Shown here: piece after piece, positions 1-64,000 of the stretch
How the letters are laid out: every line of letters starts with the position of its first letter
How positions within the stretch are numbered: position 1 is the first letter of the stretch
Translations under genes and position numbers: made by a program
Assembly: GCA_044892525.1 (NCBI GenBank)
Contig: CM097885.1
Span: forward strand, 9,612,001 to 9,676,000
Direction of reading: 5' to 3'
DNA length: 64,000 nucleotides
Origin: Schmidtea polychroa
Lineage: Eukaryota
The notes under the pieces: generated by a model
What the model saw: the letters and a program-made list of their open reading frames with translations, nothing else
Database searches by the model: none
What the model was told of the DNA's origin: nothing

Positions 1-5
1 AAGCA

Positions 6-1592
6 ATGAAATTATTAGTAACATGGAGAATACCACAAAGTAATAAATATGCGATAAATATAAACGAATTCTACGAAAACGGAGAAAACGCGATGGTAAA
101 GAATACATTAACTAAAGGGGGGACACCAAAAATTATTTTAATAGTACTAAACAGGGAAGACCTCAAATTCACGCAAAATCAGAACGAGCAACAAAGAATT
201 GGGAAACATCGTCGCATTCAATTAAGAGAATTAGTCAAAGAATGGAATAGAAAGAGACACGCTGCAACGGGCAGAAAAGAGTTTGAATTCGAAGCAAAAT
301 TAGCAAGAAACAGAGTGCTAACAGCATATCGCAGATTATTGAACGATATAAATGTCGGGGACGACATTTTAAACGACAGCGGGGGAGATAAACACGATGA
401 CAATGACGGAAAAGGCCGAAAGGAGGATAAAGAGAAAAGAGAACCGGAAGAGGATACACCGGAAAACAAGGATTCGGATGCGAAAAGAGAGGGAAACAGC
501 CCGGGAACCAAGACCAAAGAGGAGGAAAAACCGAATAATGGAAAACAGAGGGTATGCCTACCTTTCACTAACAAAGAAATAGAGACAAATATGATATTAA
601 TGATAATTATGCTTACCATGATAGAGTTAGTAACAGCTCATGGAGGGACGAGAACGATAAAAGAAACCAAAGAAGCGGAGAATCAAGATGGCAAAGAGGA
701 CGAACTAAAACAAGAAAAGAAAAAGCAAGCACAAGAGCAGCAGTGGGATTTAAAGGAAGAATGGGACTTAAAGGAAAGGTGCATACTAGGAAGATGCATG
801 TCTAGAGCGTGTCAGAAACTAGTACTGATAAATGAGGACACAGAACCAATAACAGAAGTAAGAATACAAGAAGCATACCGAAATCGAGACGGGAAGAGAA
901 TAACGAACGTTAAAGGAAAAGAGGTACACCTAGGAAAAGGTGGTGAAGTAGTAATAACGCAGCTCCAACCAAGAAAAGAGCACAAAGTCTGTATTTCAAG
1001 ATTAGGACCAGGTGAGAGATGCCATCAATATGTGACGCAGCAGCAGCCCCCGAAGGAATACACGGTTTGTATCTGGAGGAACGAATCAAAAAGAGAATGC
1101 CGACGATACCCGGGGAAAAGAGAAAAGAAAAGAAAAAACCACGACGAAAAGGACGAAGGAGGAAAGCACAAGAAAACCGGCGAGGAAGCTCAGGACAACT
1201 ATGTTTCGGAGGAAGAGATGGAAAAAATACAAAAGATGGCAAAGGAGGGTATGAACGAGGAAATAGCAAGAATACGAGAGATGATGAAAGGGAATGGCAA
1301 AAGAGGGAACGAGAAAAGTACAGAAGCAATATCAACATTAACAAACAAGGAAAAACCAGAGAGTATAAGCGTGAAGCAGATGATGTGGATCAGTGGGATA
1401 ATAATAACAGGGGCATTCCTAATCATAACGGGGGGAACAATAAAAATAATTAAAGATAAACGACATCGCGGAGAACTAGAGATGACCCGAATCAGAAATT
1501 TCCAACATCGAGTGAAACGACCAAGTGATATCCAACAAGAACAGTGGGTGGAGGCCTGGAACGCTCAGCGCCCTCCAAACTCACGTATATAG
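6..1592 (+). CDS. Putative membrane protein with internal hydrophobic segment, duplicated FN3-like/Cys motif and C-terminal TM; may start upstream of the window
   Basis: 528-aa ORF; hydrophobic MILMIIMLTMIELVTA; repeated LQPRKEHKVCI / QQPPKEYTVCI motif; TM WISGIIITGAFLIITGGTIKII followed by a basic stop-transfer stretch. Confidence 0.6.
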   Translation: MKLLVTWRIPQSNKYAININEFYENGENAMVKNTLTKGGTPKIILIVLNREDLKFTQNQNEQQRIGKHRRIQLRELVKEWNRKRHAATGRKEFEFEAKLARNRVLTAYRRLLNDINVGDDILNDSGGDKHDDNDGKGRKEDKEKREPEEDTPENKDSDAKREGNSPGTKTKEEEKPNNGKQRVCLPFTNKEIETNMILMIIMLTMIELVTAHGGTRTIKETKEAENQDGKEDELKQEKKKQAQEQQWDLKEEWDLKERCILGRCMSRACQKLVLINEDTEPITEVRIQEAYRNRDGKRITNVKGKEVHLGKGGEVVITQLQPRKEHKVCISRLGPGERCHQYVTQQQPPKEYTVCIWRNESKRECRRYPGKREKKRKNHDEKDEGGKHKKTGEEAQDNYVSEEEMEKIQKMAKEGMNEEIARIREMMKGNGKRGNEKSTEAISTLTNKEKPESISVKQMMWISGIIITGAFLIITGGTIKIIKDKRHRGELEMTRIRNFQHRVKRPSDIQQEQWVEAWNAQRPPNSRI

Positions 1593-1753
1593 AAAGGAAT
1601 ATGACTGTATATAACTGTAAAAAGTAAGTATGTCTTATGTATATAACAGTACTATATCTTTATATAAGCGCGGTATCAATATTATACAATAACGGGAATC
1701 ATAAAAATAAAATTAAATTTAAATAAGAGTTGAAAAGTGTATATAAATTAAGA

Positions 1754-2113
1754 ATGGATCAAGGAAATAACGAAATGAACCACAACACAGTAACCGAAGA
1801 ATTATGGAAGCAACAATGTGCCGTATTAGCACAATTAGTGTCCAATTTGCAAGAACAAGGATTGACGATGCACAGAAACCTAATCGAGAGTATGAATAGA
1901 GGATTTAGTTATTTGAAGATAATTGAAGACCAGAGGTTAAAAATCGAACAAATGCAAAGAGAAATGGAGAGGATAACCCAATATAGCCGTAGACAGGAAA
2001 TTGAATTGGATAGAATGATGGAGGAAGCAGAACAGACAGAAATAGAAGATTGGTCAGAATGGCTAATGAGTAGAGAGGAGGGCGGACACGAAGCCGACTC
2101 TTCCGAACCATAA
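1754..2113 (+). CDS. Small coiled-coil protein
   Basis: ORF from ATG 1754 (MDQGNNE...); heptad-rich; TATA-like sequence upstream and AATAAA downstream. Confidence 0.6.
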   Translation: MDQGNNEMNHNTVTEELWKQQCAVLAQLVSNLQEQGLTMHRNLIESMNRGFSYLKIIEDQRLKIEQMQREMERITQYSRRQEIELDRMMEEAEQTEIEDWSEWLMSREEGGHEADSSEP

Positions 2114-2198
2114 ACCAAACCTAGCTTAAAATGTAAATAATTGTAAATAAAATATCGAACCTGTATCGATAAGAACTATATGTATATATAATTATAGA

Positions 2199-3578
2199 AT
2201 GGATAAACGACAAAGAGAAGAGTTCAGAGAGATTGTCGAACAAGTCAGAAAATCTACAACGATCCGAACACACAAACATGTTATGTGCGGAATCTGTGAA
2301 AAGTTGTTAAAGGAACCTCACCAAACCCAATGTGGATGCAGAGTATGTAAAGAATGTATCAGTGAAGCAATAAAGAATAGACTACAGTGGTGCCCGGTGT
2401 GTAAAGAGACACTAATATCGAGTTTAGAAGACACTAACGAGGATAAAGCCGCAGTGAAAGACATGTTAAACACCAATCTGGGATGTAAAAATACCCCATG
2501 CGAATGGAAAGGAATAATATGGAAAGTAGTGCAACATATGGGAGAATGTATGTACAGAATCGGCCAGTGTGAAAGGTGCCATAAAACCATTCGAGCAAGC
2601 GAAGAAAAAGAGCATCAAAGGCAGTGTGAAGAGAGATTAGAAAGATGTGAACATTGTGGAGAAATAGATACGTGGAGAAATCTCACCATCAAACATCACA
2701 ATGTCCAAGAGGAGAGAGTATGTGCAGAGTTCAGTGGGGAATGCCCAAACGGATGTAACCAAGGGGAAATAATAAAGGTGGCACAGCATCTAAGGGAATG
2801 TGAAAAGAAAAGAATGACATGTGTACTAGGTAAATGGGGTTGTCAGAAACTACTACACCGAGGGGAGTTACCACATCATTTAGTAGAAAATGCTTCAACC
2901 CACGCAGAAATGTGGTCGACTGCGTTACAAGAAAGCGAAGAGAAAGTAAAACAAATGGAGATAGAGATAACATCGTTGAAAGTGTTAGTCAAAGAACTAC
3001 TAGAAGAAAGGGAAGCGTTCGAAGAAGCCCGAGCAAACATAAAGATGCAAATAAACCGAATAGAAATCAGTAATAATCAGGCCAAGGAGCTACATCAGAA
3101 AATACGGGAAATAAATCTAAATGAAGTAATACCAACAGCACCCTACATATGGAAAATAACGGGAGTAAAAGAAAGAATACGAAAAGCAAAAACCGGAGAA
3201 GAGACAAGGATAACAAGTCCTGCATTCCATTCTTGGAAAAATGGGTACAAGATGAAAATGAGGATATATCCCAACGGGGATGGAACCGGATCGAATACGC
3301 ATTTTTCGATATTTTTCCTATTATGTAAAGGGGAATATGACGAGGTAATAGAATGGCCATTCCAGGCAAAAATCGATATCGCAATGATGAACGACCAAAG
3401 CGTCCACGAACAAAGCTTTAAAACAACGGGAACCCAGCTGTGTTACCGGCGACCTATGGAGGAAGAAGGAGCAGCATCAGGGGCACCTACGTTCATCTTG
3501 CAGCAAAAGGTGGAAGAGATGACGGAAAATGACACAATATATATAAAAATGACAGTACGAAGGGAAGGAAAAGGTTGA
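2199..3578 (+). CDS. TRAF: TRAF-family protein (RING, TRAF zinc fingers, coiled coil, MATH/TRAF-C), intronless
   Basis: CGICEKLLKEPHQTQCGCRVCKEC..CPVC RING; C/H zinc fingers; YIWKI, SPAF, GYKMKMRIYPNGDG, HFSIFF, GEYDEVIEWPF, ASGAPTFI, NDTIYIK MATH motifs. Confidence 0.95.
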   Translation: MDKRQREEFREIVEQVRKSTTIRTHKHVMCGICEKLLKEPHQTQCGCRVCKECISEAIKNRLQWCPVCKETLISSLEDTNEDKAAVKDMLNTNLGCKNTPCEWKGIIWKVVQHMGECMYRIGQCERCHKTIRASEEKEHQRQCEERLERCEHCGEIDTWRNLTIKHHNVQEERVCAEFSGECPNGCNQGEIIKVAQHLRECEKKRMTCVLGKWGCQKLLHRGELPHHLVENASTHAEMWSTALQESEEKVKQMEIEITSLKVLVKELLEEREAFEEARANIKMQINRIEISNNQAKELHQKIREINLNEVIPTAPYIWKITGVKERIRKAKTGEETRITSPAFHSWKNGYKMKMRIYPNGDGTGSNTHFSIFFLLCKGEYDEVIEWPFQAKIDIAMMNDQSVHEQSFKTTGTQLCYRRPMEEEGAASGAPTFILQQKVEEMTENDTIYIKMTVRREGKG

Positions 3579-3781
3579 ACGGAGTAACCCATCGAATAAT
3601 GTTGTATATAATAATCTGTATATATCGGTGTATATAACCAATAAAATATTATATAATAATAGTATGAAAAACCCTAAATACGAAAACCCAAAAATGATGC
3701 GAAAATTTCCAAAGAAACAGTAAATAATGAATAAATTCCTTTTTCATAATAAAAAGATTAATCGATGTCTATGATTTAGAG

Positions 3782-4777
3782 ATGACACAAGAGAAAATAA
3801 CCGAAACTGCGATAGCCCCAACCAATGTCAACAAGACACAAATTCCCCGAGAACATAACAAAAAATGGAACAAAGTAATGTTCCAACTAACTAATCTCAC
3901 CCGAAATCACATCGAAGAAGCTAGAGAGGATGAGAATAGTCAATACCAATGGTTAATACACAACTTAAGAGCGGAAGCAGAAGCATGCAAAAGAGCATCA
4001 AAATGGGCGTCACTAGAAAATACCCGCCAAGAAGCGCACAGCCACTACTTAAAGCAGCTAGTGCAGGAAGCGAGAAAGAGACTTACCGATGAGAACACCA
4101 AGCGCGAAGCGGAAAAGCAAATAGAAGGAAGGAAAATGATGCACTTAGTAGCAGAAGCGAGAAAATGGAAAAGACAAAACAGTGAAATGAAAAAAGAGAT
4201 GAAAGAATTGCCCATGAGACTCGGATATGAGAGCGAACAGGGCAAATGGGAGGAAAATTTAATAATAAAGGAAGAACTGAAACGGTTGAAAAAGGTCGCC
4301 GCCCGAAGCCAAACATGGCAGATGAAGGCTATGGAGTTTGAGCGACATTTGGCAATAAAATGCGACATAAGAGAGCACGAGAATGCCGCAATGGAAGAGA
4401 TGATAACCCAGCAAGCAGGACGGGTTGTGGAATTAGTAAATCAGGTCGAAGAGATGAAAAGAGACCTTAATGGATTACAAGGATCGTTAGAACAAAGAAA
4501 CATGGTCCTAGCGGGAAAAAACAGAAAATTAGAAAACGAGAGGAAAATGTATACCGAAAATATCAAAAACTTGGAAATAGAAATTGAAAAATGGAAGGGC
4601 GACGAGAAAATCAAGGCCTTAGATAGACAAGTAGAGGCGAATGACGAAGAGACAAGGTATCTCACTTATCTGCTCGACGAAGAGCTGAATATCACTCGAG
4701 CTCTAAGAGACGAAGTTAATGAATTGAGAGCTCAAATCCCCCAATATTACCTACCCTATGACCCTATTCCGATATAG
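3782..4777 (+). CDS. Coiled-coil protein of unknown function
   Basis: 331-aa E/K/R-rich heptad ORF with the same strand bias as its neighbours. Confidence 0.7.
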   Translation: MTQEKITETAIAPTNVNKTQIPREHNKKWNKVMFQLTNLTRNHIEEAREDENSQYQWLIHNLRAEAEACKRASKWASLENTRQEAHSHYLKQLVQEARKRLTDENTKREAEKQIEGRKMMHLVAEARKWKRQNSEMKKEMKELPMRLGYESEQGKWEENLIIKEELKRLKKVAARSQTWQMKAMEFERHLAIKCDIREHENAAMEEMITQQAGRVVELVNQVEEMKRDLNGLQGSLEQRNMVLAGKNRKLENERKMYTENIKNLEIEIEKWKGDEKIKALDRQVEANDEETRYLTYLLDEELNITRALRDEVNELRAQIPQYYLPYDPIPI

Positions 4778-5002
4778 TTGCATCCAGCGGTCGATAGTGA
4801 TGAAGGTTATGTGGGACAGGAGGAAACCTTCGTATAAGGGTGAATAAAAAGATAAAAACAAAAATCGGGACGTATATCCCAAACAAAAAAATTAAAGTAT
4901 TGTAAAAGTATTCAAGGGACTGTAACCCGAACTATTAAATTTTATATAAATCTATATGTATAAGTCGCACTATAGCGCACCATTAACTGTACATATTACA
5001 GA

Positions 5003-5713
5003 TATGAAAATCGAGGAAATAATAGAAATTACGAGCGACGTAGAAGAGGGAGAGATTGAGGCAGAAACAACAGAAACACAAACGTTAAAGGCCAAGTTAC
5101 GGGAAGAGAAGTACGAAAACGAGAGACTAGTAAACAAATATATAGAAGACCGAAAAATGATTAAAATACTAAAGAAGGAGTGCGAAGTGCTAGGAGAAAT
5201 AAAGAGAGAAGCTGAAGAGAAGAATGAATGGCTGCAAGAACAACGAACACGAGGAAGAAACTGGGAAAGATTGCAGAGGAACTATGGCAAGAGAGGGCAA
5301 GCTTCAAGGCAGAAGAAGTAATCCAGGATTATTGGAAAACAGAGGCGAAAGAACGCCAAATAACTATAAATAAATTAAATCGACAATTGGAGGAAAAACA
5401 ACGAGAAAGTGAGGAAATGAAGAAATGGATTCGCAAATACCAAGAGATCGAGAGAAAACAACAACAACAACAACAACAACGAAACCTTTCGCAGGAAAAC
5501 GAACGAGATTTCCTACAAATCGAACTAAAAAGGAATCTCGACAAAAAACGGGAAGAAATTAGAAGACTGAAAAAGGAGATAAGGCACATGAAAAGGGAGG
5601 TCCGTGAAAAGAACAGACAGTTGGAAATGCTGCCCGAGTTAAGACACAGAGTCATTAAAGCGGAATCCACCCTGATGAGAATCGCCGAAAATAACCCAAA
5701 TCAGAATCATTAA
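5003..5713 (+). pseudogene. Coiled-coil gene apparently split by a frameshift near 5250
   Basis: Overlapping ORFs 4956-5321 and 5228-5713 read as one continuous coiled coil if the frame shifts near acacgaggaagaaac. Confidence 0.55.
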
Positions 5714-5754
5714 ATTAAGGGTCACTAAAACCAATTGTAAATAAACCATAATGA

Positions 5755-6324
5755 ATGTATAATAGTATCATGCGAGGCGAGATGATGATAACAATGACGG
5801 TATTGATGATTCTGATGGAGAGCAAGCAAGTAAGCACCCAACCGAAAATCGTACGAGATTACCGAAATCAAAATCAAGAACCTAAACAAGAATCCGGCCA
5901 ATGCACATACCCTATGACAGTAAAAATCCATATCATCCAAACCATTCAATCAACCCGATCACACATCAACAACATCCAAACAATGTGTAAAAAGAATCCC
6001 ATTTGTAAAATGATAAACAAACAAATCCTCGAACAAATCCAACAATTCGACCAGTTGGAACAACAAATGCAACAAGAGAATTTTGAAAATCTTGTAGAAA
6101 AGCCAAAAACACCTCCCGAAATCAATAACACCCATTATCTCATATATGTGGTGATCGCAGAAACCCTCCTCCTATGTCTACCAATACTCATGAAGATTTA
6201 CGAAGTTAGAAATAAATGTAGAATCTCGACATCAATAAGAGTAACCTCGAACAGAAATCCTCAAGAAGTGCCACTGACAAATCTTAACCCAACCCCATTC
6301 CGACCTCGAATCCCGAGTAACTAA
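5755..6324 (+). CDS. Type I membrane protein (signal peptide, Cys-containing ectodomain, TM, Pro-rich tail)
   Basis: N-terminal MMITMTVLMILM; TM YLIYVVIAETLLLCLPILMKIY. Confidence 0.6.
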   Translation: MYNSIMRGEMMITMTVLMILMESKQVSTQPKIVRDYRNQNQEPKQESGQCTYPMTVKIHIIQTIQSTRSHINNIQTMCKKNPICKMINKQILEQIQQFDQLEQQMQQENFENLVEKPKTPPEINNTHYLIYVVIAETLLLCLPILMKIYEVRNKCRISTSIRVTSNRNPQEVPLTNLNPTPFRPRIPSN

Positions 6325-6649
6325 CCAATCCAGCCGAATTCTAACAGTCAGACCTATCTCAACATCAATACCCAAACCAACCAACAACCGCCAGCAGAAG
6401 CATCAAATGGTTAACAGTTCATAAACTCTAACTCAAACATTTGTGTTATCATATGTGGAAACTTTTATTGTATATACAAACTATCACCTTAGGTGATACT
6501 TGCTTGGTCTTGATTTGACCTATATCTTAGAATAAAATTTTTTTTTTGTTATTGTAGTATAATTGTTTCGATATATCCTTTTTATGAATGCATGAAGTAA
6601 GATAACTATGCAATTGCGGGACGCAATTTTGATGGGTCCCCGAGTGATT

Positions 6650-7260
6650 TGTTGGGCTGAGTCGAAGGGTAGTTGGGAAATTAGGGCAAACTTAACTAAA
6701 ATAAAATAAAAAATAAAACCAAATAAATTGACAAATAAAATAGAATAAAACATAAGAAAAACAATAATTAGAAAATAAGAATTAAAACAAAAAATATAAA
6801 GATGAGAAAAATTAAAATAGGACAATAGAATGACGGAAAACAACGTAAAATATAGTAAATAATAAGAAAATTAAGGAAAATAAATAAAAACATAATTTTA
6901 ATAAAGAAAGTAAGAAGAAATAACTCAAAAACAAGGAAAATAAATTAAATTAATAAAATTAAGCGGTACTCAATTCTAATTGGTCCGCGCAAACAAAAAA
7001 TTAATATATAAGCAGGCATTAAAAACATAACAATTACTGTTAATCAAACCACCTCAATAGGTAAGTGAAATTTAAATAACAAACTACTGTTAATCAAACC
7101 ACCTCAATAGGTAAATCTATTCTACGACAGTACAGAAATCCAGCAACTAACGCACGATAACTCACGAGGACAATTCCAAGATTCAAGAGATTTTTACAGA
7201 ACTAGACGATATTCGAGCATTAACTGATTCGACACAGTACCCTTTTCGACTCAGCCCATA
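6650..7260 (+). mobile_element. LTR-like unit, probable 3' LTR of the upstream cassette
   Basis: Starts TGTT; perfect 14-bp inverted repeat TGGGCTGAGTCGAA (6653-6666) / TTCGACTCAGCCCA (7245-7258); TATATAA near 7005; internal ~29-bp direct repeat near 7036 and 7086. Confidence 0.5.
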
Positions 7261-9508
7261 CTTATATCAATCATTCGGTAAGGATTTTTGATTTCTTATT
7301 TTGAATTTTTAAGTAATGCGTATAGTCTAATAATATTTTTAATTTAAAGAATGGTTTTTCTTTTCGTTTGATTTTCGAATGCTTTATTGAAATTAATGAT
7401 TTGGCTAATAATAAATGATCTGCTTTCTAGGAATTATTGATTTTTCTTTGATGAATTATTTTTATGAGTTATTATTATGTTAATTAAATTTTTGAGGAAC
7501 GTGGCGTTGAGATACTCTATGTCATGGTGTGAGGTGCCTTCGGGAGCTCCACCGGTGGACATAGAGTATTTCAATCACGCAGCTAGATTGGGCCGAAATG
7601 TGGGGGCTTCTTCACGGGTCCAATCGCTGAAGGTGCGACTAAAATCTATAGGTAAATTGTGGCAGAAAATTGATAGTCATATAGTGATTGAAAACAAAGA
7701 TATGTAATAAATGAATCGGAGAATTTTGATGTATTCGCGCAGTGATTGAGGGCGTCACACCATCGTCTCCAGATATCGTTTCTACTAAGCCAAATTTTCT
7801 CTATCAGTGAGGTAATCGTTCAGACCTTAGTGAGGCTATGTGTGACATATCTTCGATGTTCACCCTTTTCACCCAGAATCTGTTCCGACCCATTTTTGCC
7901 TATGACCTTTAGAACTGTTATTCCGTTCATCTAAAAGTTTTCTTAGAGACATAGTAGTAAGGAAGTTCAAAATAGATTGCTTCAGACAAGTATTAGGATT
8001 ACTCGAAATGACTGCTTGTAAATCAATGGTAGAACCATGTAAAATGATTTAGTCCAAATAGTTATTCAGAATTGCATAAAACGAGTTTGTTCCAAATAAA
8101 AGTTTAAATTACATAAAATGATTTGCTATAATAAATTTTTAGAATTTTATATAAAAGGATTTACATACAATTAATTATCATAATTACATAAACTATTGGC
8201 ATCAAATAATTTAAAAATGAAAAATGCAACCAATTCGAGCCAAGAAAAATATATTTCTTCAATTTAGCCGATGATCTTGTTAATTAAATATAAAATTCCA
8301 GTATTTCATGGGGTTGGCAATCCAGCAGGGATAGGTAGAAAATCTCCAGAACTTAGAGAATAGATCGATAAACTGTGTTTGAGGAATTAAAGACGAAAAA
8401 TCCACCCCTGGAGCAAACCATATCCAACGTCTGCGATATAGAGAATCATAATTTTTCCAATAATTCGGTGAGAATTAGTAGATCATCATCATATGCAGGA
8501 GAATTGTGAGCAATTACGCGGTAGATAAAAATCCGAGAAAATGCCATCATGCAAACATTTAACACCTACATTTGTAGCGACGAGTATAAATAAGTGTGTG
8601 AAAGCGCACCTTACATGCGTCACCCAGTTGCAGACATACCCAGTAGGCAAGTACAGTGGGCAAGGTCACACCCGCCTCTACTCATGAAAAATCGGACCGG
8701 ACGTATCAGATGGAATTTCCATTAGCTAATTAAATCACCGACAGGCATCAGATTTCATCGCTCCAGATTGATAGTCAACCACCGGGCTGACGTTTACTTA
8801 TCTACCTAGCAGGAATGGTCGGCTGCTAGCTCACATTGATACCGTGCTCAGTTATCATAACGACAATATCTTTTGATGCTAAACCCAATCATAATTATGA
8901 TTATTTTTTCTTTATTATCTTAGCATGAATGATACAGAAACTATTTCATTTTTGACCTAATTATCATTAGTATTAATATTAAATATTATTAAACAAGTAT
9001 TATTTAAACAAGATAAAACAAATATGTGAGTAATTAGAGAGAATGAATAAATAATCGAAAAATTAAATAACCTTCCGTTTATCATGTAGGAACTAATTAA
9101 AAGACATTATGGGCCCCCTTTTCCGTAGATATTTACTCGACCCCAGTATATGATACACTCATCAAAATCACTCGTTCGGGGGGAGAAGTCAACAATTTAA
9201 CTCGATTCTCGGTAAACGTGAAATAATGACTTCAAGCGGATTAAATAAATAATCATTTTCATCGACCTAGAATTTCTCTCACTAATGGTAATATCTCCCT
9301 TTCCTTGTGCGAAATCTGGTTTGATCGATTTATCTTCTTATAATTAAAGACCCAAAAGGTATGAGGATCCATCGTGCAGTAGAACTTGTCTTGACTGGTA
9401 AACCCATATTTTTGTCTATGATCAGTAAAGTATGAATGTGGTCAGATGGTGACACTCCCGTTGATTTAATTATTTTCATTTTTCATTTTTTCTCCACAGT
9501 CACTCAAA

Positions 9509-10258
9509 ATGTTGCCAAATTCCAAGACCGTTCTTCGCCCTTGTTTTTCTTGTTCCGACAAGAATTCAATTATCAAAGAGCTCCAGGCCCAAATCGGAAA
9601 GCACAAAAGGAGAATAGATGAGTTAGGGGGGACATGGTTTAGTCCCACCCAGATGAAGGAGGTTCAGAAGAAGCTGCACCGAAGCGAGCACTGTAGAGAC
9701 GCGTTAATCTCCGAGAGTCGGGCGCAGAGGAGCCTAATAAAAGAGCAGGCGGAGGCGCTGCACAAATTATACGTCCAGGCAGCAACTACCAGGAAGATCG
9801 CGAAGATCCCAATTAATGAAGCCGGAAATCTTTTCCCTGCGCATCATAATATCTCTGGTGGGTCTTCTTCTCCAGTCGGGAAGTCCTGCCATGGGTGCGT
9901 AGAGGCCGAGCTCTCACCTAAAGAACCGGAAATCATCTTTACCGGAACTAGTAAAGTGCTACCTGCGATGGCATCTACCTCTGCAACCCCCCCGACCAAT
10001 CAGGCGGCATCGAAGCCAAAGCGTCGGCAATTATCGAGAGCCGAGCGCAAAAAGAAACAGCGGGAACGCGTAACCGCCAAACAGGACCAGAAACCGACGG
10101 ATCATCCGGTCGAAGTCATCACCCCTCCGGCAGCAATCGAGCTGGCATCAGTGATCTCTGGGCGAATCATCTCCGCCGCTGGTGTCACCTGGGAGGAAAA
10201 TGCCTCTGAATTTTTCGATTTGGAAGATCTATTGGCAGACTCGGAGTGGGAGAAATGA
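9509..10258 (+). CDS. Hypothetical protein with coiled coil and basic NLS-like stretch, probably TE-associated
   Basis: 249-aa ORF in a GC-richer island; KPKRRQLSRAERKKKQR. Confidence 0.45.
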   Translation: MLPNSKTVLRPCFSCSDKNSIIKELQAQIGKHKRRIDELGGTWFSPTQMKEVQKKLHRSEHCRDALISESRAQRSLIKEQAEALHKLYVQAATTRKIAKIPINEAGNLFPAHHNISGGSSSPVGKSCHGCVEAELSPKEPEIIFTGTSKVLPAMASTSATPPTNQAASKPKRRQLSRAERKKKQRERVTAKQDQKPTDHPVEVITPPAAIELASVISGRIISAAGVTWEENASEFFDLEDLLADSEWEK

Positions 10259-12045
10259 GAACTTCTCCGTAAAAGGTTTTCGTTCTCTGAAATTACCCGA
10301 ACATTGTCTGATAACATTTTTACCTTTGTCTCTTTTCCTGTTGTCGTGAATTATATTGTATAAGTGTTAGATATATTTGTGTGATAATCTTAATAATAAA
10401 CCATTTGTGTCTGCATACGTTTTTTTTGTGTGTTCATCTTAGGACAGTTGAGTTGAAATTGGTGAATGGTATTGAGAGTCACAAAATTTTGAGGAGCATT
10501 AGTCAGTTGGCAACTCAGCTAGAAACATTGCGATGGGGCGACGGAATGAGTAGACGTAAGTCCTTCTATCGGCAGTCAGGGTTGGGAAGTCGAGGCCTCA
10601 GTAAGGAGTAGTCCGAAGGAGCTGGCTCACCTGCTTACTGGCGTCTCGCCGGCATAGCACAGTTCCAACGTGAAGCAATTCACGGGTGCTATGTTGGAGT
10701 GTAGGTTATGTACGGGTCCCGCTCGGCGATGACCAAATAAATGACGGGCGAAATCGAGGTGGGCATTCATCCTCTAGACTAAAGCTGCACTAGAAAGGGG
10801 TCATCCGAGTAGTGTACCCGCAACATAATATAATTTTTGTTCAGTTCAACTTTAATGAAGCAGCGTTTTTGTATTCTTAAAAAATTATTTCTAAAATATT
10901 TGAAATTTGAAAAAGGCCCTTTCAATATCTTGGAATGCGTATACAAAAGGCGGTCTATTTAGATTCAAACCCGATCAAAATAGTGTTTTTATTGTTTTAA
11001 CGGTAGACGAAATTGGGAATTCGTGTAAATTGCGATAGTTTTGCAATAAAAAATCTTGCAAAAACACCAAAGTATTGAAAATGTGTTTGTAAGTTTGAAT
11101 AGGAAACGGGGTTTACTTAATATTTAATAAAATTAATATGTGTTTAAGTGGCTGTGATTATTTAAATTTCTTGGAAAATGCGTTTAACACCAGAAAAATT
11201 AAAAGAAAAAATGGCAATAAAGTTATTAATTTAAAATGCGCCAGGAGAATACATAATAATATAAAAATAAATGGTAAACATTATAATACTTGGTAATAGA
11301 ATAACAATCACTGAAACCAGTTTATTTTTGTTACTTTGTAATCCGCTACAAAACTAACTACTTTTTAATTGACACGGCCCTCGATTGCTGTTATAAGAAA
11401 AATTTGGCCCTTCATAATATTTAGTTGAATACCCATGCTCTAGTACATTACATAAAATTACATAAAATTACATAAAATTACATAACATGTATCTTTAATT
11501 GTTTTTCTTTTTTATGCTGATCAATTTTTGGATGTACGTTTTTTTCGAAATTTTTATCTGGCAAGCCTAATATATATATATGTGTTTTATTTCAACTACA
11601 AAGGCTTTGACCCTCCTAAGAAAAAGGGAAACAGATATAATACTGTTTTTATCTCTCGAATTCAACTTTTTATTAATTGCTTATTACTTCGAATATAGGC
11701 TGCACCCTAATTTTGCAGATTAAAAATGTACTAAGTACTAAGTGTGGCTTATATTCGAAGAACTACGGTACTTAATTTATTTAATAAAGTTATTTTAAAT
11801 CAAATTTCAAAGATGCAAAATTGTAATATTTGCTGTTAAAAAATTTAATAGTTAATATAGAACTTTTAAATTTTTAATTTAAAATAGAATCGAAAATGTA
11901 AAACATACAAGAATTAAATTTAATTACGAAATTCCAAAATTTATTTTAGTGTTTAACTAAACTAAATTTATCATATTTTTAGATAAAGCGCAATTCAAAT
12001 ATTAAATTGTAAATGAAAGATATTTTTATTTCAATTAATAAAAAC

Positions 12046-12524
12046 AGATGTTATTTCGTATTGCTTGGAGCATTTCTGATTCAACTTTCACTCGGAAGCT
12101 TTTATTCATATGGTAAAATATTTGATTGTCAGATTTAATTATTCCCAGTCATATGAAGTGAATATTGAAGAACATATTGTTGATTACATGCAGAATAACA
12201 GCATTTCTGGAAATAAAGTTACTTTATTAAAATCGCCTTATATATTTTCTATTATGGTGTTTGGAATGGGAGCTTCGTTTTCACTTGGCGGATATATTGA
12301 GAATTTGATAGGCTCAACTAGCACAGTTTTGATTGGAGGATGGCTAGTGAGGTGAGGTATTCTGTCCAATGAGCATCATTTGATGGCTGAATTTTAGTAT
12401 CAATATCTGTTTGATGTTTGTAACTCTGAAAACTTATTTTGCAATTGTCGTAATTTCATATGGACTAATTGCAGGCTTTGGAATGGGGATCGCTTACGGA
12501 GTGTCACTAGCTACACCTGTCAAA
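12046..12524 (+). CDS. Host MFS transporter (OFA/OxlT-like), 5' exons with tiny introns; boundaries approximate
   Basis: VLLGAFLIQLSLGSFYSYG; GMGASFSLGGYIENLIG; SYGLIAGFGMGIAYGVSLATPVK followed by a GT donor at 12525. Confidence 0.8.
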
Positions 12525-14204
12525 GTTAATAGTTTTTATTTTATTACGTTAGATGTCAACGAATAGGGTACATTAAGATAATGAATACGGGGGGTCTATA
12601 AAATAATCAAATAAGTCGAGAAACATTTCACACATGAAACAAACGAAAACAATTAATGGGGGATATAGGTAGTGAATAAAATACAATATTATATGACAAA
12701 GGTGGGCACGCATGATGTCCTCAAAAGCTATAGACAGATTTTCCATGTATTGCAAAGAGACACAACATATTCTCATATTGTTTAAGTACAGTACACATGG
12801 GAGCCACACAGCTCATTTACTGACCCTAATGGCAGCTTATTTGACTTTTCTTTAAATTGGCTTCCTCCATTTTAATTATCTAAAAATTAAACAATTTGAA
12901 AGATAAACAATCACTTTGACCCATATTAGTGAGCACAATAAGGGCTATAAGATTAAAATAGGTATGTCTGATTTTAAAATTTTATTAAAAATTTTTTTGA
13001 TAATTATTGGGAACGAGTGATTTGTGAGGCGTTGTTGATAAAGTCATTGAATCCAAAAATTAATTTGCAGAATGCAGTGAATACTTATATTTTAAAGGTT
13101 TTTAAATAATTTTTTTTCTTGTATAGTGTATGTATTGATTGTTGTGTTAAATTAAATAATTAATAAAATTTTTTAAATTATTAAATTAAATTCTGAAAGT
13201 TTAAATTTTAAAAATAATATATTAATTTAATTATAATTTTTAAAAATAATTAAATGTTTTTATTAAATAAAAAAGTTTTTATATAATTAATAAATTAGTT
13301 TAAAATCCTTAATTTACATAGTTATTATATCCCATCTGATGATGACAGGAAAACTATCGAAATATATCGTGAAAAGAATGTTTGATTGGCGTTATCTTAT
13401 AATAAACAATTTAATTTGCCTCTTAAACTTTTAAATTAAACCCTTTTCTTTAACAGTTTGTCAAGCTTGGGTATTTTGGTTCCTTAATTATTGATTGATG
13501 CCATTAGCGTTTTCGTACCGAAGACCGTAAATTCACGTGAAAATAAATCGTGACAAATATTCGAAGACCATATTTATCCGATTTCATTATATTTAAGCGA
13601 CAAATGCCGGACACTTCCGTTTTAGGTGTTAAATATGTTTATTTGTGTTCATAGGCAAGTTTAAACTTGTCTATTATTTTGTTTTTCATGTATGAATCTG
13701 GTTTTAGTAGTTCTTATTTCATAATCGGCACACGAACGTTTGCATACTTAATAACTATCGAAGTTTATAGAAAACTGTTCGTTTTATAGGCATAGTTAAT
13801 AGGATAATAGCACCACTTAAATGGGGCACCTCGACAATTATCAACTATTCCACATATAAATACATTTACTTAATAGATTTTCGATTAATTTTAAAAATAA
13901 ATGCATTCTCGGAGACCTCATTCATTGTTAATACATAGGTACCCACGTGCATACATACATGTACTGTGTATAGTAAACATTTTATCGACCGTCATTTTTT
14001 TGTACTGGCAGTACTAGTTTTCGAAGTTTCACAGCTTCATTTTACGGTTTTTACAAACGTGTGACAAAGACCTGTCACCTATCGCAAAAAACGTACCCCA
14101 AACATCTCCAGAGTAAGATTATTATGATTTATATTTAAATATTTCAATTCTAAATAATGAATACATCAGTAATATTTTATATAAATTTCTTTTTAGCCCA
14201 TTGT

Positions 14205-14735
14205 AAAATGATAAAAAATAAGATTAAAAGACGTCAGTATTCAGAGGAATTTTTAAATACCCTCCTGTCTACGACGATTGGTTGCCCTTTTGTCTTTTAT
14301 GTAAAAAAATTCTTTATCAATGAAACAATGAAACAACTTCGTCTTGAGTCGCATTTCAAGACGAAGCATAGTGATCATATTAATTCAGATATGAGTCACT
14401 TTCAAAGAAAAAATTTGATAAACGATTAACATTATCAACTTTGCTTGCTTTTCAAACTGCAAGTGTCATTCATACTCTTGAGGCTACTTACCAAATTTCA
14501 ATACTCATCGCTAAATGTGGAAAAATCATACTATAGGAGAAAATCTAATCAAGCCATCAGTATCAGCATTTTTTTAAATGTTTTTACAACAAGATGACAA
14601 ACTCATGAAAGCTATGCTACTCAGAAACACTATTGTTTGCAGAAGAATAGACGAATTAAGAGAAAGCATTGAAATACAACCTTTTAAAAAGCTGAAAACA
14701 AAATATTTTAACACATCAAATAGATGAATCAACTT
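14205..14735 (+). pseudogene. Degenerate hAT (Buster/Charlie, ZBED5-like) transposase 5' fragment
   Basis: KRRQYSEEFL, NETMK..L..HFKTKH, HTIGENLIKP, RRIDE and QIDEST across several frames. Confidence 0.8.
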
Positions 14736-15260
14736 TAAGAGAAATTGAAGACATGTTGTTCCAAGTTGACATTAAGACTAAGAAGGTTTTCTTTATTAAC
14801 ATTAGAAAAATGATCCAACACAACTGTCATCGTTTCATCTGTGAAGTCATCATAATATTGGTTCAACCATTTTTTGTTTTTTGTCACTGATTGATCGTAT
14901 ATTGAATTCAAAACATTGGATAATTGTTCAACACTTTTGTTAGCAACCATTTGAATGGTGTTTATCCTTTAAAGAGCTCAATTAAATAGAATGGATTTTC
15001 AAAAAATGTGAAAAGTTTGGCACAACTTCTTAAAAAACACTGGGAATAAAAAAGAAGAACACCAAATAAATACATTCTTTACATTTTATATTTTTTTGCT
15101 GTTTTACATCTTTTTAAGCATTGACTTAATGTGGTTTTTACTTAATTCTAATCGAAAACACTTGTTTACAAATCGGGTGGCAATTAAAATTTTAAATAAA
15201 TAATTAATTTTTATACTAGTTATTCAATAATTTCAATTATTTATTGTGTTTTAAATTTAG

Positions 15261-15373
15261 TATTTTCAAAAGAATAAAGGTTTAATTTTTGGAATTACAG
15301 TTTCTGGATTTGGGATTTCCGCTACAATATTTAATGTTGTTCAAGATAAATTGATGCGGAATGACAAAAACCA
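15261..15373 (+). CDS. Host MFS transporter exon
   Basis: AG|YFQKNKGLIFGITVSGFGISATIFNVVQ|GTAAGT; matches the OFA-type WFPxKKG..GFG motif; phase matches the previous exon. Confidence 0.85.
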
Positions 15374-15398
15374 GTAAGTTATGACGGTGATTAATAAT

Positions 15399-15399
<1 letters not shown>

Positions 15400-15494
<95 letters not shown>
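15400..15494. repeat. (TAA)n microsatellite
   Basis: Directly visible. Confidence 0.95.
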
Positions 15495-15495
<1 letters not shown>

Positions 15496-16199
15496 TTAGG
15501 GATAGGCCCTAGGTCTTAAAATAAACAATTACTTAAAATAGAATAAGGTTAAAAAGAATTACTTAAAATAAAGTTTAGATATATTTAAAATACTAATCTA
15601 TAAAATAATCTATAATTAGTAACAACTAGTGTTACTAACATTATAAATAGTAATTATAAAATTACTATTAATATATTTAGGACGCAAAAAATTTCAGACG
15701 AAGAAAATCGAAATTAAAACTAAACATAGTAGATAAGATAAATCGTGTGACAAATTAAAAAGTTATTAAAGAATCACTATGAGAATTAATAAAATATTTC
15801 GCGAGAAAAACAAATCAGTTTTTAATTAAAGGAGAAGATCTGATCAGAGATTGCAATCAGTATAGTCGATTTAAATTGCAGAGGAAAAAATTCGAACGAT
15901 AGAATTTAGACTACGATTGAAGGGAATAAACTGATTGTTCAGAAGACGATTATTCAACGTAAAATATTTATTGTTTAATTTTGGTTTGAAGGATAAATTA
16001 CTGTTTTTGTGTTAGTTGTTATTGGAAATTAATTAAGCGAGCACTAAGTACTATAAGCCACTTTCGTGTTCCCTGGGAGCCTCAAAATCATCCCTCTTGC
16101 TTAACCATTTCTTTTGTTGACTTTGCGGTCTGGTTTAAAGAAATTTAAAGTATTATAAAATCGAAATCCACAACGTTTAGAAGTAGAGAGAAGTGTGCT

Positions 16200-16910
16200 C
16201 CATGACTCATCGTTTTTTATCATTTTTTTGCACTACCCCCCCGATGACTCAGCGCAAAACAAAGACATATGACTCATCGATGACTCATCCATAGCAACAG
16301 CGGTAACTGGGTCAAGGTTATATGACTCACCCATAGCAACTGGGTCAAGGTCACATGACTCATCCATAGCAACCGCGGTAACTAGGTCAAGGTCATTCTA
16401 TTTTTAGTAACTAGGTCAAGGTCATTCTATTTTTAGTAACAATGTCACGTGACGTCATCGATGACTCATCAAGGTCATTCTATTTTTAGTAACTAGGTCA
16501 TGTGACGGCATCGATGACTCGTCAAGGTCATTCTATTTTTAGTAACAAGGTCATATGACTCATCATTTTTGGAACAAAGCCAACTGACTCATTATTAAAG
16601 TATGTATGACTCATCATTTTTTAAACAAAGATATATTTAATATTTAAATAAATACATTTAAACAAATATTTAAATAAATACATTTAAACAAATATTTAAA
16701 TAAATACATTTAAACAAAAATTTAAATAAATACATTTAAACAAATATTTAAATAAATACATTTAAACAAATATTTAAACAAAGACATTTAATCAAATATT
16801 TAAATACATTTAAACAAAGACATATAGACAAAGACTCATCGATGACTCATACTTTAGATAGGAGGTTTCTTTTTTTTGCATACTTCTCCCCCCCTTGTAT
16901 GACTCATCGA
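16200..16910. promoter_or_regulatory. Subterminal cluster of TGACTCA, TGACGTCA and TCAAGGTCA motifs (mirrored near 32160-32885)
   Basis: 12 TGACTCA counted by eye, plus CACGTGACGTCA and repeated GGTCAAGGTCA. Confidence 0.6.
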
Positions 16911-17045
16911 TGACTTTTTTGAACAAAGACCAATCATTTATTTTTAAATAAAAGACTCATCACACGACTCTAATTTTTAGAAGACTTCTTTTTTGGTAAA
17001 CCAAAATTTATTGTATGTCGCTACAGAATAATAATAATAATAACA

Positions 17046-17120
<75 letters not shown>

Positions 17121-17484
17121 TTAATAATAATAATAATAAAAACATACCCATTTCTTCATAAAAAAGTTTGTTTTCATAAAATTTATTTCATAAATCATAT
17201 AATTTGTTTTCATAAAAACTGGTTTCATAAAAAAAAAATAAAAATTAATCATAAAAAAATTTCATTATAAAAAAATTTAAATCATAAAAAAATAATAATT
17301 ACCTCATTTGAAAAAGATGTACAAAGTATCGATAACATCTAACCAATCAGAATTGGATATTATCGATGCTTTGTTCTCTGAATATGACTCATCGATGAGT
17401 CATTGTTACTAACTGAGTAATTTCTACTCACATAAAGACATGCAATACAAGTGCAATACAAGTGCATGAAATGTCTTTATGTAA

Positions 17485-17541
<57 letters not shown>

Positions 17542-17558
17542 GTAATAATAATAATTAA

Positions 17559-17607
<49 letters not shown>

Positions 17608-17781
17608 CTTAGAAAAATAGTAATCAACAAAATATATTTAAATTACAAATTTACAATTTTACATTGTCATTTTTACAAATGTCTGTTGCATTGATTGTTT
17701 CTTACAATCTTGGCTTCATTGACAACTATTAATAATAAAAAATAATAATTATAATAATAATTATTATTATTACCGAAATGA

Positions 17782-20700
17782 TCAGTAATCTTCTCCGTCA
17801 AAATTGTCGTCATCATCATATATAAAAGTGTCCCCTATCCGATAATGCCCATATGCCAAACTCTTGTTTTTCGATTTCCAATACCGCTTGTCATCTCTAT
17901 TTGTCAGCGCCTTCTTAATGTTTTTTATGCTGTACAATTGATGATTTTTGGATGCAATGCGGAATTGTGGCACAGAGTAAACCTTATTGTTAAAATAACA
18001 ATCACGATAGGAATTGTGATCTAAGCCAGTATCTTTCAACGTGACAGATTTTGCTTTAAGAGTTTCTTTATCACCTAATAAGCTGTAACACTTGGGACGA
18101 AGAAACACCCACTCCTTATATCTCAATCCTTTATTCTCGTCTTTGAATTTTCCAATGACGGAATCTAGTGCTCTACTATATAAAGGATGTTGTGGGTTAT
18201 AATTAGATGTGTCAAGCAAGGAGTCACGAATCATGGCAGGTAAGAGAATGTCAAGACTACAATTTTTAATTTCCAAAAAGAAAGAGTCTGTATCACTAGC
18301 TACTATATTAATTTCACAGTTAAACTCATCGCGATATTTTTGCAATTCATTATACTGCAACTGATACATTCTCAGTTTAGAAAGATCAAGTACAGTTTGC
18401 CCGATGTAGCTGGGCCTATCTAAACATACAGACTCTTTCATAAGCAAAACCGAAATCAAATCATCGTCTATCCTAGTAGATTTCTTAAATGCCGGTTTTG
18501 AGGCATATGTGATAAGTTTTTGTGCGGAAATGCACAGTCGTAAGTTAATACGTTTTTTCAAGTTCTCAACAGTTTTTCCATACAAACTGTTATTGAGCAA
18601 CTTGTAATAGTCTTTATCGAGCGGTGTTATGGATGCGGCTCGTAGTTGTGTGTTGGTATCTATGTATTTCTTGAAGACAGTGCTTTGTGTATACCTAATA
18701 GCCCTATGTACCTTGGTAACAACAACACCTGACTGAAGAAAGATTTGGAGAAGTCGCCAATGTAAAACATAGTGTGTTTTCGGATCGTGTGTAAGTAGCA
18801 ACTTCTCCACTTTAGAAAAAGGTGGGCACATCTTACCAGGAGCTACCGGAAAATCATCTAGTTTGTCATGGATAGATTTCGGTATTTTTAAATCTACTTC
18901 TATAGTATAGCCATAATCAAGTTGATTTAAATCTTCCGTTGTGCACTCAATTAATAATCTCTCTAAAGCAATGTCATCAGTCACCCATTCAAAACCACCG
19001 TCGGGAAGCTTTTGTGATAAAGCCCATCCATACAGGTTGTTGATGTCAATATACAACAACTCTGTATTTTCATCACTACTAACAAAATGTTTATTCACAA
19101 ACGTTATCCCACCTCTAATCCCACCTTCAAAGAAATTATACATTTCCATGTCGGTGAGAAGCTCAATCGGTTTATCAAGACTTAACAAAGCAGAACTCCA
19201 AGAAAGACTGGGGATACCTAGGAAATTCAAAGGCTCAAGCCTATTATGAGCAATACTCTTAGCTCGGAATTGCTGAAAAAAGTCAGCCAACAGAAATACA
19301 TCTAATTTCAAATAGACCATCATATAATCCAAAAGGGAATTACATGATGTCTCTTGCCAGATTAGTTTTGCTTTATTGTATTCATCATCGGATACATCAC
19401 TCCATTTAGGGGGCAATTCTAATGTAGAAATTAATACATCAAGGGAAGTTGCTACATCATAAGGGAAAATCCCTTTACTCTTAATAATAGACCCTCTAAA
19501 CTCAGATTCTGTCAAAGGTAATGTGTTAAGGGTTGAGACAGCATTTTTCAAAGACGAATTTACAAACTGACAAGAATCTATAAATTTCACAGTCAGGGAA
19601 TCAATATGCACAAAAAGAGATAAAAAGTTTTCACTTCTCACCGGTATACAAGAAATATCCCAGGACTTATATTTAGCCAAGCCAAATTTGAGGATATGAT
19701 GGAGATCATACCCTCTCAAATTATGAAAGACTACAGGTAGTGTGTGGTATATTTTCCTGGAAAGATTACAAGTGTTGCAAGCAGCACCAAGGAATTGACC
19801 GGTAAAGTGATCATGATCCCTGACTGGTTTAACTAATAATTTTTTACACAAATGACAGTTTGTGCTGTTATTAAAATTAATTTGGTCATTTTCTGTGAAT
19901 ATCATTTTCTTATTTTTATTTTTATAATAATAGGGAGTTACAATCTTTTTAGCGATATCATTAATTTCTTTTAAAAATTCGTCTATACAAGAAAGGCCTA
20001 TGAATGATTTATAAAATTTTGCGCCTGTATTATTATTTATACATAAAAGTCCAGCCGAAATGGGTAAATGTTTCTGATAATATTTAGAATCTTTAGGAAG
20101 GATTGCCTCAAAATCGGCATAAATAACAAAAGGAGGAGTAATCATTTTACTATAGTCTGTGAATTCTAATAATGGATCTTTTGGTAGTGTGTACATTGTG
20201 GTTCCTAATTGGTTTCGTTCACAAAGACCTTGATGTTTAATAAAACTATCTTCAAATCTGAATCCATTCAGACATCTAGGACACCACTTACAGTAAATAC
20301 GAACAGAACTTATTGATGAATTTCGGCAATTAAGAAAGATGTTTAAATCAGATATAGCGACGTAATGGTAGGTTTTCCGATTCTGTAATAATAACAAATT
20401 TAGACAAGTACCTCCTACTATTTTACTGCGATAAATTATATCTATAAAAGGATGTTTCATGATGGGACCCGAAATTAACCCAGTTTCGTCATAACTTAAA
20501 ACATTAATTGAATAACCTGGGTTTTGTCGTTCAAATTTTGAGATATTTGATAATTTCATTGGCATATCTGCCGGGTTATATATCAGATCTGAAAGGTTAT
20601 AAGAACTAGGCAGATGACGCAATTCATCAGGAGTACTATCATATTTTATAAGAGCCAAAACCGAGTAAAGGAAACAAAATTCGTCATCATTATTTACATT

Positions 20701-21684
20701 TATTATACATTTTTTCCTGATTAATGTTTTCGGGGTTTCAATATATTTACGACCACTCAACCTACTAATCTTTGAATATTTTGTCACAATAAAACTAATG
20801 TATTCTATTTTGTTAATGGTCCAATTACTTCCCTTTTCATTTATTTTACTAATTTTTTCATTTAAAAGAGAGATACCATCATCAATAAATGTGTCGCTCC
20901 ATACACGAGCAGAGTTTGAGATTATGAAAGACTGAAATTCATCATTTTTCTCAAACTCTACTTTAATACAAAATTGAATTTTTACTGATTTCATTTTATT
21001 TACAATTTCTAACAATTTTTCTATGAGAACGTCAGGAACAGAAAGAATTTTACAATTCAAGGAAGATATATCCAACTTAACTATTACATGGGAACTATTC
21101 AGGTCGGAAACTACGTCGACTATACCACTACCTACTTGGGGTACAACATCACTATTTTCAAATTCACTATTTTCACTATTTTCAAATTCACTATTTATAA
21201 CTTCACTATTTATAACTTCACTATTTACAACTTCACTATTTACAACTTCATTACTTACAACATCATCGTCGTCTTCACTAATGACTATTATTTCTTTCAT
21301 CTTTTTTGTGGGAATTTCTGTGGGAATTTCTAAATGTCTTTTATTACCTATTATTCCTATTAATCTATTGACTGTTTCCATTAATTGTCGATTTTGTATC
21401 AACATGGCATTAATCATACTTTTGTTGGTGGTCCTATTATTGATTTTTGTTGATGTTTCCATTAATTGTCGATTTTGTAAGTTTTCGGTGTTCCTATTAT
21501 TAGTTGATGATATATATTTTTGATACGCAATTTTGAAAACTGATTTTTTAGAAGGCATATATTGGGTTAAATGATTACGATGTTTATCATAAAATTCGGT
21601 ATATGTCGATGTTTCAAGAGTTTGGCATGTAGGACACAACAAGTATGTTACACTTTTATATTCATGACCATAATATTTTTCCAT
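17782..21684 (-). CDS. polB: Protein-primed family B DNA polymerase, copy 1
   Basis: YADFE, FHNLRGYD, DINNLYG, YKLLNNSLYGK, SDTDS and PKCYS motifs; endonuclease VII-like RDHDHFTG..AACNTCN. Confidence 0.97.
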   Translation of the reverse strand: MEKYYGHEYKSVTYLLCPTCQTLETSTYTEFYDKHRNHLTQYMPSKKSVFKIAYQKYISSTNNRNTENLQNRQLMETSTKINNRTTNKSMINAMLIQNRQLMETVNRLIGIIGNKRHLEIPTEIPTKKMKEIIVISEDDDDVVSNEVVNSEVVNSEVINSEVINSEFENSENSEFENSDVVPQVGSGIVDVVSDLNSSHVIVKLDISSLNCKILSVPDVLIEKLLEIVNKMKSVKIQFCIKVEFEKNDEFQSFIISNSARVWSDTFIDDGISLLNEKISKINEKGSNWTINKIEYISFIVTKYSKISRLSGRKYIETPKTLIRKKCIINVNNDDEFCFLYSVLALIKYDSTPDELRHLPSSYNLSDLIYNPADMPMKLSNISKFERQNPGYSINVLSYDETGLISGPIMKHPFIDIIYRSKIVGGTCLNLLLLQNRKTYHYVAISDLNIFLNCRNSSISSVRIYCKWCPRCLNGFRFEDSFIKHQGLCERNQLGTTMYTLPKDPLLEFTDYSKMITPPFVIYADFEAILPKDSKYYQKHLPISAGLLCINNNTGAKFYKSFIGLSCIDEFLKEINDIAKKIVTPYYYKNKNKKMIFTENDQINFNNSTNCHLCKKLLVKPVRDHDHFTGQFLGAACNTCNLSRKIYHTLPVVFHNLRGYDLHHILKFGLAKYKSWDISCIPVRSENFLSLFVHIDSLTVKFIDSCQFVNSSLKNAVSTLNTLPLTESEFRGSIIKSKGIFPYDVATSLDVLISTLELPPKWSDVSDDEYNKAKLIWQETSCNSLLDYMMVYLKLDVFLLADFFQQFRAKSIAHNRLEPLNFLGIPSLSWSSALLSLDKPIELLTDMEMYNFFEGGIRGGITFVNKHFVSSDENTELLYIDINNLYGWALSQKLPDGGFEWVTDDIALERLLIECTTEDLNQLDYGYTIEVDLKIPKSIHDKLDDFPVAPGKMCPPFSKVEKLLLTHDPKTHYVLHWRLLQIFLQSGVVVTKVHRAIRYTQSTVFKKYIDTNTQLRAASITPLDKDYYKLLNNSLYGKTVENLKKRINLRLCISAQKLITYASKPAFKKSTRIDDDLISVLLMKESVCLDRPSYIGQTVLDLSKLRMYQLQYNELQKYRDEFNCEINIVASDTDSFFLEIKNCSLDILLPAMIRDSLLDTSNYNPQHPLYSRALDSVIGKFKDENKGLRYKEWVFLRPKCYSLLGDKETLKAKSVTLKDTGLDHNSYRDCYFNNKVYSVPQFRIASKNHQLYSIKNIKKALTNRDDKRYWKSKNKSLAYGHYRIGDTFIYDDDDNFDGEDY

Positions 21685-21887
21685 AATATCGTCACAGTCA
21701 TGATGTGTAGCACTGTTACAAAAGGTTGGATATTTATAACCTATAAAATAAGTAAAATAGTATTATTATCAAAATTATTATTATTTATTATTACTATATA
21801 ATCTGAGTTTATACGACAAAATATTCTGTCCCTCCCTTGCTCATAAGTGTATTATATTTAAATTTATTTTAATTAAATAAAAACATA

Positions 21888-22145
21888 CAGTCTTTTCCAA
21901 ATTATGTTATTGATGATTTACTTGCTATTTTAATTAAAGTTGTTAAAGGTAAATTCCGTATAAGTACATCAAATAAAAAGATTTTGAACAGACACAAGAA
22001 ACCACTATTATCATTAGTAAATACTAAAAATAAAAAACGTATGCGTAAAATCATATATAAACAACAAGGAGGCTTCATTGCAGCCTTGATACCAATAGCA
22101 TTATCTTTATTGGGAGGGGCAGGTTTATTAAAATCATCATCATAA
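21888..22145 (+). pseudogene. 5'-truncated small Polinton virion protein (QxGG site followed by an amphipathic helix)
   Basis: Frame QSFPNYVIDDLL...KQQGGFIAALIPIALSLLGGAG; no ATG at its 5' end; the open frame begins at the inverted-arm boundary. Confidence 0.7.
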
Positions 22146-22148
22146 ACA

Positions 22149-22370
22149 ATGGGTCAATCATTACCAAATCTTAATTTGAATTTTAAATCTTCCTGTTGTA
22201 ATGGAGAAGATTTGGACGAACCCAGAAGACGAAGCCGGTTTCGGTGGAGTGGCAAAATTAAAGAAAAGAGTTCCGAATTCGAAAAAAGAAACCCAGAAGT
22301 GGTTATCAAATCAACTAGCGTACAGTTTGAACAAACCAATGCAGAAAAGATTTCCAACAAGAGCGTATAA
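22149..22370 (+). CDS. Candidate overprinted small lipidated protein
   Basis: MGQSL...KSSCC; ATG 4 nt after the upstream stop; overlaps the integrase in another frame. Confidence 0.4.
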   Translation: MGQSLPNLNLNFKSSCCNGEDLDEPRRRSRFRWSGKIKEKSSEFEKRNPEVVIKSTSVQFEQTNAEKISNKSV

Positions 22371-22588
22371 AACATATGGAATAAATGATTTGTGGCAAAT
22401 GGATTTGATGGAGATGATACCCTATTCAAAAATTAACAAGGGGTATAAATATATTTTAACGTGTATTAATGTATACAGCAGGTTTGCACGAGCAATACCA
22501 GTCAAGTCAAAATCTGCAGATGAAATGTCCAAAGCTATTAATATTTTATTTAAAAATGGACATCCTAACAATTTACAAACGGATTTAG

Positions 22589-22686
<98 letters not shown>

Positions 22687-23316
22687 TTAGGTAAAGAATT
22701 CTACAACAGTAAAGTTAAGCAAATCCTCGATAAACTGAAAATAAATCACTACTCGGTACATTCTCAATACAAAGCTGCTCATGTTGAAAGATTTAACAGA
22801 ACCTTGAGAGATAGATTAAAGAAATTGTTCGTGTATCAAGGTAATAAAAAATGGGTATTGGTTTTACCAAAAATTATAACCAGTTATAATAATTCATCAC
22901 ATCGAGGACTTAATGGATTGAGACCGGTTGATATCACATCAAAAACATTCTATTCTAAAAAATCTGAAAAAATTACAAAACCGAAATATAAAGTTGGTGA
23001 CCATGTTAGAATTAGTAAAATTAGTGCATCACCATTTATTAAAAATTTCGATACAAATTGGAGTGATGAAGTCTTTGTAATTTCGAAAATAAATACTAGC
23101 CAGAACCCTGTGATGTATGTCATCAGAGATTCTGAAAATAACATTGTACATGGGAAATTTTATGAGCAAGAATTACAAGTCATTCCTCCCCCAAAAGTAT
23201 TTAGAATTCAAAAAATATTGAAAACTAAAATGGTGGGTAAGGATAAACAATACTATGTCAAATGGCATGGATATAAAAACCCATCATGGATATCGTCTCG
23301 AGACCTCGTAAAATGA
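22201..23316 (+). CDS. int: Retroviral-like integrase with C-terminal chromodomain; intron 22589-22690
   Basis: LWQMDL, QTDLG|KEF, VERFNRTL, YYVKWHGY..SWI; GT-(ATT)n-AG intron. Confidence 0.95.
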
Positions 23317-24332
23317 ATTTTTACATTATTTTGCCAAGTAATAGTTGTCCGAATATACATCCAGAAAACACTGCCAGTAAATTTATGGTCAATCTCCAAA
23401 ATCCGATTTATTTAAATGGTAATTGGGAAGTTGCTCTCCTTGACTTTACATTTGTGTACAATCTCTTTCCAATTTATAGTAAAGCTAAAATTGAATATAA
23501 AAAGAAAGAGACGCAAAGAAATATCTCTTTTGTCATTGATAATGTAGAAGATCGAATTGATATTGGTCCTTCCGATTCAATTGTCAAAATGTATATTGAT
23601 CGTCAATATTTAATAGTTGAATGTAAATATCATCCCTTTACTATAAAATTTGATAGTTTAGCAATGGCAAAACGATTGGAATTAACAAGTCAGAGTAATA
23701 GAAATCATACTAATATATTCCAAGTACTACGGCCGAGATTTACCAAAGTAGCAGCGCGATATGAGACAATTTCAATGAAAGTTGAGTTTGAGGGTGAAAC
23801 TGAAAATACATATACGTTTAATGAGAATTTATACATTTCTAAATTGGAGGAATTACAATCATATTTAATTCAGAATTGTGGATCAATATTTAAATCATTG
23901 GAATTAGTAGACAATACTTTGTTCAAATTCAGTTTGAATACTGATATTACTGAAATTACTTTTGATAAAAATCTAATAAAAACATTAGGATTATCAAAAG
24001 GAACATATATTCAAGATGGAAAATTAAATGTAGGTATGAATAAACCGAAAATAATTAAACTTCATCATCAAATGTTTCTCTATACTAATATTATTGAACC
24101 CATAATTGTTGGTGATTCTTTGGTTCCTCTATTGAAATCTATTTGGGTTGAGAAACATGAACAAGATGATGTTGTACAAATCAATGTAGAAAATCCCATG
24201 TATTTGCCTGTTTCAACATCCTGTATAAACAATATAGAAATAAATATAAGAGATGATTCTGGTCAATTAATCGAATTTGCAAAAGATTCAAAAACTCATT
24301 TGACACTACATTTTCGTAAAGTAGATGGCTAA
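23313..24332 (+). CDS. Minor capsid protein (penton)
   Basis: MNFYIILPSNS...NTASKF..L.NPI.L.G.WEVAL and YTNIIEPIIVGDSLVPLL..P.YLPV motifs typical of Polinton pentons. Confidence 0.85.
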   Translation: MNFYIILPSNSCPNIHPENTASKFMVNLQNPIYLNGNWEVALLDFTFVYNLFPIYSKAKIEYKKKETQRNISFVIDNVEDRIDIGPSDSIVKMYIDRQYLIVECKYHPFTIKFDSLAMAKRLELTSQSNRNHTNIFQVLRPRFTKVAARYETISMKVEFEGETENTYTFNENLYISKLEELQSYLIQNCGSIFKSLELVDNTLFKFSLNTDITEITFDKNLIKTLGLSKGTYIQDGKLNVGMNKPKIIKLHHQMFLYTNIIEPIIVGDSLVPLLKSIWVEKHEQDDVVQINVENPMYLPVSTSCINNIEINIRDDSGQLIEFAKDSKTHLTLHFRKVDG

Positions 24333-24714
24333 TTCTGATATTATTAGTATGTATAGTGGTAGCCAAAGTGGTGGCGAATTACCATATTTTGTTGGTAAAC
24401 AGTACGGAAGTGGGTGGTTGAGAACAATTGGTAGATTTGCGTTACCAATTCTTAAACGTATTGGTAATTTCGGTATGAAAACTGCAAAAGATGTAATTAT
24501 GAATGACAAGAAAATATTACCATCGTTGAAATCAAATGCAATTGCTGAAATAAGTAAAGTAATACCTGGTATGTTTAAAACTGAACCAGCACTGGTACCA
24601 GTAAAACGTAAATTTGAAAGTGAAATTAAAACAAGTATGGGAACTAAACGCAAGAGAGGGAGAAGGCATATAAACAAACGAATGAAAGGACACGGAACCA
24701 TATTTGAAGAATGA
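24325..24714 (+). CDS. Basic Polinton core-like protein with protease-site-like motifs
   Basis: QSGG, QYGSG followed by WLRTIGRFALPILK, and a basic C-terminus. Confidence 0.75.
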   Translation: MANSDIISMYSGSQSGGELPYFVGKQYGSGWLRTIGRFALPILKRIGNFGMKTAKDVIMNDKKILPSLKSNAIAEISKVIPGMFKTEPALVPVKRKFESEIKTSMGTKRKRGRRHINKRMKGHGTIFEE

Positions 24715-25937
24715 TTTGCGGTAAATCTGAATTATGTCTATTTGATCGACCATCGCCTCAGGCGGTTATCGAATATGGAGCATTTGAAGATGTATTTCCA
24801 ATGAATTCTATTACCGATAGTAGAAATGATGTGGAATTTTACATTAATGGTTCTCAAACAGAATATTTAGATTTGAACGATACTTTGTTGTATGTTCAAA
24901 TAAAAGTTGTAGATAAAGACAATAAAGCATTAGCTGCAGATGATACAACTGAACCTAATAATTTCTTGTTTCATACTCTCTTTAAAGATGTTATTCTTGG
25001 ATTTAATAACATTAAAATTGAGGGTGGAAACAATACATATGCTCACAAGGCAATTATCGAAACTATTTTAAATTATAATAATGATACTAAAGATACTTGT
25101 CTAACTCCAATGGGATATGGTGTATCTGATGATCGAAAAAAGTGGATTAAAGGCTCAAAAACTTTCAACATGTGTTCATCTCTACAATTGGATTTTATGG
25201 ATCAACCCAAATATTTACTACCAGGTGTTAATGTACATATGAGATTGAAAAGATCTGATTCTGCATTGGCATTATCAACTGGAGTTGCAGGTGCAGCACC
25301 TAAATTAATATTACTCGATGCCAAATTAATGGTTCGAAGAGTTCGATGTGAATCGTCTGTATTAGCGGGACATCAAATTGGATTAAATACCAAACATGCA
25401 ATTTATCCGATAAAAACAAAAGAAATTGTATCATTTGCAATTGCTAAAGGAGCATCATCTTTTTACAAGGAGCAAATATTTGGAGATCGAAGAATGCCTA
25501 ATTTTATCCTTGTAACTTTTCAAAGTGAAGCTCAATATAACGGATCTTATGATACATCTTCATCAAAATTCAAACACTTTAGTGTAACTTCTCTTTCATT
25601 ATCGAAAAATACTGATTATCGAGAAACTTATACTCAAGATTTTGATAATGATAATTATTGTACTTCATATATGCAAAGTCTTGTCAGAAATTTAGGATAT
25701 TTGGATAAAAATCTTAATTGTGGTATAAGTCTGGAAGAATTCAAAACATTCTATCCATTTTTCACATTTGTTCTGGCTCCAGATTTTGATTTAAATCAAA
25801 GTCAATTACCTCAAAGTGGCAATTTGAGATTGGATATTAAGTTCGGTAAAGCAACTACTGAACCAGTCCATGTAATAATCTATGGGGTTTTTGAAAATGA
25901 AATCCAAATTACTGCAAATCGAACTGTACTAGTATAA
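24711..25937 (+). CDS. Major capsid protein (double jelly-roll)
   Basis: KSELCLF..P..Q, YLDLNDTLLYV, NNFLFHTLF, QPKYLLPGV, GNLRLDIKF. Confidence 0.9.
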   Translation: MICGKSELCLFDRPSPQAVIEYGAFEDVFPMNSITDSRNDVEFYINGSQTEYLDLNDTLLYVQIKVVDKDNKALAADDTTEPNNFLFHTLFKDVILGFNNIKIEGGNNTYAHKAIIETILNYNNDTKDTCLTPMGYGVSDDRKKWIKGSKTFNMCSSLQLDFMDQPKYLLPGVNVHMRLKRSDSALALSTGVAGAAPKLILLDAKLMVRRVRCESSVLAGHQIGLNTKHAIYPIKTKEIVSFAIAKGASSFYKEQIFGDRRMPNFILVTFQSEAQYNGSYDTSSSKFKHFSVTSLSLSKNTDYRETYTQDFDNDNYCTSYMQSLVRNLGYLDKNLNCGISLEEFKTFYPFFTFVLAPDFDLNQSQLPQSGNLRLDIKFGKATTEPVHVIIYGVFENEIQITANRTVLV

Positions 25938-25967
25938 ATGAAGAAATTTAAAAGATTAAAGTTTTTT

Positions 25968-26352
25968 ATGGAGTAAGATTTTTATTTTATAATTTAACTT
26001 ATTGATTAGTTCTATTCAGGTGTCTCGAATTGGTACTCAATTATTGGGAAACGAATTTCTTGGAGTTTATCCACTGGATAAAATTCCATATTTGAGAAAT
26101 AATCAAGCCATAATCGTCAATACTCATACATCTAGTTTAGGAGGTGAACATTGGATTGCTGTATATGTGAAACCAAACCGAGTATATGCATTCGATCCCT
26201 TTGGATATTATTACCCAAATTTATTAATTAGTAAATTGCAAACTATTGGTAAACCTATTGTATATAATCGAACTCGGTATCAAAATCCATTTTCAATTAC
26301 TTGTGGCCAACATTGCCTTGCATGGTTGTTATCAATGTATAATTTTGTTTAA
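25968..26352 (+). CDS. pro: Adenain-like cysteine protease; 37-bp intron 25973-26009 (alternative ATG at 25938)
   Basis: Spliced start MDSIQV; IVNT..GEHWIA, FDPFG and Q...S.TCGQHC. Confidence 0.9.
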
Positions 26353-26374
26353 TAAATGTATTAAATGTCACAAG

Positions 26375-26458
<84 letters not shown>

Positions 26459-27148
26459 ATTATAATTATTAATTAATTTTATTATTCATATCAACAAATT
26501 TCATGCACTTGTATTGCATGTCTTTATGTGAGTAACAAAGACATTATTTGTTACTATGTGAGTCATCGATGACTCATTCTTTTTTAAACAAAGACATGAA
26601 TATGTGTGCGTTAATTTTTTCTATCCTATCTGCATTTTGATTGGATAAACGTTACATATATAATCTATATTTTTGTAATTCTTTTTCATTTATTCAAAAT
26701 GCAAAATATTTCAAATGAAATCAAGGAAATGATTCGAAGAAATCGTATGGGTAATTTTTTTTTTAATATGTTTTTATTTTTATTTATATTTTAGTCTACA
26801 TTAATGAAAATAATGTTTCGGGAACTTATAATTTTTCAGCAAGTAATGGAATTGAAAATAATGTTTCCGGAAATTATGGTAAATTTAATTTTTAAATTAT
26901 TATTATTATTATTATGATTTTTTAGTAAATAATGCTGTACACAATCTCGCGTGCAAGAAACCTAAATGTAGGTTTTTTAAAATTTTAAAATTAATATGCT
27001 TTAAATTATTATGATTTTTAAATTAATTTACTTTAAATTATTATGATTTTTTAAATTAATATGAAGTCAATTTTGTTATAAAGAAAATGTATGAAGTCAA
27101 TTTTGTTATGAAACAAATAATGAAATTAATTTTTATAAAGAAAATGAA

Positions 27149-30100
27149 TATGTTTTTATTTAATTAAAATAAATTTAAATATAATACACTTATGAGCAAG
27201 GGAGGGACAGAATATTTTGTCGTATAAACTCAGATTATATAGTAATAATAAATAATAATAATTTTGATAATAATAATAATAATAATTTTGATAATAATAC
27301 TATTTTACTTATTTTATAGGTTATAAATATCCAACCTTTTGTAACAGTGCTACACATCATGACTGTGACGATATTATGGAAAAATATTATGGTCATGAAT
27401 ATAAAAGTGTAACATACTTGTTATGTCCTACATGCCAAACTCTTGAAACATCGACATATACCGAATTTTATGATAAACATCGTAATCATTTAACCCAATA
27501 TATGCCTTCTAAAAAATCAGTTTTCAAAATTGCGTATCAAAAATATATATCATCAACTAATAATAGGAACACCGAAAACTTACAAAATCGACAATTAATG
27601 GAAACATCAACAAAAATCAATAATAGGACCACCAACAAAAGTATGATTAATGCCATGTTGATACAAAATCGACAATTAATGGAAACAGTCAATAGATTAA
27701 TAGGAATAATAGATAATAAAAGACATTTAGAAATTCCCACAGAAATTCCCACAAAAAAGATGAAAGAAATAATAGTCATTAGTGAAGACGACGATGATGT
27801 TGTAAGTAATGAAGTTGTAAATAGTGAAGTTGTAAATAGTGAAGTTATAAATAGTGAAGTTATAAATAGTGAATTTGAAAATAGTGAAAATAGTGAATTT
27901 GAAAATAGTGATGTTGTACCCCAAGTAGGTAGTGGTATAGTCGACGTAGTTTCCGACCTGAATAGTTCCCATGTAATAGTTAAGTTGGATATATCTTCCT
28001 TGAATTGTAAAATTCTTTCTGTTCCTGACGTTCTCATAGAAAAATTGTTAGAAATTGTAAATAAAATGAAATCAGTAAAAATTCAATTTTGTATTAAAGT
28101 AGAGTTTGAGAAAAATGATGAATTTCAGTCTTTCATAATCTCAAACTCTGCTCGTGTATGGAGCGACACATTTATTGATGATGGTATCTCTCTTTTAAAT
28201 GAAAAAATTAGTAAAATAAATGAAAAGGGAAGTAATTGGACCATTAACAAAATAGAATACATTAGTTTTATTGTGACAAAATATTCAAAGATTAGTAGGT
28301 TGAGTGGTCGTAAATATATTGAAACCCCGAAAACATTAATCAGGAAAAAATGTATAATAAATGTAAATAATGATGACGAATTTTGTTTCCTTTACTCGGT
28401 TTTGGCTCTTATAAAATATGATAGTACTCCTGATGAATTGCGTCATCTGCCTAGTTCTTATAACCTTTCAGATCTGATATATAACCCGGCAGATATGCCA
28501 ATGAAATTATCAAATATCTCAAAATTTGAACGACAAAACCCAGGTTATTCAATTAATGTTTTAAGTTATGACGAAACTGGGTTAATTTCGGGTCCCATCA
28601 TGAAACATCCTTTTATAGATATAATTTATCGCAGTAAAATAGTAGGAGGTACTTGTCTAAATTTGTTATTATTACAGAATCGGAAAACCTACCATTACGT
28701 CGCTATATCTGATTTAAACATCTTTCTTAATTGCCGAAATTCATCAATAAGTTCTGTTCGTATTTACTGTAAGTGGTGTCCTAGATGTCTGAATGGATTC
28801 AGATTTGAAGATAGTTTTATTAAACATCAAGGTCTTTGTGAACGAAACCAATTAGGAACCACAATGTACACACTACCAAAAGATCCATTATTAGAATTCA
28901 CAGACTATAGTAAAATGATTACTCCTCCTTTTGTTATTTATGCCGATTTTGAGGCAATCCTTCCTAAAGATTCTAAATATTATCAGAAACATTTACCCAT
29001 TTCGGCTGGACTTTTATGTATAAATAATAATACAGGCGCAAAATTTTATAAATCATTCATAGGCCTTTCTTGTATAGACGAATTTTTAAAAGAAATTAAT
29101 GATATCGCTAAAAAGATTGTAACTCCCTATTATTATAAAAATAAAAATAAGAAAATGATATTCACAGAAAATGACCAAATTAATTTTAATAACAGCACAA
29201 ACTGTCATTTGTGTAAAAAATTATTAGTTAAACCAGTCAGGGATCATGATCACTTTACCGGTCAATTCCTTGGTGCTGCTTGCAACACTTGTAATCTTTC
29301 CAGGAAAATATACCACACACTACCTGTAGTCTTTCATAATTTGAGAGGGTATGATCTCCATCATATCCTCAAATTTGGCTTGGCTAAATATAAGTCCTGG
29401 CATATTTCTTGTATACCGGTGAGAAGTGAAAACTTTTTATCTCTTTTTGTGCATATTGATTCCCTGACTGTGAAATTTATAGATTCTTGTCAGTTTGTAA
29501 ATTCGTCTTTGAAAAATGCTGTCTCAACCCTTAACACATTACCTTTGACAGAATCTGAGTTTAGAGGGTCTATTATTAAGAGTAAAGGGATTTTCCCTTA
29601 TGATGTAGCAACTTCCCTTGATGTATTAATTTCTACATTAGAATTGCCCCCTAAATGGAGTGATGTATCCGATGATGAATACAATAAAGCAAAACTAATC
29701 TGGCAAGAGACATCATGTAATTCCCTTTTGGATTATATGATGGTCTATTTGAAATTAGATGTATTTCTGTTGGCTGACTTTTTTCAGCAATTCCGAGCTA
29801 AGAGTATTGCTCATAATAGGCTTGAGCCTTTGAATTTCCTAGGTATCCCCAGTCTTTCTTGGAGTTCTGCTTTGTTAAGTCTTGATAAACCGATTGAGCT
29901 TCTCACCGACATGGAAATGTATAATTTCTTTGAAGGTGGGATTAGAGGTGGGATAACGTTTGTGAATAAACATTTTGTTAGTAGTGATGAAAATACAGAG
30001 TTGTTGTATATTGACATCAACAACCTGTATGGATGGGCTTTATCACAAAAGCTTCCCGACGGTGGTTTTGAATGGGTGACTGATGACATTGCTTTAGAGA

Positions 30101-31452
30101 GATTATTAATTGAGTGCACAACGGAAGATTTAAATCAACTTGATTATGGCTATACTATAGAAGTAGATTTAAAAATACCGAAATCTATCCATGACAAACT
30201 AGATGATTTTCCGGTAGCTCCTGGTAAGATGTGCCCACCTTTTTCTAAAGTGGAGAAGTTGCTACTTACACACGATCCGAAAACACACTATGTTTTACAT
30301 TGGCGACTTCTCCAAATCTTTCTTCAGTCAGGTGTTGTTGTTACCAAGGTACATAGGGCTATTAGGTATACACAAAGCACTGTCTTCAAGAAATACATAG
30401 ATACCAACACACAACTACGAGCCGCATCCATAACACCGCTCGATAAAGACTATTACAAGTTGCTCAATAACAGTTTGTATGGAAAAACTGTTGAGAACTT
30501 GAAAAAACGTATTAACTTACGACTGTGCATTTCCGCACAAAAACTTATCACATATGCCTCAAAACCGGCATTTAAGAAATCTACTAGGATAGACGATGAT
30601 TTGATTTCGGTTTTGCTTATGAAAGAGTCTGTATGTTTAGATAGGCCCAGCTACATCGGGCAAACTGTACTTGATCTTTCTAAACTGAGAATGTATCAGT
30701 TGCAGTATAATGAATTGCAAAAATATCGCGATGAGTTTAACTGTGAAATTAATATAGTAGCTAGTGATACAGACTCTTTCTTTTTGGAAATTAAAAATTG
30801 TAGTCTTGACATTCTCTTACCTGCCATGATTCGTGACTCCTTGCTTGACACATCTAATTATAACCCACAACATCCTTTATATAGTAGAGCACTAGATTCC
30901 GTCATTGGAAAATTCAAAGACGAGAATAAAGGATTGAGATATAAGGAGTGGGTGTTTCTTCGTCCCAAGTGTTACAGCTTATTAGGTGATAAAGAAACTC
31001 TTAAAGCAAAATCTGTCACGTTGAAAGATACTGGCTTAGATCACAATTCCTATCGTGATTGTTATTTTAACAATAAGGTTTACTCTGTGCCACAATTCCG
31101 CATTGCATCCAAAAATCATCAATTGTACAGCATAAAAAACATTAAGAAGGCGCTGACAAATAGAGATGACAAGCGGTATTGGAAATCGAAAAACAAGAGT
31201 TTGGCATATGGGCATTATCGGATAGGGGACACTTTTATATATGATGATGACGACAATTTTGACGGAGAAGATTACTGATCATTTCGGTAATAATAATAAT
31301 TATTATTATAATTATTATTTTTTATTATTAATAGTTGTCAATGAAGCCAAGATTGTAAGAAACAATCAATGCAACAGACATTTGTAAAAATGACAATGTA
31401 AAATTGTAAATTTGTAATTTAAATATATTTTGTTGATTACTATTTTTCTAAG

Positions 31453-31501
<49 letters not shown>

Positions 31502-31518
31502 TTAATTATTATTATTAC

Positions 31519-31572
<54 letters not shown>

Positions 31573-31965
31573 TTACATAAAGACATTTCATGCACTTGTA
31601 TTGCACTTGTATTGCATGTCTTTATGTGAGTAGAAATTACTCAGTTAGTAACAATGACTCATCGATGAGTCATATTCAGAGAACAAAGCATCGATAATAT
31701 CCAATTCTGATTGGTTAGATGTTATCGATACTTTGTACATCTTTTTCAAATGAGGTAATTATTATTTTTTTATGATTTAAATTTTTTTATAATGAAATTT
31801 TTTTATGATTAATTTTTATTTTTTTTTTATGAAACCAGTTTTTATGAAAACAAATTATATGATTTATGAAATAAATTTTATGAAAACAAACTTTTTTATG
31901 AAGAAATGGGTATGTTTTTATTATTATTATTATTAATATTATTATTATTATTATTATTATTATTC

Positions 31966-32035
<70 letters not shown>

Positions 32036-32901
32036 TGTTATTATTATTATTATTCTGTAGCGACATACAATAAATTTTGGTTTACCAAAAAAGAAGTCTT
32101 CTAAAAATTAGAGTCGTGTGATGAGTCTTTCTTTTAAAAATAAATGATTGGTCTTTGTTCAAAAAAGTCATCGATGAGTCATACAAGTTGGGGGGGAGTA
32201 TGCAAAAAAAAGAAACCCCCTATCTAAACTATGAGTCATCGATGAGTCTTTGTCTATATGTCTTTGTTTAAATGTATTTAAATATTTGATTAAATGTCTT
32301 TGTTTAAATATTTGTTTAAATGTATTTATTTAAATATTTGTTTAAATGTATTTATTTAAATTTTTGTTTAAATGTATTTATTTAAATATTTGTTTAAATG
32401 TATTTATTTAAATATTTGTTTAAATGTATTTATTTAAATATTAAATATGTCTTTGTTTAAAAAATGATGAGTCATACATACTTTAATAATGAGTCAGTTG
32501 GCTTTGTTCCAAAAATGATGAGTCATATGACCTTGTTACTAAAAATAGAATGACCTTGACGAGTCATCGATGCCGTCACATGACCTAGTTACTAAAAATA
32601 GAATGACCTTGATGAGTCATCGATGACGTCACGTGACATTGTTACTAAAAATAGAATGACCTTGACCTAGTTACTAAAAATAGAATGACCTTGACCTAGT
32701 TACCGCGGTTGCTATGGATGAGTCATGTGACCTTGACCCAGTTGCTATGGGTGAGTCATATAACCTTGACCCAGTTACCACTGTTGCTATGGACGAGTCA
32801 TCGATGAGTCATATGTCTTTGTTTTGCGCTGAGTCATGTGGGGGGGTAGTGCAAAAAAAAAGACAAAAAACGATGAGTCATGGAGCACACTTCTCTCTAC
32901 T
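27149..32901. repeat. Right giant inverted arm of the Polinton (includes pPolB)
   Basis: Near-exact reverse complement of 16182-21887. Confidence 0.95.
27376..31278 (+). CDS. polB: Protein-primed family B DNA polymerase, copy 2 (frame also open from an acceptor near 27320)
   Basis: Same motifs as copy 1; two amino-acid differences seen (IIGNK/IIDNK, SWDIS/SWHIS). Confidence 0.97.
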   Translation: MEKYYGHEYKSVTYLLCPTCQTLETSTYTEFYDKHRNHLTQYMPSKKSVFKIAYQKYISSTNNRNTENLQNRQLMETSTKINNRTTNKSMINAMLIQNRQLMETVNRLIGIIDNKRHLEIPTEIPTKKMKEIIVISEDDDDVVSNEVVNSEVVNSEVINSEVINSEFENSENSEFENSDVVPQVGSGIVDVVSDLNSSHVIVKLDISSLNCKILSVPDVLIEKLLEIVNKMKSVKIQFCIKVEFEKNDEFQSFIISNSARVWSDTFIDDGISLLNEKISKINEKGSNWTINKIEYISFIVTKYSKISRLSGRKYIETPKTLIRKKCIINVNNDDEFCFLYSVLALIKYDSTPDELRHLPSSYNLSDLIYNPADMPMKLSNISKFERQNPGYSINVLSYDETGLISGPIMKHPFIDIIYRSKIVGGTCLNLLLLQNRKTYHYVAISDLNIFLNCRNSSISSVRIYCKWCPRCLNGFRFEDSFIKHQGLCERNQLGTTMYTLPKDPLLEFTDYSKMITPPFVIYADFEAILPKDSKYYQKHLPISAGLLCINNNTGAKFYKSFIGLSCIDEFLKEINDIAKKIVTPYYYKNKNKKMIFTENDQINFNNSTNCHLCKKLLVKPVRDHDHFTGQFLGAACNTCNLSRKIYHTLPVVFHNLRGYDLHHILKFGLAKYKSWHISCIPVRSENFLSLFVHIDSLTVKFIDSCQFVNSSLKNAVSTLNTLPLTESEFRGSIIKSKGIFPYDVATSLDVLISTLELPPKWSDVSDDEYNKAKLIWQETSCNSLLDYMMVYLKLDVFLLADFFQQFRAKSIAHNRLEPLNFLGIPSLSWSSALLSLDKPIELLTDMEMYNFFEGGIRGGITFVNKHFVSSDENTELLYIDINNLYGWALSQKLPDGGFEWVTDDIALERLLIECTTEDLNQLDYGYTIEVDLKIPKSIHDKLDDFPVAPGKMCPPFSKVEKLLLTHDPKTHYVLHWRLLQIFLQSGVVVTKVHRAIRYTQSTVFKKYIDTNTQLRAASITPLDKDYYKLLNNSLYGKTVENLKKRINLRLCISAQKLITYASKPAFKKSTRIDDDLISVLLMKESVCLDRPSYIGQTVLDLSKLRMYQLQYNELQKYRDEFNCEINIVASDTDSFFLEIKNCSLDILLPAMIRDSLLDTSNYNPQHPLYSRALDSVIGKFKDENKGLRYKEWVFLRPKCYSLLGDKETLKAKSVTLKDTGLDHNSYRDCYFNNKVYSVPQFRIASKNHQLYSIKNIKKALTNRDDKRYWKSKNKSLAYGHYRIGDTFIYDDDDNFDGEDY

Positions 32902-32956
32902 TTTAGATTATCTGGTCATACACGGCCTGACTATATTCTGTGCAAATAGAAAGATA

Positions 32957-35081
32957 CCGTAATTTCCGGTCTATAAGTCGCGGTTTTTTTCAGACGCTGA
33001 CGGTGCTGCGACTTATATAAAGGAGCGACTTATATAATAAGTTTAATCACGTGCCGTTTCTATAATAAATCTAAATGTAATCAACAATTTGTGACTGTTC
33101 TGTCTTTGATGAACTGATAATTGATGCCGTGGTTATCAAAGGCCCTTTTTGTAATATGATACAATCATAAACCATCACCATCATTATAATATATCTAAGA
33201 CGCCATATAGCCTATTTCGTAAACCAAGCTTACAGGATGTCTAGGCTAGGCGAACTGCCGCCATGTTGGCGTGTCAGTTTAACTGCCGATCTGATTGGTC
33301 ATTTCGGACCCTGGATCCGAAATTTGAGAGCCCATCAAACAAATGTCAGCTTTAATCACCAGATGGCAGTGTATATAAGACCGCTGTAATAGATTTCCTG
33401 TCAAAACAATTTAATTTTTCAAATTAAAATATACCGAAAGTTTAGTGCAAAATGAGTTCCAACAAAACAAGGAAATCGTACACTGCCGAGTTTAAGCTGC
33501 AAACTATCAAATTTGCTGAGGAAAACGGCAATCGAGCGACTAAGCGGCGATTTAATATTAGTGAAAAACTAGTTCGAGATTGGCAAAAATCAAAAGATGC
33601 GCTGTTGCTGACAAAAAGAACCAAGCGGGCGAATCGAGGTCATAAAGCAAGATGGCCAGGACTGGAAAATCAGCTTTCTAAGTTTATTGTGGAGCAGCGA
33701 GCTCAAGGTCGCGGAATATCAACCGTCCAAGTTCGTCTTAAGGCCAAAGAAATAGCGAATGATCTGGGAATTGATGAATTCATTGGTGGACCATCTTGGT
33801 GTTTTCGTTTCATGAAGCGCCAGCAGCTCTGCATCAGATCAAGAACGACCATGTGTCAACAACTGTCTGCTGACTACATCGAAAAAATCCGGAATTTTCG
33901 TGAATTCATTTATTCAAAAGTCGCGAAATATGAAATCATTCCAGATCATATTATCAACATGGATGAAGTTCCACTCACCTTCGATATTCCTCTGGGTCGA
34001 ACTCTCAATAACAAAGGTGAGAAAACGATCAACATAAGAACAACTGGCCACGAGAAATCGCAGTTTACGGTCGTGCTGTCATGCTGGGGTGATGGAAGGA
34101 AGCTTCCTCCAATGATAATCTTCAAAAGGAAAACCATGCCAAAAGAGGCATTTCCCAACAACGTGATCATTCAAACCAACGCAAAGGGATGGATGAATGA
34201 AGAAATGATGAACATATGGTTGGAGAGATGTTTCAAAAAGAGGCCTGACGGATTCTTCAAAACTAAAAAGGCATTGCTCGTAATGGACAGTATGCGAGCT
34301 CACATCACAGAGAACATAAAAACGAAAGTTAAAGGCAACAACTCGATTCCTGTCATTATACCAGGTGGTCTGACGAAGGTGATACAACCTCTGGATATTT
34401 CTGTCAACCGAAGTTTCAAGGTCCATCTGCGTCGTTTGTGGGAAAGATGGATGACCAGCGGTGAACATAGCTTTACGGCAACAGGTCGCATGCGTCATGC
34501 CACTTTTGCGGAAGTGGCCAAATGGGTGGTCGAGGCATGGGATAAATTGAATCCGGCGATTATCACCAGTGGATTCAAGAAAGCGGAAATCTTACTGGCA
34601 GACAATGATGACAACGACGACTCTGATAGCGATGATGATGATGACAACTATGAACTGACTGTACCAGATGAAATTGCTCAATTATTTGAAAGCGATACTG
34701 AAGATGAAGGCTTTAATGGATTTAATGGATTTGCAGACTCTGATTTTTATTGATAAATTTAACTTCATTAATCGACATTTATAACTTAGGCATTTCGTTT
34801 TATTGATATAAATAATTTCTCTATAAATTAAAAAGAAATATTCCACGTTATTAAATACTTGCGCTAAATGATTTTTGTTCTCACCTCTTCTCTTTAGTGT
34901 CTTTAATTAAACTTGGCGACCACCACCGAACAAAGTAAACATTTCCGCAGAGGCATGCTTATTACTGTATAAGTGCGACTTAAATAACGGAGCGACTTAT
35001 ATATTAATTTTTCCAAAATTTTAGCCATTTTTTACAATTGCGACTTATACACAGGAGCGACTTATTACCCGGAAATTACGG
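32957..35081 (+). mobile_element. pogo-family DNA transposon, apparently intact
   Basis: TIRs CCGTAATTTCCGG / CCGGAAATTACGG, TA target duplication, subterminal GCGACTTATA repeats. Confidence 0.95.
33452..34753 (+). CDS. pogo/POGK-like transposase (N-terminal HTH, CENP-B HTH, DDE_1)
   Basis: RKSYTAEFKL, GPSWCFRFMKR, NMDEVP, LVMDS, QPLDISVNRSFK, acidic tail. Confidence 0.95.
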   Translation: MSSNKTRKSYTAEFKLQTIKFAEENGNRATKRRFNISEKLVRDWQKSKDALLLTKRTKRANRGHKARWPGLENQLSKFIVEQRAQGRGISTVQVRLKAKEIANDLGIDEFIGGPSWCFRFMKRQQLCIRSRTTMCQQLSADYIEKIRNFREFIYSKVAKYEIIPDHIINMDEVPLTFDIPLGRTLNNKGEKTINIRTTGHEKSQFTVVLSCWGDGRKLPPMIIFKRKTMPKEAFPNNVIIQTNAKGWMNEEMMNIWLERCFKKRPDGFFKTKKALLVMDSMRAHITENIKTKVKGNNSIPVIIPGGLTKVIQPLDISVNRSFKVHLRRLWERWMTSGEHSFTATGRMRHATFAEVAKWVVEAWDKLNPAIITSGFKKAEILLADNDDNDDSDSDDDDDNYELTVPDEIAQLFESDTEDEGFNGFNGFADSDFY

Positions 35082-35332
35082 TACCTTTTCAGACTCCGAA
35101 AATTGAGAAATCTCAAAATCTTTCACATCTATAACCGGTTGAGGATGTTTCCTATTAATGGGGTTGTTTTATTTACAGAAGAGGATTGAAGCCTAAAAAT
35201 ATTTTAATATGAGAATAATAAATGATATGTAGATTATAGAAACTATTGGCCTCTAGGGTGCTTGTTACTGTAATAAAAAATTTATTTAAAATTTTGTAAA
35301 AATACAAATATTTGAATGAAAATTTTGTTTAG

Positions 35333-35438
35333 AGAAATTATCGAGCAATTACCGAAAACTTTCCTCATTTTAGGTATATTTTATGCTATTATTCAAACAA
35401 TTGGATCTTTTCTGATAAATCTTAAAGAAAAAGATAAG
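35333..35438 (+). CDS. Host MFS transporter exon following a ~20 kb intron
   Basis: AG|EIIEQLPKTFLILGIFYAIIQTIGSFLI|GTTAGT; phase-2 junction CA|A matches the exon ending at 15373. Confidence 0.75.
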
Positions 35439-37575
35439 GTTAGTTTTATTTGCTTTAAAAAATTTTAAAAAAATTACTGTTATTGACTATTCGAGAAAGA
35501 ATGATGATTAGACTTTGAAGTTATTTTTAAACATAAACTGTTGAGGATGTTATAAATAATTAAAATAATAGGGGAAACAAACATAAAATGTAGCGAAACG
35601 TTATTTCCAATCATAAAAAAAAGAAATACGACAAAAGGTTTGAAAACAAGGAAGAAAAAACCCAATAAAATGAGACAATAAAGTGAAAATGGAAAACATG
35701 GTCATTATTAATCAATTAAAACTCAACGAAAAAAAATCAGAAAACAGTTTCAGAAATGTGTTTAAATCACAATTTAAAATATACAATAATTTAAAAATAA
35801 TTTAAAATATATGATAAATGACCTGAAATTCATAATAGATACAAAATTTTAGTTTTAATAAAAATATTATTAATATGAAAAGATTACAATTATTTAAAAA
35901 AAAATTTCACAAAAATGTAATTTTAATAAAAATATATAACTATTAACCCATAATATTTCTATAAAATATATAAAATGTAATAAACCTTAATAATAATAGT
36001 GTACATGTGACCAGAAACAAGAAGAGGTACATTTAGGATATTTATTATAATTGAATCATTCTTTAAAATTCATTATATACAATTTGAATTTGGATTTAAG
36101 TTTAAATTCAGGTTTGAATATGGATTTAAATTTAAAATCTAAAATCTAAAATTAAAATATATAAAAATATATAAAAATTAAAAAAGTTTTTTTATATAAA
36201 ATAAAATATTAAAAATTAAAAAATTAAAAATTAAAATATTGGAAATATTATTTGGGTAATTAAAATAAAATATAAATAAAATATAATTAAACCAATAAAT
36301 TTATTATAAAATATGAAATAAATTTATTTTTCCCCAACAACAATTGTTAAATGCAATAATGATCAAATTCACTTGAAAAAGGCAGTGCGAAAATTCGTGA
36401 AAAACATCGATATATTACTGATTTATAGTCTTCAAGCTCTCTTTTTAATAAATTAAAATTTATAAATTTTATAATTATAGATATTAACAGTTAGATAGTA
36501 ATAGTTAACGTTATAAAATAAGTGGGAAAAAAATTCGAAAAATTACAAAGGAAAATCGGGAATATAAAGGACTATGGGGAATTTATTATATGCGTGACCA
36601 TGCAAAATAGCCCAGACAAAATATTTATTACTGAAACAAAGATTATTGGAATTGTAAACATTTATTAATGATACAAAAAATTAAATGATAAGATTTTATG
36701 TTTATTGAACATTTTTAATTTAGATTCCTAGTAACCAAAATACTCTTATCCCCCGATTTTCACGGTATATACTTTCTTTAGGAACCCAGCGTAAATAGAA
36801 ACCGCGTAAAAAGGCAAGGAATTAAAAAAATATAAATTTGGTTCCATCATATAAAAAATTGCGAAAATGAACTCTTTGATTTCATATTAAATTTGAAAAT
36901 TCGTTCCAAAAAATTCGCGTAAAATAGATTTACAGTATTAAACATATTTATTCATAATTAAATTTTCAAAATTGTAGTAGTTACATGTAGTAGTTACATG
37001 TTTGACTATATGCAAGAAAGTTATTGTTACCGTTTCCATCATCGTATTCAGTGGAATGTTGATTTAAAGTGATAAAGGGAAACCGCGCTAAAAAGTACCG
37101 TGTAAACCAGGCGATGAGTGTATTACAAATAATCTATCAAAACGCAGTCAAAATTGTGTTTTTTTTGTTACTTAAATCTACAAAATTTGAATAATTATAC
37201 TTTTAATTGTTTGTCTTCTTTAATTCAGGTAGAAAGAAAACATGAAAATTTAATTTCATCAGTAAGTTGGATAGCGACTAAGTAAGCTTTTTTGTATAAA
37301 TTTATATATTTTATATTCATTTTTATTATTGGCCATCATGAAAATAAAATATTAACAAGACATATTCTTTAAAAAACAGTTTTTTATGTTTTAAATTCAT
37401 TGTTTTTAAATTTTAAAAAATTATTATTTTAATCAAAATTTCTACCTATCGAAAATTTACATGTATTTTTTACTATGTGTTGTGATTGTTGACAATTCAC
37501 ATAGCTTTTATTTCGTTAATAAATGTTTACAATTTTCCAAGCAACGTTAAAATTCATTACATAGGTAAGTCTGTA

Positions 37576-38415
37576 TGTTTACGTCTAAGACACATCAGAA
37601 GAATTGCTTTGTAATTAATCGCATCACACGCTTTATTTGTACAAAATCATTGTTTGTTAAACCGTTTAACGTGTCCAATAACTTAAGATTGAGCCATGAT
37701 TGAATTTGAAACATTGGATAATTGTTCAACACTTCGGCTAATAACAATTGGAGTTGTGTTGATCTTTTTAAGAGCTCGATTGAATAGAATATCATATTCA
37801 TAAGTTAGCAAGTTTATCTTTTAATCGCTCATGTCATAAATGGTTTCAGATAATTTACGAATATTTTTAAACCTTTGGGGAAATTTCATAAACATATCTT
37901 GGAGTTCCTCTTCTGTCATTTCATGATTTACAAAAATTAAATCGTTGATTTCCAATCGTTTTGAAAAACTTCCATTAATAATTTGCAACGATCTTGCTGA
38001 ACCACTATCACATGGACAAGTTTCACTGCTGAAAGACATCTCTTCGCCATATTGCTCATTGAAATACGACATATCAAACATTCATTATCTTCCATATTTC
38101 ACTAAGGCCGAAAATTCAAATCAAAATTATAAATCAATTCTTCAAAATCACAATTCCAGAAAACATAACTCCAACAATCAATTTCTGGAAAACACAAAGC
38201 CACAAGGCAAAATTCAAAATCAATCAAATCTCAGAAAACCAAATTCTTTCTAAAACAAAACCGTCCAAAAATATTCAAGATTTTTAAACCAAAATTCCAA
38301 ATCGATGAACAAGAAAAATAATAATATTCACAATTGTCCGCGTCTGTGTGCGCACACGAAAGCCTCCAAAAACCAGTACAAAGCGCACACAGACGCGAGA
38401 ATCGACAATTAATTA
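37576..38415 (-). mobile_element. Probable solo LTR related to the 50.5-55.3 kb element, with different cargo
   Basis: 840 bp; starts TGTT; flanked by CTGTA; same CGCGTCTGTGTG..CACACAGACGCG hairpin and A/C-rich tract in the same layout. Confidence 0.6.
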
Positions 38416-39797
38416 CTGTATGTTTCCATAATACAAACTAGTTTTTTATATTATAAGACATTTTATTCCATAATTAAGTGAATGAAAAACAATGAATGAG
38501 TAATATGCGTTAGGGTTGTAAAATTGAAATAATTTTAAAGGGTTATAATTTCCAGCAAAGTGAAATATCATGGAAACAGTCAACAAACATTGTATGATTA
38601 GAATTGAATGGCGTAGAATGTGAAATTACAGAATATTAATAGATTATCAAATTTGAATCTGAAAAACGGGCAGGGCCGGATTAAAGTGAAGAGAGGCTCT
38701 AGCACATAAGGGCGGCAGACAAGACATTTTTTGGATCCCTTTTTAAGCTCAATTGAATCTGATTATTACAAAAGTTGAATACATGAATCGCTGTAAATTC
38801 ATATGAAACAATTAAAAATATTATGTCTACAGTATATGAAATTTATTTATGAGTTACATTTTTACTTACTTGAAGGATAATGAACATATATAGGCTTAGT
38901 ATCCTCCTGAGGTTAAGACATGCAAACTGACTTATAATTTGAAGGTCTATTTGGTGCTACTTTGAACTGCTGCCAATAAAGTTTTATTTTTTGAACAATA
39001 GTCGTAGTAATATTTATATCATAATTATTATTGTGATTTATGATAAAAGTAGTGAATAGTAAGGACTCCAGGACACTTTCAAGGTCATCCCAATGTCCAG
39101 ATCAAATATAGGTCAATCGAATCATTTATTTTTTAAATTAACATTTTATTTAATTACTTCTTTTTAATTTTTTTTTTTTTTTTTTTTTCATTTTAATTTT
39201 ATTAATTAATTATTTTATTATGTTTTATTTTAATTTATTACATTTAATTAATTTATTAGTTTACTAATATTTTATTTTAATTACTTACGCTATTTAATTA
39301 TTATTATTATTATTATTATTTTTTTTTTATTTTATTTTTTTTTTTTTAATTAATTTATTTATTTTTTAATTTTATTTAATTACTTCTATTTATTTTTTTT
39401 TATTTATTATTATTATTTTTTTATTTATTTTTTTTTTATTTTTTTATTTTTTTAATTTTACATTTACATTATATTCTAACAAGAGGTAAATTATAACGAT
39501 AATATTTCAATTTGAATAAAATTTTAATTAGTAATTATTTAATTTGAATAAATTTTAATTAGAAATTATTTAATTTATTATAAAATAAAACGCTGAGTTA
39601 ATTTTAGATAAACTGGATATTAATATTTCGGAAAAAATAAATAAATAAATAAAATAAACACAAAAATAATATTTCTTACTTGAAACTAATTATCTAAATT
39701 AATTGGACAAATGAATAATTAAATGATAAAACACATTTTAATTAACTAAGTCAAACAATTCACAATATATATTTTATTATTCACATAAATTTAATTG

Positions 39798-42660
39798 TTA
39801 AAGTGCTTGTTTCGATTTGCATTCATTTCTAGACATAGCAGTTGCAATATGCATTTGGCGAATCTTATAGTGACCGTAGGCATAACTTTCATTACAATTG
39901 TACCAATACCTTTTATCGTCCAAACATTGGAGAGCTCGTTTTTCTGTCATGAAAGTATACAACTGATGATTGACACTTCCTATTCTTTTTTGTGGGATGC
40001 TCACTGTTCCACCATCAGTATACACTTTTTTATAGGCTTCATGTGTAAGATTAGAGTTTGTAAGTCTTATTCCTTTGGCTTTTAGAGTGTTTTTATCGCC
40101 TTGGAGTGAGTAGCACTTGGGTCGAAGAAACACCCATTCTTTATATTGATTTCCTTTATTCTCATCCTTGAATTTCCCGATTACCGAACAAATTTTATCT
40201 GAGAACAATGGATCAGTCACTGGATAATTTGAAGTATCTAGGAGCCCATCGGCAATCATTTTTGGATATAGTTGTAAGCGTAAATCTACATTTTTACACT
40301 CTAAAAAGAAGGAATCTGTGTCACCGGCTACGATATTAATTTGACAATTGAATTCTTCTCTATAACTCTGTAGTTCTTTATATTGAAACTGGTACATGCG
40401 AAGTTTGGATAAATCAAGTACGGTTTGTCCAATATACATTGGTCTATCTAAACACACAATTTCCTTATTGAGTATAACAGCAATGAGATCATCCGCAATC
40501 TTGATGCTACGACGAAACATAGGATTACTACAATAAGTTATCAATCTTTTGCTTTTGCTGCATAATCTCAAATTTATACGTTTCTTCAAGTTTTCCACAG
40601 TTTTACCGTATAAACTATTGTTCTTTAACTTATAATAATCTCGCTGAAACGAATCTGTACTAGCTGCTCTCATTTTGGTATTGTAATCAATATAGCCTTT
40701 GAAAATAGCCACTTGCTTGAATTCTACAGCACGATTAACTTTTGTGACTTTTGCGCCGTAACTCAACCACTCTGTCAAAACTCTACTATTAACTACATAG
40801 TTTTTCTTAGGCTCATGAGTTAACAACAGCTTTTCAACTTTACTACCAGGTGGATAACAAAGCTCAGGAGCTATAGGTAAATCATCTAGTTTATCTTGTA
40901 TACTATCAGGAATGACGATGTCAACCTCTAGAACATATCCAAGATCTCCATCAAACTTATCCCCATTTGCACATCTTTCAACAATACCATTCATTTCAGT
41001 CTGATCATTTATCCATCTAAATTTACCAACAGGAAGTTTTTGCGACAGCGCTCATCCATATAAATTATTAACATCTAGGTATGACATTTGTGTTGATTCA
41101 TCAGCTTCAACATGATGTTTGTTGATAAATGTCATTCCACCACGAATACCAGCTTCAAATAAACGGTAAAGCTCTGGATCTTGAATAAGTTCTACTGGTT
41201 CAGGTAACTGTTTAATAGCTGATGCCCAACTTAATCCGGGTATGGAAACAAACGATAGAGCCTCAAGTCCATCTTCGTCAAATGTTTTTTCTCTGAAAGC
41301 TTCAAAAACATCGGCCAACAGAAAAACATCCAACTTGAGATATACTAGCATGTAATCTAGCAGTGTCTCACAGTTGTATTGTCGCCAGATTCGATTTGCA
41401 TGTATATAATCTTCTTGACTAACTCCCTCCCAAATAGGTGGTAATTCTGTTATTGAATGTAAAACATCCATTGATGTAGCCATATCATAAGGAAATATGC
41501 CTTTACCAGTTATTAAATGCGAATTGAAAATCTTTGAAGTAAGTGGAAGATGTGGCAAGTTTTTTGATAAATTTGCCAAGCTGCTATTTAAAAATTGTAA
41601 AGAATCAATGAATCTAATTCTTCTGCCTTTCGATGTCGCTGTAAGTGTGAGAAACTTTTCTGTTGATTGAGGAATAACAATTAAATTCCAATCGGGGAAT
41701 TTTCCAATTGCATATTTTAATATATGATGAATGTCATATCCACGAAGATTATGAAATACAACAGGTAAAGACGGATTGATTCTTCTAGCCAAATTACAAT
41801 CTTGACACGGTGCTCCGAGATATTGACCGGTAAAATGATCATGATCCCGAACAGGTATATTGATAATCTTTTTACAAAGGTAGCAATGAGTTTGATTCGT
41901 AAATTCTTCCTGCTGTTCCCAAGTGAGTTCCATCATTTCCTTCGATCCATTAATTTTATACCACGGATAAACTATGTCTGTAGCTATATCATCCAATGCT
42001 TGTATAAACTGAATGATACAGTTTTTCCCAACAAATGTTTCATTTCGAATCGGACAACCTTGATGAAGAAGCACAAATTCAGATGCAATCGGCTCATGTT
42101 TTTGGAAGTGCTTGTCATCTAGAGGTAATATTGATTCAAAGTCCGCGTAGACAACAAACTGCTGTTTTATAGTTTTACTCCAGTCTTTAAATTCGCTATA
42201 TTTATTCTCTGGCATTGAGTATAGAGTCGTCCGCTCCACATTCTTCCTACAAAGACCTATATGTCTTTCAAAAGCAGGACGTTTTTGAAACCCATGAAGA
42301 CACGTATGACACCAATGTGATTGGATTCTGACTCCTTCTACTCTATCTCTGTAATTGAGCAGTCGATCGAGATTAGTTACAGCCAAAAAATGATAATTTA
42401 ATTCTAAAATTTAGTTAAAATTTTTAATGATTAAAGGAAATATTACCTTCTTCAATCAATAAGAGATATAATTGAGATCCCGTCGAAGTACTTCTATATA
42501 CCAAGTCAACGAACGGATTCTTGAAAATATCATTAGTTTTTTGTTTAATTGGATCTTTATTATATTTGAGAACATTGGTCGCTAGATTTGGATTCATTGC
42601 TTCAAATTGGCAAATGTTAACCAACTTCATTGGAAACCAATCTGATTTCCATTTTAACTC

Positions 42661-42722
<62 letters not shown>

Positions 42723-43767
42723 GAATGATATAAATATATATTACCACTTAAATTATATTTCATTATTCTTTCTCTGTGATGTTTTATGTCATCATAATGT
42801 AATACGGCCAGTATGCTATATAAAAAGCAGAATTGATCATTATTTTGAACATTAACTAAAGCCTGACAGTTTTTCAGGTAATTTGGCGTTTTAATGTAAC
42901 TTGAACCTAAGTAAATATCTTGATTTATATATATAATAATGTAAATAAACTTACCAGATACATGTATTATGTCTGATAATTTAGTTAAAATCATAGTAAC
43001 TTCTAATATTTTATGAATTCTCCACCCACTACTTTGTTGAGTGTATTTCTCCAACTTTTCTTTTAATTTTTCAATTCCATCATTAATAAATGAAGATGAC
43101 ATTGTAATTGCTTTATTCGACAAACACCATTTTTTAATTTCACCATCCTCTTTGATAAACTCTGCGCAAAGTCCAAATTGGATTTTTACTGTCCCCATTC
43201 GTTGAATATGATCTTCTATTTCTTTGATGAGACAATCTGGAACAACAATGTCAGGAGAATTAATTGCAGATACATCGCTTGTCAATTCAACACGAGAACC
43301 ATTTAAGTCAGACTCCCGACGTGGACACAATTGTATGTTAGAGTCTCCATTTCCGTAAAATATTGACTTTCGTTTTGTGGTGCCAGAGTTTTGTCTAACT
43401 ATATTTATAATTAATATTAAACAACTTAAATAACATAACTTGTAACATATTCTTTAATCTGCTTAGGATCGTATGATGTATTCATTTTCGGTTGTACTAT
43501 AAAAAATTAATAATTGTTAATAGTAGAAAGAGTATTACTTTTAGTGATCATCCTGCTCTTCGTTTCTTCGAATCTTCTAAGATGGTGTCCGTGTTGTCGT
43601 ACAAACATTAACCACCTACCTGGTGATATAATGAGACATTCCGGACATATGTAACCCGATAAGGTAGAGTCATTTATCTTGAAATATGATGATGTAACTG
43701 ATTTACAGTTCTCCACACCTTCATGACTTTCGGCAATACAAAATTTATATAAACTGCATCCGTTCAC
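39798..43767 (-). pseudogene. polB: Second-family Polinton pPolB, intron-containing, with one nonsense codon
   Basis: Colinear with pPolB of the first element; introns 42404-42446, 42660-42744, 42907-42954 and others near 43.4-43.8 kb; DVNNLYG*ALSQKLP stop at 41052-41054. Confidence 0.9.
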
Positions 43768-44564
43768 TAAAAGAAAATAATCAATAATATTAGATAGAGA
43801 ATAAAAAATTATTCACTTATATAAGTTAAATTAAAAGTTTAAATGACAAACATTTGAAAAGTTACTGCTTATATATTACACATGATTAAATTCTGACCAA
43901 TCAAAATGAAGGAAGGGGTAGGAAAAATAAATATATATATATTCTGACCAATCAAAATCAAGGAAGGGGTAGGAAAAATAAATGCATTACGTTGCAGTAT
44001 TTTAAAACTTCAATATATTTTAAAACACATTTTGATGCTAAAGTTGACTTATTTAACATTTTTCATAATAATTTAATAAAAAATAATGTGATGAACCCAC
44101 AAAGTAATATCATTTTTCATCAAATTGCAAAACAGTAATAACGTTTTCATAAAATTGTAACAAAGTAATAACATATTTCAGATAAATTTTCAACAGTTGT
44201 AAAATATTTAAGCAAATTGTAACAAGATTAGAAAATATTACAATAAAGTAGTAACATATTTCAGAGAATTTCATCAAAGTTGTAAAATATTTATCAAATT
44301 GTAACTAAAATAATAAAAATATTGCAACAAAGTAATAAAATAATGATGTTAAATGGGACAAATCAATACATTATTTCGAAGACCGACAACAAATTAAAAA
44401 GAATATTGTAATAAATTGTGAAGTCTTTCAGTAAATTACAACGAAGTAATAACATATTTCAGAAATATTTCACCAGATGTAAAATATTTAAGCAAATTGT
44501 TTTAAGATTATAAAAATAGTGCAACAAAGTAATAAAATAATACAAAATTTTAAACTCTAGATCA

Positions 44565-45410
44565 ATCCATTTTATAGAAAATTAAATTTTATCTCTATAA
44601 TATATGAATAAATATACAAGGAAATTACGTTAACTGTATGAAAAATACAAATTTATCGTAAAAACATGTGTGTATTACACACAACATACGAGACATAATT
44701 TCTAATCAAACTATTTTATAGAAAATTAAATTTTCTCTATATAATATATGAATAAATATCCAAGGAAATTACGTTAACTGTATGAAAAATACAAATTTAT
44801 CGTAAAAACATGTGTGTATTACACACAAAACAAGATACATAATTTCTAATCAATCCATTTTATAGAAAATTAAATTTTATCTATATAATATATGAATAAA
44901 TATCCAAGGAAATTACGTTAACGTATAATAAATACAAATTTATCATAAAAACATGTGTGTGTATTACACACAAAACAAGATACATAATTTCTAATCAATC
45001 CATTTTATAGAAAATTAAATTTTATCTATATATTATATGAATAAAATCCTAAGAAAATTACGTTAACTATATGAAAAATACAAATTTATCGTAAAAACAT
45101 GTGTGTGTATTACACACAACATACGAGACATAATTTCTAATCAAACTATTTTATAGAAAATTAAATTTTATCTATATAATATATGAATAAATATCCAAGG
45201 AAATTACGTTAACGTATAATAAATACAAATTTATCATAAAAACATGTGTGTATTACACACAACATACGAGACATAATTTTTAATCAAGCTATTTTATAGA
45301 AAATTAAATTTTATCTATATAATATATGAATAAAATCCTAAGAAAATTACGTTAACTATATGAAAAATACAAATTTATCGTAAAAACATGTGTGTATTAC
45401 ACACAAAGCG
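44565..45410 (+). repeat. ~120-bp tandem repeat, about 7 copies
   Basis: Unit ttttatagaaaattaaatttta...gaaattacgttaac...catgtgtgtattacacaca. Confidence 0.9.
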
Positions 45411-45605
45411 ACAAACTAAAGTTTTAATTGAGCCATTTTGTAGAGAATTAAATTCTGCCTATACATAGTTACACTTAAATCCCAATTGAACAAAGAGAAA
45501 AGAGAGAGAAAAAACAGTAGAGTAGGGTATCGTGTGGACCCGGGTGAAACCTTTGCATAGATCTCTTCAAGACTTTTCGAATGATGTGAATAAAATATAA
45601 TTAAA

Positions 45606-46036
45606 TTTAAAATACCGCAACGTAATATATTTAATAATTAAAATATAATAAATTTTAAAATACCGCAACGTAATATAAATTTTAAAATACCGCAACGTAA
45701 TATATTTTTAAAATACCACAACGTAATATATTTTTTAAAATACCGCAACGTAATATATACGTCATATGTCTTTGTAGTAGGGTATTGTGTGGACCCGGGA
45801 ACAAAGACATATGACGTCATCGATGAAGTCACAAACACGTATTTTTTTTTAATTTTTTAAAAATTTTTTTTTAAAATTTTTTTTTTAAAATTTTTTTTTC
45901 AAATTTATATTACGTTGCGGTATTTTAAAAATATATTACGTTGCGGTATTTTAAAAATATATTACGTTGCGGTATTTTAAAAATATATTACGTTGCGGTA
46001 TTTTAAAATTTATATTACGTTGCGGTATTTTAAAAT
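45606..46036. repeat. ~26-bp repeats in two inverted blocks
   Basis: aaaataccgcaacgtaatata (45606-45757) and its reverse complement (45903-46036). Confidence 0.9.
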
Positions 46037-46054
46037 TTATTATATTTTAATTAT

Positions 46055-47085
46055 TATATAGATAAAATTTAATTTTCTATAAAATAGTTTGATTAGAAAT
46101 TATGTATCTTGTTTTGTGTGTAATACACACATGTTTTTACGATAAATTTGTATTTTTCATACAGTTAACGTAATTTTCTTAGGATTTTATTCATATATTA
46201 TATAGATGAAATTTAATTTTCTATAAAATAGTTTGATTAGAAATTATGTCTCGTATGTTGTGTGTAATACACACACATGTTTTTACGATAAATTTGTATT
46301 TTTCATATAGTTAACGTAATTTTCTTAGGAATTTATTCATATAATATATAGATAAAATTTAATTTTCTATAAAATAGCTTGATTAAAAATTATGTCTCGT
46401 ATGTTGTGTGTAATTCACACATGTTTTTACGATATATTTGTATTTTTCATACAGTTAACGTAATTTTCTTAGGATTTTATTCATATAATATATAGATAAA
46501 ATTTAATTTTCTATAAAATAGTTAGATTAGAAATTATGTCACGTATGTTGTGTGTAATACACACATGTTTTTACGATATATTTGTATTTTTCATACAGTT
46601 AACGTAATTTTCTTAGGATTTTATTCATATAATATATAGATAAAATTTAATTTTCTATAAAATGGATTGATTAGAAATTATGTATCTTGTTTTGTGTGTA
46701 ATACACACACATGTTTTTATGATAAATTTGTATTTATTATACGTTAACGTAATTTCCTTGGATATTTATTCATATATTATATAGATAAAATTTAATTTTC
46801 TATAAAATAGCTTGATTAAAAATTATGTCTCGTATGTTGTGTGTAATACACACATGTTTTTACGATAAATTTGTATTTTTCATACAGTTAACGTAATTTT
46901 CTTAGGATTTTATTCATATAATATATAGATAAAATTTAATTTTCTATAAAATAGTTAGATTAGAAATTATGTCTCGTATGTTGTGTGTAATACACACACA
47001 TGTTTTTTACGATAAATTTGTATTTTTCATATAGTTAACGTAATTTTCTTAGGATTTTATTCATATAATATATAGATAAAATTTA
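46055..47085 (-). repeat. Same ~120-bp tandem repeat in inverted orientation, about 8 copies
   Basis: Reverse complement of the 44565-45410 unit. Confidence 0.9.
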
Positions 47086-48180
47086 TTTTTCCTACCCCTT
47101 CCTTCATTTTGATTGGTCAGAATTTAATCATGTGTAATATATAAGCAGTAACTTTTCAAATGTTTGTCATTTAAACTTTTAATTAAACTTATATAAGTGA
47201 ATAATTTTTTATTCTCTATCTAATATTATTGATTATTTTCTTTTAGTGAACGGATGCAGTTTATATAAATTTTGTATTGCCGAAAGTCATGAAGATGTGG
47301 AGAACTGTAAATCAGTTACATCTTCATATTTCAAGATAAATGACTCTACCTTATCGGGTTACATATGTCCGGAATGTCTCATTATATCACCAGGTAGGTG
47401 GTTAATGTTTGTACGACAACACGGACACCATCTTAGAAGATTCGAAGAAACGAAGAGCAGGATGATCACTAAAAGTAATACTCTTTCTACTATTAACAAT
47501 TATTAATTTTTTATAGTACAATCGAAAATGAACACATCATACGATCCTAAGCAGATTAAAGAATATGTTACAAGTTATGTTATTTAAGTTGTTTAATATT
47601 AATTATAAATATAGTTAGACAAAACTCTGGCACCACAAAACGAAAGTCAATATTTTACGGAAATGGAGACTCTAACAAACAATTGTGTCCACGTCGGGAG
47701 TCTGACTTAAATGGTTCTCGTGTTGAATTGACAAGCGATGTATCTGCAATTAATTCTCCTGACATTGTTGTTCCAGATTGTCTCATCAAAGAAATAGAAG
47801 ATCATATTCAACGAATGGGGACAGTAAAAATCCAATTTGGACTTTGCGCAGAGTTTATCAAAGAGGATGGTGAAATTAAAAAATGGTGTTTGTCGAATAA
47901 AGCAATTACAATGTCATCTTCATTTATTAATGATGGAATTGAAAAATTAAAAGAAAAGTTGGAGAAATACACTCAACAAAGTAGTGGGTGGAGAATTCAT
48001 AAAATATTAGAAGTTACTATGATTTTAACTAAATTATCAGACATAATACATGTATCTGGTAAGTTTATTTACATTATTATATATATAAATCAAGATATTT
48101 ACTTAGGTTCAAGTTACATTAAAACGCCAAATTACCTGAAAAACTGTCAGGCTTTAGTTAATGTTCAAAATAATGATCAA
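47081..48180 (+). pseudogene. polB: Inverted duplicate of the 5' part of the second-family pPolB, truncated
   Basis: Near-identical reverse complement of 42833-43932. Confidence 0.9.
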
Positions 48181-48640
48181 CGATGCCTAATATTTTTAGA
48201 ATGATGCCTAATATTTTTAGAACGATTACATCATACTTTTAGAATGGTGCCTCTTATTTTTAGAATGATTACGTCATAATTTTAGAACGATGCCTAATAT
48301 TTTTAGAATGATGCGTAATATTTTTAGAACGATGCCTAATATTTTTAGAACGATGACTCATATTTTTAGAACTAATATTTTTAGAACGATGCCTAATATT
48401 TTTAGAATGATTACGTCATATTTTTAGAACGATGCCTAATATTTTTAGAATGATTACGTCATACTTTTAGAACGATGCCTAATATTTTTAGAACGATGAC
48501 TCATACAATGACTCATCACATTTTAAGAACGATGACTCATACGATGACTCATCATATTTTTAGAACTAATATTTTTAGAACGATGCCACATATTTTAGAA
48601 CTATTACGTAATCGAAGCCTAATATTTTTAGAACTAATAA
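48181..48640. repeat. ~21-bp minisatellite containing TGACTCA / TTACGTCA variants
   Basis: tttttagaacgatgcctaata units. Confidence 0.85.
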
Positions 48641-48855
48641 TTTTGTTTTAATTATCGATTACATAATAATTTAATTTTGTTTAAATCGTTGATTATATAA
48701 TTTGTTTAAATCATTGATTATATAATTTTTTGTTTTAATTATCGAATACGTAATAATATAATTTGTTTAAATCGTTGATTACATATTATTATTTTTTAAT
48801 TATCAATATTTTCTTTTAAAATATTAACGCCCGTGTGGAAGATGTTATTTTCAAA

Positions 48856-48952
<97 letters not shown>

Positions 48953-49567
48953 TTATTATTTGCAATTATTCATAAAACTTAATTTCTACATCAATTTCAT
49001 GATTTTCAACATTTTCATCATTTGCATGAATATTTTAATATTTTTCAATATTTCTTTACTATTATTATTAAATTATTATTTTTACAGTTATTTTGAAAGT
49101 TTTTCATCTTATTATTATTATTAATATTTTCAAAGTTATTTTCAAAGAATTATTATTATTATTTGCAAATTTCTAATTATTATTTTTTTTTAGAAGTTTC
49201 ATTATTATTATTTACTTACATATTCATAAAACTTAATTTCTACGTCAATTTCAGGATTTTCAACATTTTCATCATTTGCATTTTTTAATAATTATCAATT
49301 TTTTCATAATTTTCTACATTTTCAATATTTTCACGATTTTCAACATTTTCATGATTATTTCAGGAACTTTTTCATCAAATATTGTTCAAAGTATTATTTT
49401 CAAAGAATTATTTTCAAAGTTTTAATCAATATTATTATTATTATTAATATTATTATTATATATACTCCGAGTTTATCCGACAAGATATTCTGTCCCCCTA
49501 AGGGTAATGGTCACAAGGGTACTACTCACAATCAACATGTCGCAAATTATTTTCAAATACAATTTCA

Positions 49568-49625
<58 letters not shown>

Positions 49626-50494
49626 GCAAATATTAGTCAAAAACATAAAATATTTTTACACATACACACACAACCCATTAACAATTATTATTATCAATAT
49701 TAGTGAAAACCTAAATATTTTTTATACAACCCATTAAACTTTATTATTATTATTATTATTATTATAATTAGTCAAAAACCTAAAATAATTTTTACACACT
49801 AAGTTATGGGGTAGAGAATTATTATATGTTTGCAATATTCTGTGTTTGCCTTCACGGGAAGTTGACAATAATTTTACACACACATTCTATATACACATAC
49901 CTTGTTTAACATGGGTGTATATACTCCTAGTCTATCCGACAAAATATTCTGTCCCCTATGGGTATTGCTCATATGGGTACTAGTCACACTCAACATGTCG
50001 CAAGGGTTTTCGAGTTTAAAGCATATTATGGTTTATTAAGGTTAGTAAATAAAACTTATAACACCTACTATTTTTAATAATATTTAAACGATAAAAATCA
50101 AGACAAGAGAGGACAAGGCAAAGTTTATGCATTTAGTATTGCCAGGCCTAATGAGCAGTGACCAAATATCTGTGCCTGAAAGACACGGTGGATATTTGTT
50201 CGCGTCCACAAGGGTCGTCTGTGCCTCCCCAAGTGGGGTCAGAAGAACCTGGGCATTATAGCTTTCCGTACGGAACATTACGCCTAGCATGGGTAGTCAA
50301 CTACCAGCACATTCGAAACGTATAATTTCAAAATACATGCGTCATTGGCACTATAACCAAATTAATTAATGTTTTCACTAACACAAATATATATTTACAG
50401 AGGCCTCCCACTAGTTAGATTACAACCGCCCACCACGACGATCAGCTTGTAAATATATATTAATTAAGGGATAAAGAGGACCCACCCAACCCTA

Positions 50495-51073
50495 TTATAT
50501 TTGTTCATTCGCGAATTCATAATAATCATAATAATCACACATAATCATTTTATTTTCATATACATGTTTATATCTACATCGAGCTGCTTCCATTTGTGCA
50601 CGACATACTTGAGATCGATAATCAGGGATCATAGCAGTCATAACACCTCCAGTACTTTCAGTAATATTAAACAATCTCGTAGCGGAACTCTTCTCAATCA
50701 TTTTATTTGGAACCTGTCTTTGTGTAGCTACACATAAATTTGATCTCATATTATTCCTTTCTGAACACAAAACAATATCGATTCGGCCATTTTGATCTTG
50801 AGCACATTTCAACAAATTTGTTTGATCCATATTCAATTCACCAGGTACAGATTGAACTAATTGTCGGTCTCGAGATAATGTGATTAGAGAGAATCCATTA
50901 TCCAGAACTTTAAGAGATTTGCTAGATCTGATAACATCGTCTTTACAAATAGTTTCTATTTCCATTTTGCTGCGGGTTCTATTCAACCTTGCCATTAAAT
51001 CATCGAGATCCATCAATTCCCCGTTATATTTAGATTCATAATTTGTAACTTTGTTACTTTCCATAAATTCCAA
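50495..51073 (-). CDS. LTR-borne chimeric SNF8/PSMA6 fragment ORF (3' LTR copy)
   Basis: [38 protein letters not shown] resembles SNF8; [34 protein letters not shown] resembles PSMA6. Confidence 0.75.
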   Translation of the reverse strand: MEFMESNKVTNYESKYNGELMDLDDLMARLNRTRSKMEIETICKDDVIRSSKSLKVLDNGFSLITLSRDRQLVQSVPGELNMDQTNLLKCAQDQNGRIDIVLCSERNNMRSNLCVATQRQVPNKMIEKSSATRLFNITESTGGVMTAMIPDYRSQVCRAQMEAARCRYKHVYENKMIMCDYYDYYEFANEQI

Positions 51074-51358
51074 CCAAAATCGAAGAGAACTCCTTCAACA
51101 AACTTCAATTCAACCTTAAATCCATTCGAAATCGATAAATCTAAAAACTCAAAATTACAACTAAATAACCACAAATTCAAATACCTCTTGCTCGCGTCTG
51201 TGTGTGCACACAGCCAAAAACAAAGAAAAGAAAAGCGCACACAGACGCGAGGATCGGATTAAAAATTTCCACTTTCTCCATTTTACGCGTCTGTGTGCGC
51301 ACACAACCAACACAAAGAAAAAAGCGCACACAGACGCGAAACAACTAATAATTCACCA
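50502..51358 (-). repeat. 3' LTR
   Basis: Direct repeat of 54415-55271; one mismatch seen (tgttcattc vs tgttcaatc). Confidence 0.97.
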
Positions 51359-51372
51359 TCCTCCCCCCCCTT
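51359..51372 (-). promoter_or_regulatory. Polypurine tract
   Basis: AAGGGGGGGGAGGA immediately before the 3' LTR on the minus strand. Confidence 0.9.
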
Positions 51373-51545
51373 GACACCTTAGTGTCAATCTCAAATCCCC
51401 ATCAGCTTCTCCTTCTTCTTTTATACTCAAACATACTTTGAAGATACATTCCCGTGTCAGTTTATTCCTTTTCCCCTTCATTTCTTGCACTTCCCTCGCC
51501 ATTTTATCCCTTTTCCCTTTCATTTTCTGCATTTCCCTCACCATT

Positions 51546-54500
51546 TCATCCCTTTCCCCCTTCATTTCCTGCATTATGGCTCAATCTCCAATAACCCTCA
51601 CAAACCCATCTTTGTATTATATAAGCCGCCGCGCCACGCACCTTTTTTGAAAGATCGTTGTGGATTCTCCATCCACCAACGCCATACTCGGCCAAGCAGC
51701 TGTCCATGTTCAGTTTGTTTAGGTGTAATCTCTCCATTATTATTTCTCCATTTTTCGCCAATTCCATATTCCACACTTTTTCCTGTTGCATTTCATTTTG
51801 TGACCAGTTTTCACTTAATGTTTTTACAAGCATCCTACCAAGTGGTTCTTTGATTGCTTCGTGTTTCGATTCCCCAATCGACACCTTGTCTTTCATGTGC
51901 ATCTTTAGAGGCGGGCAAGCGAGTTCCAGTGATCCTTGTTGTTTGAAACTGTTCGATGATTCGTTCAATTTTTCCAAAACTTCCTTGGCCCCTTGATCAT
52001 TATCACGTACAGTTTTCCATGATTTCCCATATACCATACTGGTCTCCTTGTTTTGCCTCTCCCCTCTGGAGTCTTCTGCCCCTTTTACATTATCACGTTC
52101 TTCTTTTAATCGATTAACTTCCCCTTCGTCGACCTGCATATCATTAACCGCCGCCTCGGGCGTTAACTCCTCTGATTCTGGTTTGTCTTTTTCCCAATTA
52201 CTCATCACTTCCGTTGTCTTCGGTTCCACAATTTTATCGTCGGATAATTTTATGATCTCACCAGCCCGGCAAGCCTCATCTTGCTTTTTCCCTGTATTCA
52301 TTTTTCCTTGAACATTTTGTGTCATTGTCATAACGTTAAATAATTCGTTAGTTCTTCCAGAATTGAATATTTGCCCATCTAAATGACTCTGAGCTCCTTG
52401 CTCTTCATTAGATGCCTTACTCCTGTCGAGTGGCGTGTCCTCCATTCCTCGAGATGCGCGTAACTCGTCATTGAACATTTCAGTTACCGCAAAATAACTC
52501 TGACCCGTCCTCATTGATGCGTTTTCATTTAGTAATTCGTTGTGTCTCTGCTTACATCCGGTAACCTTGCAGAAAGATTCTTTACGACATTCCTTGGCCA
52601 TGTGATTTCTTTTGAAGCAATTCCTGCACAGTTTCTTTTCTTCGATGACTCTCTTCCTTTCTGAAATTGTGAGTTGCTTAAACTTGTCACATTGGTCTAG
52701 GTAATGTTGACCACCACATTGTACACACTCTGATCTATAGCCGTTAGAGTTATTCACCTGTATAACCGTTCCACTTTTAACTCTGCCATCTGGTTGCCCC
52801 GTAAAATGCGTCCAACCTCCTGGATTGAAGCTTTCTCTGTCTCTAGACACACCTTCTACTCTTGACACATCATAAGCCCTGGTGCATGGTTGAGTCCCAT
52901 ACACAACCTCGTTAGTGGACCTTAGGATCTCCGCTTCTTGTTGTATCCATCTTCTCAAATCCTCTATCGTCTCCCGCAATTCCTTTTCTATTTTCTCTTT
53001 CTTCCATTTATACACAAGATCCGTTGTTAACTTGCCCAAACACTTTTGAAAAAGATATCCAGTCTTTAACTCGGATTCTTTCCCAGTGGATTTAAATCGC
53101 ACGGTGACTGTTTCTAATAATCCAACAAATAAGTCTAGATCCTTCAAATCTCCTTCTCGAATTGGCCTGAACTGGTCCATCTCCTCAAACATTGATAAAT
53201 ATATCCTTTCATCCCCACCATATCGCCTATCCAACTTCTCTTTTGCCATTTGATAAGCCTCTGCTGAATATCCAAGATTTTCAATTAACTTTAATGGCTC
53301 TCCGTGAAGGTACTGGTGCAGGTGAAACATCTTTTCAACCTCATCACCTTCCGCTTCGTCAACACACGCCGTAAAAGCTGCTTTCCATGGTTCGTACTCT
53401 TTCATCTTGCCTTCAAAGACCGGTATTGTAATTTTCTGTAGACTTTCCAGTTTTCTTTTATGCCCGGAATTATTCTTCTTGATGGTATCATCATTCCCCT
53501 TTTCCTTCTTTTCCATAAAAGATTGATTTGCTTTTCTTTCCATCAATGCCCCAATTATTTGATGTTTTTCCTCGATCTCCTGCAGGTCTTTATCTAAGAT
53601 TGCAGTGATGTCCAATCTATGCAATTTTTCACTGATCGTTCTTAGATCTCTTAATTCTTCATCTAGACTCTCCTTTATATCTTCATATTCCTCCAACCAT
53701 TTGCTAACATCCTTACCCTTTATATCATTCAGAATCTTGTTTCTCCATCTCGTTAATTTTCCTTTTTTCATTCTCTTTTTCCACATTTCTTCTTCTAAAA
53801 TCTCTTCGTCATTGCCACCGCACAGCCTAAGTGACAAATGAAGTGTCGACCCTACTTGTATCCTATAATCATTCAATCTTCTTTTATTTTCTAACTGCTT
53901 TCCTGCGTATACTAACGTTTGATAATTTTCCGGAATTCCTTCTTTGTCCTGGATTTTTCCTTTTATCTTTTCAATTGTGTCGTTCCATTTAACGTCCAGA
54001 GTAATTGTCTTACCAGTAAGAGTCTTGACAAATATTTGATTTATACTTCCCCATCGCAACTCAAAACCCATTACCCCGCTCGCCCTCACCCTTGACTCAG
54101 ATCTGTTCTTTACCCTGTTCCCCTGGCTTCCCCCTTTAAAAGAGTGCTGGGGCCCATAGCAGCACTTTCCCACGCTCGGTAGGGAAGGGAGGATGTTTAA
54201 TTTTACAAAAGTATTATAATATATACATAATATGCATGAACAAGATTTTTTATAATACATATTAATTACCAAAATATTATTAATTACAAAGATATTATTA
54301 AACACATAATAAACATAATATTTACATAAGATATATAAACCCAAAAAAGACAGTTTATAATACATTTTAATTACCTTGTTCCGGCTGGCTAGCCGGAACC
54401 ACGCTCTGCTACCATGTTCAATCGCGAATTCATAATAATCATAATAATCACACATAATCATTTTATTTTCATATACATGTTTATATCTACATCGAGCTGC

Positions 54501-54986
54501 TTCCATTTGTGCACGACATACTTGAGATCGATAATCAGGGATCATAGCAGTCATAACACCTCCAGTACTTTCAGTAATATTAAACAATCTCGTAGCGGAA
54601 CTCTTCTCAATCATTTTATTTGGAACCTGTCTTTGTGTAGCTACACATAAATTTGATCTCATATTATTCCTTTCTGAACACAAAACAATATCGATTCGGC
54701 CATTTTGATCTTGAGCACATTTCAACAAATTTGTTTGATCCATATTCAATTCACCAGGTACAGATTGAACTAATTGTCGGTCTCGAGATAATGTGATTAG
54801 AGAGAATCCATTATCCAGAACTTTAAGAGATTTGCTAGATCTGATAACATCGTCTTTACAAATAGTTTCTATTTCCATTTTGCTGCGGGTTCTATTCAAC
54901 CTTGCCATTAAATCATCGAGATCCATCAATTCCCCGTTATATTTAGATTCATAATTTGTAACTTTGTTACTTTCCATAAATTCCAA
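51546..54986 (-). CDS. gag: SNF8-fragment / PSMA6-fragment / ubiquitin / BEL Gag open frame (shorter Ub-Gag product from ATG 54071)
   Basis: Ubiquitin 53814-54041; [49 protein letters not shown] and [10 protein letters not shown] knuckles. Confidence 0.85.
54397..54414 (-). promoter_or_regulatory. Primer binding site for initiator tRNA-Met
   Basis: TGGTAGCAGAGCGTGGTT directly after the 5' LTR; complementary to the tRNAi-Met 3' end ...CUCUGCUACCA. Confidence 0.9.
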
Positions 54987-55271
54987 CCAAAATCGAAGAG
55001 AACTCCTTCAACAAACTTCAATTCAACCTTAAATCCATTCGAAATCGATAAATCTAAAAACTCAAAATTACAACTAAATAACCACAAATTCAAATACCTC
55101 TTGCTCGCGTCTGTGTGTGCACACAGCCAAAAACAAAGAAAAGAAAAGCGCACACAGACGCGAGGATCGGATTAAAAATTTCCACTTTCTCCATTTTACG
55201 CGTCTGTGTGCGCACACAACCAACACAAAGAAAAAAGCGCACACAGACGCGAAACAACTAATAATTCACCA
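54415..55271 (-). repeat. 5' LTR
   Basis: Direct repeat of 50502-51358; followed by the PBS on the minus strand. Confidence 0.97.
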
Positions 55272-58200
55272 ATATTTAATTTACAAATTTTTCTCGCTCT
55301 TCTGCTGGTAATCTATCTCAAAATTATCATCTCCATCAGGCCATTTGGAATACATCTTGCAAATTGGACGTATTTCTTAGTTTCTGATGCGGTGTCAACT
55401 ATCATTGCTAAAATTTAAAAGCCATTAACTTACAGATGTTATTTATCATTTTATCGTCAGAAATTAAATTCTACCTGACTATTAGGCAACTGTTATTTGT
55501 GGTATACTTTTTCAATGACATTTCCCACCATAAAACACAGATACCTAAATATAATATATTTATTTTAAAGAATTATTTCATGTCTTACATTATTAATAAT
55601 ATTCTTCAGGTGTAACGAATATTTTACAATATCTAATTGTTAAAACATCGGTTTTCCCATTTTTCTTGACATTCGTTGAAAGAAAGTTTACATAATTTAA
55701 GTCTGATAAGTAAACATACATGTTGAAGGACACCTACAATCAGCTAATTCATTTAAAAAATCCAGAACATAACTCCTTTAGTGTTTCACCATTTTGTCTG
55801 GTTCATCTTCTTCATAATCATATAATTCATGTTTTAATAAGAAATCTCTAAATCCAGAACATAAGTCTTTTAGTGTTTCACCATTTTGTCTGACTCATCT
55901 TCATAATCATATAATTCATTTTCTTCATTACTAAGTAAAATAATTAAAATATTGTAGTAAATTCTTTATTTACTTACTTTATGGATACTAAAACGAAAGA
56001 AATAAAGTTATATCATAATTATATTTAATTAATTTAAATTTAAATAATTTAAATTTAGTATTTAAACATATTTAAACAATTTAGTTATTTAAGCATATTT
56101 AAACATTATTATATAGTATTTATAAAATATTATAATATTATAATTTTATGTATTCTAAATTTATTAATAAATACAGTATAATTTTATATAATATTATAAT
56201 ATTATGTACACTTATATATCCTTCATTTAATTTTTTAAATTCAAAAATTTATAATGAAGATTTTTTGAATTAAAAAATATTCTGTTAGTATTTCCATGCA
56301 GAAAACAACGAATTCAATAATTAAAATCTTAATTTTCATGTTGTTAGGGTTGTGGCCAGAAGTTAATCGCCATCTAATCGTTTGTTCTCAATTTCGCTCA
56401 TTTTTGTTCAAAACATTCAGGAGAGTTGTTATCTGGAAAGTTTCTTTTAGCTCAGCTTTCTTTAAACACTCACGGCATTCTTGAAAGATGTGACACTGGA
56501 AATAAATTAACAATGGGTGGTCTTGCATACATGTTGTTGGTTTGAACTGTTGATTTATTTTAGAAATATGTATATTAAAAACATTTAAGGTATCATTCAG
56601 TAAAATAATATAGTATTTTTGAGTATTTTTTAGTTGATTTATAAATAACAGTATTTTGATATATCAATAAAGACCATATACTCCTAGTTTATCCGACAAA
56701 ATATTCTGTCCCCCTATGGGTATTGCTAGCAAGGGTACTGGTCACATTCAACATGTCGCAAAGGTATATTAATCATTTAGAAATTCTTAGGTAATTTAGT
56801 GAGATGATCAGAAATTCGTGAATATTTTAAATGTAACTTTACACTTATGTCGAGCGACTAATTTATTGGTTAACTTTGTAGTCATTTAAAGCAAAAATTA
56901 ATTTATTCATCTAATGTTCGTTACAATAGTTAATAATATGAGAAAACATGGTCATTATTCATTGATAATTTTAAATTCTTTATCATTTGGAGTAAATTTG
57001 TTTGAGGCAAAAATAATTAAAGGAGTCATAATAGAAATATGGTTATCATTTATCCAATTAAGGGGCTTATTAGTTAGAAATATATATTAAAAAGTAACAA
57101 TTATTTTCTAATTTAATTAGATGATCATTAGACGTAATATATCTTTGCGAGAAATTTAAGATGTTTGAGTAACCAAAACATGGATATTTTGTACGATAAA
57201 TTTATGAATATTGGTTAATTTAGTCATTAAAATAATAATATAATAAGGTAATTTAGGAAAATATCATTTATCCATCCGATAACAATATTCCTTCAATAGA
57301 TATTCAACCGATTTAATTTCTAATTAAAATCATAAATTTCCTTCAAAGATCATTTTTCTTTAGTTGTTTTCCAATTCTTTTAAGTTAATATTTCTCAAGC
57401 TTTGTCAACGATATCCCCAAAATGAATAAAATAACTTCTTAAATAAAAATAATTTAAAGCAATAACCATTGATATCAATTAATTCTAAAGATTTCAAATT
57501 TCTCATTGTCAAAAACAAGTAAATTGATCATTAACCATTAATAAAACCGTGGATAATTAATTAAAACTGGTTCTGAAACATAAATTACTGTGCAACCTCT
57601 AAAACGATATAATTTCACAGGAACTATTCACAGCTGACTATTTCCCTTCAAAATTTGATATTTTACCAATAAGAATATATAAATATTCAAAACATTAACC
57701 GATCCCTCACCAAATATTTCTAGCATTTTAAAAACCCCCTTAAAAATCATATATTACCATCTTAACCTTCACTAAATCCAACCGAATATAATTTCACCCA
57801 CTTGAGCCCTTTAATATATCTTAAAATCCATAGAAATTCTTCAAAATATGAATTTTATTTAATTGTTACAAACATTCTTCCATTGAAATAATTTAGTAGC
57901 TAAATTCAAAGACCTCAGTAAAAGATCAAAATTCGCTAAAATGAATATTTCCTACAAATATTTCACCACATTCACCATCAAATATCTAATTAGAGATGAA
58001 ATATATTGATAGATCATCGATTCGGCTAATTATAGCCATTATAAAATGATATATCTTTCAAATTAAATCACAAATTTCAGTATATTTTACATTAATTTTC
58101 AAGTAGATTTCAAATATATCATCATCATGATAAAATTAGTTGGTTTCAACTTTAGATTTTCAATATTTTAAAGTATCATCAATGTGTAAATATTCTTAGA

Positions 58201-58300
58201 AAAATATATTGATATATTAATTTAGTCAAATTCAATATCATTACAAAGTCATTATCATCAAAATTTATCCTATCACTTGATTATTAACCTCATTAAAAAT

Positions 58301-59879
58301 TAATTTTTATTTAAAATTTAAAAACAAGTCAATAAAATATAGCAAATTATCAAGAAATTAATTAAATTTATCTTAGAATTAACACTAAGCCTTAAATATT
58401 CTTTCAATTAACATGAAATTCACAAAAAAAAATGTTGGTAAAATCCCGCTAACTCTAAAAAATTACCAATGAATTTAACGCCAAATAATAACCAAATATT
58501 TGCCTAAATAAAACACAGCAGTACCTTTACGATCAGTACCCTTACGACCAATACCCTTACAAGCAGTACCCATAGAGGGAGAAAATATGTTGTCGGATAA
58601 ACTCAGAGTATATATAATAAAACGAATTAACAATAACTCCATCAAATTGAATCAGTCAAATTAACACAAATTTTAATAAAAAATCTTATTCTAAAATGGT
58701 AAGCAGCGTAAAATCGAAAGATAACACAGAGATAAAATTAACAATATTATTCTCAGGTGGTAAGAATCATCATTATTCTATGATTAATTAATATTGAAAT
58801 TCAAAAAAGTCAAAATAAGTGCTTGAATTATTCATTAATGGAAAGTAAATGTAAATATAGCGAGAAGTGGCATAGATAAGATGGAAATATATTAATTGCA
58901 TTTATTTAAAATTATTTCATGAAATTCATTAAAATAATGACTTTAATAAAAAATATTTAATAAAATTTTCAAAGAAATATTTGTTGGGAGGATTAGTGGA
59001 AAATCTGGGGGCTATAAGTGATGAGGATATATAAAATTATTTCTAATATATGAGTTACTAACGAATTAAAATATTCTAATAATGTGATAAACATTTATTT
59101 TGATAGAGTATTTAATCCACAAATGAAAACATACATAACAAATGGTATTTGACTGAGCAATAATGATAAATTCATATTTTAAATTTTGATTAACTCCTTT
59201 AATATTGAATTAATAATTATTATATTTACTATTTTACATTAAATATTTCTAAAACAAATATTCTAAAAGATAATTTAAGATACATTAGTCTTCAATCAAA
59301 AAGATCTCTCAAAGTTAAGAACGAAACAAAGTGTGCCATTAACTTTACTTAAATATATGAAAACCCAAAGTAAACAATGATAATAAAAGGATAACAGACT
59401 CAAAAATAAAATATTCTTACCACCTGAGAATAATATTGTTAATTTTATCTCTGTGTTATCTTTCGATTTTTACGCTGCTTACCATTTTAGAATAAGATTT
59501 TTTATTAAAATTTGTGATAATTTGACTGATTCAATTTGATGGAGTTATTGTTAATTCGTTTTATTATATATACTCTGAGTTTATCCGACAACATATTTTC
59601 TCCCTCTATGGGTACTGCTTGTAAGGGTATTGGTCGTAAGGGTACTGATCGTAAAGGTACTGCTGTGTTTTATTTAGGCAAATATTTGGTTATTATTTGG
59701 CGTTAAATTCATTGGTAATTTTTTAGAGTTAGCGGGATTTTACCAACATTTTTTTTGTGAATTTCATGTTAATTGAAAGAATATTTAAGGCTTAGTGTTA
59801 ATTCTAAGATAAATTTAATTAATTTCTTGATAATTTGCTATATTTTATTGACTTGTTTTTAAATTTTAAATAAAAATTA
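58301..59879. repeat. 467-bp near-perfect inverted repeat (58301-58767 / 59413-59879)
   Basis: Direct reverse-complement match. Confidence 0.9.
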
Positions 59880-59995
59880 TCATTTTTTGGCTGTAACTAA
59901 TCTCGATCGACTGCTCAATTACAGAGATAGAGTAGAAGGAGTCAGAATCCAATCACATTGGTGTCATACGTGTCTTCATGGGTTTCAAAAACGTC
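59875..59995 (+). pseudogene. polB: ~120-bp fragment of the second-family pPolB
   Basis: Reverse complement of about 42278-42398 (YHFLAVTNLDRLLNYRDRVEGVRIQSHWCHTCLHGFQKR). Confidence 0.9.
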
Positions 59996-60094
59996 AGTAG
60001 GTAGATAGTAGCGCACGGCAGCAATGACCCCCCCCGGGGGGGGGGTTCTGCTGCCGTAATTTTTTTGCTGCAACTTTTGATTACGCAATTTTTC

Positions 60095-61380
60095 AGTGAG
60101 GGGGTCTCGATGGTCCTGGGATTTTCAATACAAAAAAATTTTTTCAATACAAAAACGATGGTCTTGGGATTTTCAATACAAATAAAATTGTTTCAATACA
60201 AAAATCCGACTACCACTAAAAAAGCATGGAATTTTCACACTATAGTGAGGGGGGTCTCGATGGTCCTGGGATTTTCAATACAAATAAAATTTTTTCAATA
60301 CAAAAATCCGACTACCACTAAAAAAGCATGGAATTTTCACACTATAGTGAGGGGGGTCTCGATGGTCCTGGGATTTTCAATACAAAAAATTCTTTTCTAT
60401 ACAAAAATCCGACTACCACTAAAAAAGCATGGAATTTTCACACTATAGTGAGGAGAGTCTCCTTGGTCCTGAGAAATAGGTGGTCTACACTAAAAAAGCC
60501 AAAGATTTTTCAGACTATAGTGAGGTGAGTCTCCTTGGTCCTGAGAAAAAGGTGGTCTACACTAAAAAACGTGGTAATTTAAGGTCTCAGGATATTTTCA
60601 ATACAAAAATCCGACTACCACTAAAAAAGCATGGTAATTTAAGGTCTCAAGATATTTTCAATACAAAAAGCTGGTCTACACTAAAAAAGCATAGAATTTT
60701 TCAGACTATAGTGAGGTGGGTCTCCTTGGTCCTGAGAAATAGGTGGTCTACACTAAAAAACGTGGTAATTTAAGGTCTCAGGATATTTTCAATACAAAAA
60801 TCCGACTACCACTAAAAAAGCATGGTAATTTAAGGTCTCAGGATATTTTCAATACAAAAAGCTGGTCTACACTAAAAAAGCATAGAATTTTTCAGACTAT
60901 AGTGAGGTGGGTCTCCTTGGTCCTGAGAAATAGGTGGTCTACACTAAAAAACGTGGTAATTTAAGGTCTCAGGATATTTTCAATACAAAAATCTGACTAC
61001 CACTAAAAAAGCATGGAATTTTCACACTATAGTGAGGGGGTCTCGATGGTCCTGGGATTTTCAATACAAAAAATTTTTTTCTATACAAAAATCCTACTAT
61101 CAATAAAAAAGCCAAGGATTTATCACGCTATAGTGAGGAGAGTCTCCTTGGTCCTGAGAAATAGGTGGTCTACACTAAAAAACGTGGTAATTTAAGGTCT
61201 CGGGATATTTTCAATAACAAAAGCTGGTCTACACTAAAAAAGCATGGTAATTTAAGGTCTCAGGATATTTTCAATACAAAAAGCTGGTCTACACTAAAAA
61301 AGCCAAGGATTTTTTCAGACTATAGTGAGGTGGGTCTCCTTGGTCCTGAGAAAAAGGTGTTCTACACTAAAAACGTGGTA
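60095..61380 (+). repeat. Complex higher-order tandem repeat (modular ~25-60 bp blocks, ~220-bp superunit)
   Basis: Recurrent actaaaaaagcatgg, ttttcaatacaaaaa, ctatagtgagg and ggtcctgagaaa blocks. Confidence 0.9.
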
Positions 61381-61384
61381 AATT

Positions 61385-62010
61385 TTTCAATTAAAGTAAA
61401 TAATGGTCCAAATTTTAAAATTAAAGTAAATTATGGTTCTAAAAATTAAATTAAAGTAAATTATGGCTCAAATTTTTAAATTACAGTAAATTATGATCCA
61501 AAAAATTAAATTAAAGTAAATAATGGTTCTAAAAATTGAATTAAAGTAAATTATGGTTCTAAAAAATTAAATTACAGTAAATTATGGTTCTAAAAATTGA
61601 ATTAAAGTAAATTATGGTTCTAAAAATTAAATTACAGTAAATTATGGCTCAAATTTTTGAATTACAGTAAATTATGGGTCTAAAAAATTAAATTACAGTA
61701 AATAATGGTCCAAATTTTTAAATTAAAGTAAATTATGGTCTAAATAAGTAAATTATGGTTCTAAAAAATTAAATTACAGTAAATTATGGTTCTAAAATAT
61801 TAAATTACAGTAAATTATGGCTCAAATTTTTGAATTACAGTAATTAATGGTTCTTAAAAATTAAATTAAAGTAAATAATGGTTCTAAAAATTTAAATTAC
61901 AGTAAATTATGGTCTAAAAATTAAATTAAAGTAAATTATGGCTCAAATTTTAAAATTAAAGTAAATTTAGGTTCTAAAAATTAAATTAAAGTTAATTAAG
62001 GTCCAAATTT
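61385..62010 (+). repeat. ~30-bp minisatellite
   Basis: aaattaaagtaaattatggttctaaaaatt units. Confidence 0.9.
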
Positions 62011-62334
62011 TTAAATTAAGTAATCAATGGTAAAAAATTTTAAATAAGTAAATTAAAGTAATAATTTTTAAATTAAGTAATCAATGGTAAAAAATTTTAA
62101 ATAAGTAAATTAAAGTAAGATTTTAAAATTTATTAACAAAAAGTTGAAGGTGTTTGAGAATTGAAATTTTTTAATGAAAATTTTTATGGAATAATTTTTT
62201 AAGTAATTTTTAATGGAAATTTTTATGAAATATTTTTCAATGATAATTTTAGATGGAAATTTTTAAGATAATTTTTAATGAAAATTTTTATGAAATATTT
62301 TTCAAAGACAAATTTTAATAATAATTCAACAACA

Positions 62335-63335
62335 AACCAACAACCAGTAACTTATGAACATGTATTAACAACCAGATACCTACAACTAGTTACTAACAAC
62401 CAGTTACCTGATACCAGATACCTACAACTAGATACCTACAACTAGTTACCTGATACCAACTACTAACAACCACCTACCCATTAACTAGCTACAACCAGCT
62501 AACAACTAGCTACCACCTACCAAGTACATACAACCAACATCAAACAGGTACTAAGCATTATTAACCAACTACCAAGTACTTACAACAAGTTACTAACAAC
62601 CAGTTACCTGATACCAAGTACCTACAACTAGATACCACGTACTAAATAACTCTCAAACAACCAAGTACCTACAACTAATTACCAAATACCAAGTACTATC
62701 AACCAGCTAACAACTAGCTACCAAGTACTCACAACCAGATAACAACTAACAACCAGATACCAAGTACTTACAACTAGTTACTAACAACTAGCTACCAACT
62801 ACTAAGTACTAACAACCAACATCAACCAGGTACTAAGCATTATCAACCAAGTACTAACAACTAGATACCTAGTTACTAACAACCCGCTAACAACCAACAA
62901 CTAGATACCAAGTACCAGTAAATTACGAACATGTATTAACAACCAGATACCTACAACTAGTTACTAACAACTAGTTACCTGATAGCAACCAACTAGCTAC
63001 CAACTACTAAGTACCTACAACCAACATCAACCAGGTACTAAGCATTAATTACCAACTACTAAGTACCTACAACCAACTAACAACCACCTACCAAGTACTA
63101 AGCATTATCAACCAACTACTAAGTACCTACAACCAACTAGCTACCACCTACCAAGTACTAACAACCAGTTACCAACTACTAAGCATTAATTACCTACAAC
63201 TAGTTACTAACAACTAGCTACCAAGTACATACAACCAGACACTAAACATTATCAACCAAGTACTAACAACCAAGTAACTTGCCTAGTACTAAGCACTGTC
63301 AACTAGATACCAAACACTTACAACCAGATGACCAC
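62335..63335 (+). repeat. A/C-rich shuffled short-motif repeat
   Basis: accaagtact, acaactag and aacaacc modules. Confidence 0.85.
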
Positions 63336-63642
63336 ATGAAATTATTGGTTAAATATGAAAATAAGGATTATATTTAGTTAGTACGTGGTATCATGGTGTA
63401 AAATTAAGAAATAAAGAATAATTAGGTAAATTAAGGATAAGTAAATTAAAGTTAAAAATTTTAAATTAAAGAAAACAATGGTTCAAAATTTAAAATTAAG
63501 TATCCAATGGTTCAAATTTTAAATTAAAGCTAAATAAGTAAATTAAAGTAAGATTTTTAAATTTATTATCAAAAGATTGAATAACCACCAACTTTTTTGA
63601 GAAATGTAATTTATAATGAAAATTTAAATGGAAATTTAAATG

Positions 63643-63699
<57 letters not shown>

Positions 63700-64000
63700 T
63701 ACTAATAATTCAACAGTTACCAACAATCGGTTACTGATTATTTTTTAACTAGGTGCTAACAAATACTTACACCATGATACCACGTACTAACTAACTCTCA
63801 AACAACCAGATACTTACAACTAACTACTAAATATTCTTTATTGTATTTTTTGAAATGCTTTTTAAATTAATTTTTTATCTATCTTCAAAAATATATTTAA
63901 TGACAATCATTAGAAAAACCTTTTCAAATTTAACAAAAATGTTGATTTTCATCAAAAAACCACAACTCATCACCACGTGGAATTCAAAATAATTTTAATT

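Follow-up and report, generated by a model that had tools for sequence, protein, structure and literature searches.

A multi-copy six-gene block with a full-length TRAF gene in Schmidtea polychroa, probably the 3' accessory end of a giant LTR retrotransposon

Six A-rich genes without introns lie co-oriented in a row on the plus strand of a 64,000-nucleotide stretch of the Schmidtea polychroa genome (hereafter the window), at positions 6-6324, and one of them encodes a complete TRAF protein. Our analysis supports a cassette that is mobile, multi-copy and protein-coding, and an excess of silent differences among its copies indicates that the genes are likely under selection. We propose, with a probability of about 0.58, that this selected multi-copy block with its captured TRAF is the 3' accessory end of a giant Gypsy LTR retrotransposon of the Burro type whose genes are expressed by leader splicing.

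Results

Seven frames encode the six genes in the present copy, since ORF5 is split over two overlapping frames. Plus-strand frames of at least 100 aa sum to 2,052 aa, and none of 500 Markov simulations gave more than 348, which bears out the first-pass annotation's description of six same-strand intronless genes. The strong A-rich strand bias described there also holds: A content is 43% and AT skew is 0.41 in the cassette, as compared with an AT skew of 0.04-0.20 for four further ORFs of mobile elements in the same window. The skew follows the coding strand, is uniform along the block and fades near a 606-bp unit at 6653-7258. Searches by sequence and by fold gave no known family or structure match for five of the six genes. 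No related locus was found in viral contigs or by protein search of metagenome contigs. Three pattern matches of 19-21 nt in metagenome contigs were GC-rich (54-68%) and otherwise unlike the window, and we attribute them to chance.

The gene that does have relatives is ORF3 (2199-3578, plus strand), an intronless, full-length TRAF of 459 aa with a RING, a zinc-finger array, a coiled coil and a MATH domain. Its MATH domain (aa 316-453) is matched in Pfam with an E-value of 1.7e-26 (PF21355, 93 bits against a cut-off of 27.4), and in the PDB ORF3 matches TRAF1, 3 and 2 best (E about 1e-27), confirming that the cassette contains a TRAF gene, as had been noted. Residues 23-161 resemble the solved RING-zinc-finger regions of TRAF5, 6 and 2, with E-values down to 1e-13; Pfam RING matches fall under their cut-offs. 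The RING (aa 30-68) has Cys where a His ligand is usual, a change also found in P0001, which is 36% identical to ORF3. The MATH domain lies C-terminal of the coiled coil, whose heptad score at aa 243 exceeds all 60 of 60 shuffles.

Three further genes had been described as coiled-coil ORFs. Using a rough heptad score, we found this to hold for ORF2 (1754-2113, plus strand), ORF4 (3782-4777, plus strand) and the second frame of ORF5, with 0, 1 and 1 of 60 shuffles, respectively, reaching the observed value. It does not hold for the first ORF5 frame, which scores no better than chance (10 of 60 shuffles). ORF2 encodes 119 aa with an acidic end and belongs to no Pfam family, and ORF4 encodes a 331-aa orphan with no relative among 1,307 candidates. 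ORF5 (5004-5713, plus strand) consists of the overlapping frames 5004-5321 and 5228-5713, and the length of the overlap region varies between other copies.

Hydrophobic stretches are predicted in the two remaining proteins, two in ORF1 and one clear one in ORF6, in agreement with the membrane location suggested earlier. ORF1 (6-1592, plus strand) is an orphan of 528 aa whose frame is open to the window start. It has a charged N-terminal part, a signal-like hydrophobic stretch at aa ~196-214, a Cys-containing, beta-rich middle, and a predicted transmembrane helix at aa ~464-482 followed by a 45-aa tail. No relative was found among 1.84 billion proteins, nor any Atlas match for aa 1-125 or aa 213-400. 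ORF6 (5755-6324, plus strand), an orphan of 189 aa, has a signal-like start, a predicted helical hairpin, one predicted transmembrane helix and a short tail, and no match by fold or sequence. Structure prediction, which had been suggested as a check, gave a low-confidence model for ORF1 (pLDDT 47.5) and the helical hairpin for ORF6, neither with a fold match. A fibronectin-III-like look of ORF1 at aa ~300-360 and an Env-like role for this protein, both noticed by eye, were not supported, and a resemblance between the ORF6 hairpin loop and a viral fusion subunit found no support either.

Contig records on positions 1-11000, taken over all identity bands, numbered 11,395, 4,113, 2,808 and 512 in four runs from three studies; such records reveal many diverged copies and are not a copy count. 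Runs X1-X4 come from a single study, and the assembled sample may be among them; the small-share runs X6 and X8-X15 were left out, as was X7. That X7 is RNA is only a guess; its cover mirrors the DNA pattern, and contigs cannot display RNA splice joints. In run X1, transitions make up 529 of the 702 variable places in 1-11000. Among the coding differences listed, 19 of 31 are silent, against 27% expected (P = 7e-5). A copy-number check had been recommended, with single-copy host genes as the opposing outcome; the family seen is diverged and multi-copy, and refutation by way of single-copy host genes fails.

These data bear on the view that the block consists of host genes or retrocopies, present as tandem or segmental duplicates, next to an unrelated MITE at 6653-7258. 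Planarian TRAF-like genes are indeed numerous and some are essential (PMC6109357, PMC7586133), and neither a target-site duplication nor a transposition gene was found in the block. However, five of the six genes match no known family or structure, all are intronless, their spacers measure only 41-226 nt, the strand skew is uniform, and the diverged contig records run to thousands. For the proposed MITE, none of eight end pairs tried around the 606-bp unit has a target-site duplication, which rules out a MITE with such a duplication for those pairs. We consider this origin highly improbable.

The short spacers had been credited with TATA-like and AATAAA signals. They are short, but neither signal is clearly above chance in them: TATAWA occurs 14 times against 8.7 expected (117 of 2,000 shuffles reach this number), and AATAAA 8 times against 5.6 expected (365 of 2,000). 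The enriched word is instead TGTAHATA. The 1,062 nt of spacer contain 12 instances on the plus strand, at 1606, 1638, 1738, 2132, 2142, 2181, 3603, 3617, 3629, 4988, 5736 and 6469 (overall span 1606-6476), against 0.69 expected, and none of 2,000 shuffles reaches 12. There is no instance in the ORFs and one on the minus strand. Three of the words lie 16-18 nt upstream of a start codon. TGTAHATA agrees with the Pumilio/PUF binding word, and its occurrence would fit a Pumilio-type 3' UTR element or a branch-point signal.

Candidate splice acceptors with the sequence TTNYAG lie on the plus strand at 2192-2197, 1 nt before the TRAF start codon, and at 4996-5001, 2 nt before the ORF5 start codon. 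With the caveat that the acceptor and donor patterns were chosen post hoc and that the ORF6 start is the second Met, an exact TTNYAG is found within 4 nt of two of five start codons (130 of 100,000 random draws), and one with at most one mismatch at four of five (17 of 100,000). A possible likeness of positions 4943-4958 to the planarian spliced leader was dropped. UUNYAG is given as the flatworm acceptor motif in PMC12582326. At 6531-6547 on the plus strand, AATAAA followed by ten T is the putative poly(A) signal of the last gene.

Beyond that signal lies the 606-bp TG...CA unit (plus strand, 50% A), a candidate LTR or the end of a much larger LTR. The first-pass annotation had described a unit starting with TGTT and bounded by 14-bp terminal inverted repeats. 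TGTT is present at 6650 and the 14-bp inverted arms are perfect (6653-6666 and 7245-7258; 2 matches against 0.08 expected), but the right end lacks a matching AACA. Moreover, the arms run from 6653 to 7258, not 7260, and make up the core of an inverted repeat that is longer and imperfect (6640-6673 paired with 7236-7278, together 6640-7278). This repeat extends beyond the TG...CA ends, as it would not in a clean LTR; hence, the arms are not clearly terminal. The outer arm of this repeat has 9 matches in 10 positions (72 of 200,000 shuffles are as good), and the whole is predicted to form a long-range RNA stem (z = -2.9, 20 shuffles). We detected no polypurine tract before 6650 or 6653 (7 of 15 are purines) and no purine run of 10 in 6301-7400. 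Because the tract is missing and the inverted repeat overshoots both ends, the designation "3' LTR" is unproven. The missing tract favours a location of the genes inside the U3 of an LTR longer than 7 kb over one just before a 606-bp LTR. The TG...CA unit has no second copy within the 64-kb window. Positions 6633-6650, which start with TGG, may resemble a tRNA primer site; no TGG-started stretch was found after 7258, and the window has no tRNA genes.

Within the unit, a candidate promoter and leader exon occupy 7005-7116 on the plus strand: TATATAA at 7005 lies upstream of two 33-nt direct repeats (7032-7064 and 7082-7114), each of which ends in a donor-like sequence, AG/GTAAGT at 7059-7066 and AG/GTAAAT at 7109-7116. 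AGGTAAGT occurs twice, counting both strands of the window. Summed depth, which does not equal copy number, is higher over the 3' half of the unit than over the adjoining spacer and ORF6 in three runs, and half as high in X2.

The cassette is most likely carried by a giant LTR retroelement, since TRAF/MATH has been reported as cargo of planarian Burro elements. PMC6431247 describes MATH_TRAF_C in Burro/GYPSM1; in one element, from Dugesia tigrina, it has an accessory ORF to itself, upstream of gag. The same source places Burro cargo mostly inside one polyprotein of 4,900-5,100 aa. Two traits expected of a Burro element, TRAF/MATH cargo and many diverged copies, are present here. Positions 1-7300 contain no gag, protease, reverse transcriptase or integrase. 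We obtained no link by sequence to a Burro element; by their Pfam lists, the five longer TRAF-like matches are not polyproteins of retroelements. The earlier placement of the block in the 3' region of a very large LTR retrotransposon is partly supported, by the multi-copy cassette and the Burro precedent, while the lack of a polypurine tract at the unit speaks against it.

That lack counts in favour of another carrier, a DIRS-like, Penelope/Terminon-like or DNA virus-like element, in which the inverted repeat would not be an LTR but an internal region of complementarity or a structure at a terminus. Consistent with this, the repeat has arms of ~35-40 bp spaced by 600 bp close to the apparent right end, and an internal stretch is complementary to that end; DIRS-like elements have a tyrosine recombinase and an internal region complementary to both ends. 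The genome is rich in Polintons, and Terminons have arrays of co-oriented coiled-coil ORFs, as does the block. Terminons are also named in PMC6431247. Conversely, genes for a recombinase, a polymerase or a capsid are lacking in the block, the sequence to the left of the arm was not found again as a direct copy near the right end, and a Polinton ORF in the same window has an AT skew of 0.04, against 0.41 in the cassette. In an Rfam search of 1-12000, from which divergent hammerheads may escape, no hammerhead family was found at E-values up to 5, and there was no family of note, only two weak matches at chance level. We regard carriers of these kinds as possible but clearly less probable than a giant LTR retroelement.

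The first-pass annotation had likened the cassette to a receptor-plus-adaptor module of the LMP1 type. In the strong form of this idea, the cytoplasmic tail of ORF1 would recruit the TRAF encoded by the element itself, much as LMP1 does with those of its host. The two genes belong to the same block, and both vary mostly silently among copies. A predicted complex of MATH (aa 305-459) with the ORF1 tail (aa 485-528) scored 0.45, against 0.09 for the best of three controls. In the calibration, 51 of 78 solved complexes but also 2 of 108 mismatched pairs came up to the mark, and scores of 0.60 or less include only 5 of the 78 solved complexes and all 4 mismatches that passed. The runs share at least 72% of contacts, and partner pLDDT is at least 57. 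However, the pass may reflect likeness to solved TRAF-peptide structures, and the calibration set contained no peptides. TRAF-binding consensus motifs are (P/S/A/T)x(Q/E)E, PxQxT/S, PxQxxD and PxExx-acid/aromatic; the predicted tails of ORF1 and ORF6 have none of the four. With its six membrane helices and its PxQxT motif, EBV LMP1 engages the TRAFs of the host, whereas ORF1 and ORF6 have one predicted membrane anchor each. The complex score hints weakly at the module, while the motifs and layout do not resemble those of LMP1, and we consider recruitment of this kind unlikely.

Discussion

If the cassette is the accessory end of a giant Burro-like element, a spliced host TRAF mRNA may have been captured during reverse transcription. 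Transcription would be driven by the TATA box at 7005 within the element's upstream terminal repeat, and the donor at 7059-7066, or a flatworm spliced leader, would be joined to the acceptors before the genes. The TGTAHATA words may control the mRNAs as a Pumilio-type 3' UTR element, or may act as a branch-point signal. The element's TRAF would serve as an E3 ligase or adaptor and thereby adjust signalling for host survival or immunity in the expressing cell; a similar role is proposed for Burro apoptosis and ubiquitin cargo.

TRAF cargo in planarian Burro elements is already published (PMC6431247). In an abstract-level literature search we found no paper on a six-gene layout or Pumilio sites in such an element; Repbase or the primary Burro papers may describe the cassette. 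The planarian TRAF expansion, which is reported as unexplained, has been put at 121 MATH domains (PMC6109357) and at 282 contigs (PMC7586133), and for many planarian traf mRNAs degradation through the piRNA pathway has been described (PMC6824462). A complete TRAF that is under selection and sits on a mobile element with many copies would be one testable explanation for both the expansion and the piRNA degradation. If so, part of the unusually large planarian TRAF family would be carried by jumping genes, and the Burro theme of retroelements with cell-survival genes would extend from domains of a polyprotein to a block of individual genes that have RNA signals of their own. The most far-reaching version, in which a giant retroelement with a splicing-resolved, operon-like six-gene block, perhaps in its terminal repeat, under Pumilio control and with a receptor and its own TRAF, lies behind much of the TRAF expansion, is a long shot.

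Several known systems resemble the cassette in part. ORF3 has the domain order of TRAF1/2/3/5-type proteins (RING, zinc fingers, coiled coil, MATH); it differs from them in being intronless, A-rich and multi-copy, with Cys replacing the RING His ligand. With Burro/GYPSM1, the cassette shares high copy number, captured TRAF/MATH and coiled-coil (Smc-like) cargo, and the Burro theme of ubiquitin and cell-survival proteins matches its contents. In contrast to the Burro polyprotein, the cassette has six separate, short-spaced genes, among them a complete TRAF with its RING and two orphans predicted to be membrane proteins. Its genes reach the element's apparent end, whereas the accessory TRAF ORF known from print precedes gag and does not follow pol. 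Foamy-like fish ERVs, which are complex retroelements, are named in PMC6431247. The 3' accessory genes of complex retroelements are co-oriented at the 3' end like those of the cassette, probably with splicing from a 5'-repeat leader; the cassette differs in its six genes, its captured host signalling adaptor and its TGTAHATA-rich spacers, and its splicing is predicted. The retroviral accessory genes nef, bel and sag lie in or near U3. The sole parallel with EBV LMP1 is the notion that a membrane protein encoded by the element works through a TRAF: the cassette proteins are single-pass, have no consensus motif and stand beside the element's own TRAF.

A diverged multigene cassette with a TRAF

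An ORF scan of the window identified a block of six genes at 6-6324, comprising seven open frames in one orientation: ORF1 (6-1592, +), whose frame is open at the window's start and which may therefore begin upstream; ORF2 (1754-2113, +); ORF3 (2199-3578, +); ORF4 (3782-4777, +); ORF5 (5004-5713, +), which is split into two overlapping frames in the copy read here; and ORF6 (5755-6324, +). Plus-strand frames of at least 100 aa sum to 2,052 aa, against a maximum of 348 in 500 second-order Markov simulations. The coding strand of the block is 43% A with an AT skew of 0.41, as compared with 0.04-0.20 in four other mobile-element ORFs of the window, and this skew dies away at ~7100-7250. The first-pass annotation had described six same-strand genes with an A-rich strand bias, and both features were borne out.

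ORF3 is a complete TRAF. Its MATH domain matches the Pfam profile (E 1.7e-26); among solved structures, its best matches are TRAF1, 3 and 2, and its RING-zinc-finger part resembles TRAF5/6. At 36% identity, the closest database relative is P0001, in which, as in ORF3, a Cys replaces the His that normally serves as a RING ligand. A single membrane helix is predicted in each of ORF1 and ORF6, and each also has a signal-like stretch, that of ORF6 being judged by eye and under the cut-off. By a rough home-made measure, coiled coils are scored in ORF2, ORF4 and the second frame of ORF5. No Pfam family reached its cut-off for any of the five non-TRAF genes, and ORF1 and ORF4 had no relatives in large protein sets.

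A copy-number check had been called for in the first-pass annotation, and the region proved to be multi-copy. We placed contigs of four public runs (three studies) on 1-11000. Run X1 gave 11,395 contig records, a count that spans the whole 11 kb, including a second repeat to the right of the cassette: 3,550 at 99% identity or more, 3,427 at 95-99%, 3,144 at 90-95% and 1,274 under 90%. Transitions account for 529 of 702 variable places in this run. Across the four runs, summed depth, which does not equal copy number and which for X1 may come from the very sample assembled, was ~5 to 130 times higher over 1-5138 than over 7708-9542. Among the 40 best-supported of 1,441 differences, a non-random sample, 31 lie inside ORFs, and 19 of these are silent, where the spectrum of changes seen in the run itself predicts 27% (P 7e-5); the figure is 18 of 28 once one stop-codon row and two microsatellite-edge rows are removed. 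Silent differences are present in all genes of the cassette. Because records are numerous across identity bands and silent differences are in excess, we conclude that the cassette is a diverged, protein-coding repeat family rather than a single-copy host cluster.

Spacer signals and expression

The TATA and AATAAA signals noted earlier in the spacers are within chance expectation for sequence so A/T-rich. What is enriched there is TGTAHATA, a match to the Pumilio/PUF binding word, with 12 copies in 1,062 nt (0.69 expected); the ORFs have none and the minus strand a single one. The start codons of ORF2, ORF3 and ORF5 are each preceded by a copy at a distance of 16-18 nt, too near for an RNA polymerase II TATA box. 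The arrangement word-AG-ATG, a pattern set after inspection, occurs nowhere else in the window. UUNYAG, described as a flatworm acceptor motif in PMC12582326, is found exactly ahead of ORF3 and ORF5 (130 of 100,000 random draws), and with one mismatch ahead of ORF4 and the second Met of ORF6 (17 of 100,000 for four genes at no more than one mismatch). Trans-splicing and operons are reported from free-living flatworms in PMC8629364. We infer that each gene would be reached by splicing, either from a leader carried by the terminal repeat at the element's upstream end or from the spliced leader.

A possible receptor for the TRAF

The first-pass annotation had likened the cassette to a receptor-plus-adaptor module in the manner of LMP1, the EBV membrane protein that engages TRAFs. 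The consensus TRAF motif is absent from the ORF1 and ORF6 tails. When the MATH domain and the ORF1 tail were modelled as a complex, the score was 0.45 (best control 0.09), with partner pLDDT of at least 57 and at least 72% of contacts shared between runs; already solved TRAF-peptide structures may drive this score. In calibration, 51 of 78 solved pairs and 2 of 108 mismatched pairs attained the mark; at 0.60 or under, only 5 of the 78 did so, as did all 4 passing mismatches. The modelled complex lends the idea weak support, and we consider it unlikely that the MATH domain really binds the ORF1 tail.

The right end of the cassette

An LTR-like end with 14-bp inverted repeats had also been proposed, and stands in part. 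The two arms, 6653-6666 and 7245-7258, match perfectly, recur nowhere else in the window and bound a 606-bp TG...CA unit (6653-7258, +). A terminal repeat is favoured by TATATAA at 7005 and, ~50 nt further, by AG/GTAAGT (7059-7066), which the window contains at two places only. The plain LTR reading is weakened, since no polypurine tract was found ahead of the unit, the inverted repeat runs outward past the ends (6640-6649 pairs with 7269-7278 at 9 of 10 positions; 72 of 200,000 shuffles), and depth shows no consistent rise in the unit's 3' half over the bin preceding the unit. The unit's ends are predicted to fold as one long stem (z -2.9, from only 20 shuffles). In one contig of run X2, 7285-7523 is joined on its left to unlike sequence, a junction compatible with an element end at ~7260-7285. 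To the right lies a separate multi-copy repeat (7285-10900), with ends high in depth, a 249-aa orphan ORF (9509-10258) and variants that carry internal deletions.

Repeats and mobile-element genes elsewhere in the window

A small fold-back element (58425-59756) has 289-bp perfect arms, and its 15-nt internal repeats resemble 7234-7250, just inside the 606-bp unit's right arm. A large inverted duplication (16236-32845), with 100% complementary 4.3-kb arms (17489-21785 and 27275-31571) and two 1,326-aa ORFs flanking a Polinton-type integrase ORF, could be a Polinton folded back on itself or an artefact of the assembly. A 1,153-aa mosaic frame (51546-55007, -) joins an EAP30 piece, a proteasome subunit piece and ubiquitin to DUF1759 (BEL/Pao gag); its host pieces are repeated at 50495-51094 (-). 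We also found a protein-primed DNA polymerase B with an endonuclease VII domain in several frames (39798-43453, -), an apparently intact 435-aa Tigger/pogo-type transposase frame (33446-34753, +), and 144-bp satellite arrays in inverted orientation (44556-47091) flanked by 1.1-kb inverted arms (42820-43932 and 47081-48193).

Comparison with giant planarian retroelements

Our favoured reading, at slightly better than even (roughly 0.58), is that a Burro-like giant Gypsy element carries the cassette as its accessory block. It is not assigned as a Burro member, because the polypurine tract expected for a short LTR is absent and any gag-pol upstream would lie outside the window. The cassette may sit within the U3 region of a very long LTR; this would account for the missing polypurine tract, for a promoter ~250 nt short of the end and for the "upstream" position published for a TRAF. 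The TRAF would serve as an E3/adaptor in survival or immune signalling; a Burro1 IAP reportedly protects stem cells (cited in PMC13465017).

TRAF expansion in planarians is reported in PMC6109357, PMC7586133 and PMC8807557, and many traf mRNAs undergo piRNA decay (PMC6824462); the passages of these four papers on those subjects do not raise a mobile-element origin, and "transpos" is absent from the main text of PMC7586133. In the literature listings and abstracts searched, no block in which six genes stand apart and bear such RNA signals came up. That giant retroelements of planarians can carry a TRAF is already in print: PMC6431247 lists MATH_TRAF_C, Smc-like, BIR, BCL2 and ankyrin cargo for the giant Gypsy-like elements Burro/GYPSM1, and places a TRAF on a separate upstream accessory ORF in a D. 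tigrina element. The cassette described here likewise carries a TRAF, as Burro carries MATH_TRAF_C.

Follow-up and report, generated by a model that had tools for sequence, protein, structure and literature searches.

A complete TRAF-family gene among the accessory genes of a giant LTR retroelement in the planarian Schmidtea polychroa

Introduction

Planarians harbor giant Ty3/Gypsy retroelements, Burro/GYPSM1, which are described in parts of PMC6431247 as carrying MATH_TRAF_C, BIR, ankyrin and BCL2-like domains together with an in-frame env, and the same text proposes that this cargo meddles with apoptosis and ubiquitination. MATH_TRAF_C lies in the polyprotein in S. mediterranea and on an upstream accessory ORF in D. 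tigrina (PMC6431247). Section 7 of PMC6431247 gives no account of a whole TRAF gene, RING included, lying behind pol; the original papers may show one. Our literature search found no other paper on a complete TRAF carried by such elements, the term TRAF is absent from the relevant passages of PMC8532177 and PMC11410931, and the passages of PMC6109357 that report a planarian MATH expansion do not link it to elements. A more distant parallel is ORF111L of the iridovirus ISKNV, likened here by its description in part of PMC3352826 alone: it is also a TRAF homologue on a genetic parasite, but the parasite is a large DNA virus of fish and the protein has been tested as pro-apoptotic.

Here we analyzed a 64,000-nucleotide stretch of S. 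polychroa DNA (contig CM097885.1, positions 9,612,001 to 9,676,000; the window) that contains an intact TRAF gene in a mobile-element context. The element resembles Burro/GYPSM1, as far as described in PMC6431247, in its length of more than 30 kb with LTRs, its gag with CCHC knuckles, an env-like gene for a fusion protein, placed between gag and protease, a BCL2-like fold, ankyrin repeats, accessory ORFs and TRAF-domain cargo. It differs from that description in having a complete RING-zinc finger-coiled coil-MATH gene downstream of pol. MATH/TRAF cargo in such elements is already published (PMC6431247, in the part cited), and the TRAF of the window is a fuller variant. A complete TRAF under selection, next to cargo of IAP and BCL2 type, goes beyond a domain annotation: RNAi in planarians can test whether a retroelement manipulates the survival signaling of its host.

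Results

The TRAF is the second of five accessory genes in a 30-kb LTR element

We compared the 50 kb upstream of the window with its first 12 kb and found a direct repeat of 4181 bp at 99.86% identity. The 5' LTR lies at window positions -19589..-15414, 26.2 kb upstream of the 3' LTR, giving a young element of 30,415 bp. TAAT flanks it on both sides, as a 4-bp target duplication would, within AT-rich surroundings. Behind the 5' LTR is the motif TGGGGGCTC, a putative tRNA-Pro-type primer site. The mobile-element context given in the original prediction thus holds, with paired LTRs and with most of the TRAF-bearing element upstream of the window. The features of the element around the TRAF are as follows:

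1..1592, + strand: 3' end of an integrase-ankyrin-membrane-anchored ORF (rve E 2.5e-13, Ank_2 E 5.7e-20) whose start lies 2.5 kb upstream of the window
1754..2113, + strand: accessory ORF 1, 119 aa, without a family match (retained by subfamilies A1b and A2; dN/dS 0.04-0.11)
2199..3578, + strand: full-length TRAF ORF, 459 aa (ATG to stop, intronless; ORF list, Pfam and model)
3782..4777, + strand: accessory coiled-coil-like ORF, 331 aa (ORF list, copy comparison)
5004..5713, + strand: accessory coiled-coil-like ORF in two frames in the window copy (one ORF of 233-250 aa in three other copies)
5755..6324, + strand: accessory ORF, 189 aa (hydrophobic N-terminal and internal segments)
6650..10825, + strand: 3' LTR, TG...CA, 4176 bp long (6 differences between the two LTRs)
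9509..10258, + strand: ORF inside the 3' LTR, 249 aa, no family (ORF list, Pfam, copy comparison)

Pfam matches give the element order as gag with zinc knuckles, a fusion glycoprotein of Monjiviricetes type, protease, reverse transcriptase, RNase H, integrase and ankyrin repeats, followed by five accessory genes, of which the TRAF is the second. An ORF with an IAP-type RING (zf-C3HC4_3, E 1.9e-11) precedes gag. The polyprotein segment before env has a Bcl-2-like predicted fold (model pLDDT 67); all Foldseek matches listed were Bcl-2 family members, at TM about 0.6 and a best E of 0.02, and sequence searches with this segment gave no significant match. A ubiquitin-like match in the polyprotein was weak (PF00240, E 0.072).

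The polyprotein of the window copy is broken in three places, and the TRAF is open. The same holds for all three of the family A copies whose polyprotein was read through (the window element, L166-L168 and L169-L171): each has several breaks there and an open TRAF, and their LTRs are >99.5% identical. The breaks may reflect assembly error or copying in trans. Separately, the ORF at 9509-10258 contains an Arg/Lys-rich stretch, has counterparts of 247 aa in A1b and 252 aa in A2, and is preceded by a pyrimidine tract and AG.

The ORF encodes all domains of a TRAF

The original prediction of a complete RING-zinc finger-coiled coil-MATH architecture was confirmed for the intronless 459-aa ORF by Pfam, PDB matches and the AlphaFold2 fold. 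Its parts are:

2286..2402, + strand: C4C4 RING (C30, C33, C45, C47, C50, C53, C65, C68)
2484..2903, + strand: five TRAF-type zinc fingers (Cys/His spacing; fingers 1-2 align to TRAF5/6)
2892..3110, + strand: predicted long helix or coiled coil, aa 232-304, ~70 residues (AlphaFold2, pLDDT about 90)
3144..3563, + strand: MATH/TRAF-C domain (Pfam, Foldseek)

Pfam called the MATH domain both as TRAF-mep_MATH (PF21355, E 1.7e-26, aa 336-450) and as MATH_2 (E 8.7e-26, aa 316-453). RING models matched below the cut-off only (zf-C3HC4, E 8e-4, aa 30-68), and Pfam made no zf-TRAF call. In PDB sequence searches, the TRAF domains of TRAF1/2/3 were matched at E about 1e-27, and the N-terminus matched the RING and zinc fingers of TRAF5/6 at E about 1e-14. 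The AlphaFold2 model (mean pLDDT 86.5) shows a RING, zinc fingers, a long helix and a MATH sandwich, and Foldseek matched the modeled MATH to TRAF3/1/2 at E 1e-17. Sequence and predicted structure together thus identify the ORF as a member of the TRAF family. The window TRAF ends three codons early; of 20 loci read, the remaining 19 have a 462-aa form.

The MATH groove retains RIYPNGDG. At the Ser-rich stretch of TRAF1 and TRAF3 (SAS, SSS), which we take to be peptide-binding groove residues, the window TRAF has QLC, and host-type peptide binding may therefore be lost.

The all-cysteine RING is the host form

A variant RING, with CGCRVC where TRAFs usually have CGHRFC, had been put forward as a special feature. 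The motif is indeed present at that site, and in the alignment with TRAF5/6 its C47 stands opposite the His of their CGHRFC. The all-cysteine form, by contrast with that expectation, turned out to be the form of the host: CGC was found in all 17 distinct host TRAF RINGs in the fetched loci, whether or not RING and MATH share a reading frame, and in the RINGs of Dendrocoelum lacteum TRAF-2, -4 and -5. The database record of Dugesia japonica TRAF2-like A lacks a RING, and a fish TRAF2 has CGH. In the protein library, CGC occurred in 16 of 98 RING-bearing proteins, and 53 of 151 library proteins had no RING match. The CGC RING is thus a lineage trait, not to be taken for an innovation of the element, a reading that the host sequences rule out. 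All-cysteine RINGs can be active, as in CNOT4. All 70 intact copies of the gene retain seven of the RING cysteines, and 69 retain the eighth; CGCRxC is kept in all 20 pattern matches on C1 picked outside the scored copies described below. The Cys/His pattern of the five zinc fingers is also kept across the 70 copies.

RING to MATH runs in one frame at nine host TRAF loci as well, which makes the absence of introns a weak sign of capture.

Dispersed copies share the gene order and are under purifying selection

A protein search of the 781-Mb genome gave 1979 candidates, and the best 92 were scored, full length and at 91-100% identity; four of these best scorers contain stops. A TRAF 22-mer common to subfamilies A1 and A1b had 147 exact matches in the genome (control, 0). 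Among 20 further copies on C1, outside the 92, 12 were intact. The TRAF occupies the same element position in subfamilies A1, A1b and A2 and in the sister family B; gene order is unchanged in one copy each of A1b and A2, whose LTR stretches are 99.8% and 99.6% identical. Family B encodes a 4688-aa polyprotein with an internal MATH, and its downstream TRAF (474 aa, 30% identical to the family A TRAF) adjoins a BIR-RING IAP. A BIR domain and a polyprotein MATH were both absent from the family A ORFs scanned with Pfam, and family B fits the description of Burro1, as given in part of PMC6431247, better than the family A element of the window does.

The original prediction had named intronless host TRAFs together with a syntenic single-copy locus as evidence against capture. 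Intronless host TRAFs exist, as seen at the nine single-frame loci, whereas 147 matches do not fit a single-copy gene. The claim of captured cargo accordingly stands, with 92 full-length copies scored; its immune-modulator part is doubtful as far as NF-kB is concerned (see below).

For dN/dS we used 70 intact copies and pairwise Nei-Gojobori estimates, in which pairs are not independent; duplicates, the broken L004, L019/L128 and L126, and also L086 (start filter), were left out. The value within A1 was 0.126 (57 distinct sequences), between A1 and A1b 0.10, and within A2 0.07. A1 and A2 TRAFs are 71% identical, with synonymous sites saturated. The window TRAF compared with the 12 further intact copies again gave 0.126. 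In five other copies, RT had dN/dS of 0.00-0.02 and TRAF 0.07-0.28. The comparison among copies proposed with the original prediction thus came to 0.07-0.14, and these sequence comparisons show that the TRAF is under purifying selection, a signal common to sets picked by different queries.

Codon use pointed in the same direction as first claimed, matching the neighboring ORFs. At fourfold sites, the window TRAF has A 0.54 and T 0.09, close to element gag, env-PR-RT and IN-Ank (A 0.52-0.53, T 0.09-0.11); five host TRAFs have A 0.36-0.44 and T 0.26-0.32.

These data bear on whether the TRAF is a host gene or a neutral passenger lying by chance in a repeat. Several host TRAFs do share the intronless RING-MATH form and the same RING motif, as this reading would have it. 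Against it are the 147 dispersed matches, the shared position in A1, A1b, A2 and family B, a dN/dS of about 0.1 up to saturated dS and the element-type codon use. Copy number, shared context and dN/dS refute it, and we give it hardly any credence.

Selection differs along the protein: within A1, dN/dS was 0.07 for the RING and 0.23 for the coiled coil. This contrast bears on a second alternative, in which the element TRAF would act as a decoy or dominant negative, joining host TRAF trimers or filling docking sites, with its own ligase activity minor. An intact coiled coil and MATH, as modeled, and an identity of only about 30% to host TRAFs with a changed groove would suit such a role. The tighter constraint on the RING does not, and favors a working ligase over a pure decoy; we consider the decoy unlikely.

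Separately from these comparisons, three pairs of TRAF copies lie 26-28 kb apart (C4:46256274/46282455, C2:45020145/45048179 and C4:69865766/69892050); two of the pairs are on the same strand with equal scores, as expected of tandem elements sharing an LTR. In L057/L059, Polinton-like genes spanning about 14 kb, with inverted ends that are identical over 337 bp, interrupt a family B copy downstream of its RNase H.

The MATH domain is diverse by recombination

Diversity among copies peaks at window 3280-3850, from the C-terminal half of MATH into the spacer that follows it. In the 4.4-kb region compared, pi reached 0.11 at the C-terminal half of MATH and was mostly 0.02-0.06 elsewhere. At least three haplotypes of this half occur among copies, and that of the window TRAF is a recombinant tract nearer to A1b.

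Lentiviral accessory proteins mark host restriction factors for degradation. The element TRAF could similarly be a re-targeted ubiquitin ligase, whose drifted MATH groove would bind a host restriction factor and whose RING would mark it for degradation. The haplotypes and the diversity peak would be in keeping with such a role, as would the kept RING cysteines beside groove-side residues that differ from host and human TRAFs. Furthermore, Burro1 is controlled by SMEDWI-2, according to passages of PMC8532177. However, pN/pS in the haplotype tract (0.17-0.20) is not raised but the same as in the rest of the TRAF, synonymous diversity rises along with it, and similarly patchy dS is found in IN and RNase H, so that ordinary recombination suffices to explain the haplotypes. 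Positive selection in the MATH groove was looked for through pN/pS and not found. We therefore regard re-targeting as improbable, and place the candidate factors, components of piRNA, RNAi or nucleic-acid sensing, at the same low level. A broader version is slightly less probable still: that the elements are complex endogenous retroviruses splicing accessory mRNAs, with the TRAF as a re-targeted ligase whose MATH alleles are swapped against a host defense factor.

Element TRAFs form a branch of their own

We next considered the origin of the gene. Among 1.84 billion protein representatives, the best single-stretch full-length matches were planarian TRAFs where named (10 of 150 library matches looked up, 5 with a species name). 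A protein homologue search gave 1 match among 2931 candidates. Planarian TRAF2-like host proteins (D. japonica, D. lacteum) share with the window TRAF a length of 450-490 aa, the domain order and, where a RING is present, CGC. They differ in their non-element context and ordinary codon use, while the element TRAF sits on a separate long branch with a changed peptide groove. Identity of the window TRAF to host TRAFs is about 30%.

In a full-length tree of 19 rows, the TRAFs of families A and B grouped at 96/94, with long-branch and composition warnings; shared composition and long branches may help this grouping. A MATH tree of 41 rows, from which four long or redundant rows of the full-length tree and two library rows were left out, grouped three element-borne MATH types at 88/88 with no host TRAF among them. 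The sampled host TRAFs formed their own clades (97/91, 100/98 and 94/97) outside the element branch; Dugesia and Dendrocoelum both have members in the TRAF2A-like clade, and the intron-bearing cluster forms a clade apart from it. The phylogeny proposed with the original prediction thus places element TRAFs on their own branch, with no sampled host TRAF nested within. Since element TRAFs group and host TRAFs are not nested among them, these trees suggest that one old capture, followed by duplication within elements, is likely. The element TRAF was likely taken long ago from a planarian TRAF, judging by its closest matches and tree position. AU tests for the donor rejected neither the TRAF2A-like clade (p-AU 0.57) nor the intron-bearing cluster (0.36).

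Dense clusters of host MATH exons (~190-aa frames, with RING in a separate frame) lie on C2 at about 105-124 Mb and 1-5 Mb, and represent a tandem host TRAF expansion. An origin of the sampled host expansion from the element found no support, the host clades being separate from the element branch in the MATH tree. Planarian MATH-transcript counts (121 in the cited passage of PMC6109357; 282 in that of PMC7586133) may include element copies.

Most accessory genes carry acceptor-like motifs at their start codons

The TRAF lies 15 kb into the retroelement RNA and hence needs a message of its own. Two features precede its ATG:

2146..2151, + strand: AATAAA, poly(A)-signal-like, in the spacer before the TRAF (AT-rich, so weak)
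2195..2197, + strand: TAG, splice-acceptor-like, one base ahead of the TRAF ATG

AATAAA is found in most spacers between accessory ORFs. YAG stands 1-2 nt ahead of the TRAF ATG in 70 of 70 intact copies (TAG in 67, CAG in 3). Of the 15 accessory ORFs in the two families, 12 have a YAG no more than 4 nt from their start codon. As background, 14% of ATGs inside the element and 11% of those elsewhere in the window have such a YAG, and gag has none. This excess has a binomial p of 1e-8, or 3e-5 with a doubled background, the ATG having been chosen in three ORFs. These motifs suggest that a TRAF mRNA is likely spliced, either from an LTR leader or by spliced-leader trans-splicing; internal promoters at TATA-like spacer motifs may be an alternative. 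Contigs of run X1, guessed to be RNA and without a DNA control, span the TRAF, with no joint to the TRAF acceptor among the matches listed.

A proposed role in damping death signaling

TRAFs form trimers in which MATH docks on peptide motifs and the RING engages an E2. By analogy, the element TRAF would trimerize, its MATH would bind peptide motifs of receptors or adaptors, and its RING would recruit an E2. The likely outcome would be a damping of stress and death signaling that keeps the element-expressing cell alive. Such pro-survival damping is our best guess because of the IAP-type RING and the predicted BCL2 fold in the same element, because of the BIR-RING IAP next to the family B TRAF, and because of host TRAF knock-downs: RNAi of planarian host TRAFs leads to more cell death (in the passage cited from PMC7586133), and traf2-1 acts as an inhibitor in a TAK1/p38 screen (likewise in part of PMC4993586).

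The original prediction placed the TRAF in Toll- and TNFR-type NF-kB signaling. This frame is doubtful, as no clear NF-kB homologue is reported in S. mediterranea in the relevant part of PMC13563047. A PF00554 (NF-kB) profile search of the genome gave no match, and its control likewise matched nowhere. Judging by the neighboring cargo and the host TRAF knock-downs, the target would most likely be TAK1/p38/JNK and survival signaling, not NF-kB.

The opposite role, a pro-death or pro-inflammatory activator aiding the exit of enveloped particles in the manner of the iridovirus TRAF ORF111L, would make sense of the fusion glycoprotein gene, and ORF111L binds TRADD and triggers caspase 8 (in the cited part of PMC3352826). 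It sits badly with the neighboring IAP-type and BCL2-fold cargo and with an integrated element's dependence on surviving stem or germ cells, and appears quite improbable. Taken together, we favor, at somewhat better than even confidence, a TRAF gene kept by the element, expressed from a spliced mRNA, captured long ago from a planarian and acting in pro-survival damping.

Other mobile elements in the window

A second capture from the ubiquitin pathway had also been predicted for the window. The prediction most likely refers to a ubiquitin-bearing ORF (51546-54977, - strand) of 1143 aa, which carries ubiquitin (E 7.6e-23) together with DUF1759, EAP30 and parts of proteasome subunits. This ORF is a gag of Bel/Pao type (DUF1759) that has captured fragments, and it does not belong to the element with the TRAF.

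At 17782-31278, two near-identical ORFs of 1300 aa lie in inverted orientation (17782-21684, - strand; 27376-31278, + strand) and flank an rve and chromo integrase and three unnamed ORFs; Pfam found only Endonuclease_7, rve and Chromo there. This stretch resembles a Polinton-type element that has undergone an inverted duplication, and polymerase and capsid genes may be among its ORFs. Lastly, an open 433-aa ORF at 33452-34753 (+ strand) encodes a DDE_1/Tc5-type transposase.

What the first reader, a model, noticed from the sequence alone, without database searches (positions are those of the whole stretch)
16182..32901. Polinton with 5.7-kb inverted arms and two intact pPolB genes
Seen: both arms include a whole 1300-aa pPolB, with few differences (two amino acids, microsatellite lengths, scattered SNPs), and a perfect 6-bp TSD flanks the whole. 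Established: Polintons normally have TIRs of hundreds of bp to about 1 kb and a single pPolB. Inference: TIR expansion by template switching during strand-displacement replication; the intact TSD is consistent with the rearranged genome having integrated as a unit.
Basis: partly seen in the sequence, partly recalled or inferred. Interest (0 to 1): 0.75.

Follow-up and report, generated by a model that had tools for sequence, protein, structure and literature searches.

The report
Rearranged Polinton with mirrored polymerase arm
A virus-like jumping element in an animal genome lost its left end, including its DNA-packaging gene, and now carries a mirror copy of its right end there, so the second polymerase gene is a headless by-product of a rearrangement rather than a new two-polymerase design.

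Summary
The 5.7-kb arms (98.8% identical), the two 1300-codon pPolB frames and the 6-bp TSD are in the sequence. The arms are not equivalent. The right pPolB keeps three small leader exons in the centre; the left copy starts inside the last intron and has none. The left junction cuts 25 codons off a core-protein gene, and no ATPase remains. 14 of 17 arm substitutions lie in the outer 769 bp, so the left tip looks like an original left TIR with a young copy of the right end attached. Both arms share four changes against contigs of four public runs, all at conserved pPolB columns (one is silent against one run), so decay preceded duplication. Those runs show another sequence upstream of the cut gene and roughly 1:1 pPolB-to-centre depth. 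Best reading: a defective provirus whose TIR was extended by homology-primed repair, probably in place; the TSD cannot tell. No listed contig bridges the junction, so read support is missing. Gene-bearing Polinton TIRs (hexon, adenain) and TIR recruitment in Galileo are in print; pPolB in both arms was not found. The scan earlier noted spliced pPolB leaders and gene-less fold-back Polintons in this genome, not this structure.

The parts
16176..16181 (+). Left target-site duplication TTTAGA
16182..16950 (.). Outer left arm: probable original left TIR (terminal AGTAGAGAG, internal tandem repeats); holds 14 of 17 arm substitutions and two 1-bp indels. Its true inner limit is not fixed (between about 16950 and 17780)
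   Evidence: identity as native left TIR is inferred
16951..21887 (-). Inner left arm: young inverted copy of the right end; 3 substitutions, two 24-bp and one 3-bp repeat-length differences
17782..21740 (-).
   Evidence: X6 contig stops aligning exactly at 21740
21887..21888 (.). Derived junction, 0 bp microhomology, no inserted bases: joins pPolB intron 3 to codon 26 of the core-protein gene
   Evidence: (X1 record 5)
21888..22145 (+). 5'-truncated small basic core-type gene with a ..QQGGF.. cleavage-like site ('pX-like' is a recalled label; Pfam Adeno_PX only E 0.054, below cut-off)
   Evidence: both of 2 homologs (106 aa) have 25 more N-terminal residues
22149..22370 (+). 73-codon ORF beginning MGQS, overlapping the integrase start; no family hit
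22201..23316 (+). rve integrase with chromodomain; the poly-Ile run is a 102-nt GT..AG intron (22589-22690) filled by an ATT repeat, not a lesion
   Evidence: intron inferred from sequence
23286..24332 (+). Probable minor capsid protein (penton)
   Evidence: (unnamed clusters, mostly Preplasmiviricota; recognition below the tool's threshold) plus gene order; inferred
24325..24714 (+). 129-aa basic protein with GG/GxG sites (core-protein-like; recalled label)
   Evidence: no family hit
24711..25937 (+). Major capsid protein (double jelly roll)
   Evidence: PF21738 on 15-30% of members of the best clusters; 165 homologs; no Pfam or PDB sequence hit
25993..26352 (+). Adenain-type protease (start codon or first exon not resolved)
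   Evidence: Peptidase_C5 E 1.4e-7; same position after MCP in 3 of 3 related loci
26699..26967 (+). Three phase-1 leader exons of pPolB: 26699-26750, 26795-26878, 26926-26967
   Evidence: all open, GT..AG introns of 44 and 47 nt, total frame 1378 codons; splicing inferred
26968..27319 (+). pPolB intron 3 (352 nt); the inner end of the right arm (27148/27149) lies inside it and is native sequence
27320..31278 (+). pPolB main exon of the complete copy; exonuclease and polymerase motifs present
27149..32901 (+). Right arm: native right end, template of the duplication
32902..32907 (+). Right target-site duplication TTTAGA

Best explanation
An ordinary single-pPolB Polinton (TIR, left block with ATPase, core gene, INT, penton, core gene, MCP, protease, spliced pPolB, TIR) inserted here and made the TSD. 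It then sat long enough to gain a few damaging pPolB changes. A break or deletion removed its left block. The surviving left TIR paired with the right TIR and primed synthesis inward for about 4.9 kb (homology-primed gap repair or conversion). The new strand let go inside pPolB intron 3 and was joined bluntly to codon 26 of the core gene. The result is a defective provirus with one complete pPolB, one leaderless mirror copy and no ATPase. Shown: anatomy, which junction is derived, loss of ATPase, uneven arm divergence, shared changes. Inferred: splicing, the order of events, the repair pathway, and that it happened at this locus.
For: The left junction cuts a gene: homologs have 25 more residues, and a contig of run X1 aligns from exactly 21888 with 114 other letters upstream (record 5). 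The right junction lies inside an intron of a complete gene model. An X6 contig (RNA is the tool's guess) stops aligning at the predicted acceptor 21740 with 281 letters left over. 14 of 17 substitutions sit in the outer 769 bp; 9 events against about 2 expected from ageing alone, P about 4e-4. X1 contigs covering 17839-21785 differ from the left arm at 6 sites: 4 shared by both arms, 2 private to the left arm; the right arm has 1 private change. The 4 shared sites change an amino acid against the letter of X1, X6 and X7 and fall in 4 of only 13 columns, of 785, where the window residue is in at most 1 of 59 homologs against a 70% majority. pPolB and centre depths are about 1:1 in all four runs (weak, the tool warns this is no copy number). 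No Walker A in six frames, no ATPase family in 45 of 45 frames of 50 aa or more, and only 349 unannotated bases in the centre. The same mechanism was proposed for Galileo (PMC3573991).
Against: No listed piece (32 shown, 2455 not shown) bridges 21887/21888, so the junction rests on one assembly. The native left TIR was never seen, so the outer-arm reading is inferred. At one of the four shared sites (19627) the main letter of run X2 is silent against the window (worked out by hand), so that change may belong to a spread lineage. Four of four amino-acid changes is also expected 41% of the time under neutrality: it fits decay but the counts are tiny. The length of 16,720 bp is close to the mean of intact vertebrate Mavericks (16,862 bp; PMC8097293), as a packaged defective genome might be. 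All evidence also fits a rearrangement at another locus followed by a move here.
Confidence: 0.55

Rival explanations
1. Mobile defective subfamily. The same rearrangement happened in a donor copy or in a replicating linear genome (copy-back plus TIR exchange). The product, with two good ends, INT and capsid genes, was then moved here as a unit with ATPase supplied in trans. This is.
For: Perfect termini and TSD. Normal Polinton length (PMC8097293). Butterfly polintons with gene-bearing 2-kb TIRs are mobile (10.1101/2025.02.07.637071). Unchecked notes report high-copy gene-less fold-back Polintons in this genome. One shared change may be lineage-wide (X2).
Against: The window's letters at 18530, 18731, 19637 and 21637 were in no contig of the four runs, and depth is about 1:1 (contigs drop rare variants). 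A pure copy-back predicts identical tips, which is not seen; it needs a second event.
Confidence: 0.25
2. Assembly or library artefact (fold-back or chimeric reads).
Against: Each arm has private substitutions relative to the run contigs (2 left, 1 right), plus repeat-length differences and 14 tip differences. The flanks are unique, not mirrored, and carry a TSD. The junction has 0 bp of homology, so a repeat-collapse misjoin is unlikely. An artefact would need two switches.
Confidence: 0.1
3. Two-allele origin. Recombination between the TIRs inverted the interior on one chromosome; a later illegitimate exchange between the inverted and the normal allele joined the left half of one to the right half of the other. 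Also in place, but by another route.
For: Predicts the same pattern: native left tip, near-identical inner arms, shared older changes, intact TSD.
Against: Needs two events and an inverted allele that was not observed; the data here cannot separate it from gap repair.
Confidence: 0.07
4. A normal, autonomous family architecture with two working pPolB genes in 5.7-kb TIRs.
For: Both main exons are open and keep all catalytic motifs. Gene-bearing TIRs exist in active polintons.
Against: Left copy lacks leader exons; core gene is cut; no ATPase; relatives show another sequence upstream of 21888 and about 1:1 depth.
Confidence: 0.03

Closest known systems
Animal Polintons/Mavericks (adintoviruses; PMC8097293, PMC10748475, PMC8502044, passages read)
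   Same: pPolB, rve integrase, protease, capsid genes, AG-rich termini, 6-bp TSD, 16.7 kb.
   Different: Arms of 5.7 kb against 46-1447 bp (134 intact vertebrate elements) or 100-1500 bp; pPolB main exon doubled; ATPase absent; genes spliced (the vertebrate ones are described as intronless).
Pieris/Euchloe polintons with about 2-kb gene-bearing TIRs (10.1101/2025.02.07.637071, section 12 read)
   Same: Core genes lie inside the TIRs, giving two copies per insertion.
   Different: There hexon and adenain are doubled in a multi-copy, horizontally moving family described as full-length. Here the pPolB main exon is doubled, the arm is nearly three times longer, the element is defective and no second copy is known.
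Galileo TIR extension by recruitment of internal sequence (PMC3573991, PMC4168063, passages read)
   Same: One TIR is repaired from the other and the tract runs on into internal, even coding, sequence; the longest TIRs occur in non-autonomous copies.
   Different: P-superfamily cut-and-paste element; TIRs up to about 1.3 kb and recruited ORF pieces of 69 to over 500 bp, against 4.9 kb here.
Copy-back defective viral genomes; terminal duplication-deletions of poxviruses and linear replicons (recalled; two searches gave no DNA-virus paper that I read)
   Same: One end is replaced by an inverted copy of the other.
   Different: Those give arms identical to the tip at birth; here the tips are the most divergent part.

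Membership tests
Polinton/Maverick (derived from) | Protein-primed family B polymerase | tested here: met
   987 homologs, many with PF03175; motifs present; the window protein itself gave only Endonuclease_7 in Pfam
Polinton/Maverick (derived from) | Retrovirus-like integrase | tested here: met
   rve E 5.7e-7, just under the curated cut-off, plus chromodomain
Polinton/Maverick (derived from) | TIRs with AG-type termini and 6-bp TSD | tested here: met
Polinton/Maverick (derived from) | Major and minor capsid proteins | tested here: inconclusive
   MCP supported by DJR-like clusters; penton by position and unnamed viral clusters only; no fold was computed
Polinton/Maverick (derived from) | Adenain-type protease | tested here: met
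   Peptidase_C5; start of gene unresolved
Intact, autonomous Polinton | Packaging ATPase | tested here: not met
   No Walker A; 0 of 45 frames hit an ATPase family; no coding room. No profile of Polinton ATPases was run, so this rests on motif, Pfam and space
Intact, autonomous Polinton | All core genes whole | tested here: not met
   Core gene lacks 25 N-terminal codons; left pPolB lacks its leader
Mobile Polinton family with gene-bearing TIRs | Several insertions share the structure with different TSDs | not testable with these tools
   No genome held; only short contigs; TIR pattern absent from viral contigs
Copy-back genome integrated whole | Arms equally diverged from tip to junction | tested here: not met
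   14 of 17 substitutions in the outer 13.5% of the arm

The most novel reading that the evidence does not exclude
The element is a moving, helper-dependent Polinton whose arms have swallowed the polymerase exon: an early stage on the way from autonomous Polintons to the gene-less giant fold-back parasites that unchecked notes report in this and another genome. Stepwise TIR extension would then be the route by which such parasites are born.
Probability: 0.2. Interest if true: 0.55.

Novelty: new variant of a known kind. Interest (0 to 1): 0.3.

Why it matters
As it stands, it is an unusually long and well-resolved case of TIR extension in a Polinton, with the order of events readable from the arms. 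It warns that a TSD and two long open frames do not show an autonomous two-polymerase element, and that the first ATG of these pPolBs is not the gene start. Screens that cap TIR length (2,500 bp in PMC11131425) would miss such elements, so their frequency is unknown. It would matter more if the junction recurs at other loci, because it would link Polintons to their fold-back parasites.

Tried and rejected
No whole genome is held, so other copies could not be counted. The search for related loci with the MCP: nothing in viral contigs; 3 short loci of 1.5-2.1 kb in metagenome contigs, too short for gene order beyond MCP-protease. The 31-nt TIR pattern: 0 matches in viral contigs. No RNA holder listed; X6 as RNA is only a guess. 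All runs were contigs; only 17790-22580 was laid, so the tips, flanks and right junction were not tested with reads. The X7 joint 21776-21916 crosses the junction but has a 21-letter AT-rich side: set aside as spurious. Other low-depth joints in X2 and X7 were read as deletion variants of other copies and not used. Rfam: 0 hits in the window and 0 at E up to 5 in 49350-50100. PDB sequence search: 0 hits for pPolB and MCP. Poly-Ile in INT as a lesion: rejected, it lies in a GT..AG intron. Replacement leader for the left pPolB: two chance antisense donors with upstream ATG frames (22164, 21921), no evidence they are used. The 81% match of 26377-26577 to 17384-17592 as a buried old TIR: rejected as unproven; it may be a shared 3' or promoter region. 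Old palindrome homogenised by conversion: rejected, because pPolB differs from the run contigs at only 6 sites in 3.9 kb. Ten paper searches listed no Polinton with pPolB in both arms; the library lacks most subscription papers and Repbase, the Jurka 2007 review cited for Polinton repeat expansion was not read, and no supplements were seen (those of the Pannagram preprint could list similar elements). Earlier-finding look-ups by sequence, near place and relatives were blank.
Full report
Observation. Self-BLAST gives one 5758-column inverted match, 16181-21887 against 32902-27149, at 98.8%. The element runs 16182-32901 (16,720 bp), with a 5261-bp centre, termini AGTAGAGAGAAG and its reverse complement, and TTTAGA on both sides (chance about 7e-4). 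The flanks are not mirrored. The two 1300-codon frames differ at 3 bases and 2 residues. So the core observation holds. The host is an AT-rich eukaryote; an earlier unchecked note suggests a flatworm, which I did not test.

Anatomy. The centre holds, all on the + strand: a small basic core-type gene, a 73-codon ORF, an rve integrase with chromodomain, a probable penton, a 129-aa basic protein, a major capsid protein and an adenain protease. The poly-Ile run in the integrase is a 102-nt GT..AG intron. After the protease come three small exons (26699-26750, 26795-26878, 26926-26967), each open and phase 1, and a 352-nt intron ending at 27319; with the main exon they give a 1378-codon frame. Earlier notes on sister families in this genome gave me this lead. 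Only 349 bases of the centre are unannotated. No Walker A motif exists in any frame, and none of 45 frames of 50 aa or more hits an ATPase family. The ATPase is a core Polinton gene (PMC10748475, passages), so the element is defective.

Which junction is native. The inner end of the right arm (27148/27149) lies inside pPolB intron 3, so it is continuous native sequence. The inner end of the left arm joins that intron to the core gene at 21888. Both homologs found are 106 aa and have 25 residues before the point where the window's copy begins. In run X1 a 435-letter contig aligns from exactly 21888, with 114 other letters before it. The overlap at the junction is 0 bp. The left pPolB is therefore the main exon alone, without leader or promoter. 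An X6 contig stops aligning at 21740, the mirror of the acceptor at 27320, with 281 letters left; the three exons account for 178 and the rest could be 5' leader. This fits splicing, but X6 as RNA is a guess and I could not see those letters.

Order of events. Of 17 substitutions between the arms, 14 lie in the outer 769 bp. Merged into events this is 9 of 12; P is 5e-6 with the boundary set at the first microsatellite and 1e-3 at the pPolB stop, and 1 of 20000 in a scan permutation. Four runs from four studies were laid on 17790-22580 as contigs (one may be the window's own sample). X1 contigs cover 17839-21785 and differ from the left arm at 6 sites. Two are private to the left arm; the right arm has one private change; four (18530, 18731, 19627, 19637) are shared by both arms. 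Those four alter a residue against X1, X6 and X7, and they make up 4 of the 13 columns, of 785 examined, where the window's residue is nearly absent from 59 homologs (the 59 best of 120 listed). Against this: at 19627 the main letter of X2 is silent relative to the window (by hand), and 9 of those 13 columns are simply family traits. Read together, the provirus decayed first, was duplicated later (4 changes in one lineage before, 3 over two arms after), and the left tip has a separate origin, most simply the native left TIR: 9 events against about 2 expected from ageing. Depth over pPolB and over the core gene is about equal in each run (X1 14 and 15; X2 about 350-700 and 403; X7 about 2900-3500 and 3535; X6 15-41 and 26-45), not 2:1. 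The tool warns that these depths are no copy numbers, so this is weak support that the family has one pPolB.

Mechanism. The simplest account is gap repair primed in the TIR: loss of the left block, pairing of the left TIR with the right TIR, about 4.9 kb of copying, then blunt joining to the core gene. PMC3573991 (passages) proposes this for Galileo, and PMC4168063 (passages) reports ORF pieces recruited into TIRs. The TSD survives such an event and cannot show that the rearranged form inserted as a unit. A plain copy-back molecule would have identical tips. What I cannot exclude is that the event took place at a donor locus or in a replicating genome and the product then moved here with help in trans. 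The normal length and intact ends allow that.

Reality. None of the 32 listed pieces (2455 were not shown) bridges 21887/21888, and contigs drop rare variants, so the junction is neither confirmed nor refuted by reads. Private changes on both arms, divergent tips, unique flanks with a TSD and a homology-free junction argue against an artefact; I leave it 10%.

Comparison. Intact vertebrate Mavericks have TIRs of 46-1447 bp and lengths of 12.7-24.6 kb (PMC8097293, passages). A preprint describes butterfly polintons whose 2-kb TIRs hold hexon and adenain, two copies per insertion, in a mobile family (10.1101/2025.02.07.637071, section 12). Gene-bearing Polinton TIRs are therefore known. A doubled pPolB was not found in ten searches. 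I also saw passages of 10.1101/2024.01.15.575659, PMC11131425 and PMC8502044; none describes it. The element derives from a Polinton and fails the test for an intact one.

Verdict. Real at the sequence level, probably real in the animal, defective, and most likely a one-off TIR extension after insertion (0.55; 0.62 with the two-allele route). New variant of a known kind; interest 0.3. It would rise to about 0.55 if the junction recurs with other TSDs (probability 0.2).

Noticed in passing
window 39798-48204: A second, decayed Polinton pPolB (55% identical over 846 aa, minus strand, in pieces) whose 5' 1.1 kb (42833-43942) recurs inverted at 47070-48180 at 99.2%, around inverted arrays of a 144-bp satellite (44556-45463, 46052-47091). 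A second young inverted duplication nearby, of opposite geometry; no TSD or termini looked for in depth.
   Followed up: partly
window 21795-21832, 27204-27241, 49459-49496, 49937-49955, 56686-56712, 58584-58614, 59567-59597: A recurring motif of about 40-110 nt (..CGACAAAATATTCTGTCCC..) in pPolB intron 3 and five other places; very high depth in all four runs; no Rfam match. Unexplained: regulatory element or small repeat.
   Followed up: partly
window 58295-59887: A 1.6-kb element with 486-bp inverted arms at 98%; one arm ends in a 136-bp piece 97% identical to pPolB sequence at 42278-42413. Possibly a small fold-back derivative.
   Followed up: no
window 22589-22690: Integrase intron made almost wholly of an ATT repeat, in frame and stop-free, so it mimics a 32-Ile insertion.
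   Followed up: yes
window 26377-26597: Region after the protease is 81% like the region after the pPolB stop (17384-17592), with ATT repeat and the palindrome-like ATGAGTCATCGATGACTCAT also common in the TIR.
   Followed up: partly
window 22128-22130: In run X7 a contig at depth 2283 carries 28 other letters here, while X1 matches the window: the family has at least two forms at the end of the core gene.
   Followed up: no
window 6-6324: A run of intronless plus-strand ORFs with strong A and G skew, including a RING plus MATH (TRAF-like) gene at 2199-3578; may be cargo of another large element.
   Followed up: no
window 50495-54977: A 1143-aa ORF joining EAP30, proteasome, ubiquitin and DUF1759 (BEL/Pao gag-like, recalled) matches, with an 857-bp direct repeat at 99.9% (50502-51358, 54415-55271): perhaps an LTR element whose repeats hold captured host gene pieces.
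   Followed up: no
window 33452-34753: Intact-looking pogo/Tigger-type transposase (DDE_1, HTH_Tnp_Tc5) 550 bp right of the element.
   Followed up: no

Follow-up and report, generated by a model that had tools for sequence, protein, structure and literature searches.

A young gag-only BEL/Pao-type retrotransposon of Schmidtea polychroa whose LTRs carry host coding sequence in one open frame with ubiquitin and Gag

Introduction

BEL/Pao retrotransposons encode a Gag protein with a DUF1759 domain and three Cys/His knuckles, and their Pol domains follow the order protease, reverse transcriptase (RT), RNase H/Peptidase_A17 and integrase. A definition specific to BEL/Pao is absent from the excerpts available of PMC3286476 and PMC3601003; for the systems cited here by PMC or bioRxiv number, the comparison covers such excerpts.

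In animals, host mRNA is captured into LTR elements by LTR-mediated retroposition, for which template switching is presumed (Tan et al. 2016, PMC5131818). The captured pieces sometimes come from at least two genes, lie in the sense orientation, often keep the parental frame and are amplified non-autonomously. Maize Bs1 is an LTR element with a chimeric ORF made of pieces of several host genes (PMC13317346, PMC5131818). In yeast Ty1, which has a 5' UTR at positions 1-53 and a primer site at 95-104, GAG starts upstream of the tRNA-iMet primer site and the primer site is translated (PMC5454406). Cytopathic pestiviruses carry captured ubiquitin in their polyprotein, and cleavage by host hydrolases gives the protein that follows it a defined N-terminus (PMC8310069). 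Plant TR-GAG elements have two LTRs and a single Gag ORF and are mobilised by autonomous relatives (PMC8704663).

The element described here, found in a 64-kb stretch of S. polychroa DNA (the window, to which all unlabelled positions refer), is comparable to each of these systems in the respects named, with translation of its primer site, cleavage at its ubiquitin and mobilisation by relatives being predicted. With BEL/Pao (Semotivirus) it shares the DUF1759 Gag, the Cys/His knuckles, the TG...CA ends and the 5-bp duplication, and Peptidase_A17 and DUF5641 are found in its longer relatives.

Results

Anatomy and classification of the element

The element has the marks of an LTR retrotransposon, namely direct LTRs with TG...CA ends, a target-site duplication, a tRNA primer-binding site and a polypurine tract (Table 1). 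A plain segmental duplication was considered and is ruled out by the primer site, the polypurine tract and the target duplication. When the window was compared with itself, the LTR pair was 99.9% identical over 857 bp, the sole mismatch being at 50508/54421. The family is young, with 0-5 mismatches in most LTR pairs. The mismatched base lies 7 nt from the LTR end, and several young elements (also L082 and L140) have a difference between their two LTRs at this place, in both directions. The two tandem inverted repeats at the LTR start and the highly variable T-rich stretch that follows them are likely the U3, or promoter, side.

The window Gag has two full Cys/His knuckles and a third without its last His; this third knuckle is complete in a relative, L064. 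Pfam detected no pol domains in the 1153-aa frame of the window copy, and no RT motif was found in the 3056-bp internal region. The copy is therefore without the RT and integrase of its own that would define it as autonomous. Relatives with the same LTR carry pol, in the order RVT_1, Peptidase_A17, Integrase_H2C2 in L064 and with DUF5641 in L065; pol is broken into several frames in both of these relatives. Among 31 two-LTR copies, 23 were of the gag-only type, six had an RT motif and two had neither. The Gag domain and knuckles, together with the Pol domain order of the same-LTR relatives, place the element as BEL/Pao-type on sequence grounds. The open tail that stands in the place of pol had no Pfam match, and a search for its origin found no source.

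Three further observations concern related sequences. A tandem element with three LTRs, of which the middle one has both polypurine tract and primer site, was found at G000:C2:5696800-5706700 (L143). The tRNA-Met 3'-end pattern has 1253 matches genome-wide, and tRNA-Met(CAT) genes form a tandem array of 454-bp period at G000:C1:79.32-79.39 Mb (L181). Within the window, 38327-38404 is a short match (76-77%) to the inverted repeats of the LTR start and may be the remnant of an old, related LTR.

Table 1. Positions of the element and its parts in the window (strand: -, minus; a dot, no strand).
Feature	Position	Strand	Remarks
Gag-only BEL/Pao-type LTR retrotransposon, whole	50502..55271	-	4770 bp; paired TG...CA LTRs, primer site, polypurine tract, 5-bp target duplication
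5' LTR	54415..55271	-	857 bp; primer-binding site directly after
3' LTR	50502..51358	-	857 bp; polypurine tract before; LTR to which the original prediction referred
Target-site duplication, copy 1	50497..50501	.	same 5 bp as 55272-55276
Target-site duplication, copy 2	55272..55276	.	same 5 bp as 50497-50501
Two tandem GC-rich inverted repeats at LTR start, then T-rich stretch	55108..55252	-	from sequence and predicted fold
1143-codon frame: cargo, primer site and leader, ubiquitin, Gag, tail	51546..54977	-	from ATG at 54977
In-frame ATG gained in window lineage	54975..54977	-	SNF8-derived ATG 21 nt downstream lost there
SNF8-derived piece, 3' LTR	50758..51035	-	271/286 identical (95%) to host single-exon SNF8, locus L031; 54671-54948 in 5' LTR
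Spacer between host pieces, 26 nt, in frame	50732..50757	-	no match to either host gene; part of 31-mer found 316 times
PSMA6-derived piece	50554..50731	-	3' part of exon 2 and ~8 nt of exon 3 (50554-50561), intron absent; 54467-54644 in 5' LTR
Likely poly(A) signal AATAAA, inside open frame	50549..50554	-	54462-54467 in 5' LTR
Primer-binding site, read as codons	54397..54414	-	18/18 complementary to host tRNA-Met(CAT) 3' end plus CCA
T-rich leader, in frame	54039..54396	-	between primer site and ubiquitin
Ubiquitin domain, LRLCGG end	53814..54038	-	PF00240, E 7.8e-23
BEL/Pao-type Gag, DUF1759 and Cys/His knuckles	52530..53813	-	PF03564, E 1.8e-12, over cut-off
Open tail, ~330 codons, in place of pol	51546..52529	-	no Pfam match; common to 23/31 two-LTR copies
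Polypurine tract	51359..51370	-	abuts 3' LTR

Host SNF8 and PSMA6 sequence in the LTRs

The original prediction held that host fragments, an SNF8-like piece joined in frame to a PSMA6-like piece, lie within both LTRs and make over half of the LTR coding-like. Matches to the host genes in both 857-bp repeats confirmed this: about 455 of 857 bp (53%) are host-derived, and the limits of the two pieces were refined to approximately those of Table 1. Host genes were located by family searches of the contigs of the genome (781 Mb, four very large contigs). SNF8 has a single full-length match, a single-exon frame of 244 codons, and the family search gave 149 fragment matches beside it. In the relevant part, the host PSMA6 gene (L051) is interrupted by introns of 50 and 43 nt, and its exon 2 was identical to the LTR at 158 of 169 positions (93%). 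In the minus-strand frame 50495-51094, Pfam identified EAP30/Vps36 (E 3.7e-9, aa 20-120) and Proteasome (E 5.5e-6, aa 121-180). The best PDB matches of the LTR frame were PSMA6 (1e-13) and SNF8 (2e-10), and a protein database search with the same frame returned one match, 96% identical. The 26-nt spacer between the pieces matches neither host gene, and no source was found for it.

The 31-mer at the junction of the pieces occurs in 316 genomic copies (at most two mismatches), against 0 for a reversed control. The 87 exact junction sites listed for the largest contig were examined. They comprised 17 LTR pairs, 33 solo LTRs, two lone 5' LTRs, six lone 3' LTRs and 12 unresolved sites, which supplies the solo-LTR count that had been proposed as a check. 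All the solo LTRs are flanked by a perfect 5-bp duplication, and one of them duplicates another. For the selection tests, 15 further elements were added to the contig sample; as they were chosen from earlier genome matches, the sample is biased toward copies close to that of the window. A set of 79 insertions was obtained from 85 by removing a duplicate, a truncated copy and four copies whose end was not located.

The prediction had also stressed that the cargo lacks introns in an intron-rich host, and had suggested that the fragments be aligned to the host loci for exon junctions. The argument holds for PSMA6, where the piece spans exons 2 and 3 without the intron. It is uninformative for SNF8, since the host coding region is a single exon and absence of introns says nothing about the captured piece. 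The exon 2/3 junction of PSMA6 is retained in 66 of the 79 insertions, the intron is present in none, and the region is deleted in the other 13. The retained sequence runs well into exon 3 in 30 of the 66 and is limited to about 8 nt in 36, including the window copy. In sister LTRs without SNF8, the PSMA6 piece also spans the position of intron 1. Capture of PSMA6 from genomic DNA is ruled out, the intron being found in no copy; the PSMA6 cargo is derived from spliced host mRNA.

The prediction attributed the capture to template switching by reverse transcriptase, which is the likely route. The model fits the sense orientation of the cargo and the swapping of upstream modules onto shared PSMA6 sub-lineages; it is from this pattern that we infer the switch itself. 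No pre-capture LTR was found in a search for microsimilarity at the capture junctions. Later deletions in the cargo show flanking microhomology by eye. Relative to the long class, the window form is 126 nt shorter, which is accounted for by a 138-nt deletion and a 12-nt duplication.

Additionally, a gene for another proteasome alpha subunit is represented across the genome by numerous decayed fragments (L044, L053-L057), which are perhaps the cargo of a different element.

One frame from the LTR through the primer site into ubiquitin-Gag

The frame of the 5' LTR does not end with the repeat. It runs on through the primer site and the leader into ubiquitin-Gag, a continuation that the original prediction overlooked. 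The frame reaches ubiquitin in 27 of 34 5'-type LTRs, and one more had no ubiquitin match. Within the cargo, the frame is open in 66 of the 79 insertions. No stop in the cargo is common to insertions (0/43, about 2 expected), a result that is not significant alone.

Length changes in the cargo were tallied by net length and by aligning 13 natural copies. Those common to at least two insertions measure 45, 3, 138, 12, 216 and 186 nt, and all six are multiples of three (P 0.0014), as opposed to the private changes, 10 of 12 of which shift the frame. A 1-nt deletion lies at approximately the same place in two copies; if it is counted as shared, the tally becomes 6/7 (P 0.007). Deletions with flanking microhomology in coding DNA may also slightly favour in-phase events. 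Upstream of the cargo, on the variable T-rich side, lengths are spread over the three phases without preference (16/16/14). The distances from primer site to ubiquitin that are in phase are 280, 286, 289, 292, 295, 376 and 382, and five other lengths are single copies.

An in-frame ATG is present in all 79 insertions. It is the SNF8-derived one in 47 and another, 21 nt upstream, in 32 including the window copy; no insertion has both. Out-of-frame ATGs precede the start in most copies, so that either a transcription start site near the in-frame ATG or leaky scanning is required. The leader has in-frame ATGs of its own, and Gag could also start past the primer site.

The possibility was considered that the cargo lies in an untranscribed U3 or is never translated, its open frame being inherited from host coding DNA and its phase with Gag being due to chance. 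The youth of the family, the relatedness of the copies and the in-frame ATGs of the leader would be compatible with this. It is nevertheless highly improbable given the contrast between shared and private length changes, the seven in-phase leader lengths, the compensating start codon and the placing of unrelated cargos all in the frame of the primer site. Selection for phase with Gag would instead place the cargo within the 5' portion of the RNA that is translated, and so in a long R region.

The frame is kept while residues drift

Cargo substitutions relative to the host that occur in at least two insertions were counted over 180 nt at the start of SNF8 and over 168 nt of PSMA6 exon 2. There were 33 nonsynonymous and 10 synonymous changes over 273 and 75 sites, a pN/pS of about 0.9, as neutrality would give (P 0.71). 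With the window copy as reference, pN/pS was 0.31 for ubiquitin, 0.40, 0.25 and 0.24 for three segments of Gag, and 0.80 for the tail. Ubiquitin and Gag together, with 70 nonsynonymous to 58 synonymous changes, differ from the cargo with 33 to 10 (Fisher P 0.012). When the window was compared with host SNF8, omega was 0.36 (12 differences, 5 synonymous and 7 nonsynonymous), which could indicate some constraint on the SNF8 piece, the value including changes on the host lineage. Taken together, the counts indicate that the reading frame of the cargo is likely under selection and its residues neutral. A working SNF8-PSMA6 protein was considered and rejected on account of the neutral drift and the partial domains.

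The ubiquitin is under purifying selection. Its end is LRLCGG, found in 30 of 33 copies, and not LRLRGG, which makes cleavage uncertain.

Exchangeable cargo in related LTRs

The LTR end joined to the primer site occurs 351 times in the genome. Of the first 30 of these sites, 24 are preceded by an open stretch of at least 100 codons in the frame of the primer site, and none by such a stretch in either of the other two frames. As a control, this comparison is weakened by the stops that the LTR end itself has in another frame and by the near-identity of several of the 30 loci. Pfam was applied to 14 of these loci, and 10 gave pieces of DSPc, Adaptin_N, HSP70, RING (below cut-off) or proteasome. 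In one sister LTR (L049, 1441-2247), a mosaic of PSMA6, myotubularin and ClpP lies in one frame. Some loci have two ubiquitin units. Derived 3' ends of PSMA6 are common to L173 and L072, and to L163 and L149, under different 5' cargo; the upstream modules of L173 and L163 are unlike those of the two SNF8-bearing sub-lineages. The modules exchanged on PSMA6 sub-lineages include SNF8, a Rab-like piece and others.

One explanation would be that a host-like open 5' region is itself favoured, the RNA resembling a well-translated host mRNA and evading translation-coupled and piRNA surveillance in stem cells. The tail is also open but close to neutral, the frame spans nearly the whole RNA, and many of the cargos come from housekeeping genes. 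Furthermore, it has been proposed for a planarian that poorly translated transcripts are channelled into piRNAs in a pioneer round (PMC10954484), and the main piRNA clusters are enriched in antisense LTR and depleted in antisense genic sequence (bioRxiv 10.64898/2026.01.28.702291). However, the cargo drifts from its host counterparts and has often undergone deletion, with as little as 86 nt left past the junction, six of 30 family 5' LTRs have fewer than 100 open codons, and abundant mRNAs would be the ones most often captured anyway. This explanation is considered improbable.

The poly(A) signal and solo LTRs

In the original prediction an AATAAA follows the cargo. The motif is there, but it lies inside the open frame and not past its end. 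The window contains 312 AATAAA motifs in all, and one alone means little. The motif nonetheless falls no more than 80 nt from the LTR end in 78 of the 79 insertions, and in 26 of 30 family 5' LTRs, whose cargo varies, it stands 35-53 nt before that end. Since its position is fixed while the cargo varies, the motif belongs to the element and not to the cargo. A second AATAAA (50702-50707, 54615-54620) arose inside the PSMA6 piece in the window lineage; the host sequence differs there by one base.

An antisense poly(A) site near 51160/55075 was considered and rejected. The support consisted of single contigs ending in A-runs, in three RNA-guessed or unlabelled runs from two studies, and oligo-dT mispriming explains it. 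Genomic copies at this place have T-runs of up to 9, and a version with 12 T was not found in the genome.

Any solo LTR had been predicted to be a self-contained expression unit or a source of small RNAs. In its broader form this would make the LTRs, solos included, mini-genes for an SNF8-PSMA6 chimeric protein or small-RNA sources that regulate both host genes. A large share of the LTRs are solo (33/87), and 26 of 32 solos have an open frame; the LTR shares 40 perfect 30-mers with host SNF8 and 13 with PSMA6, and captured fragments in maize elements serve as siRNA reservoirs against the donor genes (PMC13317346). No in-frame stop, however, precedes the AATAAA within the LTR. The order of start, stop and poly(A) signal is thus absent, the message would be a non-stop one, and a normal mini-gene is unlikely. 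The residues are not conserved, both pieces are partial domains, and the open frames of solos appear to be inherited, since their frequency is close to that in 5' LTRs (29/34). The selected feature, phase with Gag, is provided only by a 5' LTR. The cargo is in the sense orientation, so that targeting would need antisense transcription. The explanation as a whole is very unlikely, and the self-contained expression unit is doubtful; that small RNAs are made against SNF8 and PSMA6 is possible, judging from the shared 30-mers.

Other features of the window

Several other mobile-element-like features were noted. Perfect 4.3-kb inverted arms (17489-21785 and 27275-31571) each contain the same 1326-codon frame, which we take to resemble a protein-primed DNA polymerase; the only Pfam match is a weak one to endonuclease VII. 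Between the arms (22180-25937) are an rve integrase frame and two unassigned frames. The arms and enclosed frames resemble a Polinton whose polymerase is duplicated in the arms. Broken frames related to the 1326-codon frame occupy 39798-48204, and 1.1-kb inverted arms (42820-43932, 47081-48193) surround two opposed arrays of ~145-bp repeats. An intact-looking frame for a pogo/Tc5-type DDE transposase lies at 33446-34753. Positions 1-6324 have a strong A skew and include a RING-TRAF-MATH frame (2151-3578), like the accessory genes of planarian Burro elements (PMC6431247).

Discussion

The reading preferred here, to which we give a probability of roughly 0.7, is that the locus is a young gag-only BEL/Pao element whose LTR cargo forms a translated but functionally neutral front end, likely derived by template switching and likely clipped off at ubiquitin. 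The cargo pieces come from host genes, and PSMA6 from spliced RNA. The cargo would lie in a long transcribed R region, which reverse transcriptase starting from the primer site would cross first. A jump to a co-packaged host mRNA and back would then be copied into both LTRs in one round. The observed pattern of shared in-frame changes could arise because ribosomes initiating at the LTR ATG have to get as far as Gag: a capture or deletion would spread only if it preserved the frame, while the amino acids would be free to drift. By analogy with the pestiviruses, host deubiquitinases may cut after the Gly-Gly of ubiquitin and free Gag from anything upstream. The element would make its own Gag and borrow Pol from longer relatives with the same LTR.

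An adaptive extension of this reading would make the LTR a site for interchangeable pieces of host mRNA, with ubiquitin as the insulator between it and Gag, that shields the RNA from piRNA and translation-coupled surveillance, such that piRNAs against the element would hit SNF8 and PSMA6. We regard this extension as unlikely.

LTRs are usually treated as non-coding, and here hundreds of them carry host coding mosaics. These are doubled at each transposition and left behind as solo LTRs, so they can inflate apparent gene families and can confuse RNA-seq, RNAi and piRNA mapping of essential genes. The family separates selection on the frame from selection on the amino acids. It also offers natural replicates of RT capture and shuffling of host mRNA, and of the question whether host mimicry protects a transposon from piRNAs.

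A literature search, dependent on its wording, found no BEL/Pao element in print with host cargo in the LTR and ubiquitin ahead of Gag; Repbase or planarian supplements could describe the family. The single ingredients all have precedents, namely capture of mRNA by LTR elements, the upstream Gag start of Ty1, ubiquitin as a processing signal and gag-only elements. Their combination was not found in the sources available and may be new.

Each of the closest systems differs from the window element in a definable way. In the retrocopies of Tan et al. 2016, host sequence takes the place of part of the internal ORFs, with LTR sequence on either side, whereas the cargo described here sits within both LTRs and leaves gag intact; the spliced-mRNA origin that characterises those retrocopies is shared by PSMA6, SNF8 being uninformative. 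The cargo of the window element is, moreover, phased into Gag through the primer site. In Bs1 the cargo is flanked by the element, while in the present family it is in the repeats, varies among members and spreads in solo LTRs. Ty1 has about 14 codons of its own before the primer site; the window element has about 190, mostly host-derived, followed by leader and ubiquitin. The pestiviruses are RNA viruses in which the cleavage has been tested, whereas in this retrotransposon, with its LRLCGG end, cleavage is putative. In comparison with the TR-GAG elements of plants, the window element is from an animal and has a BEL/Pao-type Gag, which is preceded by cargo and ubiquitin and followed by an open tail.

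Follow-up and report, generated by a model that had tools for sequence, protein, structure and literature searches.

Host SNF8 and PSMA6 fragments look like passengers in an LTR-to-Gag reading frame with a conserved ubiquitin domain in a planarian BEL/Pao retrotransposon

Why would a single retrotransposon reading frame join pieces of the ESCRT-II subunit SNF8 and the proteasome subunit PSMA6 to a ubiquitin domain and then to Gag? The question is raised by a 64,000-nucleotide stretch of Schmidtea polychroa DNA (hereafter the window; contig CM097885.1, 9,612,001 to 9,676,000), in which a first-pass annotation saw three captures from one functional network that might serve particle release, Gag processing or decoy function. 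The locus is a young, non-autonomous, pol-less BEL/Pao LTR retrotransposon of an abundant family, with the following parts in window coordinates:

50502-55271, minus strand: whole element, with 857-bp LTRs, target duplication, primer binding site (PBS) and polypurine tract (PPT)
55272-55276, minus strand: 5-bp target-site duplication AATAT (second copy 50497-50501)
54415-55271, minus strand: 5' LTR, 857 bp, TG...CA ends
51546-55007, minus strand: single open frame, 1153 codons from stop to stop plus a TGA stop (51546-51548), first ATG at 54977
54672-54947, minus strand: SNF8/EAP30 piece, placed by Pfam, PDB sequence search and host-gene comparison, with borders from host-mRNA-like contigs
54456-54647, minus strand: PSMA6-type piece, 64 residues, placed by Pfam and PDB alignment (contig borders give 54468-54644)
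54397-54414, minus strand: PBS, abutting the LTR and read through by the open frame
54042-54396, minus strand: leader, free of in-frame stops (the other two frames have 9 and 14), with a conserved ATG at 54071
53814-54041, minus strand: 76-residue ubiquitin domain that lacks a Met at position 1 and ends in LRLCGG, with Asn as the next residue
52508-53813, minus strand: Gag proper, comprising a linker, DUF1759 (52995-53417) and two CCHC knuckles (52587-52727)
51450-52507, minus strand: foreign 1.06-kb segment in place of pol, absent from autonomous relatives
51359-51372, minus strand: PPT, abutting the 3' LTR
50502-51358, minus strand: 3' LTR, one mismatch against the 5' LTR (50508 versus 54421)

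The same LTR pairs, target duplications, PBS and PPT were seen in 20 further copies (5-bp duplications in most of them, and an identical PBS in most copies examined). LTR pairs in the family are 99.3-100% identical, and a first look gave at least 1872 LTR candidates. Such dispersed copies with their own target duplications rule out an assembly artefact or segmental duplication. The TG...CA ends, 5-bp duplication, PBS, PPT and a Gag with DUF1759 and CCHC knuckles are shared with BEL/Pao elements (Belpaoviridae), and relatives have reverse transcriptase (RT), a Pao-type peptidase, DUF5641 and integrase; what differs here is the N-terminal ubiquitin on Gag, the start of the frame in the LTR, the host fragments within the LTR and the missing pol of the window copy. 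A Pfam search of this copy found no RT, protease, RNase H or integrase domain, in agreement with the pol-less state already annotated. Since other family members (L043, L044, L052, L054 and L055) carry RVT_1, Peptidase_A17, DUF5641 and Integrase_H2C2, the window copy is a non-autonomous member; its Gag proper is 94-95% identical to those of autonomous relatives, whose Gag likewise combines ubiquitin with DUF1759 and whose LTRs contain the SNF8 and PSMA6 pieces too. Roughly the first 260 bases of the 5' LTR are subfamily-specific and probably correspond to U3, and the remainder, common to autonomous relatives, is probably R-U5. BEL/Pao families have been reported from planarians (PMC3118150), and the main text of that survey does not contain the word ubiquitin.

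The open frame begins in the 5' LTR, reads across the PBS and leader without a break and continues into Gag. The annotation had described it as 1146 codons; we find 1153 with the same end, and the leader, called AT-rich, has 36-37% G+C. A chance open frame is ruled out by dinucleotide shuffles and by stop counts in the other frames: none of 2000 shuffles of the LTR part or of the leader was stop-free and the other two frames hold 9-25 stops, and in a separate test of the leader at most 1 shuffle in 2000 was stop-free. A leader intron joining two frames was rejected because the frame needs no splicing to be open, and contig sets X1, X2 and X4 (three runs guessed to be RNA) showed no splice joint across the leader. 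The use of contigs of this uncertain kind was confined to placing the edges of the captured pieces.

Database searches identified each part where it had been proposed, with module coordinates accurate to within about 15 bases and all modules in sense orientation and one frame. Pfam gave EAP30 at aa 20-118 (E 3.4e-8, 33.9 bits, cut-off 26.8), Proteasome at aa 121-180 (E 5.5e-5, 23.3 bits, cut-off 22.4), ubiquitin (PF00240) at aa 325-395 (E 7.8e-23, profile positions 1-71 of 72) and DUF1759 at aa 531-671 (E 1.8e-12). A PDB sequence search singled out PSMA6 (E 1.1e-13, over chain residues 49-112 of 246) and recovered SNF8 (E 2e-10).

Two features of the frame had gone unremarked. Its first 199 codons are LTR sequence and hence present twice, the second occurrence lying at 50495-51094. 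Its last 320 or so codons come from a fourth foreign segment, the first 959 bases of which (51549-52507) extend the Gag frame; this C-terminal segment has no Pfam match and no counterpart in autonomous relatives, and its best Atlas score, 0.78, is a lead only.

The three supposed captures prove to be of different kinds. Ubiquitin is the conserved N-terminal part of Gag throughout the family, autonomous members included. It is identical to canonical ubiquitin at 53 of 75 residues and keeps K48, K6, K11, K27, K29 and K33, with changes I44V, V70S, K63V and R74C, so that the residue two before the GG is Cys instead of Arg. The GG is kept in 21/21 copies, a Met at position 1 occurs in none of the 21, and pN/pS is 0.39 (eight non-overlapping pairs). 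Beyond the family, an exhaustive homolog search gave 54 distant public relatives for scanning, all with DUF1759 and five with ubiquitin-Gag. Four of these five keep the GG and share the linker after it, and the residue that follows is Asn, Ser or Gly across family copies and public relatives. Where the ubiquitin N-terminus is retained, three of four public relatives lack the Met (P0125, P0163 and P0234; only P0254 has it), and here too in-frame sequence precedes the Met-less ubiquitin. The region upstream differs completely between lineages and in one public relative contains an HSP90 fragment. Other searches were less informative: polyubiquitins dominated the 2450 matches when ubiquitin was part of the query, a Gag-only word search gave one weak match, and a metagenome scan with a single-protein query returned 79 loci, mostly ordinary ubiquitin genes (the seven whose match extended beyond ubiquitin encode plain ubiquitin or ubiquitin-thioredoxin). 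Judged from these comparisons, ubiquitin is an old, conserved and apparently functional part of the element and not one of its captures.

The SNF8 and PSMA6 pieces, on the other hand, are host fragments. Both sit in that part of the LTR, probably R-U5, that autonomous relatives also have and in which non-autonomous and autonomous members are 92-95% identical. The SNF8 piece is not full-length: it corresponds to residues 111-202 of the 244 in host SNF8 (92 residues; profile positions 103-199 of 219), whose full gene we located elsewhere in the genome. DNA identity to that gene is 95.7% for the window piece and 95.3-97.8% across pieces (7-13 differences in 276 bases), and the capture is therefore recent. 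The PSMA6 piece covers an incomplete proteasome-subunit domain (profile positions 17-78 of 189; 64 of about 246 residues). Its length is 27, 64 or 110 residues across active subfamilies, through in-frame deletions of 138 and 216 bases, and an older LTR-like family has a PSMA6 piece of about 190 residues and no SNF8. It is thus an older capture that is shrinking by in-frame deletions. Its host source gene was not among the seven proteasome loci fetched (the six top matches and one other; best identity 29%); L065 encodes a beta subunit.

We then examined how far this frame is maintained. In the stretch between LTR position ~300 and ubiquitin, nine out of ten gap patterns have a length divisible by three (15, 3, 216, 138, 12, 96, 93, 6 and 6), against 12 of 54 in U3 (Fisher P 8.6e-5). 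The frame is open from SNF8 into ubiquitin in 13/13 5' LTRs from loci chosen by LTR similarity alone and in 19 of 21 fetched copies, although the latter figure and the indel sample are biased toward intact lineages, 14 of the 20 extra copies having been taken from the EAP30 table, several for their long frames. Two autonomous members depart from this pattern: L055, with gag and pol frames intact, has a 2-base insertion that parts the LTR frame from ubiquitin-Gag, and L054 has two stops. In a genome-wide EAP30 search about 20 of 148 LTR-borne matches lie in frames of at least 400 codons, so many copies are 3' or solo LTRs, or broken. Altogether, the reading frame is kept open across subfamilies; frame conservation was among the checks that the annotation had proposed.

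Constraint is distributed unevenly along this frame. From the eight non-overlapping pairs on which we rely, pN/pS is 0.35 in Gag, 0.53 in the tail plus leader (P 0.0045) and 0.59 in the captured pieces (P 0.047), against 1.05 in the foreign C-terminal tail, which is stop-free and serves as an internal neutral control; a first pooling of 45 overlapping pairs from 10 elements had given 0.75-0.81 for pieces and leader. Synonymous divergence (pS) is 0.020 in the LTR pieces versus 0.060 in Gag. The annotation had also named a ratio near 1 among the results that would count against its reading: the value for the pieces does lie below 1 and may reflect some protein-level or RNA-level constraint, but set beside Gag this constraint is weak. 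The pieces look like tolerated passengers and not working modules.

The start of translation may lie within the LTR. With four of five autonomous relatives, homology sets in precisely at LTR position 261, and the next ATG, at position 295, is the in-frame one. If transcription starts near position 261, ATG 54977 is the first in the mRNA, and ribosomes would translate whatever stands between it and Gag. Host deubiquitinases would then cut after the ubiquitin GG, as expected from general knowledge of linear ubiquitin fusions, freeing Gag (from Asn399) from the upstream peptide. As the upstream stretch doubles as R-U5, PBS and leader RNA, the peptide that it encodes would be largely junk; since it would also be translated and would have to remain open, nothing but coding fragments in sense orientation and in frame would persist there. 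The fragments themselves may come from abundant host mRNAs by template switching during reverse transcription, and tolerated passengers would later erode through in-frame deletion. We give this reading as a whole (LTR-started translation, ubiquitin as a joint cleaved by host protease that frees Gag, host pieces as passengers), drawn from sequence comparison, a probability of roughly 0.5.

Other readings account for part of these observations. That SNF8, PSMA6 and ubiquitin are functional modules recruited for particle release, Gag processing or as an ESCRT or proteasome decoy now seems improbable. It would fit the sense, in-frame arrangement of every part, the preserved frame and a pN/pS of the two pieces below the neutral control; its theme recurs loosely in the HSP90 fragment that precedes ubiquitin in a distant relative, and engineered ubiquitin fusions can substitute for retroviral late domains, as described in PMC2958808. 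Nevertheless, an open-frame filter upstream of Gag would pass the same sense, in-frame arrangement, so that this arrangement does not argue for function, and the SNF8 capture is so recent that its intact frame is uninformative. Both pieces are internal fragments, of 92/244 and 64/~246 residues, and the proteasome alpha subunit fold is a single domain. The PSMA6 length varies among active subfamilies, SNF8 is absent from the older related LTR family, and the upstream region is unconserved across the ubiquitin-Gag clade. As for ubiquitin itself, it is family-wide and carries I44V, V70S and K63V; residues 44 and 70 belong to the hydrophobic surface patch used by ubiquitin-binding domains, and changes there would not favour ESCRT recruitment, and an N-terminal ubiquitin with an intact GG should be cut off and not retained on Gag. 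The proposal of three captures from one network is thus not upheld as stated, and the evidence does not support a role of the SNF8 and PSMA6 pieces in budding or proteostasis.

It is also unlikely, if slightly less so, that the host-derived pieces act as nucleic acid, either as a long R-U5/packaging region or through small-RNA silencing of the element that also hits essential host mRNAs (or the reverse). The high identity of the LTR part shared by non-autonomous and autonomous members and a pS in the pieces lower than in Gag are consistent with such a role, as is the 95-98% match of the SNF8 piece to the host gene and to host-mRNA-like contigs; in planarians, PIWI-bound piRNAs are described in PMC6824462 as degrading mRNAs that they match near-perfectly. 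This would leave the excess of multiple-of-three indels and the stop-free leader unexplained, and low divergence is expected as well if non-autonomous elements track the cis signals of their partners by recombination. We hold in similarly low regard the possibility that the LTR and leader frame is untranslated, a relic of recent coding capture, with Gag starting at the ATG 9-11 codons before ubiquitin. This ATG, kept in 21/21 copies, could be the real start; the upstream break in L055 despite intact gag and pol frames, the youth of the SNF8 piece, too recent for decay, and the foreign C-terminal tail, neutral yet stop-free (which makes a stop-free frame on its own weak evidence), all point the same way. 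On the other side, the leader is not a recent capture and is stop-free, keeps indels in multiples of three (96, 93 and 6) and has a pN/pS of 0.53; 27 ATGs in the LTR alone would precede this ubiquitin-proximal start; and public relatives too have in-frame sequence before a Met-less ubiquitin.

The preferred reading, with a cleaved ubiquitin joint, would explain how a start codon in the LTR can go with a clean Gag, and it has partial precedents. In cytopathogenic pestiviruses, a host ubiquitin or ubiquitin-like insert in the polyprotein provides a cut site for cellular ubiquitin hydrolases, and the ubiquitin-Gag clade would be the retroelement counterpart of these insertions; pestivirus cases are sporadic recombinants, whereas here a clade-wide ubiquitin is conserved in a retrotransposon Gag and its cleavage is predicted. 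In ubiquitin-ribosomal protein fusions and the ubiquitin-fusion technique, co-translational cleavage removes an N-terminal ubiquitin that ends in GG and frees the downstream protein with a chosen first residue, but the ubiquitin described here has a long N-terminal extension and no Met of its own. In yeast Ty1, too, the Gag frame starts within the 5' LTR and includes the PBS, although Ty1 belongs to another superfamily and has neither ubiquitin nor host fragments. When ubiquitin is fused to Gag by engineering, it is placed at the C-terminus and stays attached, while here ubiquitin is natural, N-terminal and probably removed. Such artificial fusions rescue retroviral budding in the accounts of PMC2958808 and PMC3751857. 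A full-text literature search found no account of a ubiquitin-Gag fusion that occurs naturally and is conserved throughout a clade of retrotransposons.

Host gene fragments within transposable elements are documented in 51 cases in PMC3597677; they derive from central, highly connected host proteins, with selection detected in only part of the cases. The fragments described here are likewise of such proteins; unlike those cases, they lie in an LTR, in frame with Gag and before a ubiquitin joint, and comparison with the host gene allows them to be dated. The family thus offers a dated series of captures, with PSMA6 old and eroding and SNF8 diverged by 2-5% from its source. More speculatively, the clade-wide joint might turn the translated LTR and leader into a place where host coding fragments can land and evolve (SNF8 and PSMA6 in this family, HSP90 in the distant relative), and the released, N-terminally extended ubiquitin with its free GG might become attached to host proteins or serve as a decoy where the host controls the element through proteasome, ESCRT or chaperones; we regard this extension as doubtful, about as improbable as recruited modules. 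That sense, in-frame fragments can arise from a reading-frame filter and not from recruitment calls for caution with other reports of host domains in mobile elements. Because the family is abundant and very young, it also matters for annotation of the host genome: gene finders will call chimeric SNF8-proteasome-ubiquitin proteins at such loci.

On its minus strand the window carries a complete LTR retrotransposon, whose LTRs differ by 1 base over 857 bp. The 5-bp duplication AATAT lies on both flanks, the PBS adjoins the 5' LTR and a polypurine tract (PPT) lies just ahead of the 3' LTR. A single stop-to-stop frame occupies the element and begins 264 bases inside the 5' LTR (first ATG at 54977), and because its 199 initial codons are LTR sequence, a copy of the same frame recurs in the 3' LTR (50495-51094).

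Features of the element, and Pfam domains in residues of its frame
54415-55271, minus strand, 5' LTR (857-bp direct repeat, TG start, CA end)
50502-51358, minus strand, 3' LTR (857-bp direct repeat, TG start, CA end)
55007-51546, minus strand, stop-to-stop frame of 1153 codons
51450-52507, minus strand, foreign 1.06-kb segment standing in place of pol in pol-less copies, unrelated to the autonomous relatives
aa 20-118, EAP30, the family of SNF8 (E 3.4e-8)
aa 121-180, Proteasome (E 5.5e-5, barely over the curated cut-off)
aa 325-395, ubiquitin (E 7.8e-23)
aa 531-671, DUF1759 (E 1.8e-12)

A search against solved structures also named SNF8 (E 2e-10), and its top match among proteasome subunits was PSMA6, at E 1.1e-13 over residues 49-112 of the 246-residue chain. 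The first-pass annotation had described a pol-less element with SNF8, PSMA6 and ubiquitin captured in frame with Gag; Pfam and the structure search bear out these identities, the module coordinates were correct within about 15 bases, and Pfam found no pol domain in the window copy.

The window element belongs to a large and young family that also has autonomous members. In the 781-Mb genome (1012 contigs), the LTR query gave 42 scored matches among 1872 first-look candidates, many of them in pairs spaced about 3.9 kb. We fetched 20 extra full copies, 6 from LTR matches and 14 from EAP30 matches (several of the latter picked for long frames, a bias). LTR pairs were 99.3-100% identical in all 21 copies, and clean 5-bp duplications with the same PBS and PPT were seen in most. 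Five loci (L043, L044, L052, L054 and L055) carry RVT_1, Peptidase_A17 (Pao), DUF5641 and Integrase_H2C2 at an LTR spacing of 6.4-7.2 kb; the remaining copies are without pol, like the window copy, whose match to the autonomous relatives (94-95%) runs from LTR position 261 through ORF residue 833. Ubiquitin stands immediately 5' of the DUF1759 Gag in 21/21 copies, and every LTR of these copies contains the EAP30 piece. Elsewhere in the same genome, three LTRs at 3917-base spacing (C2:5698062-5706757) form a tandem element pair with a common middle LTR, and EAP30 matches with identical scores and spacing, about 536 kb apart (C1:167256919/167263330 and C1:167793210/167799621), suggest a segmental duplication containing a family member. 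In runs X2, X3, X7 and X8, labeled as a second organism, 10-37% of the element's sampled words were present, pointing to a close family relative under another species label.

Conservation of the frame was examined in an alignment of 21 5' regions, from LTR start to ubiquitin. From LTR position ~300 on, 9 of 10 gap patterns are multiples of three (15, 3, 216, 138, 12, 96, 93, 6 and 6; two short ones, located within trinucleotide-like repeats, count for little, and 96 and 93 may stem from a single event), the exception being a 2-base insertion private to L055. In the U3 part, 12 of 54 are multiples of three (one-sided Fisher P 8.6e-5 for the excess over U3; binomial P 3.6e-4 against one third). 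The leader between PBS and ubiquitin, with a G+C content of 36-37% in most copies, is free of stops in the reading frame (0, vs 9 and 14 in the others), and at most 1/2000 dinucleotide shuffles was stop-free. In 19/21 fetched copies nothing interrupts the frame between the SNF8 piece and ubiquitin; L054 has two stops and L055 a frameshift in this stretch. At loci picked by LTR similarity alone, 13/13 5' LTRs were open, all close relatives of the window copy. Frames of at least 400 codons accompany only about 20 of 148 LTR-borne EAP30 matches; many copies are therefore 3' LTRs, solo LTRs or broken.

We next compared constraint along the frame, with differences summed over 8 non-overlapping pairs and the foreign C-terminal tail as internal neutral control.

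pN/pS by segment
SNF8 and PSMA6 pieces: 0.59, P 0.047
LTR tail and leader: 0.53, P 0.0045
ubiquitin: 0.39, P 3e-4
Gag: 0.35, P 2e-17
foreign C-terminal tail: 1.05, not significant

At a ratio of 0.59, the SNF8 and PSMA6 pieces could still have some weak role, as protein or as RNA. Their synonymous divergence, 0.020, is below the 0.060 of Gag; this is compatible with constraint on the RNA or with autonomous and non-autonomous members having repeatedly swapped their 5' sequence. The foreign segment carries the Gag frame on for 320 codons without a stop (0/2000 shuffles stop-free), has no relative in Pfam or Atlas, and may be one more captured coding fragment, the fourth; a stop-free frame is by itself no proof of present selection, as this neutral stop-free tail shows.

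How such a frame could be used is suggested by the LTR itself. Homology between the window copy and 4/5 autonomous relatives starts exactly at LTR position 261, the LTRs differing upstream, a hint that U3 may end there. Past 261 the first ATG, at position 295, is in frame; the frame begun by an ATG at 234 is six codons long. If U3 ends at 261, ribosomes would start in the LTR and translate across PBS and leader, and host deubiquitinases would cut at the intact GG, freeing Gag from the upstream-encoded peptide; the upstream stretch could then vary freely, yet would have to stay open. Ubiquitin-ribosomal fusions provide a comparison for ubiquitin-mediated release of a downstream protein, and ubiquitin insertions in pestivirus polyproteins one for the joint. 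On the boldest reading, the upstream peptide would come off with ubiquitin at its C-terminus, and the product would then be a ubiquitin extended at its N-terminus and bearing a free GG. A rival reading, in which Gag starts at an ATG just before ubiquitin, stays in play through the conservation of that ATG and through the L055 copy. With initiation in the LTR, the open-frame filter in an AT-rich genome would let through only sense, in-frame coding pieces, so that every insert would be sense and in frame with no need for function. Such a filter is also consistent with in-frame erosion of PSMA6, with SNF8 having arrived recently and with a distant relative holding a piece of HSP90. The common proteostasis flavor may have a simple cause, namely that housekeeping mRNAs are abundant and so are co-packaged and copied most often. 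The observation in the first-pass annotation is confirmed, and its interpretation is supported in part.

The ubiquitin is old and present clade-wide. An exhaustive profile-free search, with just the Gag part as query, gave 10671 relatives at E <= 0.001 (best 36% identical). A Pfam scan of 54 of the best 150 relatives (some very long ones omitted, five added for a match starting right after ubiquitin) found DUF1759 in 54/54 and ubiquitin N-terminal to it in 5/54 (P0124, P0125, P0163, P0234 and P0254; from ENA, JGI and MetaClust). All five share the post-ubiquitin linker, and in 4/5 GG is retained, with Gly or Ser as the next residue. The ubiquitin N-terminus is kept in four, with Met at position 1 in P0254 only; in the other three, in-frame sequence runs on upstream. 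P0163 (525 aa) has a 66-residue HSP90 fragment 5' of ubiquitin and, near its start, a short peptide similar to that encoded by the window element's PBS, which suggests that its frame may also cross a PBS. All 21 genome copies keep LRLCGG then Asn, and 0/21 have Met at ubiquitin position 1; the window ubiquitin is identical to the canonical one at 53/75 positions (changes include I44V, V70S, K63V and R74C).

The host SNF8 gene lies on a different contig as one frame of 244 codons and matches the full EAP30 profile (E 5.8e-54). The LTR piece (54671-54948, with borders set by contigs extending both ways into host SNF8 sequence) corresponds to host residues 111-202 and is 95.3-97.8% identical to the gene's DNA in 21 copies (6-13 differences per 276 bases). 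Of the two captured pieces, that from PSMA6 is the older. A second LTR-like repeat, present in very high numbers, contains about 190 residues of PSMA6-type sequence without the SNF8 piece (about 140 listed places among 150 scored of 1376 first-look Proteasome-profile candidates), and is ~85% identical in DNA to the PSMA6 piece of L055; in its copy L066 the end coincides with the end of this family's LTR. The piece measures 110 residues in L050, L053 and L055, 64 in the window type and 27 in L043 and L056, the differences reflecting in-frame losses of 138 and 216 bases. A functional host PSMA6 gene was not identified among the proteasome loci examined in the same genome. Parts of U3 in the second repeat (L063, L064, L066) are related to the window family, and in L066 an upstream 45-base tandem array yields a 416-codon frame.

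Ubiquitin-Gag matches in the full-text literature, whose coverage leaves out most subscription journals and Repbase reports so that absence is not proof, were engineered retroviral fusions only, with no natural ubiquitin-Gag retrotransposon. The main text of a BEL/Pao survey has 'ubiquitin' 0 times (PMC3118150), and host-fragment capture by transposable elements is known in general (PMC3597677). The interest lies mainly in the ubiquitin-Gag joint, which is conserved, and in a frame that begins in the LTR, rather than in a ubiquitin-system toolkit.

Elsewhere in the window are possible components of a large Maverick/Polinton-like element: two inverted 1326-codon frames without Pfam match (17782-21762, minus; 27298-31278, plus), an integrase-like frame between them (22180-23316; rve E 5.9e-7, under the cut-off) and a type-B DNA polymerase frame (41052-42410). 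At 33446-34753 (plus) there is a DDE transposase frame of the pogo/Tc5 type (DDE_1 E 1.2e-29), and at 2151-3578 (plus) one that encodes a TRAF/MATH domain (E 1.8e-26). A 43-base minisatellite occupies 48144-48600, and (ATT)n tracts occur at 48850-48960 and 49570-49625. The LTR element may itself lie inside another repeat; 87-base direct repeats, 89% alike and 7.2 kb apart, flank it (49460-49546 and 56676-56762), with a third, partial copy at 49953-50007.

Follow-up and report, generated by a model that had tools for sequence, protein, structure and literature searches.

A ubiquitin domain ending in Gly-Gly adjoins Gag in a BEL/Pao retrotransposon lineage of Schmidtea polychroa and may be a site of cleavage by host deubiquitinases

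In the usual view, retroviruses and LTR retrotransposons mature Gag and Gag-Pol with an aspartic protease of their own, and Gag translation begins at a dedicated AUG, the leader before it being non-coding. In the cellular polyubiquitin, ubiquitin-L40 and ubiquitin-S27a precursors it is deubiquitinases that release the partner protein, and linear fusions of the form Ub-GG-X, where X is not proline, are generally cut fast in eukaryotic cells. Integrated ubiquitin-like domains that are not cleaved typically miss the C-terminal GG at the domain border. In cytopathogenic pestiviruses (BVDV), host ubiquitin sequence is gained by recombination with host RNA, directly 5′ of the protein to be released, and the available text credits the cut to cellular ubiquitin C-terminal hydrolases, with one complete monomer needed (PMC5381556); host ubiquitin insertions in pestiviruses are also the subject of PMC8310069 and PMC13517609, going by the accessible portions of both.

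Among mobile elements, 2A-like ribosome-skipping peptides are described in non-LTR retrotransposons, towards the N-terminus of their ORFs (PMC3708506, PMC3894237, in the parts available). The locus described here resembles them in that a mobile element carries, early in its main ORF, a module that would separate proteins, but this is a functional analogy only: sequence and mechanism are unrelated, 2A acting by co-translational skipping at NPG/P, the element class is different, and of the 2A motif D(V/I)ExNPGP, NPGP was not found in the 1143-aa window ORF. The planarian and cnidarian BEL/Pao 'Flow' superfamily belongs to the element class studied here, sharing the DUF1759 domain in Gag, the 'Peptidase_A17' signature, RT and integrase; the comparison is by domain content, and the accessible text of that survey mentions neither a ubiquitin domain nor coding LTRs (PMC3118150). 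The word ubiquitin has 0 occurrences in that text and in PMC13524379, and the portion available of PMC6431247 speaks of ubiquitination only for the MATH/TRAF motifs of Burro elements. A literature search outside subscription journals and Repbase reports found no paper on a retrotransposon ubiquitin-Gag fusion.

The window analysed here is a 64,000-nucleotide stretch of Schmidtea polychroa DNA (GCA_044892525.1, contig CM097885.1). It holds a 4,770-bp LTR insertion with Gag as its only product, and this insertion is very young, its LTRs differing by 1 mismatch in 857 bp. Its features, in the order in which the element is read, are the following.

55272..55276 (upstream copy) and 50497-50501 (second copy), minus strand: target-site duplication AATAT, by sequence inspection.
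54415..55271, minus strand: 5′ LTR, 857 bp, TG...CA, starting TGGTGAATT and ending ...TGAACA, 99.883% identical to 50502-51358.
54468..54950, minus strand: in-frame host-gene fragments in the LTR (Pfam), EAP30/Vps36-like at 54648-54950 and proteasome-subunit-like at 54468-54647.
54399..54414, minus strand: primer-binding site (PBS) TGGTAGCAGAGCGTGG, directly 3′ of the 5′ LTR, translating in frame within ..HGSRAW.., the same peptide in families A and B.
54072..54398, minus strand: leader from the PBS to ATG 54071, AT-rich, with the Ub-Gag frame stop-free by frame scan.
54042..54071, minus strand: ATG 54071 and 9 further codons 5′ of ubiquitin, with a G at both -3 and +4.
53814..54041, minus strand: ubiquitin, 76 codons, tail LRLCGG, Gly-Gly codons at 53814-53819 (Pfam, PDB matches, host alignment, AlphaFold2).
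52530..53813, minus strand: Gag, with N-terminal helices, DUF1759 at 52995-53417 and CCHC-type knuckles at 52530-52727 (Pfam, AlphaFold2, sequence).
51549..52529, minus strand: 327-aa acidic tail in place of the PR-RT-IN of autonomous copies, by comparison with other non-autonomous copies; stop codon at 51546-51548.
51359..51372, minus strand: polypurine tract AAGGGGGGGGAGGA, directly 5′ of the 3′ LTR, by sequence inspection.
50502..51358, minus strand: 3′ LTR, by alignment to the 5′ LTR.

The hallmarks of a BEL/Pao LTR element are thus present, from the TG..CA ends, target-site duplication, PBS and polypurine tract to a Gag with CCHC knuckles and the BEL/Pao Gag domain DUF1759, which Pfam matches at residues 219-359 of the 841-aa ORF (E 7.8e-13). 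As Pfam finds no Pol domain (protease, RT, 'Peptidase_A17' or integrase) in the window copy, it is a non-autonomous, gag-only deletion derivative. No Pfam family matched the acidic 327-aa tail, and the same tail with its C-terminal motif was found in other non-autonomous copies of the window element's own family (family A) and of a sister family (family B).

A preliminary description, made from the sequence alone, had placed a 76-codon ubiquitin with intact GG in frame 5′ of Gag and 10 codons past ATG 54071, and this is confirmed: the minus-strand frame from that ATG runs through 10 codons, ubiquitin (54041-53814) and BEL/Pao Gag to a first stop at 51546. In the 841-aa ORF, PF00240 matches residues 13-83 over profile positions 1-71 of 72 (Pfam, E 5.2e-23; score 81 bits, cut-off 25.4), and the best 60 of 344 solved-structure matches in PDB are ubiquitin throughout, at ~101 bits per single unit; the match and the junction lie far beyond chance. 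An origin from NEDD8 or another ubiquitin-like protein was rejected, NEDD8 being absent among those best 60. Compared with the host polyubiquitin unit, read from locus L040, 53 of 76 residues are identical, and the residues listed earlier hold good: K6, K11, K27, K29, K33, K48, L8 and H68 are retained, and K63V, I44V, V70S and R74C are changed. Six of the seven lysines thus remain, the tail reads LRLCGG for the canonical LRLRGG, and the L8-I44-V70 patch carries two substitutions, which by sequence makes this a diverged ubiquitin, distinct from the canonical protein. The AlphaFold2 model has a beta-grasp of strands and helix at residues 11-83 (pLDDT 82-90) and a further helix from residue 88, and residues 84-86 (CGG), with pLDDT below 50, are modelled as a flexible linker joining the two folded parts.

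Like the cellular ubiquitin precursors, the window copy has a complete ubiquitin monomer whose Gly75-Gly76 is joined straight to the next protein, and the next residue is N and not proline, so that Gag would begin NDEE. Unlike them, it has an altered tail and changes at I44, V70 and K63, and where the cellular precursors start at Met1 of ubiquitin, the frame here extends upstream into the leader and the LTR. Position 1 of the family-A ubiquitin is N, S or Y, with no Met1 of its own.

The domain is not unique to the window copy but recurs in copies numbering in the hundreds. A search of the own genome gave 836 candidates; the 150 matches that were scored all have E <= 5.7e-42, and 146 of them are stop-free. 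GG is retained by 59 of the 62 ubiquitin segments of family A. Since most copies are very young, the fact that many are identical means little in itself. Ub-Gag is also present in all five autonomous copies that have their 5′ part in view (8 fetched of 221 Peptidase_A17 candidates), and a comparator without ubiquitin was not found among these five.

The youth of most copies, together with the demonstrable pick-up of host sequences by the family, could suggest that the ubiquitin is a neutral passenger, a piece of a host gene captured like those in the LTR and carried along by a family that expanded recently. Neutral evolution of the domain is, however, not borne out. When 14 diverged copies of family A were compared in 91 pairs, the median dN/dS of ubiquitin was 0.34 and that of Gag 0.38. 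Six divergent pairs show a synonymous share of 0.45-0.54 where 0.21-0.22 is expected (p 4e-4 to 1e-2 by one-sided binomial test; the pairs are not independent). The LTR ORF with its host fragments gives 0.50-0.76 in nine pairs and a value of 2.55 in a tenth, with significance reached in no pair, and the LTR-encoded part appears to evolve nearly neutrally. Since ubiquitin positions 2-14 as well as 66-74 are invariant among the 14 copies, purifying selection on the ubiquitin appears to cover the whole fold, beyond the tail.

In family B, a tandem di-ubiquitin precedes Gag, Ub1 followed by Ub2, with Ub2 adjoining Gag. Ub1 is near-canonical (71 of 76 residues identical to host) and lacks its own Met (..PIRGGLARVFVKT); Ub2 carries I44N, R72G and R74A; and GG is kept in 16 of 18 Ub2 and 14 of 18 Ub1 units. 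At the nucleotide level, identity to the host polyubiquitin repeat is 95.6% for Ub1, 96% for nt 1-105 of Ub2 and 67% for nt 106-228 of Ub2. The fresh stretch corresponds to most of one host repeat and continues over the first 105 nt of the following one, at 96-100% DNA identity; the family-B ubiquitin has thus been partly refreshed, in register, from the host polyubiquitin gene. The window's family-A ubiquitin, at 70% identity to the host, is an older or diverged acquisition. Family B thus resembles BVDV in its uptake of host ubiquitin sequence. The pestivirus inserts occur sporadically, in variants of an RNA virus; in the present case an LTR-retrotransposon lineage has the fusion as a fixed trait and has retained it while its Gags diverged deeply. 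The family-A ubiquitin has itself diverged, and cleavage is in this case a prediction.

The divergence of Gag became visible in an exhaustive HMMER search with Gag against 1.84 billion representative proteins, which returned 2899 relatives, the best 150 of which were inspected. Six of these 150 have ubiquitin directly 5′ of Gag (P0121, P0122, P0126, P0209, P0221 and the partial P0192), and P0133 starts, by eye, with a remnant of a ubiquitin tail (..KLKGG followed by S). Gag identity of the ubiquitin-carrying relatives from other public assemblies is 28-46%, and P0221 comes from outside the own genome, as its own-genome match is only 38-39%. A junction shared at this distance, the retained GG tail, the synonymous excess and the in-register swap for fresh host ubiquitin in family B all speak against a neutral passenger, and we disfavour this reading as very improbable. 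Ubiquitins of the different lineages are 34-68% identical to one another, and each is nearer to host ubiquitin than to that of any other element; this star-like identity matrix is compatible both with a single old capture and with repeated refreshment. Before the KKSR.K..FTR.KN motif, relatives without ubiquitin have 7-28 residues and the elements here 13-14, and the position of GG coincides with that of the initiator Met in the former.

Across the six element lineages compared, L71, L73, G75 and G76 are kept, except in P0122 (M71, E75), and the tail positions that vary are 72 (R/G/K/N) and 74 (C/A/R/Y/K). The residue following GG is N, S, G or M, and never P. Unlike in typical non-cleaved ubiquitin-like domains, GG at the domain border is retained in six of the seven lineages or units compared. 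This pattern of conservation fits a putative cleavage site.

Alternatively, the altered ubiquitin could stay on Gag, uncleaved or slowly cleaved, as a sorting or budding signal (for example by recruiting ESCRT) or as a signal for degradation or turnover, an option that we consider unlikely. It agrees with the conservation of L8 (I only in P0209) and of a hydrophobic residue 44 in most lineages (I, V or L in five of seven aligned element ubiquitins; N in family-B Ub2, S in P0122), with K48 and K63 not conserved, and in the part available of a study of engineered Gag-ubiquitin fusions, ubiquitin on a Gag lacking late domains drives particle release, for which L8 and I44 are needed and K48 and K63 are not (PMC2958808). 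Those fusions also have ubiquitin in line with Gag, and the hydrophobic patch, important there, is mostly kept here; they were, however, C-terminal and functional with GG deleted, whereas here ubiquitin precedes Gag in a natural fusion and its GG is conserved (PMC2958808, same part, for the engineered fusions). The altered surface and tail (I44V, V70S and R74C here; I44N, R72G and R74A in family-B Ub2) could slow or block many deubiquitinases and make for a poor substrate, and the window LTR carries an ESCRT-II (EAP30/Vps36-like) fragment. On the other hand, that fragment is just one among many unrelated host pieces in the LTRs; Ub2, the unit adjoining Gag in family B, has lost I44; fusions with GG followed by a residue other than proline are generally cut fast; and retention of G75-G76 and L73, the best-conserved positions of the tail beside the variable 72 and 74, would serve no purpose in a tag that is not cleaved.

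Activation of ubiquitin by E1 requires R72 and GG. Family A keeps both, with K63 lost, which would suit a released variant ubiquitin, or a chimera of host fragment, leader and ubiquitin, that targets the ubiquitin system of the host by competing in it, terminating chains or being conjugated as a tag, as is thought for virus-encoded ubiquitins. Such a role would also sit well with purifying selection over the whole fold and not the tail alone, and with the near-canonical Ub1 that family B retains upstream of Ub2. But family-B Ub2, P0121 and P0126 no longer have R72, the ubiquitins of the lineages have diverged in different directions, which suggests no shared effector surface, and the LTR-encoded part of any chimera evolves near-neutrally; we regard such an effector as improbable.

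The preliminary description has the ubiquitin fused to the N-terminus of Gag. The ubiquitin is probably not itself N-terminal, as the frame is open for 312 codons further upstream, via the PBS into the 5′ LTR, where its first ATG lies at 54977. Between PBS and ubiquitin the window copy has 373 nt, with 0 in-frame stops against 14 and 9 in the other frames, and the ubiquitin frame is stop-free in 41 of 52 distinct leaders of this kind. The 41 open leaders come in 16 lengths between 157 and 469 nt, every one of them 1 mod 3, and have 3-20 stops in each other frame; all eight leaders in another phase contain stops. In P0126, too, the open frame includes a PBS-like ..HFGSRAG.., which lies 149 residues before the ubiquitin. 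In the leader peptide no clear transmembrane segment was found, the Kyte-Doolittle 19-residue mean peaking at 1.37.

We also considered the AT-rich leader as an intron (AAG/GTAATT...AG) and rejected this, because phase and openness persist over the 16 length variants. A spliced form lacking ubiquitin, which would have counted against the fusion, was not seen: in contigs whose kind is guessed, and which are thus weak evidence, there is no GT..AG joint over leader or ubiquitin. Two joints with non-intron ends, each in a single contig (54216 to 54369, skipping 152, in X1; 54261 to 54367, skipping 105, in X2), we read as probable copy variants. The X1 contigs span the AT-rich leader, and X3 and X4 leave ~54224-54466 uncovered and end near 54210-54220, which with contigs of guessed kind is no guide to start, splicing or expression; nor is a depth drop near 55076 in X1-X3 a guide to the transcription start. 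Contigs of X1-X4 that match 54467-54644 diverge at both ends and may represent a host transcript, the source of the LTR fragment. The two host fragments in the window LTR were assigned by Pfam (PF04157, E 3.7e-9, aa 10-110; PF00227, E 4.8e-6, aa 111-170), and the host pieces in the LTRs of this group are unrelated to one another (phosphatase, Rab, CCT, eIF4A-like, proteasome, ESCRT-II).

When in-frame and out-of-frame ATGs are scanned, 36 precede ATG 54071 across LTR and leader. ATG 54071 itself has good context and is conserved in family A, and a product of Met, 10 aa, ubiquitin and Gag made via another initiation route is possible; cleavage would then remove ubiquitin only. Ubiquitin raises the yield and solubility of fusion partners, such as its natural ribosomal-protein partners, and the domain could in that manner be a folding or expression helper for the coiled-coil Gag, with or without a role for upstream translation. 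Its place directly at the N-terminus of Gag and its conserved fold are in keeping with this well-known effect. Yet a helper also needs to be cleaved off, and is hence compatible with release by deubiquitinases, and it leaves the preserved upstream frame and the Met-less family-B Ub1 unexplained; as the main function we think it quite unlikely.

We favor, as moderately probable, that the ubiquitin is a selected, built-in part of the BEL/Pao Gag polyprotein and that host deubiquitinases cut after GG, releasing Gag. Judging by the open frames, translation of the full-length RNA would start in the LTR or the leader. Cellular ubiquitin C-terminal hydrolases or USPs would cut the linear fusion as they do polyubiquitin and ubiquitin-ribosomal-protein precursors, and Gag would be released with NDEE... 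as its new N-terminus, detached from the peptide encoded by 5′ LTR and leader. As the cut separates Gag from it, the upstream peptide would be disposable, and thus free to drift and take up pieces of host mRNA while the frame stays open. An Asn N-terminus is destabilising under N-degron rules, and an Asn-initiated capsid protein seems odd for this reading.

It had been proposed that the element lacks a protease and that host enzymes might stand in for it. The first statement holds for the window copy and fails for autonomous relatives in the same genome, which encode Ub-Gag-PR-like-RT-IN in a single frame. One of them, L031, has RVT_1, Peptidase_A17 (E 5e-45), Integrase_H2C2 and DUF5641 by Pfam, and a protease-like stretch with the motif LLDDAS, a weak Asp_protease_2 match and DUF1758 below cut-off (E 1.5e-3). 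That a degenerate protease (LLDDAS for D-S/T-G) created a need for host cleavage was rejected, as relatives without ubiquitin share the LLDDAS or LLDDGS motif. Because autonomous relatives carry this stretch and the frame is open upstream, the likely job of the cut would be to detach Gag from the upstream peptide, and not to replace a missing protease. The protease-like domain of the autonomous relatives and family B could also be an alternative maker of the cut.

We further speculate, and rate as doubtful, that ubiquitin was the enabling invention for 'coding LTRs': with Gag cut free by host deubiquitinases, the region upstream (R-U5, PBS and leader) would need no more than an open frame and would be an exchangeable cassette taking up host mRNA pieces, and the released GG-ended chimeras would be conjugated or act as dominant negatives against the ESCRT, proteasome and phosphatase machinery, that is, as decoys made through a first cut by the host.

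Against the standard view of Gag, the lineage described here is a BEL/Pao lineage with a selected, GG-ended ubiquitin at the N-terminus of Gag and with the leader and part of the LTR open. This ubiquitin-Gag is a natural parallel to the pestivirus ubiquitin inserts and to the 2A modules of non-LTR elements, and its diverged tails, LRLCGG, LGLAGG, LKLRGG and LNLYGG, form a natural series on what deubiquitinases require. If host deubiquitinases make the cut, this would be a natural retroelement that relies on host ubiquitin processing for the maturation of its polyprotein, and to our knowledge no earlier natural retroelement is known to depend on that machinery in this way. The cut would then explain both how Gag is produced from an RNA with dozens of upstream AUGs and why in-frame fragments of host genes are tolerated in the LTRs.

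We find that the reading frame opened by ATG 54071 (minus strand) passes through ten lead-in codons, the ATG among them, into a 76-codon ubiquitin unit (54041-53814, tail LRLCGG), and from there continues in frame and without a break into Gag, up to a stop at 51546 (minus strand). The Pfam ubiquitin profile covers residues 13-83 of this ORF (E 5.2e-23, 81 bits against a cut-off of 25.4) and DUF1759, the BEL/Pao Gag domain, residues 219-359 (E 7.8e-13), while a search of solved structures with the domain returned ubiquitin for every one of the best 60 matches; the in-frame ubiquitin-Gag (Ub-Gag) fusion with an intact diglycine proposed in the preliminary description is thereby confirmed. Its list of retained (K6, K11, K27, K29, K33, K48, L8, H68) and changed residues (K63V, I44V, V70S, R74C) agrees exactly with our alignment to host polyubiquitin read from the same genome, with which the unit shares 53 of 76 residues. 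In an AlphaFold2 model that covers residues 1-360 and was built from an 8-row alignment (mean pLDDT 75.9, pTM 0.32), residues 11-83 form a beta-grasp (pLDDT 82-90), CGG at residues 84-86 has pLDDT <50, and long helices run from residue 88 on, followed by the helical DUF1759 domain; the low pLDDT between the two folded parts places Gly-Gly, in this model, in a short flexible link.

The ORF lies in an LTR element of 4,770 bp on the minus strand with the following features:

54415-55271, minus: 5′ LTR, 857 bp, TG..CA ends
50502-51358, minus: 3′ LTR, 857 bp, TG..CA ends, 1 mismatch to the 5′ LTR
AATAT: target duplication, 5 bp
immediately 3′ of the 5′ LTR, minus: primer-binding site (PBS), TGGTAGCAGAGCGTGG
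immediately 5′ of the 3′ LTR, minus: polypurine tract, AAGGGGGGGGAGGA
51549-52529, minus: acidic tail, 327 residues, in place of protease, RT and integrase
54468-54950, repeated at 50555-51037 in the 3′ LTR, minus: ORF of host-gene pieces, EAP30/Vps36-like (E 3.7e-9) and proteasome-subunit-like (E 4.8e-6)

As its internal region holds only Ub-Gag and the 327-residue acidic tail, and its LTRs differ at one position, this copy is non-autonomous and gag-only, and was inserted very recently. The tail is without a Pfam match; its conserved end is common to non-autonomous copies of this family (family A) and of a sister family (family B). In sequencing run X8, 11 contigs of uncertain kind leave out the element entirely and pass from 50496 to 55272, where 6 letters fit both sides; they may represent an empty-site allele, which would agree with the insertion being very recent. 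The GC content of the window is about 30%, and the LTR is AT-rich apart from two copies of a GC-rich palindrome (..CGCGTCTGTGTGCGC....GTGTGCGCACACAGACGCG..) at 55100-55250 (minus), within its first 190 nt and 5′ of the LTR ORF, which may be promoter or U3 elements. Tandem-repeat blocks flank the region at 44492-47005 and 60156-63265 (periods of ~144-146 bp, 191 bp, 102 bp, 30 bp and 14-21 bp). A 129-aa ORF at 47815-48204 (plus) resembles ORFs that adjoin or are fused to other family copies in this genome (motif ..GWR..ILE...ILTK...SYIKTP...N.KNND..C..; loci L031:8724-9998 and L089:830-5770). At L089 a repeat with such an ORF, then a DNA-polymerase-B-like ORF, runs in frame into LTR, PBS and Ub-Gag; the repeat is probably another mobile element.

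The domain is not unique to this copy. Searching the 781 Mb assembly, which has four contigs of 93-272 Mb, with the 86 codons from ATG to GG gave 150 scored matches among 836 candidates, all at E <= 5.7e-42; 24 of them, the window copy included, are 100% identical, and 146 contain no stop. In a subfamily with a spacer two codons shorter, open frames reach 2,189 codons. At L031 a single frame encodes, in order, an LTR-encoded N-terminal part, the PBS peptide, an AT-rich leader, ubiquitin, DUF1759 Gag, a protease-like stretch (motif LLDDAS; sub-threshold matches to DUF1758, E 1.5e-3, and to Asp_protease_2, E 2.8e-3), RVT_1, 'Peptidase_A17' (E 5e-45, positioned after RT) and Integrase_H2C2 with DUF5641. 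The lack of a protease remarked on earlier thus holds for the window copy as a deletion derivative and does not extend to the family. The protease-like regions of L031 (3540-4500) and of the database proteins P0121-P0270 have LLDDAS or LLDDGS in place of the retropepsin D-S/T-G; a link of this motif to ubiquitin was ruled out, since it occurs in relatives with and without ubiquitin. A Peptidase_A17 search of the genome gave 221 candidates; among the eight examined, all five with the 5′ part in view carry Ub-Gag, and no BEL/Pao comparator lacking ubiquitin was found.

Selection was assessed between individual copies, without a consensus, by the Nei-Gojobori method on the 91 pairs formed by 14 diverged family-A copies. 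Ubiquitin has a median dN/dS of 0.34, and the 330 Gag codons that follow it one of 0.38. In six of the more divergent pairs, synonymous changes make up 0.45-0.54 of all changes in ubiquitin, where 0.21-0.22 would be expected (p 4e-4 to 1e-2 in one-sided binomial tests, which are not independent since the pairs share branches), so that neutral evolution of the domain is not seen. Ubiquitin exceeds Gag about twofold in both dN and dS (mean dS 0.151 vs 0.081), for which recombination homogenising Gag, or exchange among 5′ regions, is one possibility. Ubiquitin positions 2-14 and 66-74 are invariant among the 14 copies, and position 75 varies in one. In a locus sample biased towards best-scoring and chosen diverged copies, LRLCGG is followed by N in 59 of 62 family-A segments (the remainder being CGS, CCG and one with a stop), and GG ends 16 of 18 second (Ub2) and 14 of 18 first (Ub1) ubiquitins of family B.

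Searching the genome with the Pfam ubiquitin profile gave 1,240 candidates, which include host genes and family B (L046-L063). This family is also non-autonomous, and its Gag is preceded by tandem di-ubiquitin (e.g. L047:4047-8093, minus). Ub1 reads ..ARVFVKT...LRLRGG, without a Met of its own, and Ub2 MQIFVKT...LVLGLAGG, then SPVSDAEFEAGYKRR.. Compared with a host polyubiquitin repeat, DNA identity is 95.6% for Ub1 and 96% for Ub2 nt 1-105 (figures up to 100%) and only 67% for Ub2 nt 106-228, which indicates that most of one host repeat, with the beginning of the next, replaced part of an old, diverged element ubiquitin in register. The ubiquitin of the window's family A is 70% identical to host repeats (78% over the first 105 nt, 63% over the remainder), consistent with an acquisition that is older or has diverged further.

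To look beyond this genome, we ran HMMER exhaustively on 1.84 billion representative proteins, using only the Gag part (394 residues) as the query; at E <= 1e-3 this gave 2,899 matches with a top identity of 46%. A local phmmer scan of the best 150 of the 2,899 with host ubiquitin placed the domain immediately ahead of Gag in P0121 (..LKLRGG + G), P0122 (..MRLKEG + N), P0126 (..LNLYGG + S), P0209 and P0221 (both ..LRLRGG + S) and, partially, P0192; P0133 starts, by eye only, with an apparent tail remnant (..KLKGG + S). These Ub-Gag relatives lie on short contigs in ENA and JGI assemblies or, in one case, are known from a UniParc entry, and P0221, at best 38-39% identical to anything in the S. 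polychroa genome studied, is therefore not from it. Together with the selection on ubiquitin, such distant relatives count against the domain being a neutral passenger, which we disfavor. Across element lineages L71, L73, G75 and G76 are kept except in P0122, positions 72 and 74 vary, and GG is followed by N, S, G or M, in no case by P; K48 and K63 are unconserved, and residue 44 is I, V or L save in family-B Ub2 (N) and P0122. Twelve matches reach the Gag N-terminus, seven with ubiquitin or a remnant and five with their own Met, 7-28 residues before a conserved KKSR.K..FTR.KN motif. As the GG of families A and B stands 13-14 residues before this motif, it lies where normal Gag begins.

The preliminary description has ubiquitin fused to the N-terminus of Gag; in the translated product the domain probably takes an internal position. 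In the window, 312 codons without a stop precede it, starting with ATG 54977 in the 5′ LTR, and the LTR ORF of host-gene pieces is in frame with PBS, leader and Ub-Gag. Among 52 distinct leaders between PBS and ubiquitin, 41 are stop-free in the ubiquitin frame; these come in 16 different lengths (157-469 nt), every one of them 1 mod 3, and each has 3-20 stops in each other frame. All eight leaders in another phase contain stops. In family B the PBS peptide is in an open frame with the ubiquitins in 16 of 18 loci, the frame stays open at least 190 codons further into the LTR in 13 of 18, and the LTRs carry in-frame host pieces (by eye dual-specificity phosphatase-, Rab-, CCT-, eIF4A- and proteasome-like). 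The missing Met of Ub1, the 36 ATGs, 14 of them in frame, that precede ATG 54071 in LTR and leader, and P0126, whose frame runs through a PBS-like ..HFGSRAG.. 149 residues upstream of its own ubiquitin, argue in the same direction, and we infer translation from upstream of ATG 54071. For the host-derived LTR ORF, nine pairs have dN/dS of 0.50-0.76 and a tenth, nearly identical pair has 2.55, no pair in this small sample of five copies differing significantly from neutral. In the 3′ LTR copy the ORF crosses the end of the element and meets a stop after 7 nt of flanking DNA.

Polyubiquitin and ubiquitin-ribosomal-protein precursors are processed by host deubiquitinases, with cleavage after Gly76. 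We suggest, at somewhat better than even confidence, that translation of the full-length RNA would begin at an AUG within the LTR or leader, that host deubiquitinases would cut after Gly76, and that Gag would thus be freed with a near-native N-terminus from a disposable upstream peptide. Such a cut would account for the conserved LxLxGG with variable positions 72 and 74, the position of the junction, an upstream frame that is preserved yet nearly neutral, the missing Met of family-B Ub1 and the tolerance of the LTR for host gene pieces. Against it stand the altered patch and tail (I44V, V70S, R74C; in family-B Ub2 I44N, R72G, R74A), the protease-like domain of autonomous copies, the conservation and good context of ATG 54071, and Asn as the new N-terminus, which is destabilising. 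A precedent for the predicted cut is cytopathogenic BVDV, where ubiquitin inserts are processed by the same kind of cleavage (PMC5381556). The main rival, that ubiquitin stays on Gag as an uncleaved tag, we hold to be rather unlikely: ubiquitin fused to Gag can replace a late domain, for which L8 and I44 are needed, but that fusion works without GG (PMC2958808), whereas GG is the best-kept part of the element's tail. Other, less likely rivals are that released ubiquitin acts as an effector, or that ubiquitin serves as a folding helper.

Our literature searches turned up no account of a retrotransposon with ubiquitin fused to Gag, Repbase reports and subscription journals being outside the scope, and the word 'ubiquitin' is absent from a BEL/Pao survey that includes a planarian (PMC3118150). 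In conclusion, the window element is a non-autonomous BEL/Pao member carrying a diverged true ubiquitin as an added, selected module. Rather than a new category, it would combine known kinds, namely an LTR retrotransposon and the predicted processing of a polyprotein mediated by host ubiquitin.
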